A stretch of 38,080 nt of DNA from Oscillospiraceae bacterium (GTDB taxonomy: Bacteria; Bacillota; Clostridia; Oscillospirales; Butyricicoccaceae). Below, piece after piece: positions 1 through 38,080 of the stretch (its first letter is position 1; each line of letters starts with the position of its first letter). Location: contig JAVBSJ010000008.1 in assembly GCA_031547105.1 (NCBI GenBank), positions 1 to 38,080 of the forward strand, in the 5' to 3' direction. The translations under genes were made by a program, and so were the position numbers. The notes below the pieces were generated by a model. That model saw only the letters and a program-made list of their open reading frames with translations. It was not told the origin of the DNA and did not search any database.

Positions 1-605
1 AGGAGGGCATGACCCTTAAGGAGGCGATGAAAACCTCCCTGTTTTGGGTAATATGCCTTGTGGGCAGTCTTTTGGCCATGTGCATGAACACGCTGATACA
101 GAGCATTTCCCCTCATCTGACCGATACGGGCTATTCGGTGCAGTTTGCGGCCAATATGGTATCACTCTCCATGGGCTCCTTAGCGCTGGGCAAGCTGTTC
201 CTGGGGCAGCTTTACGATATGCTGGGGTCAAAAAAAGCCACGGCTGTTTCATGTATGGCCACGACCTTAGGCCTTATAGGGCTGCGGTTCTGCACGGTGA
301 CACCGGCCATCGCACTTATAATTTACGGTGCGGGCATAGGCTGTGCCTTTGGGTCGGTGGCGACGCCCATGATAACCCAAAGCCTTTTCGGCAGCAGGCA
401 GTACACCGCCATTTACGGCATAATTTCCGGTATCGGCAGCCTGGCTCAGGTTATTACGCCGACGCTTAACGGCGCAATATATGACATGACCGGCAGCTAC
501 AATCTTGCATTTACACTTCTGATTTTTCTGTCGCTGCTTTTGCTTGCGGCATATTGGTGGATATTTACCGGCATTGAGAAAAAAGCAAACAATAAAAGCG
601 CATAA
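1..605 (+). CDS. MFS-type transporter, C-terminal half (5' end outside window)
   Basis: The reading frame of ORF 9..605 stays open to the window edge. It has about six hydrophobic helices with Gly-rich loops, half the size of a 12-TM MFS protein. AGGAGG at 1-6 is only 2 nt from ATG-9, so that ATG is probably internal. Confidence 0.6.
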   Translation, partial: EGMTLKEAMKTSLFWVICLVGSLLAMCMNTLIQSISPHLTDTGYSVQFAANMVSLSMGSLALGKLFLGQLYDMLGSKKATAVSCMATTLGLIGLRFCTVTPAIALIIYGAGIGCAFGSVATPMITQSLFGSRQYTAIYGIISGIGSLAQVITPTLNGAIYDMTGSYNLAFTLLIFLSLLLLAAYWWIFTGIEKKANNKSA

Positions 606-614
606 GGGGGAAGT

Positions 615-2102
615 ATGAAAAGGACAGGATTTGACAATCAACTCTACATTAAAAAACAATCGGAGGAAATTGCAAAGCGTATCGCCCATTTCGGGGGGAA
701 GCTTTATCTGGAGTTTGGCGGCAAGCTGTTTGACGATTTTCACGCGTCAAGGGTGCTGCCCGGCTTTGAACCGAACAGCAAGCTGAAAATGCTGAGGGAG
801 CTGGCGGAGGATGTGGAGATCATCATCGCCATATGCGCCCCCGATATTGAAAAAAACAAGGTCAGGGGAGACCTTGGCATTACATACGATGCCGATGTTA
901 TGCGTCTTGTTGACGCTTTTCGCGAATATAAGCTGACGGTGGGCAGCGTTGTCATCACCCAGTATAACGGGCAGGAGGCGGCAAAGGCCTTCAAGCAAAA
1001 GCTGGAGAGGCTGGGAATGCCGGTTTACCTCCATTACCCTATTGAGGGCTATCCCACCAATGTTGCCCATATCGTCTCAGATGAGGGATACGGCAGGAAT
1101 GAATATATAGAAACCACCCACAAGCTGGTCGTGGTCACGGCCCCCGGGCCGGGCAGCGGCAAAATGGCCACCTGTCTGAGCCAGCTTTACCACGACCATA
1201 AAAACGGGATTAAGTCAGGCTATGCCAAGTTTGAGACCTTCCCGATTTGGAATATACCCCTCAAGCACCCCGTCAATCTGGCCTATGAGGCGGCCACCGC
1301 CGACCTTAATGACGTCAACATGATTGACCCCTATCATCTGGAGGCTTATGGGGAAACAACGGTAAACTACAACCGCGATGTGGAGATTTTCCCCGTTCTG
1401 TCGGCTATTTTTACCCAAATTTTCGGCGAGTGCCCATATAAGTCCCCCACCGACATGGGGGTCAATATGGCCGGATACTGTATTGTCGATAACGATGCCT
1501 GCTCGGACGCCTCCAGGGATGAGATCATCCGCCGCTACTACAAGGCGCGGTGCGAGTTCCGCAAGGGAATCGAAGGGGAGGAGCCTATAAATAAAATAGA
1601 CATCCTCATGCGTCAGGCGGGGATCACTGTGGAGCAGCGGCCTGTTGTTGCCGCCGCACTGAAGCGGGAGGAGGAGTCGGGCGGGGAGCCGGCTGTGGCA
1701 ATTGAGCTGCCCGACGGGACGATAGTCTCCGGCAAAAACTCCGACCTTATGGGACCGGCCTCCGCCGCCCTGCTCAACGCCGTAAAGGCGCTGGAGGGGA
1801 TGGAGAAGCCGCTGCATCTTATCTCGCCGGAGGTCATCACGCCGATACAGCGCCTCAAGACAGACATACTTGGGGGGCGCAACCCACGCTTGCATTCGGA
1901 TGAGTGCCTGATAGCCCTTTCAATTTCGGCGGCCACCGACAAGCGTGCCGAAAAGGCTCTTTTGCGCCTCAGCGACCTGCGGGGGTGTGAAGCCCACTCA
2001 ACCGTCATCCTCTCTGCCGTGGATGATGAGGTTTATCGCAGATTGGGCATCAATTTGACCTGCGAGCCGAAATATCAGACAAATAAAATGTTTCACAGGT
2101 GA
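615..2102 (+). CDS. DUF1846 / UPF0371 family protein
   Basis: 495-aa ORF with RBS AAGGGGGAAGT upstream. The blocks GGKLYLEFGGKLFDDFHASRVLPGFEP, VVVTAPGPGSGK, SGYAKFETFPIWN, HPVNLAYEAATADLNDVNMIDP and NPRLHSDE match the ~494-aa UPF0371 proteins of streptococci over the full length, as I recall them. Confidence 0.85.
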   Translation: MKRTGFDNQLYIKKQSEEIAKRIAHFGGKLYLEFGGKLFDDFHASRVLPGFEPNSKLKMLRELAEDVEIIIAICAPDIEKNKVRGDLGITYDADVMRLVDAFREYKLTVGSVVITQYNGQEAAKAFKQKLERLGMPVYLHYPIEGYPTNVAHIVSDEGYGRNEYIETTHKLVVVTAPGPGSGKMATCLSQLYHDHKNGIKSGYAKFETFPIWNIPLKHPVNLAYEAATADLNDVNMIDPYHLEAYGETTVNYNRDVEIFPVLSAIFTQIFGECPYKSPTDMGVNMAGYCIVDNDACSDASRDEIIRRYYKARCEFRKGIEGEEPINKIDILMRQAGITVEQRPVVAAALKREEESGGEPAVAIELPDGTIVSGKNSDLMGPASAALLNAVKALEGMEKPLHLISPEVITPIQRLKTDILGGRNPRLHSDECLIALSISAATDKRAEKALLRLSDLRGCEAHSTVILSAVDDEVYRRLGINLTCEPKYQTNKMFHR

Positions 2103-2103
2103 T

Positions 2104-2640
2104 GTGATGAGGATACTGCTCCATACCTGCTGCGCCCCATGCGCCCTTATGTGCATAGAAGCCCTTCAGGCTGAGGGTGCCCAGCTCAGTGCCTATTGGT
2201 ACAACATAAATATTCACCCATATCAGGAGTATAAAAGCCGTCGGGACGCTTTGGCGGCCTATGCCGCCAGCATTGAACTGCCCCTTATACTGGAGGATAG
2301 CTACGGCCTGCGGGAGTTTGTGGGAGCGGTTGCGGATGATATAGACGCACGGTGCGGCTTCTGCTACCGCACGCGGCTGGAAAAGGCGGCGCAGAAGGCA
2401 AAAGAGGGCGGGTTCGACGGCTTTACCACCTCGCTGCTTATCAGCCCCTACCAAAAGCATGAAATGATAGCCCGGGCGGGGCGCGAGGCGGGGGAGAAAT
2501 ACGGCCTGCCCTTTGTGTACCGCGATTTTCGCCCCCTGTTCCGGGAGGGGCAGGCGCGGGCAAGAGCGCTGGAACTGTATATGCAAAAATATTGCGGCTG
2601 CGTATTTTCCGAGGAAGAGCGGTACTTGAAGAGGAAATAG
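2104..2640 (+). CDS. queH: Epoxyqueuosine reductase QueH (DUF208)
   Basis: HTCCAPC at the N-terminus, CGFCY, LISPYQKH, and YCGCVFSEEERY near the C-terminus form the DUF208/QueH Cys signature. The start abuts the upstream stop (2102/2104). Confidence 0.85.
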   Translation: MMRILLHTCCAPCALMCIEALQAEGAQLSAYWYNINIHPYQEYKSRRDALAAYAASIELPLILEDSYGLREFVGAVADDIDARCGFCYRTRLEKAAQKAKEGGFDGFTTSLLISPYQKHEMIARAGREAGEKYGLPFVYRDFRPLFREGQARARALELYMQKYCGCVFSEEERYLKRK

Positions 2641-2707
2641 GGTGGGCGGCTGTCAGAATTGCACAGCGGGCATATGTCTCGTACATTCAATAGCAAGGGC
2701 ATAAAAG

Positions 2708-2742
2708 AAGCCCGTGGAAATGAAGATTTCCACGGGCTTTTG
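2708..2742. terminator. Bidirectional intrinsic terminator between convergent queH and ygiQ
   Basis: 14-bp perfect stem AAGCCCGTGGAAAT / ATTTCCACGGGCTT with loop GAAG. An A-run lies upstream and a T-run downstream. Confidence 0.75.
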
Positions 2743-2747
2743 ATGTT

Positions 2748-4901
2748 TTATTTCTTCTTGCCGCGCTGTGGGCGCTCAAAAGTCTTGTCGCCGCCATGCC
2801 CATTTTTTGAGGAAGGGTGCGACGTCTTGCTTTTAGCAGAGCCGGGCTGCCGCGCATCCTTTGCGGGCTTGGGCGAAGCGCCGCTTCTGCCGCTGCCCTT
2901 TCCGTCAGAAGATGGCCGCCCCATAGATGTGCTGCTGCTCATTTGACCTGTACCGCCTGCTTGCTTGCGTCCCTCCTGACTTGCGCGCGCACCGCGGGGG
3001 GAAGGACGACTGTTGCTGTCCTTATGCCCGCTTTGTCCACCGGTCTGCTTGCCAGAGGGCTTGTCCTCACCCCTATTGCCGCCCTTATATCCCCCGCCGC
3101 CGTAGCTGACAAGGCAGTCAGGGCCGCGGCCGATAAGATCCTCTCGCCCGGCTTCCCTGAGGGCTTTCAGCACAAGCTGTTTGTTTTTCGGGTCTCCGAA
3201 CTGGAGGAGGGCGCGCTGCATGGCCTTTTGCTCCTTATCTCTGGCCACGTAGACCGGCTTCATGGTGCGGGGGTCAATGCCGGTATGGTACATGGCTGTG
3301 GAGAGGGTGCCGGGGGTTGGGTAAAAATCCTGCACCTGCTGTGGGGAAAGGCGGTTTCTTTTAAGATAAAGCGCCAGGTCAATAGCTTCCTTAAGGCCGC
3401 TGCCCGGGTGGGAGCTCATAAGATATGGCACCAGATACTGCTCCTTGCCGCAGGCTTTGGAAAGCTGATAGTATTTATCGCAAAAATCGTCGTAGACGTC
3501 GGCAAAGGGCTTGCCCATATAGTGCAGCACCTCGGGGGAAATATGCTCAGGCGCCACCTTAAGCTGCCCGCTGACGTGATGCTCTACAAGCTGCTTAAAA
3601 AAGTCGCTCTTCTTGTCGGTCAGCATATAGTCAAACCGTATGCCGGAGCGCACAAAGACTTTTTTGACTCCGGGCAGCCCGCGTATTTCCTTAAGCAGGG
3701 CGGAATAATCGCTTTCGTCCGCCTCAAGATTGGGGCAAGGAGTGGGGAACAGGCACTGCCGGTGGGCACAGGCACCGTGCTCCTTTTGCTTTGAGCAGGC
3801 GGGCTTTCGGAAGTTGGCTGTCGGCCCTCCAACATCGTGGATATAGCCCTTAAAGCCCTCTTGAGCCGATATTATTCGCGCTTCCTCCACTACCGACCTG
3901 CGGGAGCGAGAGCTTACATACCGCCCCTGGTGCATGGCAAGGGCGCAGAAGTTGCAGGCGCCGAAGCAGCCACGGTTGTGGATGATGGAGAAGGAAACCT
4001 CCTCGATGGCGGCAACGCCACCCGCGGCGGCGTAATCGGGGTGCCAGGTTCTTGCGTAGGGCAGGGAATATACATCGTCAAGGGCTTGTCCCTCAAGGGG
4101 AAGTGCAGGCGGGTTTTGTATCAGGTAGCGCCCGCCGTGAGCCTGAATAAGGGGCTTGCCGCGGGCAAAGTCATTTTCGTTCTGCTCCGCAAAGGCAGCG
4201 CGGCAATAGGCCTCTCCGTTTTTCGCCACCTGCTCAAAGGAGGGCAGGGTGATAGGGGCGGGAAAGCGGCACTCGCCGGGGGACTCGGCCATAAAGCATA
4301 TGCCCCGAATAGAGGTCATCTCCGCAAGCGGCTTTTTGCCTTTGAACATGCGGGCGATTTCGGTCATAGACCGCTCCCCCATGCCGAAGGAGAGTATATC
4401 TGCCCCTGACGAGACTAAAACGGAGGGATGCACGGCGTCATCCCAGTAGTCGTAATGGGCAAAGCGACGCAGGGAGGCTTCTATCCCCCCTATGACTACC
4501 GGCGTATCGGGGAAAGCTTCCTTAGCCAGTCTGGTGTAAACGTTTACGGCGCGGTCGGGGCGCCTGCCAGGCTTGCCCCCGGGGGTGTATTCATCCCGCG
4601 CGCGGCGGCGCTTGGCCACCGTGTAATGGGCCACCATAGAGTCTATATTTCCCGCGTTTATAAGCACGGCAAAGCGGGGCTTTCCCATTTCGAGAAAGTC
4701 CCGCGTGGATTTATATTCGGGTTGAGAAAGGACGGCGACGCGGAAGCCCTCTTTTTCCAGCACGCGGGAGATTACCGCCGTGCCGAAGGAAGGGTGATCA
4801 ACATAAGCGTCGCCCGTCACCAGCAGAAAGTCGTAATAATACCACCCGCGCTCCTGCATATCCTGCTTTGAAACAGGGAGAAAAAGGCTGCGGTCTGTCA
4901 T
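2748..4901 (-). CDS. ygiQ: YgiQ-family (UPF0313) radical SAM protein with long low-complexity C-terminal tail
   Basis: The N-terminus GWYYYDFLLVTGDAYVDHPSFG is typical of YgiQ, and the radical-SAM CxxxCxxC motif is present as CFGACNFC. The ATG overlaps the upstream stop (ATGA at 4898-4901). Confidence 0.85.
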   Translation of the reverse strand: MTDRSLFLPVSKQDMQERGWYYYDFLLVTGDAYVDHPSFGTAVISRVLEKEGFRVAVLSQPEYKSTRDFLEMGKPRFAVLINAGNIDSMVAHYTVAKRRRARDEYTPGGKPGRRPDRAVNVYTRLAKEAFPDTPVVIGGIEASLRRFAHYDYWDDAVHPSVLVSSGADILSFGMGERSMTEIARMFKGKKPLAEMTSIRGICFMAESPGECRFPAPITLPSFEQVAKNGEAYCRAAFAEQNENDFARGKPLIQAHGGRYLIQNPPALPLEGQALDDVYSLPYARTWHPDYAAAGGVAAIEEVSFSIIHNRGCFGACNFCALAMHQGRYVSSRSRRSVVEEARIISAQEGFKGYIHDVGGPTANFRKPACSKQKEHGACAHRQCLFPTPCPNLEADESDYSALLKEIRGLPGVKKVFVRSGIRFDYMLTDKKSDFFKQLVEHHVSGQLKVAPEHISPEVLHYMGKPFADVYDDFCDKYYQLSKACGKEQYLVPYLMSSHPGSGLKEAIDLALYLKRNRLSPQQVQDFYPTPGTLSTAMYHTGIDPRTMKPVYVARDKEQKAMQRALLQFGDPKNKQLVLKALREAGREDLIGRGPDCLVSYGGGGYKGGNRGEDKPSGKQTGGQSGHKDSNSRPSPRGARASQEGRKQAGGTGQMSSSTSMGRPSSDGKGSGRSGASPKPAKDARQPGSAKSKTSHPSSKNGHGGDKTFERPQRGKKK

Positions 4902-5419
4902 TGTTTTTTATAGGCTGCGATTATCTCGCAGGTGAAAACACGGTGGGGGTCGCTTACCATTGCGCCGGAGTAATTGCGCTCCCTCGCGTCGGCGGGGATA
5001 GAAGGGACGTCAAACTGGTGGGCGGAATAAAGCTGCTTCAGCACCAGAACATACTTGGCCTCGCCAAAGGCGGTGTACCCTTCAAACTCGGCAGGGGTCA
5101 GGCCGCTGTCATGCATTTTATCTATATCCCTGCCCGATTGGCTACCCAGACGCCCAAGCTCCTTGCGGCAATCCTCCTTCTCAAACAGCGAGAGGGTGAA
5201 AACCGGGCTTTTTTCCATATAGCCGTAGGTATAGCGGGTGGGGCGGACAAAAAGGTTGCATACGACCTTGTTCCACAGGCAGCCCAGCATGCCCCAGGAA
5301 ACGGTCATGGTGTTGAAGTTTTCGCGCTTTCCGGCGGTCACAAGACCCCAGCCCTCGTGAAAAAGGCGGTAGGCGTTGCCCTCAATATCGGCAGGGTCAA
5401 TCTTGACAAAATCAGACAT
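4898..5419 (-). CDS. Flavin reductase-like (FMN-binding split-barrel) protein
   Basis: 173-aa ORF. The NTMTVSWGMLG core and the size fit the flavin reductase domain family. It is translationally coupled to ygiQ. Confidence 0.6.
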   Translation of the reverse strand: MSDFVKIDPADIEGNAYRLFHEGWGLVTAGKRENFNTMTVSWGMLGCLWNKVVCNLFVRPTRYTYGYMEKSPVFTLSLFEKEDCRKELGRLGSQSGRDIDKMHDSGLTPAEFEGYTAFGEAKYVLVLKQLYSAHQFDVPSIPADARERNYSGAMVSDPHRVFTCEIIAAYKKQ

Positions 5420-5453
5420 AAAGAAAAGCTCCTTTCGAGTTTGAAATCGGACA

Positions 5454-7970
5454 TCAATAGGTCTGGCGCAGCTTCATTTCCTTCCACTGGTCGGAGGTTA
5501 TCAGCACCGAACGCGGTTTTGAACCCTCAAACGGGCCGACTATTCCCCGCTCCTCCATAATATCTATGAGGCGGGCGGCCCGGGAATACCCAAGCTTAAG
5601 CCTGCGCTGAAGCATGGAGACTGACGCCTGTCCGCCCTCCACAATAATGTCGATAGCGGCGGGCAGCAGGCTGTCGTCATCGTCAAGCCCCCCGCCACCC
5701 GATGGGGAGGAGCCGCCTGCGGAGGCGCCCTTGCCGTCATTTTCGGCCTGGCGCTCAATATGCTCCAGCACCTCTTCGGAATAATCGGGCGTGCCGGTTT
5801 TCTTGACAAAGTCAATGACCTGCTCCACCTCGGGGGAGGAAATAAAGCAGCCCTGCACACGCAGGGGCTTGCCTGCCCCCAAAGGATTGTAAAGCATGTC
5901 GCCCCGCCCGATAAGCTTTTCTGCCCCCATTTGGTCGAGGATAATGCGTGACTCTATCTGAGAGGCCACCGCAAAGGCGATGCGGGAGGGGATATTGGCC
6001 TTCATAATGCCGGTGATAACATCGGCGGAGGGGCGCTGTGTGGCAATTATCAGGTGCATTCCGGCGGCGCGGGCCATCTGCGCCAGACGGACGATAGCCT
6101 CCTCCACCTCGTGGGCGGCGACAAACATAAGGTCGGCCAGCTCGTCAATGACAATGACGATGTTGGGCAGCGTTTCCCCCTCGCCCCGCCGGACAATTTC
6201 AGCATTATAGGAGGCCAGGTCACGCACACCCAGCTCGCTTAAGAGCTTGTAGCGGCGCATCATTTCGCCCACCGCCCAGTTGAGGGCACCCGCCGCCTTT
6301 TTGGGGTCGGTGACCACCGGGATAAGCAGGTGGGGCAGGCCGTTATAAACCCCCAGCTCTATCATTTTGGGGTCAACCATGATAAGGCGCACTTCCTGAG
6401 GGGTGGATTTGTAAATCAGGGAGATGAGGATTGAGTTTATGCAGACTGATTTGCCCGAGCCGGTTGTACCGGCGATAAGCATATGGGGCATTTTCTGTAT
6501 GTCACCCACAACAGGTTTTGCGGCAATATCCTTGCCGACGGCAAAGGTCAGCTTGGAGGGTGACGCCGTAAAGGCCTTGTTCTCCAGTATGTCCCGCAAG
6601 GTGACGATATACTGCGCTTCATTTGGCATTTCAATACCCACCGAATTGCTGTTAGGCACGGGGGCGATGCGGACGCCGGAGGCGCCGAAGGCAAGGGCAA
6701 TGTCGTCAGCCAGGCTTGTGACCTTTGCGAACTTCACCCCACGCTGAAGCTGCAGCTCATACCGGGTGACGGTGGGGCCGCGGGTGACGTTGATAACAGC
6801 AGCCTCTATACCGAAGCTCAGCAGGGTGTCGGTCAGCTTATCGGAAAAGCGTTTTACTTCATCCTGGTCGAAGCTGCCCGCGCCGTCCCCCGATTTAAGC
6901 AGGGAGAGAGGGGGATAAATATATTTGGCAGGCTCGTCCTCCTCCAGCGACTTGTTCAGAAGCTCCTCCAGCTGGGTCTGGTCAAAGGGCTCCTCCTCGG
7001 GCTGCTCCGGCTCCGGTTCAACAACAGGTGCAGGCGGGGCAACGGAAGGCGCAGGCACAGGCGCAGGCTCCGCCACCACTGCCGCACTGGACACAAAGCC
7101 GGGAGTGAGGGGGGCAGTGGGATCGGTGAAGTCCGAAACGTCGGGCAGCTTGTCGGTTTTAAATATACTTGCAAGGGCGTCGAATGGGGAGGAGGAGTCC
7201 TTTTTCTGGGCAGGCTCCGCCACCGTTACAATAGGAGGCGTAGGCTCAGGCGGAAATATGTCCCGTCTGCTTTTTTCCGGCAGTATTTCGGGGGTAGGCT
7301 GTGCCTTGCCCTTTATTGGGTTCTTCTCCAGCCGCGGCGGGGGAAGGGGGTCTTCCTCCGGCTCGGGCGCCGGCCTCATGCCGTTTAAGATGCGCTTCGG
7401 CGAGGTGTTAAAGGTTATCAGAACACTGACAAGCCCCAAGAGGAAGCACAGCGCGATTCCGCCTGCGGCAGACAACGCCGTCTCAAGAAATATGCCCAAG
7501 CTTCCTGCCAGAAGGCCTCCGGAGGTCAGCGCCCGCCCGCTTTGGCACAGCAGCTTAATACCCTCAAGCCCAAAGGTATAGGGGGTGGTATCCCGCACAA
7601 TGTGAAAAATTGCCCCCAGAATGAGGGGCATACACATGGCCGCAACTACGCGAAGGCGCGCACGGCCGTGAAGCTTGATAAACAAAATTATGCCGCAGGC
7701 CAGAAAAACCACCGGCGTCACATAATACCCAAAGCCGAAAAGGGAGGCCACAAGCCATTTGTACCAGTCGATAAAAAAGCCTTTTACATTAAAAATTGAC
7801 AGCGCTCCGACAAAAGCCAAAAACAGGTAAGCCCCTGCCCAGCAGCCCCGGACAAGTGCCTGCTGCCGTTTTTTGGCGGCGGCGCTTTCTTTTCGTTTGG
7901 CGGCCGCTTTTTTCGCGCCGGTCGTTTTGCCGCCGCTTGATTTTGCCGCCGATTTTTTCGTAGTGGGCAA
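5454..7970 (-). CDS. ftsK: DNA translocase FtsK/SpoIIIE
   Basis: The protein has a basic N-tail, 4-5 TM helices and a Pro/Glu-rich linker. The motor domain carries Walker A GTTGSGKSV and Walker B VVIDELADL. A C-terminal gamma winged helix follows (QRRLKLGYSRAARLID). The start is TTG, 9 nt after GGGAGG. Confidence 0.92.
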   Translation of the reverse strand: MPTTKKSAAKSSGGKTTGAKKAAAKRKESAAAKKRQQALVRGCWAGAYLFLAFVGALSIFNVKGFFIDWYKWLVASLFGFGYYVTPVVFLACGIILFIKLHGRARLRVVAAMCMPLILGAIFHIVRDTTPYTFGLEGIKLLCQSGRALTSGGLLAGSLGIFLETALSAAGGIALCFLLGLVSVLITFNTSPKRILNGMRPAPEPEEDPLPPPRLEKNPIKGKAQPTPEILPEKSRRDIFPPEPTPPIVTVAEPAQKKDSSSPFDALASIFKTDKLPDVSDFTDPTAPLTPGFVSSAAVVAEPAPVPAPSVAPPAPVVEPEPEQPEEEPFDQTQLEELLNKSLEEDEPAKYIYPPLSLLKSGDGAGSFDQDEVKRFSDKLTDTLLSFGIEAAVINVTRGPTVTRYELQLQRGVKFAKVTSLADDIALAFGASGVRIAPVPNSNSVGIEMPNEAQYIVTLRDILENKAFTASPSKLTFAVGKDIAAKPVVGDIQKMPHMLIAGTTGSGKSVCINSILISLIYKSTPQEVRLIMVDPKMIELGVYNGLPHLLIPVVTDPKKAAGALNWAVGEMMRRYKLLSELGVRDLASYNAEIVRRGEGETLPNIVIVIDELADLMFVAAHEVEEAIVRLAQMARAAGMHLIIATQRPSADVITGIMKANIPSRIAFAVASQIESRIILDQMGAEKLIGRGDMLYNPLGAGKPLRVQGCFISSPEVEQVIDFVKKTGTPDYSEEVLEHIERQAENDGKGASAGGSSPSGGGGLDDDDSLLPAAIDIIVEGGQASVSMLQRRLKLGYSRAARLIDIMEERGIVGPFEGSKPRSVLITSDQWKEMKLRQTY

Positions 7971-8005
7971 GAGTAAGTACCTCCCGGAATTAAATAAGGT
8001 ATAGG

Positions 8006-8812
8006 CTAGAAAAGATTGAGAACAACGGTCAATGCGCCCACAAAGGCGCAGTAATAGGCAAAGAACTTAAGGTTTTTCCCCCTGACAAGCAGCGCCACCA
8101 GCTTGATAGCCAGATAGCCCGATATGGCGGAGGCAACAAAGCCAACCATGTAGGGCAGCAGCGAGACCGACTCCATGTTCATTTCCATAAGGTCGGGCAG
8201 CTTGAAGACAAAAGAACCCGCAACCGCCGGTATGGAAAGGAGAAAGGCAAAGCGCACGGCAAAATCCTGCTTAAAGCCGCGGAAAAGGCCGGCGCAAATT
8301 GTGCTGCCGGAGCGGGATATACCGGGGAAAACGGCGATAAGCTGGGCAATGCCCACAAAGGCGGCGTCGGCGTAGGTGGCGGAGGATTCGGTTTTGTGCC
8401 CCGAGTCCCGCATGGAAGCGGTGAAAAGCAGAACGGCGGTTATCATAAGGGCTATCCCCACAAACAAGGTGCTGTCAAACATGGCCTCCACATATCCGTC
8501 GATAAGGGCGCCAACAGCCAGCGGAAGCGTTGCGATGAGCAGCATAACCACAAGACGGCGGGGAGCCTTGCCGTTTACCTTAAAGCCGCCCAGCACTAAA
8601 GAAACAGCGCCCTTGAACAGATATACAACATCCTTCCAAAAGGCGACTATAACGGCAAGAAGGGTACCCAGATGGGCGACAACCACAAAAAGGGTATCGG
8701 AAGGGAGGTCAAAAAGGCTTTGCACCAGCGCCAAATGCCCCGAGGACGAAACGGGCAGAAACTCAGTCAGGCCTTGCACTATCCCTAAAATTATCGCATG
8801 TAAAACAGTCAC
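8006..8812 (-). CDS. uppP: Undecaprenyl-diphosphate phosphatase UppP/BacA
   Basis: 268-aa polytopic protein. The N-terminal GIVQGLTEFLPVSSSGH and later PGISRSGSTI motifs are UppP signatures. The start is GTG, preceded by GAGGTG. Confidence 0.88.
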   Translation of the reverse strand: MTVLHAIILGIVQGLTEFLPVSSSGHLALVQSLFDLPSDTLFVVVAHLGTLLAVIVAFWKDVVYLFKGAVSLVLGGFKVNGKAPRRLVVMLLIATLPLAVGALIDGYVEAMFDSTLFVGIALMITAVLLFTASMRDSGHKTESSATYADAAFVGIAQLIAVFPGISRSGSTICAGLFRGFKQDFAVRFAFLLSIPAVAGSFVFKLPDLMEMNMESVSLLPYMVGFVASAISGYLAIKLVALLVRGKNLKFFAYYCAFVGALTVVLNLF

Positions 8813-8950
8813 TGTAACACCTCACACAGTATACAAAGGAAGTTTGGGCAAGCGGAACGACATACACCTATAATATCAAATAATTATAACATGATTTACT
8901 GATAATTGCCACAAAAACCAAAGGCGCTTTGTCTTCACAACAGCCACCTG

Positions 8951-9517
8951 TCAGGCGGAGGGCTTATGGCGATGCTTAAGAGCCGATATGCGCTGCGACA
9001 ACCAGGGCTTAAGCCTGCAGCCGCCAATGCCGCAAAGGGCGCCGATAACCGCGCCGCACAAAACATCGGTTGGAAAATGGACGCACAAATATATCCGGGA
9101 AAGCCCCATAAGCGCACCGAAAACCACAGCGGCAATGTGCCATTTTTTTGAAAAGGGGCGCAAGGCAAACGCGAATGCGAACGCCGCCCCGGTATGCCCT
9201 GAGGGAAAGGAAAAATCATGCAGCGGCTCGACAATAATGCGCAAAAGGGTGAGGTCGTAGGGGCGCACCCGCGCCACAATTGGCTTAAGCAGAATATTGA
9301 TAAAAAATCCGTCCAGCATAAGTGCCAGCGCGCAGCAAAGGCCGATATGACGGGTAGGCTTGTAAAGCAGCAGCCCCAGCGTGAGCACTATAAATATCAT
9401 GCCGGAGTCGCCCAAAAGGGCCAGCCCCATGGCAAGGGTATCCAGGGCGGCGCTTTGCAGGTGAGTATTGATCCAGAGAAGCATGGGAAGCTCCCACAAA
9501 GAGAGGTTAAGAAGCAT
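8951..9517 (-). CDS. PAP2-family lipid phosphatase
   Basis: All three PAP2 motifs are present: KPIVARVRP, PSGH and SRIYLCVHFPTD. I place the start at the internal ATG 9517, which sits 6 nt after AAGGAG. The ORF-track start 9568 has no RBS. Confidence 0.8.
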   Translation of the reverse strand: MLLNLSLWELPMLLWINTHLQSAALDTLAMGLALLGDSGMIFIVLTLGLLLYKPTRHIGLCCALALMLDGFFINILLKPIVARVRPYDLTLLRIIVEPLHDFSFPSGHTGAAFAFAFALRPFSKKWHIAAVVFGALMGLSRIYLCVHFPTDVLCGAVIGALCGIGGCRLKPWLSQRISALKHRHKPSA

Positions 9518-9586
9518 ATTTTTCTCCTTAAAAGCGCATTGGTAAAATATAGGTGTATCCTGCGGCAATTATGCCTGGGGCAGGAG

Positions 9587-10849
9587 CTAAAGCCAGTCTA
9601 TCTTTTGCTTTTCTTTCCTGGGTGTCTTGGAGAGGGCGGCGCCCTCCTTTATCTGGGCATACAGGCTTTTTGCCAAGTCGGCCTGAGCCTTTGATACGGC
9701 ATGTGAAGAATATCGCGCGGGGACATATATGTCCCGCAGGGCGGACAGAGGCGCCTCCGGCGCGCTTTTGGCAAAGGTTTTGAGGACTTGTGCGCTGTCC
9801 ATAACAGGGGTTATGCCGCCGGCTTTTTCGGCGAGGCTCAAATGCTTGCGGTAGTAATGGCGCACCGTTTCACGGTTTGTGCGGCGGGCAAAAAGACCGA
9901 GAGCGCTTTTCCCTTCGTCCCCGGGCAGGGCTTCACGGACGGAGATGAGTCCGGCGGGCTGGTCAAACCTGCGGTTTTTGCCCGCAAGGTATCTGAACAG
10001 ACATACCAACAGGAATACCACAAGTGCCGCCGCACAAAGAATAAGGGCTGCCGTCAGCCAGGCAGGCACGCCTGTGCCAATGATTTCTTCAAACTCAAAA
10101 TCACTGCCGTTGCCCATTATGCCGTTGCTTTCATCCGGTTTAGTGACGATTTCCCTGCCGAACAGCAGTGAAAACAGGCCGGAAAAAAGGGAGAAGAAGC
10201 GCAGCAGCAGGTAAATTGCCGACAGCATCACCGGCAGAATTATATTGCTGTAAACAAAGCCGACTGTGCCCGCCGTAAGCGCTAAAACCTGTGGGGAGGA
10301 CAGCACCAGCGCACCGGCGCAAAGGGCAGTCATCGTGAGAAGGTTGGCCAGCTTAAAAGCCCCTCCTTCAATTACGGCGCGGTCATGCCTGAGAGTCCTG
10401 AGCAGCGTTACGCCGCAGACGGCGCATACGGCGGCGGAGGGCAGGGTCAGCACCGACAGATACCGCGTGCCGATGCCGGCAAGGCTTATCAAGGCGGCTC
10501 CTAAAAGCGCCAGCAGCTGCATACGGAAAACATCAAAAAAGTCGCCGTCGTCAATAAGGTAGTACTCTTTTACGGTGACAAAGGCGGTGTAGCAAAAAGC
10601 GATGGCGATAAGCACACGGTCGGCGCCTGTTTTGGCGAAGAAAAGGGCGGCAGGGGCGGCAAGAAGAGGCGCAAGCCGCACAAAACGGGATTTCCTGCGC
10701 AGCATAAAGCAGGCTGTGCCGCACAATGCCAGAACAAGGGCGGCCGCCGGCATAAAGGAAACCTCGCTGAAAAAGGCGGCTGTCAGCCCTGCCACACATA
10801 GTATAAAGCAGCTGTCCAGAAACAGCTTTATAAAAATAACAAGGGACAT
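9587..10849 (-). CDS. Polytopic membrane protein with DUF4129-like C-terminal domain (third gene of MoxR operon)
   Basis: About 9-10 TM helices are followed by a soluble tail (RHYYRKHLSLAEKAGG...LRDIYVPARYS) resembling DUF4129, as found at the C-termini of TgpA-like proteins. The start is taken at ATG 10849, 1 nt after the DUF58 stop, because the ORF-track extension to 10924 overlaps DUF58. Confidence 0.6.
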   Translation of the reverse strand: MSLVIFIKLFLDSCFILCVAGLTAAFFSEVSFMPAAALVLALCGTACFMLRRKSRFVRLAPLLAAPAALFFAKTGADRVLIAIAFCYTAFVTVKEYYLIDDGDFFDVFRMQLLALLGAALISLAGIGTRYLSVLTLPSAAVCAVCGVTLLRTLRHDRAVIEGGAFKLANLLTMTALCAGALVLSSPQVLALTAGTVGFVYSNIILPVMLSAIYLLLRFFSLFSGLFSLLFGREIVTKPDESNGIMGNGSDFEFEEIIGTGVPAWLTAALILCAAALVVFLLVCLFRYLAGKNRRFDQPAGLISVREALPGDEGKSALGLFARRTNRETVRHYYRKHLSLAEKAGGITPVMDSAQVLKTFAKSAPEAPLSALRDIYVPARYSSHAVSKAQADLAKSLYAQIKEGAALSKTPRKEKQKIDWL

Positions 10850-10850
10850 A

Positions 10851-11933
10851 TCAGCTTTCCTCCTGCGCAGGGGCGATGGTGGCGGGATCCAGAAGCAGCA
10901 CCCGGGAGCCCTTGATATGCTCAAGCCGGGCGGCCTGCCTGCGGATTTCCTCTGTTATAGCGGGGGTTATCAGTATAAAGCTGCGCCCGGCCTCGCCCGA
11001 GCGCAGGCACTTTTCGGCAAGGGCGGAAAAGGGCAGGGTGCTGTCATAGGTGGCGCGGCCCAGCCCCTCCAAAATGGCCTTAAGATGGGTGGGACCCAAG
11101 CCCTCGCCTATCTGTGACCACAGCCCCATTGCCCCCGCCGACGTGGCGTTGGTGATTATGCTGTATTTTACCCGCTTTTCCTCCAGCAGCTCACAGACAG
11201 CGCGTGCAATTGAGAAGCAGGCCTCTATTTGCGTGTGCTTCGGGGGCTGCCCGCCGCTCTCCGCGACATTGAGAAGAAGGGTGACCGAGAGGTCAAGGGT
11301 ATGGTCATAGTTTTTCACTACGACCTTATTCATTTTTGCGCTTTGCGTCCAGGAAATAGCCCTTTGCGGCTCCCTGCCGGTATAGTCGCGGAAGCCAAGG
11401 GTGAGAATAGGATCCTCCATAATGAAGCGGTTGACCGAAATATCACCCAAGAAATCGCCAAGGGTGTCGCCGATAGCGGTGTTTTCATCACGCCTGGGCA
11501 GTATGACTATTTCACGGTTGGCGGGATAAAAGCCCGAGAGCTGGCTGATTCCGAGGAAGTCCCCACCGTACAGCGTTGCGCCCCGCAGAAAATAGCGCCC
11601 CCTTGCAGGCATGGAGGCCTTGAAGGTGCGTTTAAGCCTCTGCCGCGGCTTGAGGAAAACAGTCGAAACAAGGCGGCACTGCTCATTGTCCCGCCTGAGC
11701 ACCACATCTCCGACAGGCTGCAGATCGTGGGGCAGAGACTCCTGCATTCGGAGAAAGGAGACAGGCAGGCGGCGGTTATTGGCGAGCTCTGTAACCACCT
11801 CAAAAACCTCATCAGGGTCAAGGGTGGAAACGGAGGGATAGGTATCATATGTGATGCCGTCTAAAGCATGGCGCAGCGAATGCTGCTCAAGCAATATAAG
11901 CGCCAGCCCTAAAATTATAAAAAACCAAATCAT
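10851..11933 (-). CDS. DUF58 domain protein
   Basis: An N-terminal TM helix is followed by FRDYTGREPQRAISWTQSAK (the REY-x-GD...I-W...SA DUF58 motif) and LDLS. The ATG overlaps the MoxR stop (ATGA, 11930-11933). Confidence 0.8.
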   Translation of the reverse strand: MIWFFIILGLALILLEQHSLRHALDGITYDTYPSVSTLDPDEVFEVVTELANNRRLPVSFLRMQESLPHDLQPVGDVVLRRDNEQCRLVSTVFLKPRQRLKRTFKASMPARGRYFLRGATLYGGDFLGISQLSGFYPANREIVILPRRDENTAIGDTLGDFLGDISVNRFIMEDPILTLGFRDYTGREPQRAISWTQSAKMNKVVVKNYDHTLDLSVTLLLNVAESGGQPPKHTQIEACFSIARAVCELLEEKRVKYSIITNATSAGAMGLWSQIGEGLGPTHLKAILEGLGRATYDSTLPFSALAEKCLRSGEAGRSFILITPAITEEIRRQAARLEHIKGSRVLLLDPATIAPAQEES

Positions 11934-12877
11934 CTGGCGTTTTCGAGAGGGGCGGGGAGGCGTTCCAATATGCGGGCGATGTATTTAAGGCTGTCGCCGG
12001 AGGATGCCCCCGTGCCGGTGACAATCCGGTGGGACAGCACATGGGGCGCCACATAGCGCACATCCTCAGGCAGCACAAAGTCGCGGCCGGAAAAGGCCGC
12101 CTTGACCTGGCTTGCCTTGTACAGCGCTATGGCGCCGCGGGTGGAAACGCCTGTGACAAAGGCGCTTTCCTTGCGGGTAGCCTCAATTATATCCATCATA
12201 TAGGCCGACACGGAGGGATGCACCTCTACGGCGGAATAGCTTTGCTTGAGGGCAAGGGTCTCCTCCGCCGTCACGGCGGGCTCAAGCTCGGCGATAATGT
12301 CTGTAGAGCTGCGGCGGGCGATGACAGAAAGCTCCTCCTCCCGCGTCATGTAGCCCAGCTTAAGCCGCATGAAGAAGCGGTCGGTCTGGGCTTCGGGCAG
12401 AGGGAAGGTGCCGTAGGACTCAACGGGGTTTTGGGTGGCCATGACCATAAACGGCTCCTCAAGGGGGAAGGTGGTGCCGTCCACCGTTATTTGCCGCTCC
12501 TCCATTGCCTCCAGCAGGCTTGACTGGGTGCGGGGGGTGGCGCGGTTGATTTCATCTGCCAAAATTATGTTGGAAAACAGGGGGCCGGGGCGGAACTCAA
12601 ACTCGCCGCTGACCCGGTTATAAAAGTTAATGCCCGTAAGGTCGGAGGGCAGAAGATCGGGGGTAAACTGTATGCGCTTAAAGCCGGAGCCGATAGTCTT
12701 GGCAAAGGCGCGCAGAAGCATGGTTTTGCCGGTGCCGGGAACATCCTCCAGCAGCACATGGCCGGAGCATATAAAGCTTATCAGCACAAGCTCGGTCACA
12801 TCCTCCTTGCCGACGATGACCTTTGCGCAGCTGTCAAGGATTTTTTTGCGGTAATCGGTAAAAATCTGAATATCCAC
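11930..12877 (-). CDS. MoxR-family AAA+ ATPase
   Basis: Walker A is DVPGTGKT and Walker B is ILADEINRA, and the protein is MoxR-like throughout. I prefer the GTG start at 12877, 8 nt after GGAGGA at 12886-12891. The ORF-track start 12955 would place a 10-bp hairpin (12915-12940) inside the gene. Confidence 0.85.
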   Translation of the reverse strand: MDIQIFTDYRKKILDSCAKVIVGKEDVTELVLISFICSGHVLLEDVPGTGKTMLLRAFAKTIGSGFKRIQFTPDLLPSDLTGINFYNRVSGEFEFRPGPLFSNIILADEINRATPRTQSSLLEAMEERQITVDGTTFPLEEPFMVMATQNPVESYGTFPLPEAQTDRFFMRLKLGYMTREEELSVIARRSSTDIIAELEPAVTAEETLALKQSYSAVEVHPSVSAYMMDIIEATRKESAFVTGVSTRGAIALYKASQVKAAFSGRDFVLPEDVRYVAPHVLSHRIVTGTGASSGDSLKYIARILERLPAPLENAR

Positions 12878-12914
12878 CCTGTTATCCTCCAGGCAAAATA
12901 AATAATTTACCAAA

Positions 12915-12940
12915 GGCCGTTTTACCTTAGTAAAACGGCC
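12915..12940 (-). terminator. Hairpin between ferredoxin and MoxR (terminator/attenuator candidate)
   Basis: GGCCGTTTTA / TAAAACGGCC forms a 10-bp stem with a 6-nt loop, followed on the minus strand by TTTGG. The T-tract is weak. Confidence 0.4.
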
Positions 12941-13027
12941 CGGATTTGTCAACAATGTATTGCGCCGCGTTTGCCGAAAGGCAAACCGCAGCCGGCAGGC
13001 TGCTCATCCCGCCGGAAAGAGCTTTAA

Positions 13028-13195
13028 TTATTCCTCAATAGCGTCAACAGGGCACTGGGATGCGCAAGCGCCGCAGGAAACGCAAATTTCGGGGTCGATC
13101 TCATACTTTCCGCCCTTGTCGGCGATAGCATCAACGGGGCACTGGGACGCGCAAGCGCCGCAAGCGATGCATTTATCAGAAATCTTATAAGCCAT
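13028..13195 (-). CDS. 2x[4Fe-4S] clostridial-type ferredoxin (55 aa), absent from the ORF track
   Basis: Manual reverse translation gives MAYKISDKCIACGACASQCPVDAIADKGGKYEIDPEICVSCGACASQCPVDAIEE*, which contains two CxxCxxCxxxCP motifs. GGAGGTG lies 9 nt upstream of the ATG. Confidence 0.88.
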   Translation of the reverse strand: MAYKISDKCIACGACASQCPVDAIADKGGKYEIDPEICVSCGACASQCPVDAIEE

Positions 13196-13329
13196 TATTG
13201 AGTACACCTCCTATAACAAATATAAGACCATTTTAACATGAAAATGAGAAAATGCAACGGCAAAGGCGAAATATATTTGGGTTTTCTGTGAACAATATGT
13301 ACAAACAGCATGAAAGGCGGGATAGCTTT

Positions 13330-13452
13330 ATGAAGCAAATGAAACCACAGGACAACGATATTCAAATGACGGTAGGTCACGAAAACCGGTTTGAACAGAC
13401 GGCAAAAAAGCCCCAGCAGGCAAAAACTACCCAGGAAGTGACGGAAAAATAA
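13330..13452 (+). CDS. Possible 40-aa hydrophilic micro-protein immediately upstream of the Clp ATPase
   Basis: ATG 13330 is preceded by AAAGGCGGG. The stop at 13450-13452 lies 3 nt before the Clp ATG, an arrangement compatible with coupling. I recognise no homology. Confidence 0.25.
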   Translation: MKQMKPQDNDIQMTVGHENRFEQTAKKPQQAKTTQEVTEK

Positions 13453-13455
13453 ATC

Positions 13456-15648
13456 ATGCTTGACTCACGCTTTACACAGAGCGCCCAGTGGGTGCTGATG
13501 ATGGCGTTTGCCAAAGCAAGGGCCTTTTCCCATTCCTGTCTCTGCTCGGAGCATATGCTGCTGGGCATATATAACGAAAAATCCTCCGCCGCCTACAGGG
13601 CGCTGGCGGGGCACGGCGTCACGCCTGAGCAGCTTGAGCGGGAAATAAAAAACCGCGCGGGGGAGGACAAGCCCCGGGCGGGGTATACCATTACAATCTC
13701 ACGGGAGGCGGTCAGCGTCATTGAAGGGGCAGCGCGGCTGGCGCTGGCGTCGACAAAGCAGGAGGTCACGCCCGAGCACCTGATGCTGTCTATCATCAGC
13801 CAGCCAAAATGCGTCGCCTGCGAGATATTGACCTCGCTGGGGGTCGATTTGGATTCCCTAAAAAAATGGGTCTCCGACCCCTCCTCTGGCTACCCCAAAG
13901 CGGCCAGAACCAAAACACAGGAGCTTAAGGTGGCGCTGCAGTTCGGGGTAGATATGACCAAGCGGGCCTCGGAGGGGCTTTATGACCCTGTGGTAGGGCG
14001 GGAGCGGGAAATTGACCGGATGAGCACCGTTTTGTGCAGGCGCCAGAAGAGCAACCCTGTCCTTCTGGGGGAAGCGGGGGTGGGGAAGACCGCCCTTGTA
14101 GAAGGGCTAGCCATGCGCATCGCCCAGGGAAAGGTGCCGGCGCAGCTGGCGGACAAGCGCATAATTTCCATAGATATGGCGGCAATAGTGTCGGGCACGA
14201 AATATAGGGGCGAGTTTGAGGAAAAGATGCGTCAGCTCATCGAAGAGCTTAAAAACGCCCGGGATGTAATCTTGTTCATCGATGAAGTCCACATGATAGC
14301 GGGTGCCGGAGCGGCGGAAGGGGCTGTGGACGCCTCCAACATACTGAAGCCGGCGCTGGCCAGAGGGAGCCTGCAGCTTATCGGCGCCACCACCCCCGCC
14401 GAATACAAAAAATATATCAGCAAGGATTCGGCGCTGGAGCGCCGCTTTCAGTGCGTGCAGGTGTCAGAGCCCTCCAGGGAACAGACCAGAGAAATACTGG
14501 CGGGGCTTAAGCCCAAGTATCAGCAGTTCCACGGCGTCACGATTTCGCAGCCCATTCTCAATGACGCGGTGGAGCTGGGGGCCCGTTACCTGCCCGAGCG
14601 CCGCTTTCCCGATAAGGCCATTGACCTGGTGGATGAGGCCTGCGCCCTTGCCGTCATATCGGGGCGCAGCCGGGTCAGCGGCAAGGATTTGCGGGAGGTG
14701 CTTTCGGTTATGGCGGCTATGCCGGTGGGGGACATAGACGAGGGGGAAAAGCAGCGCCTTTTGCAGATAGAGCAGGTGCTGGGAGAGCGGGTCATAGGCC
14801 AGCCGGAAGCCGTCAAAGCGGTGGCAAAGGCCGTGCGCCGCGCCCGCGCCCTACCCTCCGCGCTGGAAAGGCCGGGAGGAATTTTCCTCTTTTGCGGCAA
14901 GTCGGGCGTCGGCAAGACCGAGCTTGCCAAGGCGCTGGCCTTCGGTCTCTTCGGAGATGAAAAAGCGCTGGTGCGTCTTGATATGTCGGAATATATGGAG
15001 GCTCACAGCGTCTCCAAAATGATTGGCTCACCTCCCGGCTATGTGGGCTACGGGCAGGGGGGACAGCTGACAGAAAAAATACGCAAAAAGCCTTTTTCGG
15101 TCGTTTTGCTTGACGAAATTGAGAAAGCCCACCCCGACGTGCTTAATCTGCTTTTGCAGATGCTGGAGGACGGTGTTTTGACCGATGGTGAGGGGGGAAG
15201 CGTAAGCTTCAAAAACACCATTATTGTAATGACCTCCAACATCGGGATGCACAGGGAGGATGTGCCCCGGGCCGGATTTGTGCAAACGCCTTCCCGGGCA
15301 AGCCAGGTGTCACAGGTCAAGCGGGAGCTTAAAAAGGCCTTTCGCCCCGAGCTGCTGGGCAGGATAGATGAAACCATCGTATTTAACGAGCTCACCGAAA
15401 CCGACCTTGTGGCCATTGCCGGCAAGCTGATGGGCTCTTTTAAGGAGCGGCTGAGCATGGAGCACATCGGAGTTTCGTGGGAGGAAAGTGTACTGCCCCT
15501 TTTATGCGCGGGAGAGGGGGGCGCCCGTCAGATACGGCAGAATATCGTCAGCCTTGTGCAGGACCCTATATCAGAGCGTTACTTGGCCGGAAAGCTGGGG
15601 GACAGCGTGCTGGTTAGGGAGCGTGAAGGCCAGGTTGAAATTATGTGA
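13456..15648 (+). CDS. Class-I Clp/Hsp100 ATPase (ClpC/ClpA-like, two AAA+ modules, short linker)
   Basis: A Clp_N-like N-terminus (SEHMLLGI) is followed by Walker A1 GEAGVGKTA and Walker B FIDEVH. The second module carries Walker A2 GKSGVGKTE and LLDEIEKAH. At 730 aa it has no long coiled-coil M-domain. Confidence 0.88.
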   Translation: MLDSRFTQSAQWVLMMAFAKARAFSHSCLCSEHMLLGIYNEKSSAAYRALAGHGVTPEQLEREIKNRAGEDKPRAGYTITISREAVSVIEGAARLALASTKQEVTPEHLMLSIISQPKCVACEILTSLGVDLDSLKKWVSDPSSGYPKAARTKTQELKVALQFGVDMTKRASEGLYDPVVGREREIDRMSTVLCRRQKSNPVLLGEAGVGKTALVEGLAMRIAQGKVPAQLADKRIISIDMAAIVSGTKYRGEFEEKMRQLIEELKNARDVILFIDEVHMIAGAGAAEGAVDASNILKPALARGSLQLIGATTPAEYKKYISKDSALERRFQCVQVSEPSREQTREILAGLKPKYQQFHGVTISQPILNDAVELGARYLPERRFPDKAIDLVDEACALAVISGRSRVSGKDLREVLSVMAAMPVGDIDEGEKQRLLQIEQVLGERVIGQPEAVKAVAKAVRRARALPSALERPGGIFLFCGKSGVGKTELAKALAFGLFGDEKALVRLDMSEYMEAHSVSKMIGSPPGYVGYGQGGQLTEKIRKKPFSVVLLDEIEKAHPDVLNLLLQMLEDGVLTDGEGGSVSFKNTIIVMTSNIGMHREDVPRAGFVQTPSRASQVSQVKRELKKAFRPELLGRIDETIVFNELTETDLVAIAGKLMGSFKERLSMEHIGVSWEESVLPLLCAGEGGARQIRQNIVSLVQDPISERYLAGKLGDSVLVREREGQVEIM

Positions 15649-15651
15649 TAT

Positions 15652-15688
15652 AAGATCAGGCGCCAGATATTATCAGGCGCCTGATCTT
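15652..15688. terminator. Bidirectional terminator between the Clp gene and a convergent membrane-protein gene
   Basis: 13-bp perfect stem AAGATCAGGCGCC / GGCGCCTGATCTT with an 11-nt loop. Confidence 0.7.
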
Positions 15689-16590
15689 TAAGCTACTTTG
15701 CCCAGTAATTCGGAGAGCTCTGCACGCGACATTTTTTCTCCGGGTAGCTGCAGTATTTTTTCGATCATCTGTAGGTCGGTGATGCCTATGTCGAATAGGT
15801 CACAATTGGGGCTGAGTTCTTTGCATATGTAAATATATCCCCGGTAATAGAGGACGCCGGGCTTGTCCCAAAGGGGGGTCACGATGAGATATGTGCCTTC
15901 ATAAAAGAAGACATCATATTCGACATCCTTTCCCACATTGGAGTTGTTCCACGCATTGTCCCAAGATTCCTCGTCGTTACGGTTGAATAAGTGTTCATAG
16001 ACCATCATAACGCCATCATATGTGATAACAGTTTTTTCGGGCTTCGTAATATCCCACAAGTGTGGGGCACCTTCATGTTGCAGCTTGTAGTGTCCCAGAC
16101 CCAGAGAAGTCAGATCGGCGTAGGTCTCATAGGTTTTGATCTCGTTTTGCAGCATTGTGATCTCGTTTTTGTATGCGTTCTGTGCGGGTATGTTTTTTAT
16201 ACTATTCAAGGCGATCAAGGAAAAGGGGAACAGTGAAACAAACCAAATCACAAGCGTGATGGTAGTTTTGTAAATGACATTGACAAACAGCTTGCGTGGC
16301 TTAGCCTGCTTGAGCAGCTTTGTGTTCAGCATAAAGCTGAAAAACATATAGGGCAAGAAAATAACAACATAGAGATAGACAAATATGAAAGGGACAGAAA
16401 GCGTTCCCGCTAGCATTAAAAAATGGATAAGCACGCAGATTCCGTAACCCCGCTTGCAATCTTGGATGTTCAAATTGCCGGTCTTGTTTTTTTTAAGAAG
16501 CACCGGCAGAAGGGCGAAGGATAATGTCAATCCAACGAGGAGGTATTTGCCGAGCCTCGTTTCAGTGATCACATACCATATACCTGTCAT
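15688..16590 (-). CDS. Hypothetical membrane protein (4 TM + ~150-aa soluble C-terminal domain)
   Basis: 300-aa ORF with RBS AAAGGGGGA 6 nt upstream, lying 23 nt downstream of comM. It is visibly AT-richer than its neighbours, and I recognise no family. Confidence 0.6.
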   Translation of the reverse strand: MTGIWYVITETRLGKYLLVGLTLSFALLPVLLKKNKTGNLNIQDCKRGYGICVLIHFLMLAGTLSVPFIFVYLYVVIFLPYMFFSFMLNTKLLKQAKPRKLFVNVIYKTTITLVIWFVSLFPFSLIALNSIKNIPAQNAYKNEITMLQNEIKTYETYADLTSLGLGHYKLQHEGAPHLWDITKPEKTVITYDGVMMVYEHLFNRNDEESWDNAWNNSNVGKDVEYDVFFYEGTYLIVTPLWDKPGVLYYRGYIYICKELSPNCDLFDIGITDLQMIEKILQLPGEKMSRAELSELLGKVA

Positions 16591-16613
16591 ATCATATCCC
16601 CCTTTTTAAAAAC

Positions 16614-18125
16614 TTACTCCCTGTCCAGCGACCGGAATTGTATCGCCTCGGCGATGTGAGGGGCGCCGATATTTTCCGCCCCGTCCAAATCGGCGATGGT
16701 GCGAGCCACCTTAAGCACCTTGTCGTAAGAGCGCCCTGTCATCCCCAACGCGTCAAAGGCGGTGCGCAGCAGCGCCGCCCCCGCTTCGTCAGGGGTGCAG
16801 AACCGCGCCATCATAGCGGGGGTGAGCTGGGCGTTGGAGGTTATTCCGTCATTTGCATACCGCGTTATCTGTATATACCGCGCACGGTTGACCCGCGCCA
16901 GAATACTTTCTGAGCTTTCAGCGGGGGTGCGCTTGGCGAGGCTTTGATAATCCACCGAGGGGACATTGATATGTATATCAATGCGGTCAAGCAGGGGACC
17001 CGATATACGCGCCCGATACTGGCGCACGGCCTGGTCAGTGCAGGTGCATTTGCCGGAAGGGTGGCCGTAATAGCCGCACTTGCAGGGATTCATGGCGCAG
17101 ACAAGCATGATGTTGGAGGGGAAGGTCTGGTTGCCCGACACCCGGGAAATGGTTATCACGCCGTCCTCTAGGGGCTGCCTTAGCGCTTCCAGCGAATCGC
17201 GGGAAAACTCCGGAAGCTCGTCCAAAAACAGCACGCCGTTGTGTGCGAGGGAGATTTCCCCCGGTCTGGGAACACGCCCGCCGCCTGCCATAGCGGCGGA
17301 GGACACCGTGTGGTGGGGGGAGCGGAAGGGGCGGTAGTTTATCATGGGATTGCCGGCGCTTAAAAGCCCGGCAACCGAATACACCTTGGTGGTCTCCAGC
17401 GCTTCCCGCTGGGTCATGTCGGGCAGGATGGAGGGCAAACGCCGTGCCACCATGCTTTTGCCCGAGCCGGGAGGGCCGATGAGCAGGATGTTGTGGGCCC
17501 CGGCAGCTGCCACCTCGGCGGCGCGCTTGACGCTTTCCTGCCCCATAATATCGGCAAAGTCCATATGGTCGCCCCGGACGCTTTTGAATACATATTCATC
17601 CTGGGGAATAAGAAGCTCTTCCCCCTTCAGGTGGGCGGCAAGCGCCGAAATATCCTTGACCGGATAGACCGTTATGCCTCCTGCCAGGGTGGCTTCGCTG
17701 GCATTTTCCACGGGGACAAAAAGGCTGTCAAAGCCGGACTCCTTGGCGGCCAGCGCCATAGGCAGCATCCCCGACACAGGTCTAACCTCCCCTGTCAGAG
17801 AAAGCTCCCCAATAAAGCAGCTTCCCTCCTTGGGCAGCGGGAGCTGACCGGAGCAGGAGAGGATGCCAACCAGAATGGGAAGGTCGTAATTGGGGCCTTC
17901 CTTTTTCATGTCGGCGGGGGCGAGGTTTATGGTGATGCGCCGAAGGGGATATTCAAATCCGGCGTTTTTTATGGCGGCGCGAACCCTGTCCTGCGCCTCC
18001 TTGACGGAGGCGTCCGGCAGCCCCACAACGTCAAAACGGGCAAGGCCAAGAGACAGGTCGCACTCACATGTGACGGCGCACCCCTGCATCCCCGATATTC
18101 CGGCTGTGTTGACCTTGACTACCAT
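16614..18125 (-). CDS. comM: YifB/ComM-family Mg-chelatase-like AAA+ ATPase
   Basis: An N-terminal Lon-protease-like fold (ChlI N-terminal region) is followed by Walker A GPPGSGKSM and GVLFLDELPEF. A zinc-ribbon-like CKCGYYGHPSGKCTC and a C-terminal helical domain complete the protein. Confidence 0.9.
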   Translation of the reverse strand: MVVKVNTAGISGMQGCAVTCECDLSLGLARFDVVGLPDASVKEAQDRVRAAIKNAGFEYPLRRITINLAPADMKKEGPNYDLPILVGILSCSGQLPLPKEGSCFIGELSLTGEVRPVSGMLPMALAAKESGFDSLFVPVENASEATLAGGITVYPVKDISALAAHLKGEELLIPQDEYVFKSVRGDHMDFADIMGQESVKRAAEVAAAGAHNILLIGPPGSGKSMVARRLPSILPDMTQREALETTKVYSVAGLLSAGNPMINYRPFRSPHHTVSSAAMAGGGRVPRPGEISLAHNGVLFLDELPEFSRDSLEALRQPLEDGVITISRVSGNQTFPSNIMLVCAMNPCKCGYYGHPSGKCTCTDQAVRQYRARISGPLLDRIDIHINVPSVDYQSLAKRTPAESSESILARVNRARYIQITRYANDGITSNAQLTPAMMARFCTPDEAGAALLRTAFDALGMTGRSYDKVLKVARTIADLDGAENIGAPHIAEAIQFRSLDRE

Positions 18126-18722
18126 GAGTTAGCCCCTCACCTCCCAAAAAAGACGTGCTTTTTTGGGAACTCCTTTATTTTAATAGCTCGGGGTGAGTAA
18201 ATCACCCCTGCGCGAACGGGCGCACAGCGATTCGCCCTATCGGGCTCACTTGTATGGCGCGACCAGCCAATCGCGCTATGCGCTCTTGGGGTCTTGCACA
18301 TCGCGCCCGGCTCACTCTCGTTCGCGCAAATGCCAGTGGCCTATTCTGCTACAGACATCATACAACATAAAGGCAAGCTATGGCAATGGGGTGTTTGTTT
18401 GACGGCAAAGCATACAAATAATGGAGAGGAAAATTAGGCAAAACGGATAAATTAAAACAATTGGTGATTTTCTTGATACATTTTGCGTTCTCATTCGTTT
18501 TATGTAATAGAGGGATATTTGTCCTCAAGTAAAAACGAGGGGTGTGGGGCCTATGATTGTGTGGAAGATAGTATGGATAAGCTTATTTTGTGGAAAGAGG
18601 TGATTACGTAAAGGACAATAATGCTGGGAATGAAAAGAAACATCAAGTAAAACGCACATCTGATTGCCAGAAGAGTAGATTTATTTTAGATACTAATGTA
18701 AAATAAAAAAAGGAGAATAAAG

Positions 18723-19637
18723 ATGATGAAAAATTTTTTGAGTATATTGCTAGTAGCAACATTGATGATGTCTACAGGTGTAACGGTATTGGCAGCAGAA
18801 TTTATTTCGGAAGCATCATATAAAAATGAAATTTCATATATGGCAAATGAAGAACTAGCGTCTGTAGAAGTCGAAACGCTATCTATTCAGCAGCAAGCTA
18901 TTTATAAGCAAGAAGTTATGAATAGGCTGGAAGGTGATGGCATTTTTATTATTGACGGAGTAGCGTATGACGGCCAAAATAACGTTATGGCTACTGGTGG
19001 AACAATAGGGCAGTATGTGACCGTGAACAGCGTAACCGCGTCAGGCAATGGATACAAAATCCGGTATACGGTAACGCAGAGTATGCCTATCTCTATTTCA
19101 CTTTGCTATCGTACAGCCCAAACAAGAGGGTATGGGGACTCCTTCATTACCATTCCCAAAACAGCAGGTACATACGAACATACTTTTGCTGTAGGCGGAC
19201 TTCTTTCTCAATGGAAAATTCAGTTCGAAGCAGACATATACGGATATTATGACAGCTTATTTGTGAAAACCGGATATGGTAGGCCTTCTAACAATGTAAG
19301 CACGACATATTATACAGTAACAGCCGCAGATGTCACGGCAAGAAATATAGCACTTACCGTATTAACTGTTGCGGGGGCGCTTAATTTTACGACTGTAGCA
19401 GGTGCAGCGGGAGCAAAGCTTATTGTTTATGCTATAACCGGAGTGAGTGTTATGACAATATGGGACCCTTTCCCAGCCCCTGTTAAAGATCAATATTTTG
19501 TTATATCTTATGCACTTAATGGTACGACTGGAGTATTGACTACAAGAATCCAAATGTGGAGTGACCGTCAGTCTTATAGCAATGGTATGCCAATAAAATA
19601 CGATAAGACACAGACAATGCAGATGCCGTCATTTTGA
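18723..19637 (+). CDS. Hypothetical secreted protein
   Basis: RBS AAGGAGAATAAAG. The signal peptide is MMKNFLSILLVATLMMSTGVTVLAAEF, and there is an internal hydrophobic Ala/Gly-rich segment near residue 210-240. The region is AT-rich and I recognise no family. Confidence 0.6.
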   Translation: MMKNFLSILLVATLMMSTGVTVLAAEFISEASYKNEISYMANEELASVEVETLSIQQQAIYKQEVMNRLEGDGIFIIDGVAYDGQNNVMATGGTIGQYVTVNSVTASGNGYKIRYTVTQSMPISISLCYRTAQTRGYGDSFITIPKTAGTYEHTFAVGGLLSQWKIQFEADIYGYYDSLFVKTGYGRPSNNVSTTYYTVTAADVTARNIALTVLTVAGALNFTTVAGAAGAKLIVYAITGVSVMTIWDPFPAPVKDQYFVISYALNGTTGVLTTRIQMWSDRQSYSNGMPIKYDKTQTMQMPSF

Positions 19638-19658
19638 TAATAGTTAAGGGATGATAAA

Positions 19659-19952
19659 ATGCAGAAAAGGCAGCTTTTTAGAATTGCAACAGGTCTGCTT
19701 GGCGTGGCGATGATTGTCTGCTGGAGCCTTGTATGGTTTGATGCACGCGATGCGGAAAACTTTTACGCTAACCCCGATCTGCCAATGCTAATATTGTCCT
19801 ACGTTTTTCTGGTGTGCGCCAGCTTGTCGCTTAATGCAGCTATATACGATTTCCGCAAGGATATCAATTATCGTAGTCCTCTGATTGTAGCCTTTATTAT
19901 GAATTTTTTGCCATACTTTCGTTCTCTGTACATACGCTTTTTCGCAGGATGA
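19659..19952 (+). CDS. Small membrane protein (3 TM)
   Basis: 97-aa hydrophobic ORF lying 21 nt after the preceding gene, with a GGGATGA-like RBS. Confidence 0.5.
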   Translation: MQKRQLFRIATGLLGVAMIVCWSLVWFDARDAENFYANPDLPMLILSYVFLVCASLSLNAAIYDFRKDINYRSPLIVAFIMNFLPYFRSLYIRFFAG

Positions 19953-19975
19953 CGAAGGGTAATTTTTAGCTGCAG

Positions 19976-20003
19976 AAGAGGATGGGCAGAAGCCCATCCT
20001 CTT
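19976..20003 (+). terminator. Hairpin terminator candidate
   Basis: 12-bp stem AAGAGGATGGGC / GCCCATCCTCTT with loop AGAA and only a short T-tail. Confidence 0.5.
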
Positions 20004-20058
20004 TGTAAAGCAATATAGCAGTTGTACTTAGTTTAAGGGACGATTAAAAGCGGAGGAC

Positions 20059-21123
20059 ATGCCGGTGCAGGGAAAGCAAATAAAACAAAGAAACAGAAGT
20101 CTTCTGATTAAGGCTGCACTGCCGGCTTTATGTGTTGCCTTGATTGTCGCGGGGCTTAATCTGTGGGAGAGCTACAAAACCCGCGGTTTCTACAAATATT
20201 TTGCAGAGGCGGGGGTCAGCATGGGCGAGCGTGGCACAAATACAAGATTAGGCAACGTCTTAATTGGCGATACATACTACTATCACCCATCAAAAGGCAA
20301 AGGCATTTACGCCTATACTCCCGGTAGGGGCAACGCGCTCCTGTTGTCAGGAAAGAGGTGCGATTATTACTTTGCCGTTGAGTGTGGGCAGCTTTTCTAC
20401 ACATTTGAGGACAGGCTGTACGCGCTGGAGCTGACAAGCGGTGAGACAAGAGTAATTTTTGACTTTGCCGAACATAATCCGGCTTTGGAAAAAGCGGAAA
20501 TAGATGGTTTTGCAGAAGAAGGAGTTTTGCGGTTGTCCTGTTTTTTGGACAGTGAGCAGGTCTACACGGAGCTTGACTTAGTCACCGCAAAGCTTTCTAT
20601 GCTGCCTGAAACGCCGCTTGGCATCACTGCTTATATCGGCGCACAAAAAATTGAAGTGACTCAAGAGCCTGGCGGGGCAGGTGAGCTGCATATAGGCGGA
20701 CAGCCTGTACTGCCCAAAGGGGCAGTATTCAGTGTTGATTCCCTATATAACGCCACAGAACGTGCCTTTGTGGCGCTATACAAGGTTGGAGGAAAGGACT
20801 TCGGCCGCGTTTTCATGGACAACGGAACGGCGGTTGACCTGCCGGGAGAAGTCGCCTCGGCTTACAAAGTTCTTGCAATCTGCGGCGACCGCACAGTTAT
20901 CCTCGGGCAGGAGAGCAGCCTGTATGGATATGATACGGCCACAGGGAAAGTGACACAGCTTGCGCAGGCAGGCGCGGTAACCGCGGTGACCTGCAATGAA
21001 AAATGGCTGTATGCCTTTTGCCCGCCGAATGGGGGGAGCATAGCCTGCTACAAGGTCATTATGGATGAGCGAGGAGCAGTGACCACACTTGAGAAAGTGA
21101 AAAGCAAAATCCCCCAATCATAA
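20059..21123 (+). CDS. Membrane-anchored hypothetical protein, beta-propeller-like (DUF5050-like) ectodomain
   Basis: An N-terminal signal-anchor (ALPALCVALIVAGL) is followed by repeated Tyr-rich strands (DTYYYH..GIYAY, DYYFAV..LFYTF..LYALEL..TRVIF) reminiscent of DUF5050 blades. The family assignment is tentative. Confidence 0.55.
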   Translation: MPVQGKQIKQRNRSLLIKAALPALCVALIVAGLNLWESYKTRGFYKYFAEAGVSMGERGTNTRLGNVLIGDTYYYHPSKGKGIYAYTPGRGNALLLSGKRCDYYFAVECGQLFYTFEDRLYALELTSGETRVIFDFAEHNPALEKAEIDGFAEEGVLRLSCFLDSEQVYTELDLVTAKLSMLPETPLGITAYIGAQKIEVTQEPGGAGELHIGGQPVLPKGAVFSVDSLYNATERAFVALYKVGGKDFGRVFMDNGTAVDLPGEVASAYKVLAICGDRTVILGQESSLYGYDTATGKVTQLAQAGAVTAVTCNEKWLYAFCPPNGGSIACYKVIMDERGAVTTLEKVKSKIPQS

Positions 21124-21143
21124 CGCGCAATAGTTATCCTTCC

Positions 21144-21170
21144 GCCCCCGCCGAAAGCTTCGGCGGGGGC
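21144..21170 (+). terminator. Intrinsic terminator
   Basis: GC-rich 12-bp stem GCCCCCGCCGAA / TTCGGCGGGGGC, followed by AGTATTTTATT. Confidence 0.75.
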
Positions 21171-21305
21171 AGTATTTTATTGGGCAATCCCCCTCTTTTT
21201 TACCCTATATTTACATTCCCTTACCTATAAGCTGCAAAACCCGAAAAACCGACGCAAATATAACAGTTTATTTGCTTTTGCCCTCCTTTTACGCCCCTTT
21301 TAGGG

Positions 21306-21334
21306 TTTACATTGCCAATTTCTTCTGATAAAAT
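21306..21334 (+). promoter_or_regulatory. SigA-type promoter candidate for nifJ
   Basis: TTTACA, a 17-nt spacer, then TAAAAT, lying ~55 nt upstream of the ATG. Confidence 0.5.
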
Positions 21335-21389
21335 ATATAAGGTTAAATAGTTGCTTTGTAGAATATATTTAAGGAGGATTCATCCACTA

Positions 21390-24300
21390 ATGGCAAGAAC
21401 AATGAAAACAATGGATGGCAATACCGCCGCCGCGCACGCCTCATATGCGTTTACCGACGTTGCCGCCATCTATCCTATCACGCCCTCCTCGGTCATGGCT
21501 GACCTGACCGACTCCTGGGCCGCCAACGGCCAGAAGAACATCTTCGGCCAGGAGGTCAAGGTTGTCGAAATGCAGTCCGAAGGCGGCGCGGCAGGCGCCG
21601 TCCACGGCTCCCTCGCCGCAGGCGCGCTGACAACCACCTTCACCGCCTCACAGGGTCTGCTGCTTATGATCCCCAACATGTACAAAATGGCCGGTGAGCT
21701 GCTGCCATGCGTTATTCACTGCTCGGCACGCGCCCTCGCCTCCCACGCCCTGTCCATTTTCGGCGACCATCAGGACGTTATGGCATGCCGCCAGACCGGA
21801 TTTGCCATGCTGGCATCCACAAACCCCCAGGAAGCTATGGATCTGGGCGCTGTCGCCCACCTTTCCGCCATCAAGGGCAGGGTTCCCTTCCTGCATTTCT
21901 TTGACGGCTTCCGCACCTCACACGAGCTGCAGAAAATCGAAGCATGGGACTATGCCGACCTTAAGGAAATGGTCGATATGGACGCCGTTCAGGCCTTCCG
22001 TGAGCATGCTTTGAACCCTGAGCATCCTGTCCAGAGGGGCTCTGCCCAGAACCCCGACATTTTCTTCCAGGCGAGAGAGGCTTCCAACATCTACTATGAT
22101 ACCCTCCCCGCCATCGTGGAGGAGAACATGGCAAAGGTCAATGCCAAGATCGGCACTGACTATCAGCTGTTCAACTACTACGGCGCGCCCGACGCAACCG
22201 ACGTTATCGTCGCCATGGGCTCTGTGGTTGACACCATCGAAGAGGTGGTCGATTACAAGCTGGCACAGGGCGAAAAGGTCGGCCTGCTTAAGGTTCGCCT
22301 GTACAGACCCTTTGTTTCCCAGAAGTTTGTCGCCGCTCTGCCCAAGACTGTCAAGCGCATTGCCGTTTTAGACAGAACCAAGGAGCCCGGCGCACAGGGT
22401 GAGCCTCTGTATCTGGACGTTGTCACAGCGTTTGCAAGAGAGAACGTCAGGATGGATCTTGTCACCGGCGGCCGCTACGGCCTCGGCAGCAAGGATGTGC
22501 CCCCCTCCAACGTGTTTGCAACCTATGCCAACCTGCAGGCGGACAAGCCCAAGATGACATTTACTGTCGGTATTGAGGATGATGTGACTAACCTGTCCCT
22601 CCCCCTTGATCCCAACGCACCCGACACCTCTGCCCAGGGCACTATCGCCTGCAAGTTCTGGGGTCTGGGCGGCGACGGCACTGTCGGCGCCAACAAGAAC
22701 TCCATCAAGATCATCGGCGACCATACAAACAAAAATGTTCAGGCCTACTTCGCATATGACTCCAAGAAGACAGGCGGCATCACCGTTTCCCACCTGCGCT
22801 TCGGCGACAAGGCCATTCGTTCCACCTATTTTGTCAGCAAGGCTGACTTTGTTGCCTGCCACAACCCCTCCTATGTCACAAAGTATGACATAGTGCAGGA
22901 CGTCAAGAAGGGCGGCACCTTCCTGCTCAACTGCCAGTGGACACCTGAGGAGCTGGATAAATATCTGCCCAACAAGATGAAGGCATATATCGCCAACAAC
23001 AACATCCAGTTCTACACCGTCAACGCTATCGAGCTCGCAAGAGAGCTTGGCATGGGCAAGCACACCAACACCATTCTCCAGTCGGCCTTCTTTAAGCTCG
23101 CCAACATCATGCCCACAGAGGAAGCTGTCGGCTATATGAAGGACGCCGCCAAGAAGTCCTACGGCAAGAAGGGCGACGATGTCGTCCAGATGAACTACAA
23201 CGCCATCGACGCCGGCGTCAACGCGCTGGTCAAGATCGACGTTCCCGCCGCATGGGCGGCCCTTAAGGATGACACCAAGGCTCCCGCAGTCAAGGGCAAT
23301 CGCCCCGAGCTGGTTGAGTTCGTCAAGGAAATCCTTATTCCCGTCTCCGCCCAGAAGGGTGATGAGCTGCCTGTTTCGGTCTTCTCCAAGAACCCCGACG
23401 GCACCTTCCCCTCCGGCAGCTCGGCTTATGAAAAGCGCGGCGTCGCCGTTGAGATTCCCCAGTGGATTCCTGAGAACTGCATCCAGTGCAACCAGTGCTC
23501 CTTTGTCTGCCCCCATGCAACCATCCGTCCCTACGCCATGACAGCTGACGAGGTGGCAAACGCCCCCGCCGGCCTCAAGACGGTCAAGATGATGGGCAAG
23601 GGCTGCGAAGAGTATCAGTTCACCGTATCCATATCCCCGCTGGACTGCATGGGCTGCAACCTCTGCGCCAATGTCTGCCCCTCTAAGAACAAGGCTCTCG
23701 TCATGGTTCCCCAGGAGACTGAGCTTGCACAGCAGGCGGTTTATGACTACACCCTTGAAAACGTCAGCGAGAAGGAGCTTCCCTTCGCTGTTGAGACCGT
23801 CAAGGGCAGCCAGTTCAAGACCCCGCTGCTTGAGTATTCGGGCGCTTGCGCAGGCTGCGTTGAAACTGCCTATGCCCGCCTGATTACCCAACTGTTCGGC
23901 GACCGTATGTATGTCGCCAACGCCACAGGCTGCTCCTCCATTTGGGGCGCTTCGGCACCTTCCATGCCCTATACTGTCAACAAGCAGGGCAGGGGTCCCG
24001 CATGGGCTAACTCCCTCTTTGAGGATAACGCCGAATACGGCCTCGGCATGGCTACCGCCATCAAGCAGATGAGAGCCCGTCTGTCCGACAAGGTCAAGAA
24101 GCTCATCGCTGTTGAGTATTGCGACGCCGACCTTAAGGCCGCGGGCGCAGAGTGGCTGGAAGCTATGAACGACGGCAAAAAGTCCCAGGCAGCTGCCGCC
24201 AAGCTGATCGCCGAGCTGGAAGCCTCCTGCTTCCCCGATCTGACCGGCACCCAGTGGGAGCAGGCCTATAAGGACAACGGCAGCAAGTGCCCCTGCGAGG

Positions 24301-25001
24301 CATGCACCCTGGGCCGCGAAATCCTTAAGGATAAGGACTTCCTGCAGAAGAAGACGGTTTGGATCTTCGGCGGCGACGGCTGGGCATATGACATCGGCTT
24401 CGGCGGACTGGATCATGTTCTGGCTTCCGGGGAGGACATCAACGTCTTCGTCTTTGATACTGAGGTTTATTCCAACACCGGCGGCCAGGCCTCCAAGTCG
24501 ACCCAGATCGGCCAGGTGGCGCAGTTCGCCGCAGCCGGCAAGGCCGTTGCCAAGAAGGATCTTGCCGCAATCGCAATGTCCTACGGCTACGTCTACGTCG
24601 CACAGGTGGGCATGGGCGCCAACCAGCAGCAGACCGTCCGCGCCATTGCCGAGGCGGAGAGCTACAACGGCCCCTCCATCGTCATCGGCTACGCCCCCTG
24701 CGAGATGCACGGCGTAAAGGGCGGCATGGCTAACTCCCAGGCCGAGATCAAGAACGCTGTTGATGCCGGCTACTGGCACCTCTTCCGCTATGATCCCAGA
24801 GTTGCGGCAGAAGGCAAGAACGGCTTCACCCTTGACAGCAAGGCTCCCACAGGCTCCTATAAGGACTTCCTGCAGAACGAGGTGCGCTACACTTCACTGA
24901 CAAGAACCTTCCCCGACAGGGCTACAGAGCTGTTCACACTGGCCGAAAAGACCGCCAAGGCCAAGTATGACCGCCTTGCCAAGCTGGCACAGAATGACTG
25001 A
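21390..25001 (+). CDS. nifJ: Pyruvate:ferredoxin (flavodoxin) oxidoreductase
   Basis: 1203 aa starting from ATG 21390, with AGGAGG upstream. The N-terminus MKTMDGNTAAAH..AIYPITPSS is typical of PFOR. Two ferredoxin-type clusters are present (CIQCNQCSFVCP and CMGCNLCANVCP), as is the TPP motif GGDGWAYDIGFGGLDH. The ORF-track start 21351 is an upstream in-frame extension. Confidence 0.95.
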   Translation: MARTMKTMDGNTAAAHASYAFTDVAAIYPITPSSVMADLTDSWAANGQKNIFGQEVKVVEMQSEGGAAGAVHGSLAAGALTTTFTASQGLLLMIPNMYKMAGELLPCVIHCSARALASHALSIFGDHQDVMACRQTGFAMLASTNPQEAMDLGAVAHLSAIKGRVPFLHFFDGFRTSHELQKIEAWDYADLKEMVDMDAVQAFREHALNPEHPVQRGSAQNPDIFFQAREASNIYYDTLPAIVEENMAKVNAKIGTDYQLFNYYGAPDATDVIVAMGSVVDTIEEVVDYKLAQGEKVGLLKVRLYRPFVSQKFVAALPKTVKRIAVLDRTKEPGAQGEPLYLDVVTAFARENVRMDLVTGGRYGLGSKDVPPSNVFATYANLQADKPKMTFTVGIEDDVTNLSLPLDPNAPDTSAQGTIACKFWGLGGDGTVGANKNSIKIIGDHTNKNVQAYFAYDSKKTGGITVSHLRFGDKAIRSTYFVSKADFVACHNPSYVTKYDIVQDVKKGGTFLLNCQWTPEELDKYLPNKMKAYIANNNIQFYTVNAIELARELGMGKHTNTILQSAFFKLANIMPTEEAVGYMKDAAKKSYGKKGDDVVQMNYNAIDAGVNALVKIDVPAAWAALKDDTKAPAVKGNRPELVEFVKEILIPVSAQKGDELPVSVFSKNPDGTFPSGSSAYEKRGVAVEIPQWIPENCIQCNQCSFVCPHATIRPYAMTADEVANAPAGLKTVKMMGKGCEEYQFTVSISPLDCMGCNLCANVCPSKNKALVMVPQETELAQQAVYDYTLENVSEKELPFAVETVKGSQFKTPLLEYSGACAGCVETAYARLITQLFGDRMYVANATGCSSIWGASAPSMPYTVNKQGRGPAWANSLFEDNAEYGLGMATAIKQMRARLSDKVKKLIAVEYCDADLKAAGAEWLEAMNDGKKSQAAAAKLIAELEASCFPDLTGTQWEQAYKDNGSKCPCEACTLGREILKDKDFLQKKTVWIFGGDGWAYDIGFGGLDHVLASGEDINVFVFDTEVYSNTGGQASKSTQIGQVAQFAAAGKAVAKKDLAAIAMSYGYVYVAQVGMGANQQQTVRAIAEAESYNGPSIVIGYAPCEMHGVKGGMANSQAEIKNAVDAGYWHLFRYDPRVAAEGKNGFTLDSKAPTGSYKDFLQNEVRYTSLTRTFPDRATELFTLAEKTAKAKYDRLAKLAQND

Positions 25002-25070
25002 TTAGTTATCTGACAGCGCCATACAGTTAAACCAAAGCGCCCCTTTCAATTTGAAAGGGGCGCTTTTTGC
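24942..25070 (+). repeat. Copy A of a diverged direct repeat (nifJ 3' end + 3' UTR + terminator)
   Basis: This segment aligns by eye with 27865-27993. See the findings for details. Confidence 0.8.
25037..25068 (+). terminator. Strong intrinsic terminator of nifJ
   Basis: 11-bp stem GCGCCCCTTTC / GAAAGGGGCGC followed by TTTTT. Confidence 0.88.
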
Positions 25071-25107
25071 GAGGAAAGCAAGCAGGTGTCGATTTGCGTA
25101 TTGGCAA

Positions 25108-25118
25108 GGGGGGGGGGG
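25108..25118. repeat. G11 homopolymer tract
   Basis: Eleven consecutive G in the intergenic region between the nifJ terminator and the stop of the convergent gene at 25176. Confidence 0.9.
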
Positions 25119-25175
25119 TAGCCTTATAAAAGGAAAAAGCCCTGAATAATGATGCGCACGGCGCAGCGCAAAAAG

Positions 25176-25688
25176 TTAAGCCCTGCTATTTTCTTTGCGC
25201 TTAAACCGCTTTCTGCATTTGTTGAGAAAAGAGGCAACGCTATATAGGATAAAGCTTCGCCAATATATCATAAAGCAGAGCCTGAGGCCCCCGGTCCATA
25301 CCAATTTTACTAATTCCGATTTAAACAGCATCGGATAATTCGTTCTGCTAAAAGCTATTTCGAATACAATTTCTATGATTGAAACCGCTGCTGCCACCGC
25401 AAAAGAAGCACCTAAAAGCTCGACCCATGAAAGCAATTTGAAGAAAACAAGGCCAACTCCCAAAGCTGCGCAAAGCTTGATACAAAAGTCGATGGCTCTT
25501 GCAGTGTGGGCAAGAAGCTTCTTTGCTTTCAGCTTGCGCATACAGGTATCGTAGTCTGATCCACCCTCGCCAAACGTTTCCAGCAGCATTTTGTGGTCAT
25601 TGCAGACAGCGTAAATATACATAATCTGCAGCAGTGCAAATGTAATGACAAAGAATATCAGGAAGAGAACCTTAATCCTTTTGCGCAT
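25176..25688 (-). CDS. Hypothetical 4-TM membrane protein
   Basis: 170 aa starting from ATG 25688, which is preceded by AAGGAAGGAGGGAAT. The region is AT-rich. The ORF-track extension to 25763 lacks an RBS. Confidence 0.55.
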   Translation of the reverse strand: MRKRIKVLFLIFFVITFALLQIMYIYAVCNDHKMLLETFGEGGSDYDTCMRKLKAKKLLAHTARAIDFCIKLCAALGVGLVFFKLLSWVELLGASFAVAAAVSIIEIVFEIAFSRTNYPMLFKSELVKLVWTGGLRLCFMIYWRSFILYSVASFLNKCRKRFKRKENSRA

Positions 25689-25770
25689 ATTCCCTCCTTC
25701 CTTCAAGCCTTGGAATTGCTGAAGACGAATGGCAGCATCATAGAACGGGCTGCAGGATGCCATGCGTATG

Positions 25771-27525
25771 CTACCGAAGCTCCGGAAGGCTGCTTAAATA
25801 CGCGCCCGCCCAAAGAGTTTCCATATCCCTGGTAACTCTGTCAATTTCGTATTCCGCAATGTCTCCCCAAAGGCCAAAGGCGTTTGTGGCGCGGGGCAAG
25901 AGCCCGGATATTTTGTCCAGGAGCTTAGTATCCTCAATAAGCTTGGCGCGGCTCCCCTCGTGAGCCATGCAGGCATACACCGCGTTTGCCGCTCCAAGCA
26001 GGGGGACATCGCTATTGCTAATATACTGTTGGGCTAGCTCGTAAACAGTTTCTCCGGAGGGAACCTCTCCCAGCCAAAGTCTTATGGCAGCGAAAAGCGG
26101 CCGATACCCGGGATTCGCCTGTCTAAAGGCTGTTGCCTCTGCGCTTTTGGTATTTTCCAGATCACCGATTTTTTCCAATATACTTTCGGCAAACCCAGCC
26201 GGAAGGGGTCTGTTTTCATCCGCGTGTTGCAGCGCCATCAAAAGCAAAAGCGCACTATTTGGGCACTTGTCCATTGATGATAAAAAATATCTCCAGGCGC
26301 TCTCCCTCTGGCCTTCGATATCGGGCAAACCGCTTTCCGCGCGCAATATCGCAAAATGGGCGGGGAAAGCACTTGGATAGGGATTAAACCTCAGTTTGCC
26401 CTCTATTTCACGGTACTCGGTTTGGCCATCAATATAAGTGGTAATTTTCTCTTTCCAGTCAGGGTCGTCCATGTATTTAAGCGCCAAAAGGCCAAACAAG
26501 CTAGTATGGGGATTACCGCCCAAACTCATATCCGCGAAAGTGCCGTCGCTGCATTCATGAGCAATAAAAATATCCAGAGTTTTGGAAAAATCAAAGTCTA
26601 TATCAAGTATGCCGCATATTCTCGCGCAGAGATATATGGCTTGGGGGTCGCCGCCCCACATAATCGTGGAGAGCTGTATGATACCGGGAACCTGAGGATG
26701 CCGCAAACGCTCCAAATATGCTGAGACGCGCTCTTTGCCGTCTGCCGGAAACCAACCCATACGCTCTGCGATGTAGGCATAACTAAACAAAGTAACAAGA
26801 TCCAGTTTGCCTTTTTCCATATCAGCATAGATTGTCTCTTCGTAAGCGTCCCAATGGGCGGATAAAAAATCATTATTGAGTTCTATATTAAAGCCAAGCT
26901 CCTCCTCGAGCAGCATAAGAATATATAGCCTGCCGTAAAAATCGACGAAATTGCCCGTGTGTTGCAAAGACTTCTCCCAGCTGTCTTTTGCTGTGGACAG
27001 AGCGGTAGACAGTCCTTGCTTGTCATAGGACAGGCCGGCTGCCTCATAAACTGACGCCGAATAATATATCAGAAGGGGATCCGCGGGGTTGTCTTTGTCA
27101 AGGGCAGCCGCCAAATCTCTGTTATTTTTTAGGGCGGCAACAAAAGCCTTGGAGTTCTGCAAATATGCCTTAAACAGACCTGTAAAATAAAAGCAGTCCT
27201 CATATGACATAATGTCACCGGGCATTGGATTTTCACCAAAATATATATTTTCTTGCATATATTCTCTGGCGTAGTTGGGGAATATGATTTTGCAGGCCTC
27301 ATTCATATAATAAGTGGAATACAAGGAGGAAGACACGGGCGGCTTCCCAAACCCCCCATCCCAGCTGATTTGGGCATTTAACCTGTCAAGGGGAGATATT
27401 TCTTCGCTGTAGCTGGGGAAAACCCAGGATGATTTATCGGTGTATGTTGTGTTTTGCGCGCAGGAAGAAAACATAAGCGCCGTCAAAAGCAGACATATGA
27501 GCTTTAAAAAACTGCTTTTGCTCAT
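25771..27525 (-). CDS. Hypothetical lipoprotein, helical-repeat (alpha/alpha-toroid-like) architecture
   Basis: Starting from ATG 27525 the N-terminus is MSKSSFLKLICLLLTALMFSSC-AQ, a signal peptide ending in Cys. Motifs such as SDGTFADMSLGGNPHTSLFGLLAL recall prenyltransferase/terpene-cyclase-type repeats. The fold call is tentative. Confidence 0.55.
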   Translation of the reverse strand: MSKSSFLKLICLLLTALMFSSCAQNTTYTDKSSWVFPSYSEEISPLDRLNAQISWDGGFGKPPVSSSLYSTYYMNEACKIIFPNYAREYMQENIYFGENPMPGDIMSYEDCFYFTGLFKAYLQNSKAFVAALKNNRDLAAALDKDNPADPLLIYYSASVYEAAGLSYDKQGLSTALSTAKDSWEKSLQHTGNFVDFYGRLYILMLLEEELGFNIELNNDFLSAHWDAYEETIYADMEKGKLDLVTLFSYAYIAERMGWFPADGKERVSAYLERLRHPQVPGIIQLSTIMWGGDPQAIYLCARICGILDIDFDFSKTLDIFIAHECSDGTFADMSLGGNPHTSLFGLLALKYMDDPDWKEKITTYIDGQTEYREIEGKLRFNPYPSAFPAHFAILRAESGLPDIEGQRESAWRYFLSSMDKCPNSALLLLMALQHADENRPLPAGFAESILEKIGDLENTKSAEATAFRQANPGYRPLFAAIRLWLGEVPSGETVYELAQQYISNSDVPLLGAANAVYACMAHEGSRAKLIEDTKLLDKISGLLPRATNAFGLWGDIAEYEIDRVTRDMETLWAGAYLSSLPELR

Positions 27526-27605
27526 GTATCTAAGGTTGATGCCGAGTAGGGCAATAACAGGCAAACGGCAAGCGTAATAGGGAGGATCTTAAATAAGTTC
27601 TTCAT
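27522..27605 (-). CDS. 27-codon upstream micro-ORF encoding a signal-peptide-like peptide
   Basis: AAAGGAGAAGAAGT precedes the ATG, giving MKNLFKILPITLAVCLLLPYSASTLDT*. The stop overlaps the lipoprotein ATG as ATGA. Confidence 0.25.
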   Translation of the reverse strand: MKNLFKILPITLAVCLLLPYSASTLDT

Positions 27606-27650
27606 ACTTCTTCTCCTTTATTTTTACTTTTTAAGTCCTGCACACTTATC

Positions 27651-27666
27651 AAAGAAAGCTTTCTTT
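27651..27666. promoter_or_regulatory. Perfect 16-bp palindrome (operator candidate)
   Basis: AAAGAAAGCTTTCTTT lies ~45 nt upstream of the micro-ORF/lipoprotein start. Confidence 0.3.
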
Positions 27667-27861
27667 ATACTTATATACTACTACAAAGTGAAAAAAATTC
27701 CATTTGCGCAATTGATGAAATCAAAACTCATATTTGTACATACTTAACGAAGAAATCAAAAAGCATTGCCCTGCCGTGGCAAAAGTGATATTATATTAAT
27801 AATAGGGTATTTTACAGTATGAAAATATTTCTAGTCGGGTCGCTTATTTTGCGGTGCCTGT

Positions 27862-27924
27862 GCCGCCGAAAAGACCACTAAGGCCAAGCATGGCCGCATT
27901 GCCAAGCCGGCACAAAACGACTGA
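27862..27924 (+). pseudogene. Orphan 3'-terminal fragment of a nifJ-like gene (last 20 codons + stop)
   Basis: It translates as AAEKTTKAKHGRIAKPAQND*, compared with the intact nifJ C-terminus LAEKTAKAKYDRLAKLAQND*. No gene body lies upstream. Confidence 0.75.
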
Positions 27925-27959
27925 TTAGTTATCTGCCAGCGTCATATAGCTAAAGCTAA

Positions 27960-27989
27960 ACGCCTCTTTCAGCTTGAAAGAGGCGTTTT
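27960..27989 (+). terminator. Terminator belonging to the duplicated nifJ 3' segment
   Basis: 12-bp stem ACGCCTCTTTCA / TGAAAGAGGCGT followed by TTTT. It is homologous to 25037-25068 and carries a compensatory base-pair change. Confidence 0.75.
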
Positions 27990-28004
27990 GTTATGCCCGC
28001 GTTC

Positions 28005-28034
28005 TTGACGGAAAAGCAGCCCGGATGGTAAAAT
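28005..28034 (+). promoter_or_regulatory. SigA-type promoter candidate
   Basis: TTGACG, an 18-nt spacer, then TAAAAT, lying 37 nt upstream of ATG 28071. Confidence 0.5.
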
Positions 28035-28070
28035 AATACTAAAAAAGTATACTTTGAAAAGGAGAGGCAA

Positions 28071-29033
28071 ATGAACGTATGGAATATTGGCAGCCACAAC
28101 ATATCTCCCGGAGAGAAAAGGCAAGTAATGCTGACGCCTGCGGAGGGGTGTGAAATCCCATTTACCGCCATAAACGGCAGTGTCGAGGGAAAGACAGTTT
28201 TGGTAACGGCGGCTGTCCACGGGGACGAGTATCCGGGGGTTGCGGCGGCCGTCCGCATGGCGGCGCAGCTTGACCCGGAAAGGGTCAGCGGGCGCATTTT
28301 GATTGCCCACTGCGTAAACGCAAGCGGATTTTGGAACAAATCGCTATATGTAGCCGAGGATGGCTTTAACTTAAACAACGGTTATCCCGGCAGGCCAAAC
28401 GGTACACCGGGGGAGTGCATTGCCGATTTTTTCGTAAAAGAGGTGTTTCCTCAAACGGATTTTGTCATTGACCTCCACAGCGGCAGCGCGATGGAGCCGC
28501 TGGCTCCATGCCTGTTTTTCCCAAACGCCGCGGGGGATGCGGTGCGTGATATTTCACTTGAGGCTGCTAAAGCCACAAGCATCCCCTATCTGATCGCGTC
28601 TGAAGCCAAAACAGGGCATTACAGCTATGCCGCCCATATGGGTATACCGGGGCTGCTGTTGGAAAGGGGGCATTCCGGCCTTTGCGAAAAGGAATGGGTG
28701 GACAATTACTGCCGTGACTTAAGCCAGCTTTTTAGCCATTTAGGTGTATATCCCGGCTGTGAAGGAGAAAGGGTGTGCCCTAAAACCGTATTCAGCAAGA
28801 CGGTCTACCTGGCTGCGGGGCAGCAGGGGTTATGGTACCCGGAGGTAAGCGAGGGGCAGGAAATCAAAAAGGGGAATCCTTTGGGCCGGCTGGAGGATTT
28901 CTACGGCAACGTCCTTGAAGAATATAAAGCGCAGGGGGACGGTACTGTGTTTTACTACACCGGCGGGCTTGCCGTGAAAAAAGGCGCGCCGCTGGTTGCC
29001 TATGGGCTGGCGGAGTATGCCAAAAGCATTTGA
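28071..29033 (+). CDS. Succinylglutamate desuccinylase/aspartoacylase-family (M14-like) zinc hydrolase
   Basis: RBS AAGGAGAGG. The AVHGDEYPG (HxxE zinc site), NLNNGYPG and IDLHSGS motifs are typical of the AstE/AspA family. Confidence 0.8.
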   Translation: MNVWNIGSHNISPGEKRQVMLTPAEGCEIPFTAINGSVEGKTVLVTAAVHGDEYPGVAAAVRMAAQLDPERVSGRILIAHCVNASGFWNKSLYVAEDGFNLNNGYPGRPNGTPGECIADFFVKEVFPQTDFVIDLHSGSAMEPLAPCLFFPNAAGDAVRDISLEAAKATSIPYLIASEAKTGHYSYAAHMGIPGLLLERGHSGLCEKEWVDNYCRDLSQLFSHLGVYPGCEGERVCPKTVFSKTVYLAAGQQGLWYPEVSEGQEIKKGNPLGRLEDFYGNVLEEYKAQGDGTVFYYTGGLAVKKGAPLVAYGLAEYAKSI

Positions 29034-29145
29034 GATATTCATGCAGGGAGAAGCTTTTGCAATAGGCCTGCGCCAATATCTTTTATTGCGCAGCCGCGTC
29101 AATGGGAGGGGAGCCTTATGAAGAAAATCACAAAATATTATTATC

Positions 29146-29382
29146 ATGGTTGTGATCGTTCTTTTTTCCATGCAAGCATGGCCGGGAGAAGAGGCGGCGA
29201 GAAGGCTTTATAAGGACGGCAGTAAGGATTACACTGATGATATTGGGCGCATTGTTGACCCTATGACGTTTATGCTGCCCGTTATACTAAGGGTGTTGGC
29301 CTTGGGGCTGATGGGAAGCTTCGCTGTATATATTATATTTAAGCGGCGTAGAGGCGCGAAAAAGGGTGCCGAATCAGAATAA
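29146..29382 (+). CDS. Small secreted/C-terminally anchored protein, start probably displaced by a 1-nt frameshift
   Basis: The 78-aa ORF has a hydrophobic N-terminus and a C-terminal TM helix followed by KRRRGAKK. A good RBS plus ATG sits at 29104-29120, but in another frame. See the findings for details. Confidence 0.45.
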   Translation: MVVIVLFSMQAWPGEEAARRLYKDGSKDYTDDIGRIVDPMTFMLPVILRVLALGLMGSFAVYIIFKRRRGAKKGAESE

Positions 29383-29383
29383 G

Positions 29384-29526
29384 TTTAATGGGGATTTAGA
29401 CGGCGATTGGATAGCAGATACCTTTAAAACGGAGTTGGATGGCGGGGCTTTTAACACCGACTTGGATGGAGACCGGATGGGCGGATTTTTAACGCGGATT
29501 TTGACGGTAGCCGGATGGCAGGCAGG
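29384..29526. repeat. Four degenerate tandem units TTTAA-N(4-7)-GAyTTrGAyGG
   Basis: The units start near 29384, 29423, 29450 and 29486. They lie in the convergent 3' intergenic region. Confidence 0.4.
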
Positions 29527-29534
29527 AAAAATAA

Positions 29535-29562
29535 AACAGGGCGGCAACTGCCGCCCTGTTTT
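29535..29562. terminator. Bidirectional terminator
   Basis: Stem AACAGGGCGGCA / TGCCGCCCTGTT, flanked by A-rich sequence on the 5' side and T-rich sequence on the 3' side. Confidence 0.75.
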
Positions 29563-29570
29563 CGTATTAT

Positions 29571-30140
29571 TTATTCCTTCGGTATCGGCCCTGCGGCAAG
29601 CATTTCTTCATGGTAGCGGACAATGATCGCCCGCGCCGCATTGTACAGGTTTTCATCGGTGGCCTGGTAGAGCGGAAAGGACATACTGTCATCACGCGGC
29701 TTATTTGGGCGGCTCACCATCATCTGCAGCTTTTCCGATCCCTCAGGATTTGCCTCATCTTCAAATGCCATTGAAAAGCGCACAGTTTTTTTATCATCCG
29801 GATCGCCTCTGCTGTCGTATATAGAAAATCCGTACCTGTTGTTATTGACGCCCAGCGGGATAGCGGCATAAGATATGGATTCTGATGTTTTCCGCAGGGA
29901 CTTGCAGAAGGCGTGGAGCACATCAATATCCTCTTGGTCGGTTATGGCAAGCTCATAAAATTGTTTCCCACTAGGGGTATAATAGCCTCCTATCCTGACG
30001 GCACAGCTTTCAGGGCTTGGCAGCCACAGCTTGTCCCTGTAATAGTACTGCCGCCCGAAAAAGATAAGAAGGACAAGGGCAATGGCTGCCAAGCCGTAGA
30101 GTATAAGCTTTTTGTTGGTTTTGCTAAGGTGTTTTGTCAT
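29571..30140 (-). CDS. Membrane-anchored hypothetical protein, paralogue A
   Basis: 189 aa with an N-terminal signal-anchor (LILYGLAAIALVLLIFF). It is homologous along its length to the next gene and has an identical 32-aa C-terminus. Confidence 0.65.
   Translation of the reverse strand: MTKHLSKTNKKLILYGLAAIALVLLIFFGRQYYYRDKLWLPSPESCAVRIGGYYTPSGKQFYELAITDQEDIDVLHAFCKSLRKTSESISYAAIPLGVNNNRYGFSIYDSRGDPDDKKTVRFSMAFEDEANPEGSEKLQMMVSRPNKPRDDSMSFPLYQATDENLYNAARAIIVRYHEEMLAAGPIPKE
29572..29666 (-). repeat. Near-identical 3' gene block, copy 1
   Basis: 29581-29666 is identical to 30181-30266 (86 nt), an offset of exactly 600 bp. Confidence 0.9.
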
Positions 30141-30170
30141 ATAAGTGTACCGTTTGATTGTGGTTTCAGG

Positions 30171-30701
30171 CTATTCCTTAGGTATCGGCCCTGCGGCAAG
30201 CATTTCTTCATGGTAGCGGACAATGATCGCCCGCGCCGCATTGTACAGGTTTTCATCGGTGGCCTGATAATACCAATACACAGGAAGAAGCCGTCGCCCC
30301 TGCGGTTCCGTGACACATACTTGAAGTTTTTCCGTCATTCCCGGTTCATTGTCAAGGCTCAATGAAATTGTAAACGACCCTCCATTATCAGTGTTGATTA
30401 AAACTGAATAGGTTACAGCTAGCCCACCATGAGGTATTTCAAAAGAAGTTTTAGTTAGCGACTTTGCAAAGGCATAAAGACTATCAATATCGTTCTGGTC
30501 GGTAATTTTCATCGAGTAGCTGGTTGGATAGGCCGACTCACCTCCATAGTAGAAGACGGTAAATGCACAGTTTTCCTCAGCGGGTAATTTCAACCTAAAG
30601 CCAAGTATATCAGACCCGGCAATAATCAATGCCAAGACAATGACGGCAGCCAGCCCGTAAAGGGTGCGCTTTATAAATGTTTTAACAAAGTATCTTGCCA
30701 T
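30171..30701 (-). CDS. Membrane-anchored hypothetical protein, paralogue B
   Basis: 176 aa with a signal-anchor (LYGLAAVIVLALIIAG). It lies 6 nt downstream of the peptidase stop. Confidence 0.65.
   Translation of the reverse strand: MARYFVKTFIKRTLYGLAAVIVLALIIAGSDILGFRLKLPAEENCAFTVFYYGGESAYPTSYSMKITDQNDIDSLYAFAKSLTKTSFEIPHGGLAVTYSVLINTDNGGSFTISLSLDNEPGMTEKLQVCVTEPQGRRLLPVYWYYQATDENLYNAARAIIVRYHEEMLAAGPIPKE
30172..30266 (-). repeat. Near-identical 3' gene block, copy 2
   Basis: See copy 1 (29572-29666). Confidence 0.9.
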
Positions 30702-30707
30702 ATTTTG

Positions 30708-31871
30708 TTAAAACATAACACATACAATGTAATATTCCTCATCGTAAGCATTAAGGTAAAAATATTCTTCATCGAATTCAACGTTGGTTGCGGCATTATT
30801 TCCTGTTGCAGGATCCATAAAATTTATTATGCCAACATTATCTGTGCTCTGATAATTATAGTATCCCCTAAGAACTATAGCGTGTCCAACAATTACTTCA
30901 TTAGGATCATCGCTGTCGTAAACGCCATCTCGAAATGTAGCCCCATACATCACATATCCAGCATATATCAAGCCGCAATAGTCGTAAAACGGCATACTGT
31001 CATTAAAATCATCTATGGTTCCACCAAATCCGATAATGTTGGGATATAATCCCCACAATGCTTCTCTTGCTGTATATGTATTGGCTCCCTGACTGTCTAT
31101 ATAAGGAAGGTTAAAATAGCTATAAACTTGGGATTCTGTTTTTACTAAGCCTGAATAATATTCTCCTATTGTGCGCACACAAGCAGCCCAGCAACTCCTG
31201 CTTTTCTGCTGCTGATATTGTGGAGTGTCGAGCGAGTACTGTACCGGTATTGTGGATGCGGAACTAGCAGAGCTTTGGCTGTAGCTTGCAGATTCTGACT
31301 GCTCAAGAGCAACAAGCTGCACTTGCTTTTCCATAGCGGTCTCCTCCAAGTTGAGGGCGGAGATGTTAATGCTTTCCGCAGATACCCTGCCGCTTGCAGA
31401 CACTTGCGTGCCGCTGTAGACCGTTTCCAATGCGCCTTCGCTTAAAACATACCCGCTGGTGTTGTCGAAAACAAGGGCGATTTGTGCGTTGTCCTCATAG
31501 TAGGGGGTAAGCTCGGCCACCAAATCGGTTCCGGCGGTGATGTGGACAAATCCGTTTTCTTTAACCAAAACCCTTGCCGTCAGAACAAGCCGGTCATCAT
31601 GTGTGAAAATCGGATAGTTTTCAACCTCAACGGGCTCAAGCCCATCCTCAAGAACCTCATACGCGGGGATAGGGGCACCGATGTAAAGGGAATCAAAGTC
31701 AGAAGGCTCCATATCAAAGGCCGTGGCATCGTACTCCAGGGCATAGAGAAAGCGCGCAATCTCTTCAAGCTTCTGGCTTTGTGAGACGGTGACCTTATCA
31801 AAATCGGCGGCAAAGACTGTGCCGGAAACCAGCATCATAGCGGCTACCATAATAGCTAAAACCTTTTTCAT
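30708..31871 (-). CDS. Secreted papain-fold cysteine peptidase with N-terminal pro/accessory domain
   Basis: RBS GAAAGGAG and signal peptide MKKVLAIMVAAMMLVSGTVFA. A Ser-rich linker (SESASYSQSSASSAS) precedes the C-terminal domain. That domain carries Q-x5-C in QQKSRSCWAAC, then VGHAIVLRGY, then FMDPATGNN, in the Gln/Cys/His/Asn order of papain-like (C39/C70-like) enzymes. The subfamily is not assignable by eye. Confidence 0.65.
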   Translation of the reverse strand: MKKVLAIMVAAMMLVSGTVFAADFDKVTVSQSQKLEEIARFLYALEYDATAFDMEPSDFDSLYIGAPIPAYEVLEDGLEPVEVENYPIFTHDDRLVLTARVLVKENGFVHITAGTDLVAELTPYYEDNAQIALVFDNTSGYVLSEGALETVYSGTQVSASGRVSAESINISALNLEETAMEKQVQLVALEQSESASYSQSSASSASTIPVQYSLDTPQYQQQKSRSCWAACVRTIGEYYSGLVKTESQVYSYFNLPYIDSQGANTYTAREALWGLYPNIIGFGGTIDDFNDSMPFYDYCGLIYAGYVMYGATFRDGVYDSDDPNEVIVGHAIVLRGYYNYQSTDNVGIINFMDPATGNNAATNVEFDEEYFYLNAYDEEYYIVCVMF

Positions 31872-32070
31872 TTTAAAGCTCCTTTCATAAACCTGCGGCG
31901 TTTACTTCCGGCGTTTCTATCGGGCATCCCCCTTTCTATAAAAGCATTATACTGCTTTTGGGCGCGATGCGCACCCTGAAACTATGCAGAATATATAAAT
32001 ATCAGAAAAATCACAGCTTAAAATTAGCCACTTACGCCAATTAAATATGCGTGTTTTGCCATAAACAAAA

Positions 32071-32099
32071 AAGCCCGGCGTGCAATGCACGCCGGGCTT
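32071..32099 (-). terminator. Intrinsic terminator downstream of hxlR-like gene
   Basis: 13-bp GC-rich stem AAGCCCGGCGTGC / GCACGCCGGGCTT, followed on the minus strand by TTTTTTG. Confidence 0.8.
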
Positions 32100-32114
32100 G
32101 TGGTCTGCTGAACG

Positions 32115-32498
32115 CTACGTTCTGCCGCGGTAATTACACCGCTGGCACACATGAGGGGTAAGCTCCGTTTCGGGCACAGTGTAGTTGTCCGACCATGCAC
32201 AAATTGCGCGCAATATAGGCAGCACGCTTTTGCCACGCTCTGTCAGCGAATATTCCACCTTGGGGGGGATCTCATTATACTGCACACGGTCAACAAGGCC
32301 GTCGCGCTGAAGCTCCTTAAGGCCGTTTGACAGCACCGCGTCGGTAATGTCGCACAGCTCCTTTCGCAGGGTATTGTAGCGCACCGGCTGCATGGTGGAA
32401 ATAACGCAGATCATCCGTGCCTTCCATTTGCCCCCGAACATGTCAATGCCGTACTCAATGGGGCAGCGAATATCCTTTTCCAGCTTAGGCTTATACAT
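32115..32498 (-). CDS. HxlR-family winged-helix transcriptional regulator
   Basis: CPIEYGIDMFGGKWK...LKELQRDGLVDRVQYNEIPPKVEYSLTERG is the canonical HxlR pattern. The gene is divergent from serpin 1. Confidence 0.88.
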   Translation of the reverse strand: MYKPKLEKDIRCPIEYGIDMFGGKWKARMICVISTMQPVRYNTLRKELCDITDAVLSNGLKELQRDGLVDRVQYNEIPPKVEYSLTERGKSVLPILRAICAWSDNYTVPETELTPHVCQRCNYRGRT

Positions 32499-32553
32499 AA
32501 AGATCCCCCTTACTATAAAAAAACCATATATATATTATTATTATAGCGTAATT

Positions 32554-32582
32554 TTGATAAAATGCAACAAGCCGGGTAAAAT
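32554..32582 (+). promoter_or_regulatory. SigA-type promoter candidate for serpin 1
   Basis: TTGATA, a 17-nt spacer, then TAAAAT, located in the hxlR-serpin divergent intergenic region. Confidence 0.5.
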
Positions 32583-32636
32583 AACCAAGGAACTTTTAGG
32601 GGGATTGTGCGTCTTAATATTCAAGAGGTGATCTTT

Positions 32637-33947
32637 ATGAAAAGGGTTTTGAAAATGATGTGCTTATTTGTGGCGGCTGCAACGCTGGCAGGCTGCGCCG
32701 GGACGAGCAGCGGCATAATAAGCATCGTGCCTGTGACCAAAAACGCCCTGATAGAGCCTAAGTACGGGGAGACCGACCAGGCATCGGTCAAGGCCGCCCA
32801 AGGCGCCAACGGCTTTGCATTGCGTTTGAGCGCCGCGCTCTCAGAGGCGCGGGAGAGCGATAATTTCCTTTGCTCACCCTATTCGGTTTGGCTGCCCCTT
32901 GCGGCGCTGCTTAACGCCACCAACGAGCAAAGCAGGCCTGCCTTGCTGGAGGCGCTTGGCGCCGCAGGGCTTACGGCGGAGGAGGTAAACAAAGCGGCCT
33001 CCCGCATGCTGTATGAGCTTACAAGGGAGCAGGTGGTTTACGATGAGAGTAAGCCAAACAAGGAGTACCGCTACACTCCGCTGAAAATTGCAAACGCCAT
33101 ATTTGTCGATAATACGGTAACCCTTAAAAAGTCCTTTGCGCAGGCCTTTGCCGATTATTATCTCGGCACCTCAGCCAACGTGGATTTTCAATCTCCCGAT
33201 GCCGTCAAAGCGGTAAATGACTGGGCAAGTGAGAATACCGGCGGCCTTATAAAGGATATTATTCAGGAGTTTGACCCCGATACCATAGCGGCTATCGCCA
33301 ACGCTATTTATTTTTCCGACACGTGGGCCGATAAGTTTAACCCCGACAAAACGGAAGAAGGGGCATTTAACAGCCCTTCGGGTGAAAGCAAGGCCGATTT
33401 TATGGTCAAGCAGGGGGATGGTATGCGCTATTATGCCGATGACAGTTTGCAAGCCGTCAGTCTCCGCTTTGCCTCCAATGCAAGTATGTTTATTCTGCTG
33501 CCGAAGGATGGGGACGCGGACGGCCTGCTGCAGTCGCTGACATCTGTGGATTTTGATTCCATCCGGCAGGGGATGACCAACTCAAGCGGGATGCTGAAGC
33601 TGCCTAAGTTCTCTATCGAGAGCGATGTAATCTCTCTGAAGGAGGCGTTGGTAGGCATGGGAGTGCCCCTTTTCGATAAGGAGGCGGCGCCTTTGAGCGG
33701 CGGTTTGCTGGAGGAGGATATAGGGGTTTACGCCTCACAGGCGGTGCAGAAGGCGGCCATCAAGGTTGATGAGGAGGGCACAACGGCCGCCGCTGTGACG
33801 GTGGTTATGATGAATCCCACCTCCATGCCTATACAAACAGAGCCCTTTGAAATGGTTTGTGACAAGCCGTTTGTGTTTATATTGTGCGGAAGCACCTATG
33901 ACGGAGGAGATCAGATACTTTTTACCGGTGTGGTAAACAAGCCGTAA
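32637..33947 (+). CDS. Serpin-family lipoprotein (serpin 1)
   Basis: The start is ATG 32637, 6 nt after GAGGTG. The lipobox is ATLAGC. The protein carries the serpin hinge EEGTTAAAVT and the C-terminal PFVFIL...FTGVVNKP. Confidence 0.88.
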   Translation: MKRVLKMMCLFVAAATLAGCAGTSSGIISIVPVTKNALIEPKYGETDQASVKAAQGANGFALRLSAALSEARESDNFLCSPYSVWLPLAALLNATNEQSRPALLEALGAAGLTAEEVNKAASRMLYELTREQVVYDESKPNKEYRYTPLKIANAIFVDNTVTLKKSFAQAFADYYLGTSANVDFQSPDAVKAVNDWASENTGGLIKDIIQEFDPDTIAAIANAIYFSDTWADKFNPDKTEEGAFNSPSGESKADFMVKQGDGMRYYADDSLQAVSLRFASNASMFILLPKDGDADGLLQSLTSVDFDSIRQGMTNSSGMLKLPKFSIESDVISLKEALVGMGVPLFDKEAAPLSGGLLEEDIGVYASQAVQKAAIKVDEEGTTAAAVTVVMMNPTSMPIQTEPFEMVCDKPFVFILCGSTYDGGDQILFTGVVNKP

Positions 33948-33955
33948 TTTCAAAA

Positions 33956-33988
33956 TCCCGAAAGCGCGGACGGATGGCGCTTTCGGGA
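33956..33988 (+). terminator. Intrinsic terminator between the two serpin genes
   Basis: 12-bp stem TCCCGAAAGCGC / GCGCTTTCGGGA followed by CTTTTGCCTTTTT. Confidence 0.75.
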
Positions 33989-34083
33989 CTTTTGCCTTTT
34001 TATGGCGTAAAGTGTGGTAAAATAAAAACAGAGGCCTATTGTACGCATTGTGGACATAGCGGATATGTAAAGGAGGTACATCT

Positions 34084-35379
34084 ATGAAAAGGCAGATTAG
34101 TATATTGTGCATGCTGGCAGCTGTTGCGCTGCTGGTCGGATGCGGTGGCATTGGCAGCGGGGTTATGAGCGTTGTGCCAGTAACAGAAAACCCACTTGTA
34201 AAGCCCGATTACGAAGTGGATGACCCTCAAGCGGAGCAGGCGGCACTGGGCGCCAACGACTTTGCGTTCCGGCTGAGCGCCGCACTGTCTCAACAGGAGC
34301 AAGGGGAGAACCTGATTTGCTCGCCTTATTCGGTTTGGCTGCCCCTTGCGGCGCTGCTTAACGCCACCAATGAACAAAGCAAACCGGCGCTGCTGGAGGC
34401 TATCGGCGCAGCAGGCCTTACAACGGAGGAGGTCAACCGCGCAGCCGCCCGGATGATGTATTTTCTCACGAAGGAGCAAGCCTTTGAGGGCAAGTTGCCC
34501 GGCAAGCAGGACTATTACACCCCGCTGAAAATCGCAAATGCCGTATTCGTCAGCCGTGAGGAGGTTTTACAGCAAAGCTTTGCCCAGACCTTCGCCGATT
34601 ACTACAAAGGAGCCTCCATCAATGTGGATTTCACCTCCCCTGACGCGGCAAAGGCGGTCAACAGGTGGGCAGCAGAAAATACCGAGGGGCTAATCAAGGA
34701 GATGGTAAATGAGTTTGACCCCAATACCGTGGCGGTAATTGCGAATGCAATGTATTTTTCAGACACGTGGCAGTGGAAGTTTGATCCCGAAAAGACAGAG
34801 GAAGGAGTTTTCCACGGAATAGCAGAGGACAGCAAAGCTGATTTTATGCTTAAGCAGGGAGACGGGATAACATATTATGAGGATGAGCGTCTGCAGGCCG
34901 TTTGCCTGCCTTTTGGCTCAGCTGCGCAAATGACGGTTTTGCTGCCTGTTAATGGAGACGGGGACGGGCTTCTTCAGGCTATGACGGCTGATTACTTTGC
35001 CCAGATACATGAGGAAGCGGATGGCTGCACAGGGAGGCTGCTGCTGCCGAAGTTTGAAATTGAAAGCGAGCTTATGCCGCTGTCCGATATCCTTATGGCT
35101 ATGGGTGTTCCTCTTTTTGAAGGTGCGCCGCTTACCGGCCTGATTGAAGCCGACATACCCGTTTGGCTGGATCAGGCGGTGCAGAAGGCGGCCATCAAGG
35201 TGGATGAGGAGGGCACAACGGCCGCCGCTGTGACCCTGATGGCGACACTGGGCGGATACCCCCGGCCATCTGAGCCCTTTGAAATGGTATGTGACAAGCC
35301 GTTTGTATTTATTTTAAGCAGCTACACTCAAGACGGAGGAGATCAGATACTTTTTACCGGTGTGGTAAACAAGCCGTAA
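34084..35379 (+). CDS. Serpin-family lipoprotein (serpin 2)
   Basis: RBS AAAGGAGGT and lipobox LLVGC. It has the same hinge and C-terminal motifs as serpin 1 but a different reactive-centre loop. Confidence 0.9.
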   Translation: MKRQISILCMLAAVALLVGCGGIGSGVMSVVPVTENPLVKPDYEVDDPQAEQAALGANDFAFRLSAALSQQEQGENLICSPYSVWLPLAALLNATNEQSKPALLEAIGAAGLTTEEVNRAAARMMYFLTKEQAFEGKLPGKQDYYTPLKIANAVFVSREEVLQQSFAQTFADYYKGASINVDFTSPDAAKAVNRWAAENTEGLIKEMVNEFDPNTVAVIANAMYFSDTWQWKFDPEKTEEGVFHGIAEDSKADFMLKQGDGITYYEDERLQAVCLPFGSAAQMTVLLPVNGDGDGLLQAMTADYFAQIHEEADGCTGRLLLPKFEIESELMPLSDILMAMGVPLFEGAPLTGLIEADIPVWLDQAVQKAAIKVDEEGTTAAAVTLMATLGGYPRPSEPFEMVCDKPFVFILSSYTQDGGDQILFTGVVNKP

Positions 35380-35479
35380 CCCAAGCATAAGGCAGTGTAA
35401 TCCAGGATACAACCGGCAGCCGGATCTGCGCATTTGCGGATGAGCCGCACCGCCGGCTTGGCAATATGATCTAAAACAC

Positions 35480-35510
35480 AAACCGGTGAGGGAATTACCC
35501 TCACCGGTTT
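35480..35510. terminator. Bidirectional terminator
   Basis: 13-bp stem AAACCGGTGAGGG / CCCTCACCGGTTT with loop AATTA. Confidence 0.78.
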
Positions 35511-35523
35511 ATATGATCAAGCT

Positions 35524-35739
35524 TTATTTTTCGTCCGGGTCTTTATAGCCCCTATATGCCTGCTTGACAAAAAGCAGCTGCACAATGCAGATATAGGCGC
35601 ATATAACGGCTAAAGAGCCTGTAGCAAGCTCCATCCAGTCGGCGCCGCTGCCTATCATCGTAACGATGGCGGCGGTAGCCAGAAGGCCGCATGAAACCGT
35701 GAGGACTGTCAAAATCTTGACTATTGTTTTTGGGCTCAT
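35524..35739 (-). CDS. Small 2-TM membrane protein
   Basis: 71 aa starting from ATG 35739, with GGAG 9 nt upstream. It is hydrophobic with a charged C-tail. Confidence 0.45.
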   Translation of the reverse strand: MSPKTIVKILTVLTVSCGLLATAAIVTMIGSGADWMELATGSLAVICAYICIVQLLFVKQAYRGYKDPDEK

Positions 35740-35836
35740 ATTGCGTATCTCCATCCATAGTGGGGCGCTGCGCAAAGCCTGTCCCCGGTCAGGACATAAG
35801 GCGGGGGAGAGGCAAACACAGCGTACTGAAACTCAG

Positions 35837-35859
35837 AAAGCGCCGGCAAGCGGCGCTTT
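35837..35859 (-). terminator. Terminator after rplT
   Basis: 9-bp stem AAAGCGCCG / CGGCGCTTT with loop GCAAG, located 16 nt downstream of the rplT stop. Confidence 0.6.
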
Positions 35860-35874
35860 TATAGAGTAAATGTC

Positions 35875-36228
35875 TTAAAGAGCAGCCTTTGCCTTTTCCA
35901 CAAGGGCGGTAAACGCCTTGGGGTCGGATATGGCGATCTCGGACAGCATTTTGCGGTTGAGGGTGATGCCGGCCTTTGTAAGACCGTTGATAAATCTGGA
36001 ATAGTTGATGCCGTTGGGCTTGCAGGCGGCGGAAATTCTGGAGATCCACAGCCTTCTGAAATCTCTTTTCTTCAGCTTTCTGCCGGTGTAGGCATACTTG
36101 AGGGACTTCATAACGGCCTGGTTGGCTAACTTATAATGGCTCTTTCTGGAACCCCAGTAACCCTTGGCCAGCTTTATAATTTTCTTTCTTCTTTTACGCG
36201 TAGACAACGCGCCTTTTACTCTTGCCAT
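35875..36228 (-). CDS. rplT: 50S ribosomal protein L20
   Basis: [26 protein letters not shown]... is a full-length L20 signature. Confidence 0.96.
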
Positions 36229-36256
36229 TCTGTGTCATTCCTTTCGTTTCCGGGGT

Positions 36257-36457
36257 TTATTTATAGGGGATAAGGCGCTTGATCTGCGCTACGTTGGTGG
36301 AGTCAACAAATGCGCCCTTGCGGAGGGACCTTCTGCGCTTGGGAGCTCTAATGTTGATGATGTGGTGGCGTCTGTTCATCCTGGCTCTTTTAATTTTGCC
36401 TGTCTTTGTGACGGAAAATCTCTTTTTGGCGCCACTATGTGTCTTTATCTTGGGCAT
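36257..36457 (-). CDS. rpmI: 50S ribosomal protein L35
   Basis: MPKIKTHSGAKKRF...: 66 aa, basic, with the canonical L35 N-terminus. Confidence 0.96.
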   Translation of the reverse strand: MPKIKTHSGAKKRFSVTKTGKIKRARMNRRHHIINIRAPKRRRSLRKGAFVDSTNVAQIKRLIPYK

Positions 36458-36483
36458 ACTACTTCTCCTCTCTTGTGGAACAG

Positions 36484-37002
36484 TTATTTTTTCTTTTCGG
36501 GGGCGAGGAACATCAGCATTTGGCGGCCCTCAAGCTTAGGCTCCTTCTCAACGGTGCCAAACTCGGCGCACGCTTCGCCAAAGCGCTTCATAACCTCAAG
36601 CCCTATGTTGGTATGAGCCATTTCGCGGCCCCTGAAGCGTATCGAAACCTTGACCTTGTCGCCGCTGTCGAGAAACTTCTGCGCGGCCTTGAGCTTTGTT
36701 TCAAAATCGTGGGTGTCGATTTTCGCCGAGAGGCGAATTTCCTTGATTTCGACAATATGCTGGTTTTTGCGGGCTTCCTTTTCCTTTTTGACCTGCTCAA
36801 ACCTGAACTTGCCGTAATCCATGATGCGACACACCGGCGGCTCAGCCTTCGGTGCGATTTTGACGAGATCAAGCCCGCGCTCCAAGGAAAGATCCATGGC
36901 CTTTTCCAGGCTGACAACACCCAGCTGGGCGCCGTCGTTATCAATCAATCTTACTTCCTTGTCGGTAATTTCTTCATTAATCTGATGCTCTTGTATGCTA
37001 AT
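36484..37002 (-). CDS. infC: Translation initiation factor IF-3, non-AUG (ATT) start
   Basis: The IF3 N- and C-domains are present (INEEITDKEVRLIDNDG...VRIMDYGKFRFE...). The only RBS, AGGAGGTG, lies 9 nt before the in-frame ATT at 37002. The ORF-track extension to 37053 encodes an implausible Phe/Cys-rich peptide. Confidence 0.9.
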   Translation of the reverse strand: MSIQEHQINEEITDKEVRLIDNDGAQLGVVSLEKAMDLSLERGLDLVKIAPKAEPPVCRIMDYGKFRFEQVKKEKEARKNQHIVEIKEIRLSAKIDTHDFETKLKAAQKFLDSGDKVKVSIRFRGREMAHTNIGLEVMKRFGEACAEFGTVEKEPKLEGRQMLMFLAPEKKK

Positions 37003-37157
37003 GCTCAAACACCTCCTAAAAAATACAAAACAAACACAAAAAAAGGACGGCAAAATACCCTCCTAACAAAAAACCCGCCGGGTCGCCCCGTGAGAAACAA
37101 TGTTAACCTCTTCTTGTAAAATGGAGGTGAGGATGGTAAAGTCCTGCTTTCTTTTGC
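37003..37157 (-). promoter_or_regulatory. ~155-nt 5' leader of infC-rpmI-rplT (L20-leader-type attenuator candidate)
   Basis: The length is counted from the predicted promoter. On the minus strand it contains a GC-rich segment CGGGGCGACCCGGCGGG followed by TTTTTTG. I did not verify a fold. Confidence 0.35.
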
Positions 37158-37163
37158 CAGTAC

Positions 37164-37192
37164 AGTATATCAGCCGGAAAGGGCGCTGTCAA
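37164..37192 (-). promoter_or_regulatory. Near-consensus SigA promoter for the infC operon
   Basis: On the minus strand: TTGACA, a 17-nt spacer, then TATACT. Confidence 0.65.
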
Positions 37193-37226
37193 GCCCCAAA
37201 AAATGTTTCCGTATACTAAAATCAAA

Positions 37227-37255
37227 TTGATTTTTCACTGCATTTTTATTATAAT
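37227..37255 (+). promoter_or_regulatory. SigA-type promoter candidate for the DUF1292 gene (back-to-back with the infC promoter)
   Basis: TTGATT, a 17-nt spacer, then TATAAT, lying 37 nt upstream of ATG 37292. Confidence 0.55.
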
Positions 37256-37291
37256 TAAATCAAACAATATAGTCAATCGGAGGACTTAAAT

Positions 37292-37618
37292 ATGAGCGAG
37301 ATGCATGAGGATTTCGGCAAGGACGTAATTGTTCTCACCGATGAAAACGGGAACGAGATAGAGCTTGAGCACCTTGATACGGTGGAATATAACGGCGGCA
37401 CCTATATGGCCTTTATACCTGCCGACATGACGCTGGAGGACAGCTATGAGCTTATCATAATGAAGGTCGAGGAGGATGAAAGCGGCGAAGAAATGCTGGT
37501 CACCCTCGATGATGAAGACGAGCTGGACGAAATGTTCCAGATTTTCTCCGAGAGGCTGGAGGAAAGCTTTGAAGAGGAAGAGAGCGAGGAGGAGCAGCTG
37601 GAGAAGGAAGGGTATTAA
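37292..37618 (+). CDS. DUF1292-family small acidic protein
   Basis: RBS GGAGGA. VLTDENGNEIELEHLDTVEYNGGTYMAFIP plus an acidic tail is typical of DUF1292. Confidence 0.8.
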   Translation: MSEMHEDFGKDVIVLTDENGNEIELEHLDTVEYNGGTYMAFIPADMTLEDSYELIIMKVEEDESGEEMLVTLDDEDELDEMFQIFSERLEESFEEEESEEEQLEKEGY

Positions 37619-37652
37619 TTCCTTAGGGCTTGCCGGAGGATAACAGACATAT

Positions 37653-37836
37653 AAGCTCCCCCGGTCGGAATGCGGAACACTTTATTTAACCTACAAAGTG
37701 TGATACGGGACTGCGGAGTTCTTTCCCCATCGGCAGACCTCCCTTTATGGACGTTGGGAGCCGTGTAAAGGAGAGACAGCTAACCCACCTGCGAGAGCGG
37801 GTTATCTAAAAATCCGCATTCCGACCGGGGGAACTT
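37653..37836 (+). ncRNA. Candidate ~185-nt rod-like structured RNA (6S-like?), identity unverified
   Basis: A 20-bp perfect closing helix (37657-37676 with 37813-32) is extended by 3 bp after one mismatch. There is an internal 7-bp hairpin ACACTTT/AAAGTGT, and the segment has no coding potential. A terminator follows directly. Confidence 0.45.
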
Positions 37837-37840
37837 AAAA

Positions 37841-37865
37841 AGACAGACGTAAGTCTGTCTTTTTT
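37841..37865 (+). terminator. Intrinsic terminator following the candidate RNA
   Basis: Stem AGACAGAC / GTCTGTCT with loop GTAA, followed by TTTTT. Confidence 0.8.
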
Positions 37866-37976
37866 GTTTACGGACAGGCTGGCGATTTTCGCCGTTTGGT
37901 AAAGCCGGTGTGCACGGCAAAAGCCGGCAGGGCATATGCCTGAAATGGTCAATAGAAAGTAGACACGAAAAGCCTA

Positions 37977-38080
37977 TTAAGCCACCTGCTCAATTCTGAA
38001 TTGAACAGGTGGCTTTCCGTTCAACTTACGCACAGGACGAATGACATTGAAATAGTGAACAGCATCAGAAATAACCGAAT
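37977..38080 (-). mobile_element. 3' end of an IS3-family-type (rve/DDE) transposase gene, truncated by window edge
   Basis: The minus-strand translation is ...SVISDAVHYFNVIRPVRKLNGKPPVQFRIEQVA*. It fits the C-terminal [YF]N-x2-R-x4-L-x-G-x2-P-x-Q-[FY]-R pattern of IS3-type OrfB proteins. Confidence 0.6.

Follow-up and report, generated by a model that had tools for sequence, protein, structure and literature searches.

A diverged duplicate of the nifJ 3′-end and terminator brackets a segment with orphan genes in an Oscillospiraceae contig

How did the end of a metabolic gene, together with its terminator, come to stand on both sides of a compositionally foreign segment? The question is raised by nifJ and the DNA downstream of it in the window, which is the entire 38,080-nt stretch analysed here. 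A sequence-only reading of the window had suggested an attL/attR-like insertion scar, left by an element that replaces the gene end it integrates into, or else the relic of a deleted nifJ paralogue.

The nifJ gene (21390–25001, plus strand; gene caller P0002) encodes an intact pyruvate:ferredoxin (flavodoxin) oxidoreductase (PFOR) of 1203 aa, which matches TIGR02176 over its full length at 1816 bits and carries every Pfam domain of the PFOR set. An AAGGAGG ribosome-binding site marks the ATG at 21390 as the true start codon, and the gene has a GC of 0.58 and a GC3 of 0.75. As the sequence-only reading had stated, the gene ends at 25001 (stop codon 24999–25001) and is followed by a strong terminator. 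This hairpin A (25034–25068, plus strand), found by folding, repeat-arm search and terminator scan, comprises 16-bp perfect arms (25034–25049 and 25051–25066) and a T-run; the fold of 25034–25066 reaches −25.6 kcal/mol (z −5.6), and that of the minus strand −26.2. Being palindromic with an A-rich 5′ flank, it could terminate transcription in both directions. The final 57 coding nt of the live gene, its stop codon, 3′ UTR and terminator form copy A of the repeat (24942–25066, plus strand), whose peptide tail agrees with the PFOR family consensus AKAKY[DE]RLAKLAQND.

The repeat is real and far beyond chance. A blastn comparison of the window against itself aligned 24942–25067 with 27865–27989 at 84.1% identity over 126 nt (E 4.9e-28), and a repeat search returned an ungapped, 84% identical 125-nt pair (24942–25066 and 27865–27989) at a constant offset of 2923. 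The direct repeat of the last 57 coding nt of nifJ, the stop codon, the 3′ UTR and the terminator hairpin is thus located where the sequence-only reading had placed it, while two of that reading's details need correction: the first 76 nt contain 9 mismatches instead of about 12, and no indel is needed in the UTR, where the alignment is colinear without gaps. The identical 17-mer that it had reported across the stop codon, GACTGATTAGTTATCTG, was recovered and is the longest identical run between the copies. Since the calculated expectation for the longest run at 84% identity over 126 nt is also about 17 nt, the 17-mer does not speak for a core site. On its left side the repeat ends sharply (24941/24942 and 27864/27865), with no common bases directly beyond that edge, and there are no inverted-repeat arm sites.

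Copy B (27865–27989, plus strand) has the appearance of a displaced nifJ 3′-end, with a coding remnant including the stop (27865–27924) followed by UTR and hairpin. The earlier description of an in-frame copy with no gene body is accurate: the relic peptide is AEKTTKAKHGRIAKPAQND followed by the stop, in a reading frame that opens no earlier than 27835 and contains no start codon. Its five amino-acid differences from copy A (Tyr to His, Leu to Pro, Asp to Gly, Leu to Ile and Ala to Thr) all lead away from the PFOR consensus, the Tyr changed to His being a conserved residue, and with relatives' DNA as the reference all five polarisable differences are derived in copy B. Lacking a start codon and having all its polarisable changes on the derived side, copy B is, to judge from its sequence, a dead, decaying duplicate of the nifJ end.

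The hairpin of copy B has fared differently from its coding part. Hairpin B (27958–27993, plus strand; folding and repeat-arm search) retains 14-bp perfect arms and a TTTTGTT tail, and the fold of 27958–27988 reaches −23.4 kcal/mol (z −6.0). It differs from hairpin A at 7 positions in 33 nt. The C-to-T change matched by a G-to-A change in the opposite arm, to which the sequence-only reading had drawn attention, is real, and a second fully compensatory pair turns G:C into A:T at the stem base, so that pairing is kept at both stem differences. Hairpin B has the stem and the TTTTGTT tail, but no plus-strand gene lies upstream of it, and a terminator scan with a threshold of at least 5 T per 8 bases picked out hairpin A but not hairpin B. 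Beginning 12 nt past its tail is a sigma-70-like promoter (28005–28034, plus strand; TTGACG-18-TAAAAT, 10/12, TG extended), a consensus match from a promoter scan that would serve the AstE/AspA-family deacylase-like gene at 28071–29033 (plus strand; PF24827 at 1.1e-24). The GC3 of this gene is 0.61, near that of the backbone.

Such a well-kept stem invites the explanation that copy B persists for a function at the RNA level, either as an insulator or terminator for the AstE-like promoter or as the 3′ part of a transcript of about 190 nt begun at a promoter-like site at 27766–27794, its origin from a nifJ end being secondary. Hairpin B is perfect in spite of its differences, and of random variants of hairpin A with 7 substitutions only 0.8% fold as well. 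On the plus-strand RNA, both compensatory routes would lead through G-U pairs as intermediates, and the promoter-like site, 170 nt upstream on the same strand, has an extended −10. However, the compensatory changes may date from the selected copy A lineage or from before the two copies were joined, promoter-like matches are no commoner in the region than in shuffles (5 vs 5.3), Rfam yields no match, and the hairpin is retained in about 7–17% of neutral simulations (about 7% with 19 substitutions across the repeat). We therefore consider a retained function very unlikely.

Between the copies lie about 2.8 kb that constitute a self-contained minus-strand operon of a small ORF, an orphan lipoprotein gene and an orphan gene for a protein with four transmembrane segments (4-TM), the latter two as the sequence-only reading had described them on the strand opposite to nifJ. 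At its upstream end, a 27-aa ORF (MKNLFKILPITLAVCLLLPYSASTLDT; 27522–27605, minus strand) with a strong AAAGGAGAA site has a stop that overlaps the lipoprotein start (ATGA), and the two are probably translationally coupled. Cargo gene 1 (25771–27525, minus strand) encodes a 584-aa, all-helical lipoprotein with a signal peptide and the lipobox MFSSC; its AF2 model is all-alpha with a pLDDT of 60. It matched only itself in a search of 5.8e9 proteins and is a near-orphan: a set of 1.84e9 representatives yielded two homologues, both 23% identical, one of them with a weak match to Prenyltrans (PF00432). Cargo gene 2 (25176–25688, minus strand), whose start codon at 25688 follows a GGAGGG site at a distance of 4 nt, encodes a 170-aa membrane protein with about four hydrophobic helices; among the 5.8e9 proteins it too matched only itself, and it had no match in Pfam, NCBIfam, PHROGs or PADLOC. 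Directly past its stop, a terminator-like hairpin (25153–25170, minus strand), a consensus match from the terminator scan, is the candidate terminator of the operon. Non-coding DNA lies downstream of the 4-TM gene and includes, at the left edge of the insert, the G11 homopolymer already pointed out (25108–25118, plus strand), and the right end (27606–27864) is AT-rich, non-coding (GC about 0.36–0.38) and presumably the cargo promoter region.

The cargo genes are compositionally foreign. The insert is AT-richer than nifJ, as had been claimed (cargo GC 0.43–0.48 vs 0.58), and GC3 offers the better contrast: in the composition check that the sequence-only reading had proposed, the lipoprotein and 4-TM genes gave 0.52 and 0.49 against 0.63–0.75 for backbone genes, low values that are also found in other orphan genes of the window. 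Apart from the two distant lipoprotein homologues, the cargo was found nowhere else in the collections searched.

These features bear on the alternative of a deleted paralogue, by which an ancestral second PFOR with its terminator stood upstream of the AstE-like gene and was deleted except for its last 57 coding nt. Copy B, in frame to the stop and then decaying, resembles a truncated pseudogene; the compensatory hairpin changes fit two once-functional terminators; and PFOR paralogues occur in many Clostridia. The history would nevertheless take at least three events (a duplication including UTR and terminator, insertion of the antisense operon and a 3.55-kb deletion) where an insertion takes one, and it is the less parsimonious for that. 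The genes in between are foreign orphans, and to the left of copy B there is no trace of a nifJ 5′ region, body or promoter: a Smith-Waterman comparison of 27606–27864 with the nifJ upstream region and body scored 16, below the shuffle mean of 19–21. Among 83 relatives' loci, which come from distant relatives only, none has a second PFOR of the nifJ type within 8–10 kb, and a single one has another OFOR in that range, a distant split-subunit enzyme of about 30% identity. The deleted paralogue is accordingly weakened rather than refuted, and we rate it as distinctly improbable.

Further comparison with relatives places the site at a boundary. The gene order MoxR-Clp-x-ComM-nifJ is shared with the nearest relative (L082) and the ComM-nifJ adjacency occurs in 19 loci, whereas none of the genes from 25.2–35.4 kb is found near nifJ in the 83 loci; the position past the nifJ terminator is thus the border between backbone and variable DNA. 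The UTRs and terminators of relatives whose PFOR is 79–81% identical have no similarity to copy A or copy B, which implies that A and B share a recent genomic ancestor that included the non-coding DNA. Such an ancestor is what the nifJ locus of a close relative would supply, and not what an element would need to keep. The collections searched yielded neither a donor-type locus, in which the cargo would follow nifJ, nor an empty site, in which terminator B and the AstE-like gene would come next after nifJ, because these collections contain no close relative: there is none in GTDB representatives, JGI metagenomes or the set of 5.8e9 proteins.

The sequence-only reading had noted that no integrase is present, and this extends from the insert to the whole contig: searches with Pfam, NCBIfam, PHROGs and PADLOC found no recombinase, excisionase, phage, plasmid, conjugative or defence gene in its 38 kb, and the window has no tRNA or tmRNA. 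A decayed site-specific islet of the e14/phage 21 type would have carried an attP with a nifJ-end look-alike and its own tyrosine or serine recombinase, the replacement end of copy A being attL and the displaced native end of copy B attR, and deletions would later have removed the integrase and all else but two cargo genes. The architecture matches that of icd, e14 and icdC (PMC13626634, citing Hill et al., 1989). Compositionally foreign DNA lies between direct repeats here, and at about 16% divergence the event looks old enough for an integrase to have been lost. In another Oscillospiraceae MAG (L049), 49 nt that begin within the nifJ terminator are duplicated exactly and bracket a 1.1-kb insert with an HNH gene, so the spot can take insertions with long duplications. 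Against an islet, the contig is empty of mobility genes, the cargo has no matches in phages, plasmids, IMG/VR, PHROGs or PADLOC, the stop/UTR motif is absent from viral contigs, and the repeat has neither an evident core nor arm sites. A family of elements targeting nifJ would be expected to leave duplications of the coding end elsewhere, but none of 82 relatives has one, and the homology covers the entire UTR and terminator and stops exactly there, for which an attP has no reason.

Recombination through nifJ and terminator homology would account for the same anatomy, and an integrase is not required. The attL/attR-like interpretation thus divides. An insertion scar that keeps nifJ intact is supported, with foreign orphan cargo that is absent near nifJ in the 83 loci, and a copy B that holds all the derived, non-conservative changes and adjoins the AstE-like promoter. 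A site-specific integrative element is not supported, given the missing recombinase, a core of chance length, the lack of coding-end duplications in the relatives and the sufficiency of homologous recombination; the decayed islet is, in our estimate, unlikely.

Misassembly would be a more trivial source of the anatomy, with nifJ wrongly joined to the cargo and each repeat copy drawn from a strain or locus of its own. All of the window sits on one metagenomic contig, independent support is confined to the right junction, and the G11 run lies 40 nt beyond terminator A. At 84% identity with no identical run longer than 17 nt, however, k-mer assemblers would neither collapse nor bridge the copies, and the G11 tract, below any usual k, is probably too short to mislead an assembler at k ≥ 21. 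The right junction (part of the cargo promoter region at 27606–27864, copy B and the AstE-like gene) is 100% identical in an independent assembly from a separate sample (L001, Logan SRR23967709), including an identical AstE/AspA-like protein and flank. An artefact is therefore barely credible.

The scar, then, is real, though of an ordinary kind. With moderate confidence, we favour a homology-using insertion of a foreign segment that came with a nifJ 3′-end and terminator of its own and pushed the resident end to the position of copy B. The repeat, the direction of decay, the foreign composition and orphan status of the cargo, the missing mobility genes and a synteny conserved upstream of nifJ but not downstream are observed, and from these we infer how the donor was arranged, by what route it recombined and which of the copies is native. 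The incoming DNA would have come from a related genome in which the antisense operon (small ORF, lipoprotein and 4-TM genes) lay just downstream of nifJ, and it would thus have carried a homologous nifJ 3′-end and terminator. Host homologous recombination through about 125 nt of homology may then have acted on the nifJ 3′-end, either by a single crossover of the Campbell type with a fragment that had been circularised or by an event anchored through homology at one end and joined illegitimately at the other. Both would yield, in order, nifJ, the replacement end with terminator A, the cargo, the displaced end with terminator B, and the native AstE-like promoter and gene. Copy B would then be the original nifJ end and terminator, moved 2.9 kb downstream. 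The right edge of the homology would correspond to the terminator end, where conserved backbone turns into strain-variable DNA, and the left edge, 57 nt before the stop, to the arbitrary end of the captured fragment. The promoter-like site 12 nt past hairpin B is expected if B was the resident nifJ terminator, and the two compensatory pairs fit terminators that were each functional in separate lineages before being joined. Selection would subsequently have been kept up on nifJ while the coding part of copy B decayed, and hairpin B may have stayed intact by chance or through a continuing role as insulator of the AstE-like promoter.

Several observations sit uneasily with a homology-using insertion. 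Its route is reconstructed from a single genome, the searches having yielded neither donor locus nor empty site, and the independent assembly backs the right junction and not the left one from copy A to the cargo. Homology-facilitated illegitimate recombination usually deletes recipient DNA and normally does not duplicate the anchor, a Campbell-type event requires a hypothetical circular intermediate, and RecA-dependent exchange between partners that had diverged beforehand would have had little to work with in 125 nt. Along nifJ there is no visible mosaic signal, at a resolution that is poor at 80% identity. The intact hairpin B is mildly unexpected in a neutral relic.

A more general idea is that the nifJ terminator end is a preferred landing site for small recombinase-less gene modules that insert by copying a long stretch of the target terminator region, the relic hairpin being kept as an insulator. 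If true, this would amount to a terminator-targeted, integrase-independent mechanism of insertion, with 125 nt duplicated here and exactly 49 nt with the HNH module in the unrelated MAG L049; we give it only a slim chance.

Among known systems, genomic islands at tRNA and tmRNA 3′-ends share with this locus the repeats of a target 3′-end that bracket compositionally foreign DNA. Here, by contrast, the target is protein-coding, neither tRNA, tmRNA nor integrase is present, and the repeats are diverged throughout, with no exact core. In a Campbell-type single crossover of circular DNA, the block of homology is duplicated as direct repeats and the target remains intact if the block reaches the gene end. 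The product predicted for such an insertion-duplication is the anatomy seen here. Campbell-type insertion is known mainly from engineered suicide plasmids, whereas a natural 2.9-kb circle with 125 nt of nifJ homology is hypothetical.

The element e14 (and phage 21) in icd of E. coli keeps its target gene intact by means of a diverged replacement 3′-end and leaves behind the C-terminal pseudogene icdC (PMC13626634, citing Hill, Gray and Brody, 1989). The likeness is this: an essential metabolic gene remains intact through a slightly diverged incoming 3′-end, the old end lies in frame and promoterless across the insert, and new and old ends form diverged direct repeats. The insert described here has 2.8 kb, two orphan genes and no recombinase, whereas e14, a prophage of 15 kb, encodes an integrase and an excision system inducible by SOS, and the block duplicated at nifJ extends through the UTR and the entire terminator.

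Homology-facilitated illegitimate recombination and C-terminal displacement move former 3′-ends downstream in Rhs, CDI and T6SS effector-immunity arrays (PMC5361080; mechanism, PMC3240628). There too, incoming foreign DNA is anchored by homology to a conserved gene upstream, and the resident 3′ region persists downstream as an orphan, with no need for an integrase (PMC5361080). The nifJ locus shows three features of such a homology-anchored insertion, namely a conserved anchor before a variable region, a foreign insert and a displaced end that is decaying and has no start codon. In the Rhs, CDI and T6SS systems, however, the incoming 3′-end lacks homology to the old one and specifies another toxin tip, in a process that recurs and is adaptive, whereas at nifJ the ends are 84% homologous, the anchor is a housekeeping oxidoreductase with the cargo antisense to it, and a single event is seen.

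A direct repeat of the nifJ 3′-end is found in the window, with copy A at 24942–25066 and copy B at 27865–27989. Self-comparison of the window gave 84.1% identity over 126 nt (24942–25067 against 27865–27989; E = 4.9e-28), and MAFFT and a repeat search place the copies in an ungapped 125-nt alignment, 2923 nt apart throughout. The nifJ gene (TIGR02176, 1816 bits), which has its true start at the ATG at 21390 after AAGGAGG, contributes to copy A the last 57 coding nucleotides of a full-length pyruvate:ferredoxin oxidoreductase (PFOR; + strand, stop codon at 24999–25001), a 32-nt 3′ UTR and hairpin A (25034–25066), a perfect 16-bp stem followed by a T-run (−25.6 kcal/mol). Copy B has the same layout, with hairpin B (27958–27988), a perfect 14-bp stem (−23.4 kcal/mol); the nifJ side includes ...TTCACACTG, and the copy-B variant includes GCCGAAAAGACCACTAAGG. 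The copies differ at 20 positions (eight coding, five in the UTR and seven in the hairpin), 15 of which are transitions. The sequence-only reading had located the repeat correctly, as the self-comparison bears out. It had counted about 12 mismatches in the first 76 nt, where the alignment gives nine, and had introduced a UTR indel that the gap-free alignment does not need. The compensatory stem change that it described is real, but two such pairs are present rather than one. Three explanations of the repeat were rejected: tandem duplication of the entire 2923-nt unit (what follows copy B is unlike what follows copy A), duplication of a transposon target site (125 nt being much too long for one, and terminal inverted repeats and a transposase being absent), and use of the 17-nt identical block as a recombination core (chance alone predicts a longest identical run of exactly this size for such identity and length).

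The tail of copy A, AEKTAKAKYDRLAKLAQND, agrees with the consensus that the 60 nearest PFOR homologues give. At each of the five amino acids where copy B differs, it is B that leaves this consensus; the changes include one from a nearly invariant Tyr to His and another from Leu to Pro. Judged against DNA from the four nearest relatives, they arose in the B lineage. The open frame of the relic does not extend upstream of 27835 and lacks an in-frame start codon, a small protein encoded by it being rejected on that ground. These derived changes and the missing start codon mark copy B as a dead fragment of the nifJ end. For annotation, 27865–27924 should accordingly be labelled a pseudogene fragment of nifJ rather than a small gene, and the repeat gives no ground for calling an att site when no recombinase accompanies it. 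In relatives at 79–81% protein identity the UTRs and terminators are unrelated to those of A and B, so the common ancestor of the two copies is much younger than any sampled relative. That ancestor already contained non-coding DNA from a genuine nifJ locus.

The two compensatory hairpin pairs fit two terminators, each working in a separate lineage before they came together. When seven random substitutions are placed in hairpin A, only 0.8% of the variants fold as well as hairpin B; neutral simulations over the whole repeat keep the hairpin in approximately 7–17% of cases, so that continued selection on hairpin B is only suggested. That copy B persists as a functional relic, acting as an insulator or small RNA, is improbable, and Rfam and tRNA scans of the window returned nothing. 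A good sigma-70-like promoter (TTGACG-18-TAAAAT, with TG) lies just past hairpin B and before the AstE/AspA-like gene, a placement that would be expected if B was once a working nifJ terminator.

The 2.8 kb between the copies is a self-contained minus-strand unit. It comprises an AT-rich leader region (27606–27864), a 27-aa ORF (MKNLFKILPITLAVCLLLPYSASTLDT; 27522–27605), a 584-aa lipoprotein gene (25771–27525), a gene for a 170-aa membrane protein with approximately four hydrophobic helices (25176–25688) and a terminator-like hairpin (25153–25170), then a G11 run. The lipoprotein and four-helix protein reported by the sequence-only reading are thus both seen on the minus strand, and the G11 tract that it had noted at the left edge of the insert is placed at 25108–25118, in non-coding DNA 40 nt past terminator A. 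The 27-aa ORF has the strongest ribosome-binding site of the region and resembles a signal peptide or lipobox; its end overlaps the start of the lipoprotein gene (ATGA), and that gene lacks a separate ribosome-binding site. The ORF may represent a coupled leader peptide, or else an older N-terminus that has been frameshifted. Third-position GC (GC3) is 0.49–0.52 in the cargo genes vs 0.63–0.75 across all recognisable backbone genes, 0.75 in nifJ and 0.61 in the AstE/AspA-like gene after copy B.

Neither cargo protein has a match in Pfam, NCBIfam, PHROGs or PADLOC, and neither was found in phage, plasmid or IMG/VR data. Among 5.8 billion proteins the lipoprotein matches only itself and the 170-aa membrane protein is a complete orphan, while an exhaustive phmmer search of 1.84 billion representatives recovered two lipoprotein homologues at 23% identity, one of which carries a weak prenyltransferase-repeat match. 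At the L085 locus, the gene following the lipoprotein homologue is unrelated to the membrane protein; the two genes therefore do not form a conserved module. The AF2 model of the lipoprotein is all-helical but poor (pLDDT 60, from a 3-sequence alignment), and a Foldseek search against the PDB was set aside as uninformative, giving generic helical-repeat noise (best E 0.12, TM at most 0.27). Exact-protein look-ups of the lipoprotein, nifJ and a 195-aa version of the membrane protein gave no record.

The gene order unk445, unk360, MoxR, Clp, x, ComM, nifJ is common to the window and to L082, the closest relative's locus (81% PFOR identity), and ComM and nifJ are adjacent in 19 of the 83 fetched loci. 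In the 83 relatives' loci, the genes between 25.2 and 35.4 kb have no counterpart close to nifJ. The loci of the nearest PFOR homologues (79–81% identical) have no DNA in common with the insert or its flanks, the upstream genes alone matching at the protein level. With synteny upstream and no sharing downstream, the end of the nifJ terminator thus marks the edge of the conserved backbone, beyond which approximately 10 kb of lineage-specific genes are found. No relatives of the AstE-like protein were found in GTDB representative genomes or JGI metagenome contigs, and the stop/UTR DNA pattern had no match in metagenome and viral contigs. Taken together, the collections searched (GTDB representatives, JGI metagenomes, IMG/VR and the 5.8-billion-protein set) yielded nothing beyond the window and a single 2-kb Logan contig; the lineage is an essentially unsampled or poorly sampled one within the Clostridia. 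That contig, from an independent assembly (SRR23967709), reproduces 27630–29666 exactly, including the junction of leader, copy B and AstE-like gene. Misassembly, which would make the arrangement an artefact, is very improbable; the contig covers the right junction only.

Several other repeats and rearrangements are found around nifJ. The Logan contig ends exactly at a repeat (29572–29666 and 30172–30266) formed by the ends of two adjacent minus-strand orphan paralogues (29571–30140 and 30171–30701), which share only 44% protein identity overall, rising to 99% over the final 31 residues and the final 95 nt; this suggests recent gene conversion or 3′-end exchange. The operon holding them is headed by a 387-aa orphan (30708–31871, minus strand) with a weak match to Peptidase_C70/AvrRpt2 papain-like cysteine protease (E 2e-4). 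Further downstream are tandem bacterial serpin genes (PF00079; 32607–33947 and 34084–35379, + strand; 3e-79 and 6e-74), whose 3′-ends are 82% alike over 215 nt vs 72% for the bodies, with an HxlR-type regulator divergent upstream. The infC-rpmI-rplT cluster, found upstream of ComM in another relative (L083), lies at 35875–37053 on the minus strand, approximately 11 kb downstream of nifJ and in opposite orientation, which implies that the ComM-nifJ block was inverted or rearranged in one of the lineages. Between ComM and nifJ, which are adjacent in relatives, are two low-GC orphan ORFs (18723–19637 and 20059–21123, + strand; GC3 0.33 and 0.54) that are not near nifJ in any relative (83 loci); they form another lineage-specific insertion, at the opposite flank of nifJ, and no repeat was detected around it. 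The MoxR-Clp intergenic region contains a 38-nt direct repeat (13038–13075 and 13125–13162; 92%), and L082 has at this site a small ferredoxin gene for which the window shows no evident equivalent. Within nifJ, residues ~826–975 (window ~23865–24315) share 53–64% identity with the closest homologues vs ~80–95% elsewhere and probably form a lineage-specific variable or insertion segment; the protein is ~22 aa longer than those homologues. A comparison along nifJ gave no signal of mosaic structure, at poor resolution. At locus L049 of Oscillospiraceae MAG8912 (DBFWVW010000067.1), an exact 49-nt direct repeat (11565–11613 and 12718–12766 of L049) that starts in the 3′ arm of the nifJ terminator of that genome surrounds a 1.1-kb insert. 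This insert, just before an MscS channel gene, encodes an HNH endonuclease (PF01844, 2e-12) and contains a 125-aa ORF of unknown function. It is a second long-duplication insertion at a nifJ terminator, in another genome.

The anatomy of the locus is that of an intact target gene, foreign DNA, and then a dead duplicate of the target end against native DNA. The original interpretation is supported in part: the locus is the scar of an insertion that displaced a gene end, but an attL/attR element is not supported, there being no recombinase and no core beyond chance. We consider it about evenly balanced whether the scar arose by host homologous recombination with DNA of a related genome in which a small operon lay downstream of nifJ. 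Incoming DNA carrying its own copy of the target gene end would yield the observed anatomy on recombination, and one crossover involving a circularised fragment would lead straight to this arrangement; alternatively, a one-ended, homology-anchored event could have been completed by an illegitimate second joint. Homologous recombination is favoured because the shared block spans the whole UTR and terminator and stops exactly at the boundary between backbone and variable DNA, because a recombinase or any mobility gene is absent from the 38 kb, because the identical core is no longer than chance predicts, and because duplication of the nifJ coding end is found in 0 of 82 relatives, giving no sign of a nifJ-targeting element family. 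Loss of a tandem nifJ paralogue, with copy B as its remainder, is unlikely: it requires three events rather than a single one, has left no further remnant near copy B and has no precedent in the 83 loci. Somewhat less doubtful, yet still unlikely, is a decayed integrase-borne islet of the e14/icd-icdC type; the event looks old and the architecture agrees, but among the membership features tested only the repeat itself was found.

We regard the scar as a clean, datable record of the gain of orphan surface and membrane genes beside an intact central-metabolism gene, at the point after the nifJ terminator where conserved backbone meets a ~10-kb accretion zone of orphan genes. Given sequences of closer relatives, the locus could become a worked example of integrase-mediated vs homology-anchored acquisition. 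A homology-anchored, one-ended mechanism has been invoked to explain the orphaned 3′-ends seen at Rhs and T6SS loci (PMC5361080). The scar is another case of an already known type of event, involving no new mechanism or system, and its architecture is shared with e14/icd-icdC (PMC13626634).

What the first reader, a model, noticed from the sequence alone, without database searches (positions are those of the whole stretch)
29571..35379. Protease/inhibitor neighbourhood: secreted papain-fold peptidase, two anchored paralogues, HxlR regulator, two lipoprotein serpins
One minus-strand unit encodes a signal-peptide-bearing papain-fold cysteine peptidase (Q-x5-CWAAC ... GHAIV ... N) with a ~200-aa N-terminal domain. 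Two paralogous signal-anchored ~150-aa ectodomain proteins follow it, with gaps of 6 and 30 nt. Immediately upstream lie a divergent HxlR regulator and two separately terminated serpin lipoprotein genes. Established knowledge supports two analogies. Staphopain-type cysteine protease genes are co-transcribed with dedicated downstream inhibitor genes (staphostatins). Serpins are uncommon in bacteria, and some inhibit cysteine proteases across class. By inference, the two anchored paralogues could be cell-surface self-protection or inhibitor partners of the peptidase. The whole 6-kb block could then be a regulated extracellular proteolysis and anti-proteolysis module. I recognise no family for the paralogues, and this combination is not one I know as described.
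Basis: partly seen in the sequence, partly recalled or inferred. Interest (0 to 1): 0.7.

Follow-up and report, generated by a model that had tools for sequence, protein, structure and literature searches.

The report
Secreted cysteine peptidase with anchored partners
A very rare but conserved bacterial operon encodes a secreted papain-type cysteine peptidase followed by one or two membrane-anchored proteins of an undescribed family that probably bind and restrain it; the neighbouring serpin and regulator genes are real, but the adjacency is not seen in any related locus examined.

Summary
All six genes exist as described. On the minus strand lie a Sec-signal C39_2/C70-like cysteine peptidase (30708-31871) and two signal-anchored paralogues (30171-30701, 29571-30140; gaps of 6 and 30 nt, one terminator). 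Next to them lie an HxlR gene and two lipoprotein serpins.

The peptidase-paralogue link holds. Every relative of the peptidase I could find, four other lineages at 31-47% identity, is followed by one or two homologous anchored proteins. These are usually translationally coupled.

The partner family is tiny. An exhaustive search of 1.84 billion representatives found five clusters, and profile comparison linked one more distant subgroup. It has no Pfam, PDB or fold match. A moderate-confidence AlphaFold model (pLDDT 74) shows a TM helix plus an alpha+beta ectodomain, unlike staphostatins.

The "6-kb protease/anti-protease module" is not supported. Peptidase loci elsewhere lack serpins and HxlR, and six serpin loci lack the peptidase, partners and HxlR.

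An inhibitor or immunity role for the partners is the best guess (about 0.4). A private foldase or tether is the main rival. Nothing tested here shows inhibition. The papain fold rests on Pfam hits and invariant Q221/C227/H330/D353, because the structure prediction failed.

This is a new variant of the known protease-plus-cognate-partner theme, of moderate interest.

The parts
31926..31951 (-). Putative promoter -10 box (TATAAT, 31946-31951) and an 18-nt leader element TTTTATAGAAAGGGGGAT (31926-31943) upstream of the peptidase operon
   Evidence: Read. The 18-nt element occurs only twice in the window; the other copy lies just upstream of the hxlR start codon (0.08 matches expected by chance). 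Its function is unknown.
30708..31871 (-). Secreted two-domain cysteine peptidase. Signal peptide ~1-21 (VFA|AD), conserved N-terminal domain ~22-150, poorly conserved linker ~151-215 whose C-terminal part is Ser/Ala/Gln-rich, and a C39_2/C70-like catalytic domain ~216-387 with Q221, C227, H330 and D353
   Evidence: C70 21.7 bits, cut-off 19; 24.8 bits on the domain alone; invariant residues in 4 homologues; homologue P0014 passes both C39_2 and C70 cut-offs over the full profiles. A strong SD (AAAGGAG) lies 8 nt before the ATG.
30171..30701 (-). Partner/paralogue A: type-II signal-anchored protein with a ~140-aa extracytoplasmic alpha+beta domain, from an undescribed family
   Evidence: AF2 pLDDT 73.8; TM helix 2-32, then b-b-a-b-b-b-b-a. 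It starts 6 nt after the peptidase stop with no SD of its own, so translational coupling is likely.
29571..30140 (-). Partner/paralogue B: same family, 44% identical to A. The last 96 nt differ from those of A at only 2 positions
   Evidence: gene-conversion tract 29571-29666 versus 30171-30266.
29533..29562 (-). Intrinsic terminator closing the three-gene operon
   Evidence: 13-bp stem, 8 GC pairs, T-run.
32115..32498 (-). HxlR-family regulator with the N-terminal Cys-Pro typical of thiol-sensing members. It has its own terminator at 32071-32099. It is adjacent to the operon but not part of the conserved module
   Evidence: 7e-26; RrpA/RrpB-like, below cut-off. It is absent from the related peptidase loci and serpin loci.
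32637..33947 (+). Lipoprotein serpin 1 with an inhibitory-type hinge (EEGTTAAAVT). Aligned P1-P1' is Thr-Ser. It is adjacent to the operon but not part of the conserved module
   Evidence: alignment to conserpin carrying the alpha1-antitrypsin loop. It has its own promoter-like site at 32554-32582.
34084..35379 (+). Lipoprotein serpin 2, 62% identical to serpin 1, with a different reactive-centre loop (…TLGGYPRPSE…). It is adjacent to the operon but not part of the conserved module
   Evidence: It shares a GGTAAAATAA -10-like box with the serpin 1 upstream region.

Best explanation
The real unit is the three-gene minus-strand operon 29571-31871, not the 6-kb block. It encodes a Sec-secreted, zymogen-like clan-CA cysteine peptidase: an N-terminal ~130-aa domain, a flexible linker, and a ~170-aa C39_2/C70-like catalytic domain with Gln221/Cys227/His330/Asp353. 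It also encodes two translationally coupled, N-terminally membrane-anchored proteins whose ~140-aa domains face the outside of the cytoplasmic membrane. Shown here: the gene pair or triplet is conserved wherever the peptidase occurs, and the partners belong to a tiny, fast-evolving, undescribed family. Inferred: the partners bind their cognate peptidase where it emerges from the Sec translocon. Further inferred, and the least certain step: they act as tethered inhibitors or immunity proteins that protect the producer's own surface from the peptidase. This is staphostatin/Bfi logic moved to the outer face of the membrane. The substrate is unknown. It could be protein or cell-wall peptide, since C39_2 domains also occur in Gram-positive phage lysins. 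The two serpins and HxlR are separate transcription units whose adjacency is seen only in this organism.
For: Conserved synteny. P0004 (47% identity) is followed by a 174-aa anchored homologue with an ATGA overlap. In L010 a peptidase C-terminus is followed 1 nt later by P0005. P0014 (33%) is followed by 174-aa and 167-aa anchored paralogues with a 4-nt overlap, in four contigs. P0013 is followed by two copies. The distant downstream proteins are linked to the window family by hhalign at 89% probability, E=2e-6. An exhaustive HMM search found only 5 clusters of the family in 1.84 billion representatives. Features that favour immunity-type over housekeeping partners: the partners diverge faster than the enzyme in the same locus pairs (34 vs 47%, 23-25 vs 33%, 54-60 vs 66%); they occur as tandem duplicates with gene-conversion tracts; one family member is an orphan beside an IS110-like transposase; and the operon has atypically low GC3 both here and in L013. 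Topology: the peptidase has a signal peptide, and the partners have a basic N-terminus plus a long helix at residues 2-32. Precedent: the B. fragilis C10 protease Bfp1 is co-transcribed with two exported or lipid-anchored staphostatin-like genes (PMC2873492).
Against: There is no direct evidence of binding or inhibition. The partner model matches no inhibitor fold or sequence: Foldseek best E 0.05-0.09 with TM<=0.28, and no PDB sequence hits. The partners show no similarity to the peptidase's own N-domain, so they are not Spi-like. There is no charge complementarity; all the domains are acidic. A peptidase with its own N-terminal domain may not need a second inhibitor. The papain fold was not confirmed structurally. 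Only about five lineages exist, all on short metagenomic contigs.
Confidence: 0.4

Rival explanations
1. The anchored proteins are private maturation or retention factors. They would be membrane-tethered steric chaperones or docks that fold, activate or hold the secreted peptidase at the cell surface. Analogues are the N-terminally anchored lipase-specific foldase Lif, encoded downstream of lipA, and the lipoprotein PrtM for lactococcal PrtP (both recalled from my own knowledge).
For: The architecture is the same as lipA-lif: a secreted enzyme followed by a signal-anchored partner in one operon, translationally coupled. The pairing is strictly conserved. The peptidase has no wall anchor of its own.
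Against: Tandem duplicated partners, an orphan copy next to an IS element, and a partner kept beside a peptidase variant that lacks the catalytic His fit immunity better than a foldase. The peptidase already has an N-terminal domain that could serve as an intramolecular chaperone. No chaperone family is hit in Pfam or NCBIfam.
Confidence: 0.25
2. One reading: the whole 29571-35379 block is one regulated proteolysis/anti-proteolysis module. HxlR would control it, and the lipoprotein serpins would inhibit this cysteine peptidase across class.
For: The genes are physically adjacent. Both serpins keep an inhibitory hinge and are surface lipoproteins, so they share a compartment with the peptidase. 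An 18-nt element is shared between the hxlR 5' region and the peptidase leader. The same hxlR-peptidase arrangement recurs in a second assembly of the same organism.
Against: hxlR and each serpin have their own promoter-like sites, terminators or hairpins. Related peptidase operons lack serpins and HxlR. Six related serpin loci lack the peptidase, partners and HxlR within 10 kb. Tandem serpins occur elsewhere without the peptidase (L008). A similar AAAGGGGGAT box lies upstream of the L013 peptidase, where no hxlR is present, so the shared element need not be an HxlR operator.
Confidence: 0.08
3. The downstream proteins are substrates or functionally unrelated membrane proteins that merely share the transcript. 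Alternatively, the peptidase is a pseudo-enzyme scaffold.
For: No function is assignable from sequence or fold. One relative has Ala in place of the catalytic His.
Against: Adjacency and translational coupling persist while peptidase identity falls to ~31%. This argues for a specific partnership. Q/C/H/D are invariant in all four full-length homologues. No conserved cleavage-like motif, such as Gly-Gly, is found in the partners.
Confidence: 0.12

Closest known systems
Staphopain-staphostatin operons of Staphylococcus aureus (scpAB, sspBC; MEROPS C47/I57)
   Same: A secreted papain-fold cysteine protease with a long N-terminal pro-region and a small catalytic domain. A dedicated small protein is encoded immediately downstream in the same operon. 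The size parallel (~390-aa precursor, ~175-aa mature enzyme) is recalled from my own knowledge.
   Different: The peptidase hits C39_2/C70 in Pfam, not C47. Staphostatins are ~110-aa cytoplasmic beta-barrels. The partners here are 170-190 aa, signal-anchored, extracytoplasmic and predicted alpha+beta with two helices, with no sequence or fold similarity.
Bacteroides fragilis Bfp1 (C10) with Bfi1A/Bfi1B (PMC2873492)
   Same: A cysteine protease co-transcribed with two small putative inhibitor genes. Their products are predicted to be exported or membrane-tethered, giving surface-side self-protection.
   Different: The protease family differs (C10). Bfi proteins are staphostatin-like, 116-138 aa, with Sec or lipoprotein signals in a Gram-negative envelope. 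The partners here use an uncleaved N-terminal TM anchor, belong to an unrelated family, and both lie downstream.
SpeB-Spi of Streptococcus pyogenes
   Same: A cysteine protease gene with an adjacent dedicated inhibitor gene.
   Different: Spi is a homologue of the SpeB propeptide. The partners here show no similarity to the peptidase's N-domain (hhalign probability 0.1%).
Papain-like cell-wall amidase effectors with exported immunity proteins (Tse1-Tsi1, Tae4-Tai4; PMC3391265, PMC3695027) and extracellular inhibitors of NlpC/P60 hydrolases (IseA; own knowledge)
   Same: A clan-CA-fold enzyme acts outside the cytoplasm, and a fast-evolving cognate protein in the same compartment is encoded next to it.
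   Different: Those effectors are delivered by T6SS in Gram-negatives, whereas this peptidase has a Sec signal in a Clostridia-like genome. Peptidoglycan activity is unproven here. It is only suggested by C39_2 domains being listed among Gram-positive phage lysin catalytic domains (PMC8223927).
Lipase-specific foldase (Lif) operons
   Same: A secreted enzyme gene followed by a gene for an N-terminally membrane-anchored extracytoplasmic partner.
   Different: Lif proteins are ~340-aa all-helical chaperones for lipases. No homology was detected.
Bacterial serpins (miropin, tengpin, thermopin-type; Pfam PF00079)
   Same: Both window serpins are full-length serpins with an inhibitory hinge. PDB relatives include miropin and tengpin.
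   Different: They are lipoprotein-anchored tandem paralogues with divergent reactive loops. No conserved link to the peptidase operon was found.

Membership tests
Clan CA cysteine peptidases, Pfam Peptidase_C70 / Peptidase_C39_2 | Profile match at or above the curated cut-off | tested here: met
   Window protein: C70 21.7 bits (cut-off 19), or 24.8 bits on the domain alone, covering only profile positions 4-45. Homologue P0004: C70 24 bits over positions 8-131 of 141. P0014: C39_2 30.3 bits (cut-off 24) over positions 2-143 of 143, and C70 25.5 bits. The matches are weak but consistent across the family.
Clan CA cysteine peptidases, Pfam Peptidase_C70 / Peptidase_C39_2 | Oxyanion Gln, catalytic Cys, His and Asp/Asn in the canonical order | tested here: met
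   Q221-x5-C227, H330 and D353 (FMDP) are invariant in 4 full-length homologues at 31-66% identity. The assignment of D353 rather than N363 is an inference.
Clan CA cysteine peptidases, Pfam Peptidase_C70 / Peptidase_C39_2 | Papain fold in a 3-D model | tested here: inconclusive
   AlphaFold2 with a 2-sequence alignment gave pLDDT 35.5. There were no PDB sequence hits.
Peptidase C39 sensu stricto (bacteriocin-processing) | N-terminal domain of an ABC exporter that cleaves Gly-Gly leaders | tested here: not met
   This is a stand-alone Sec-signal protein with no ABC transporter in the operon. The PF03412 match is only E=0.097.
Staphopain/staphostatin system | Downstream co-transcribed partner gene | tested here: met
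   Gaps of 6 and 30 nt with a single terminator. The arrangement is conserved in relatives.
Staphopain/staphostatin system | Partner is a ~110-aa cytoplasmic lipocalin-like beta-barrel (I57) | tested here: not met
   The partners have a TM anchor and a 140-aa ectodomain with two helices and six strands. Neither Foldseek nor HMM searches hit staphostatin.
Staphopain/staphostatin system | Partner inhibits the cognate protease | not testable with these tools
   This needs biochemistry or a confident complex model.
Spi-type (propeptide-like) inhibitors | Inhibitor homologous to the protease's own pro-region | tested here: not met
   hhalign of the N-domain profile against both partner profiles gave probability 0.1%.
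Serpins (PF00079), inhibitory type | Full-length serpin profile match and an inhibitory hinge (P15 Gly, P14 Thr, P12-P10 Ala) | tested here: met
   3e-79 and 6e-74 over profile positions 3-370 of 370. The hinge G-T-T-A-A-A-V-T is present in both.
Serpins as partners of this peptidase | Conserved co-occurrence with the peptidase operon | tested here: not met
HxlR-family regulators | HxlR winged-helix profile match | tested here: met
   PF01638, 7.2e-26, 90 bits.
Polymorphic toxin-immunity cassettes | Conserved N-terminal region with variable C-terminal toxin domains among relatives, plus a downstream immunity gene | tested here: not met
   All relatives share the same catalytic domain, and the N-domain is the more divergent part (23-54% identity). 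Only the compositional break (GC3 0.31 in the catalytic domain vs 0.56 in the N-domain) and one orphan partner resemble such systems.

The most novel reading that the evidence does not exclude
The anchored proteins found a new family of membrane-tethered, extracytoplasmic protein inhibitors or immunity factors. They would be specific for a new subfamily of Sec-secreted C39_2/C70-like cysteine peptidases that act as surface- or cell-wall-directed antagonistic enzymes in anaerobic Firmicutes. The catalytic-domain-plus-partner segment would be exchanged by recombination; this reading draws on the low-GC3 segment that ends at the conserved 3' tract of the partner gene.
Probability: 0.3. Interest if true: 0.6.

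Novelty: new variant of a known kind. Interest (0 to 1): 0.42.

Why it matters
If the partners are inhibitors, they would add a structurally new class of cysteine-peptidase inhibitor. They would also be an example of tethered, outside-the-membrane self-protection against a secreted clan-CA peptidase in what appears to be a Gram-positive (Clostridia-type) bacterium. That extends the staphostatin/Spi/Bfi theme. If they are foldases, they would be the first dedicated steric chaperones for this peptidase clan. Either way, the pair defines two uncharacterised protein families with a testable one-to-one relationship. The serpin pair is a separate example of the lipoprotein serpins found in gut and termite-gut Clostridia. 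The system is extremely rare, with about five lineages in over 15 billion proteins, so its ecological reach is small.

Tried and rejected
1. AlphaFold2 of the peptidase with the only alignment then available (2 sequences) gave pLDDT 35.5 and is unusable.
2. Scanning GTDB representative genomes with the peptidase, and JGI metagenomes with the catalytic domain and the partner family, found no relatives. All relatives came from Logan, ENA or NCBI short contigs.
3. PDB sequence searches with profiles of the peptidase, its N-domain and both partner subfamilies gave nothing meaningful.
4. Foldseek of the partner model against PDB and BFVD gave only noise-level PH-like or lipocalin-like hits. I do not count these as support for a staphostatin-like barrel.
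5. A Spi-like origin, with the partner derived from the pro-region, was rejected.
6. PHROGs and NCBIfam gave no family for the peptidase or partners.
7. A test for charge complementarity between enzyme and partners found none.
8. A conserved 5'-leader RNA structure across four loci was not found, and Rfam found nothing on the whole window.
9. A 19-codon upstream ORF that overlaps the peptidase start (31868-31927) is probably chance. Its ATG abuts the SD-like box, and it is not conserved in the other loci.
10. The apparent hits of the partner profile to long repeat proteins (P0007-P0011) are compositional false positives on TDGNFYGTT-type repeats.

Full report
OBSERVATION

- The minus strand carries, in order, hxlR (32115-32498), a 387-aa protein (30708-31871), a 176-aa protein (30171-30701) and a 189-aa protein (29571-30140).
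- The plus strand carries two serpin genes (32637-33947 and 34084-35379).
- Pfam confirms HxlR (7e-26) and both serpins (3e-79 and 6e-74, full-length).
- The serpins are 62% identical. Both have lipoboxes (LAGC, LVGC) and the inhibitory hinge GTTAAAVT.
- Aligned to a serpin carrying the alpha1-antitrypsin loop, serpin 1 has Thr-Ser at P1-P1'. Serpin 2 has a different loop.
- The two small proteins are 44% identical (E=4e-42).
- The gaps are 6 and 30 nt.
- Strong terminators follow hxlR and the last small gene.

One correction on orientation: hxlR is co-directional with the peptidase gene and has its own terminator. It is divergent only from serpin 1.

THE PEPTIDASE

The window protein passes the Pfam Peptidase_C70 cut-off only weakly, and only around the catalytic Cys (21.7-24.8 bits against a cut-off of 19). 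Word-indexed and profile searches of 5.8 billion proteins found only three relatives: P0004 (47% identical), P0013 and P0014 (31-33%).
- P0004 matches C70 across positions 8-131 of 141.
- P0014 passes both the C39_2 cut-off (30.3 bits against 24, whole profile) and the C70 cut-off.
- In the four-way alignment Q221, C227 (within SCWAAC), H330 (GHA) and D353 (FMDPATG) are invariant. So are several N-domain motifs (LY.G.PIPAY, YYP, FD..GY).

The architecture is a signal peptide, a conserved ~130-aa N-domain, a poorly conserved linker whose C-terminal part is Ser/Ala/Gln-rich, and a ~170-aa catalytic domain. This is zymogen-like. The N-domain matches nothing in Pfam or PDB. Structure prediction with two sequences failed (pLDDT 35.5). 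The papain fold therefore rests on profile matches and the conserved catalytic residues, not on a model.

THE PARTNERS

An exhaustive HMM search of 1.84 billion cluster representatives, using the ectodomain profile, found only five true clusters: the two window proteins, P0005, P0006 and P0012. All are 173-189 aa with an N-terminal anchor. They share the motifs ITDQ..(D/E)…F.KSLRK and DE(E/N)LYNAA..IV.R. The remaining hits are repeat-protein artefacts.

No Pfam, NCBIfam, PHROG or PDB family matches the partners. AlphaFold2 with the five-sequence alignment gave a moderately confident model (pLDDT 73.8, pTM 0.68). It shows a TM helix at residues 2-32, followed by b-b-a-b-b-b-b-a. Foldseek found nothing significant in PDB or BFVD. 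This is not the staphostatin barrel.

Peptidase lineages:
- P0004 is followed, with an ATGA overlap, by P0006.
- P0005 is preceded at 1 nt by the C-terminus of a peptidase homologue.
- P0014 is followed by two anchored paralogues (174 and 167 aa, 4-nt overlap) in four contigs.
- P0013 is followed by two copies, one of them truncated.

These more distant downstream proteins align to the window family in register: anchor, L.LP..C.F, (I/V)TD…F…A. hhalign gives 89% probability, E=2e-6. So all five peptidase lineages carry one or two partners.

Only P0012 lacks an upstream peptidase. It sits beside an IS110-like transposase on a 1.8-kb contig.

The downstream genes in the window lack their own Shine-Dalgarno sequences, so translational coupling is likely.

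THE SERPINS AND HxlR ARE NOT PART OF THE CONSERVED UNIT

The P0014 operon lies between nrdR and secDF, with no serpin or HxlR. Six GTDB loci encode serpins 42-51% identical to the window pair. They come from termite-gut and other Clostridia MAGs, and some carry tandem serpins. None contains a relative of the peptidase, partners or HxlR within 10 kb. Each serpin gene has its own promoter-like box, and serpin 1 a hairpin plus T-run.

The one hint of a local link is an 18-nt element, TTTTATAG(A/T)AAGGGGGAT. It is found only upstream of hxlR and in the peptidase leader. However, a similar AAAGGGGGAT box precedes the L013 peptidase, where no hxlR exists, and no conserved RNA structure was found.

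EVOLUTIONARY FEATURES

- The partners diverge faster than the enzyme in every locus pair.
- The last 96 nt of the two window partners differ at only two positions and then diverge abruptly. This is a gene-conversion or recombination tract. The L013 paralogues show an 84%-identical 5' tract.
- GC3 is 0.31 in the catalytic-domain segment and 0.41 in most of partner A. It is 0.56-0.60 in the N-domain, the linker, partner B and the converted 3' tract, and 0.63-0.75 in housekeeping genes.
- The L013 operon is likewise GC3-poor relative to its flanks.
- One relative (L010) has Ala in place of the catalytic His. It comes from the same sample that also contains the exact window peptidase.

MECHANISM

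What is shown is a conserved, translationally coupled pairing of a secreted clan-CA peptidase with extracytoplasmic, membrane-tethered proteins. I infer physical association at the outer face of the membrane.

My preferred reading (about 0.4) is tethered inhibition or immunity. The support is:
- the precedents of staphostatins, Spi and especially the exported or lipid-anchored Bfi1A/Bfi1B pair of B. fragilis Bfp1 (PMC2873492);
- the duplication, rapid divergence and orphan copy of the partners.

The main rival (about 0.25) is a private foldase or tether, as in lipA-lif. A serpin-centred module is unlikely (about 0.08). The substrate is unknown. C39_2 domains are listed among Gram-positive phage lysin catalytic domains (PMC8223927), so a cell-wall target is possible.

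VERDICT

This is a new variant of a known theme that involves two undescribed protein families. It is of moderate interest, limited by extreme rarity and the absence of functional evidence.

Noticed in passing
window 31926-31943 (-) and 32503-32520 (-): An 18-nt element TTTTATAG(A/T)AAGGGGGAT occurs only twice in the window: just before the hxlR start codon and about 55 nt upstream of the peptidase start. About 0.08 matches are expected by chance. A similar AAAGGGGGAT box lies about 65 nt upstream of the L013 peptidase. It could be an operator, a standby SD or a leader element.
   Followed up: partly
window 29571-29666 vs 30171-30266: The 3' ends of the two paralogues differ at only 2 of 96 nt, with no synonymous differences over 29 codons, next to highly diverged sequence. 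This is a gene-conversion or recombination tract. It covers the most conserved C-terminal helix of the family.
   Followed up: yes
window 30300-31250: There is a compositional break inside the peptidase gene. The catalytic domain has GC3 0.31 and most of paralogue A 0.41, against 0.56-0.60 for the N-domain, linker and paralogue B, and 0.63-0.75 for housekeeping genes. This suggests recombinational replacement of a catalytic-domain-plus-partner segment.
   Followed up: partly
L010 3-281: A related peptidase C-terminus has GAAIVLRGYY where all others have GHAIVLRGYY, so the catalytic His is replaced by Ala. An intact partner gene still follows it. It comes from the same run (SRR23967709) that also contains the exact window peptidase (L019). 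It could be a pseudo-enzyme or an assembly error.
   Followed up: no
L011 163-1114: The most divergent partner-family member (P0012) has no peptidase upstream. It abuts an IS110-like transposase gene on the opposite strand, which makes it an 'orphan' copy.
   Followed up: partly
window 31868-31927 (-): A 19-codon upstream ORF (MPDRNAGSKRRRFMKGALK) ends in an ATGA overlap with the peptidase start codon. Its ATG directly abuts the SD-like box and it is not conserved in the other loci, so it is probably not translated.
   Followed up: partly
window 25771-27564 (-), 25176-25763 (-), 18723-19637 (+), 20059-21123 (+), 9587-10924 (-): Several sizeable ORFs have no Pfam family. They include a 597-aa protein with an N-terminal hydrophobic segment ending in SSCAQ (possibly a lipoprotein) and a low-GC 304-aa ORF (GC 0.40, GC3 0.33). 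The rest of the window is ordinary chromosome of an anaerobic Firmicute-like organism: FtsK, a Clp ATPase, PFOR and infC-rpmI-rplT.
   Followed up: no
window 29383-29530: The non-coding stretch between the small TM ORF (29146-29382) and the operon terminator contains about five spaced copies of a (T/C)(T/G)GGAT(G/A)G motif. In one frame it reads as DLDGD-type repeats. Tandem Repeats Finder and Rfam report nothing there.
   Followed up: partly
L008 5-2777: A related Clostridia MAG carries two to three tandem serpin genes. Serpin duplication is therefore recurrent in this group and independent of the peptidase operon.
   Followed up: no
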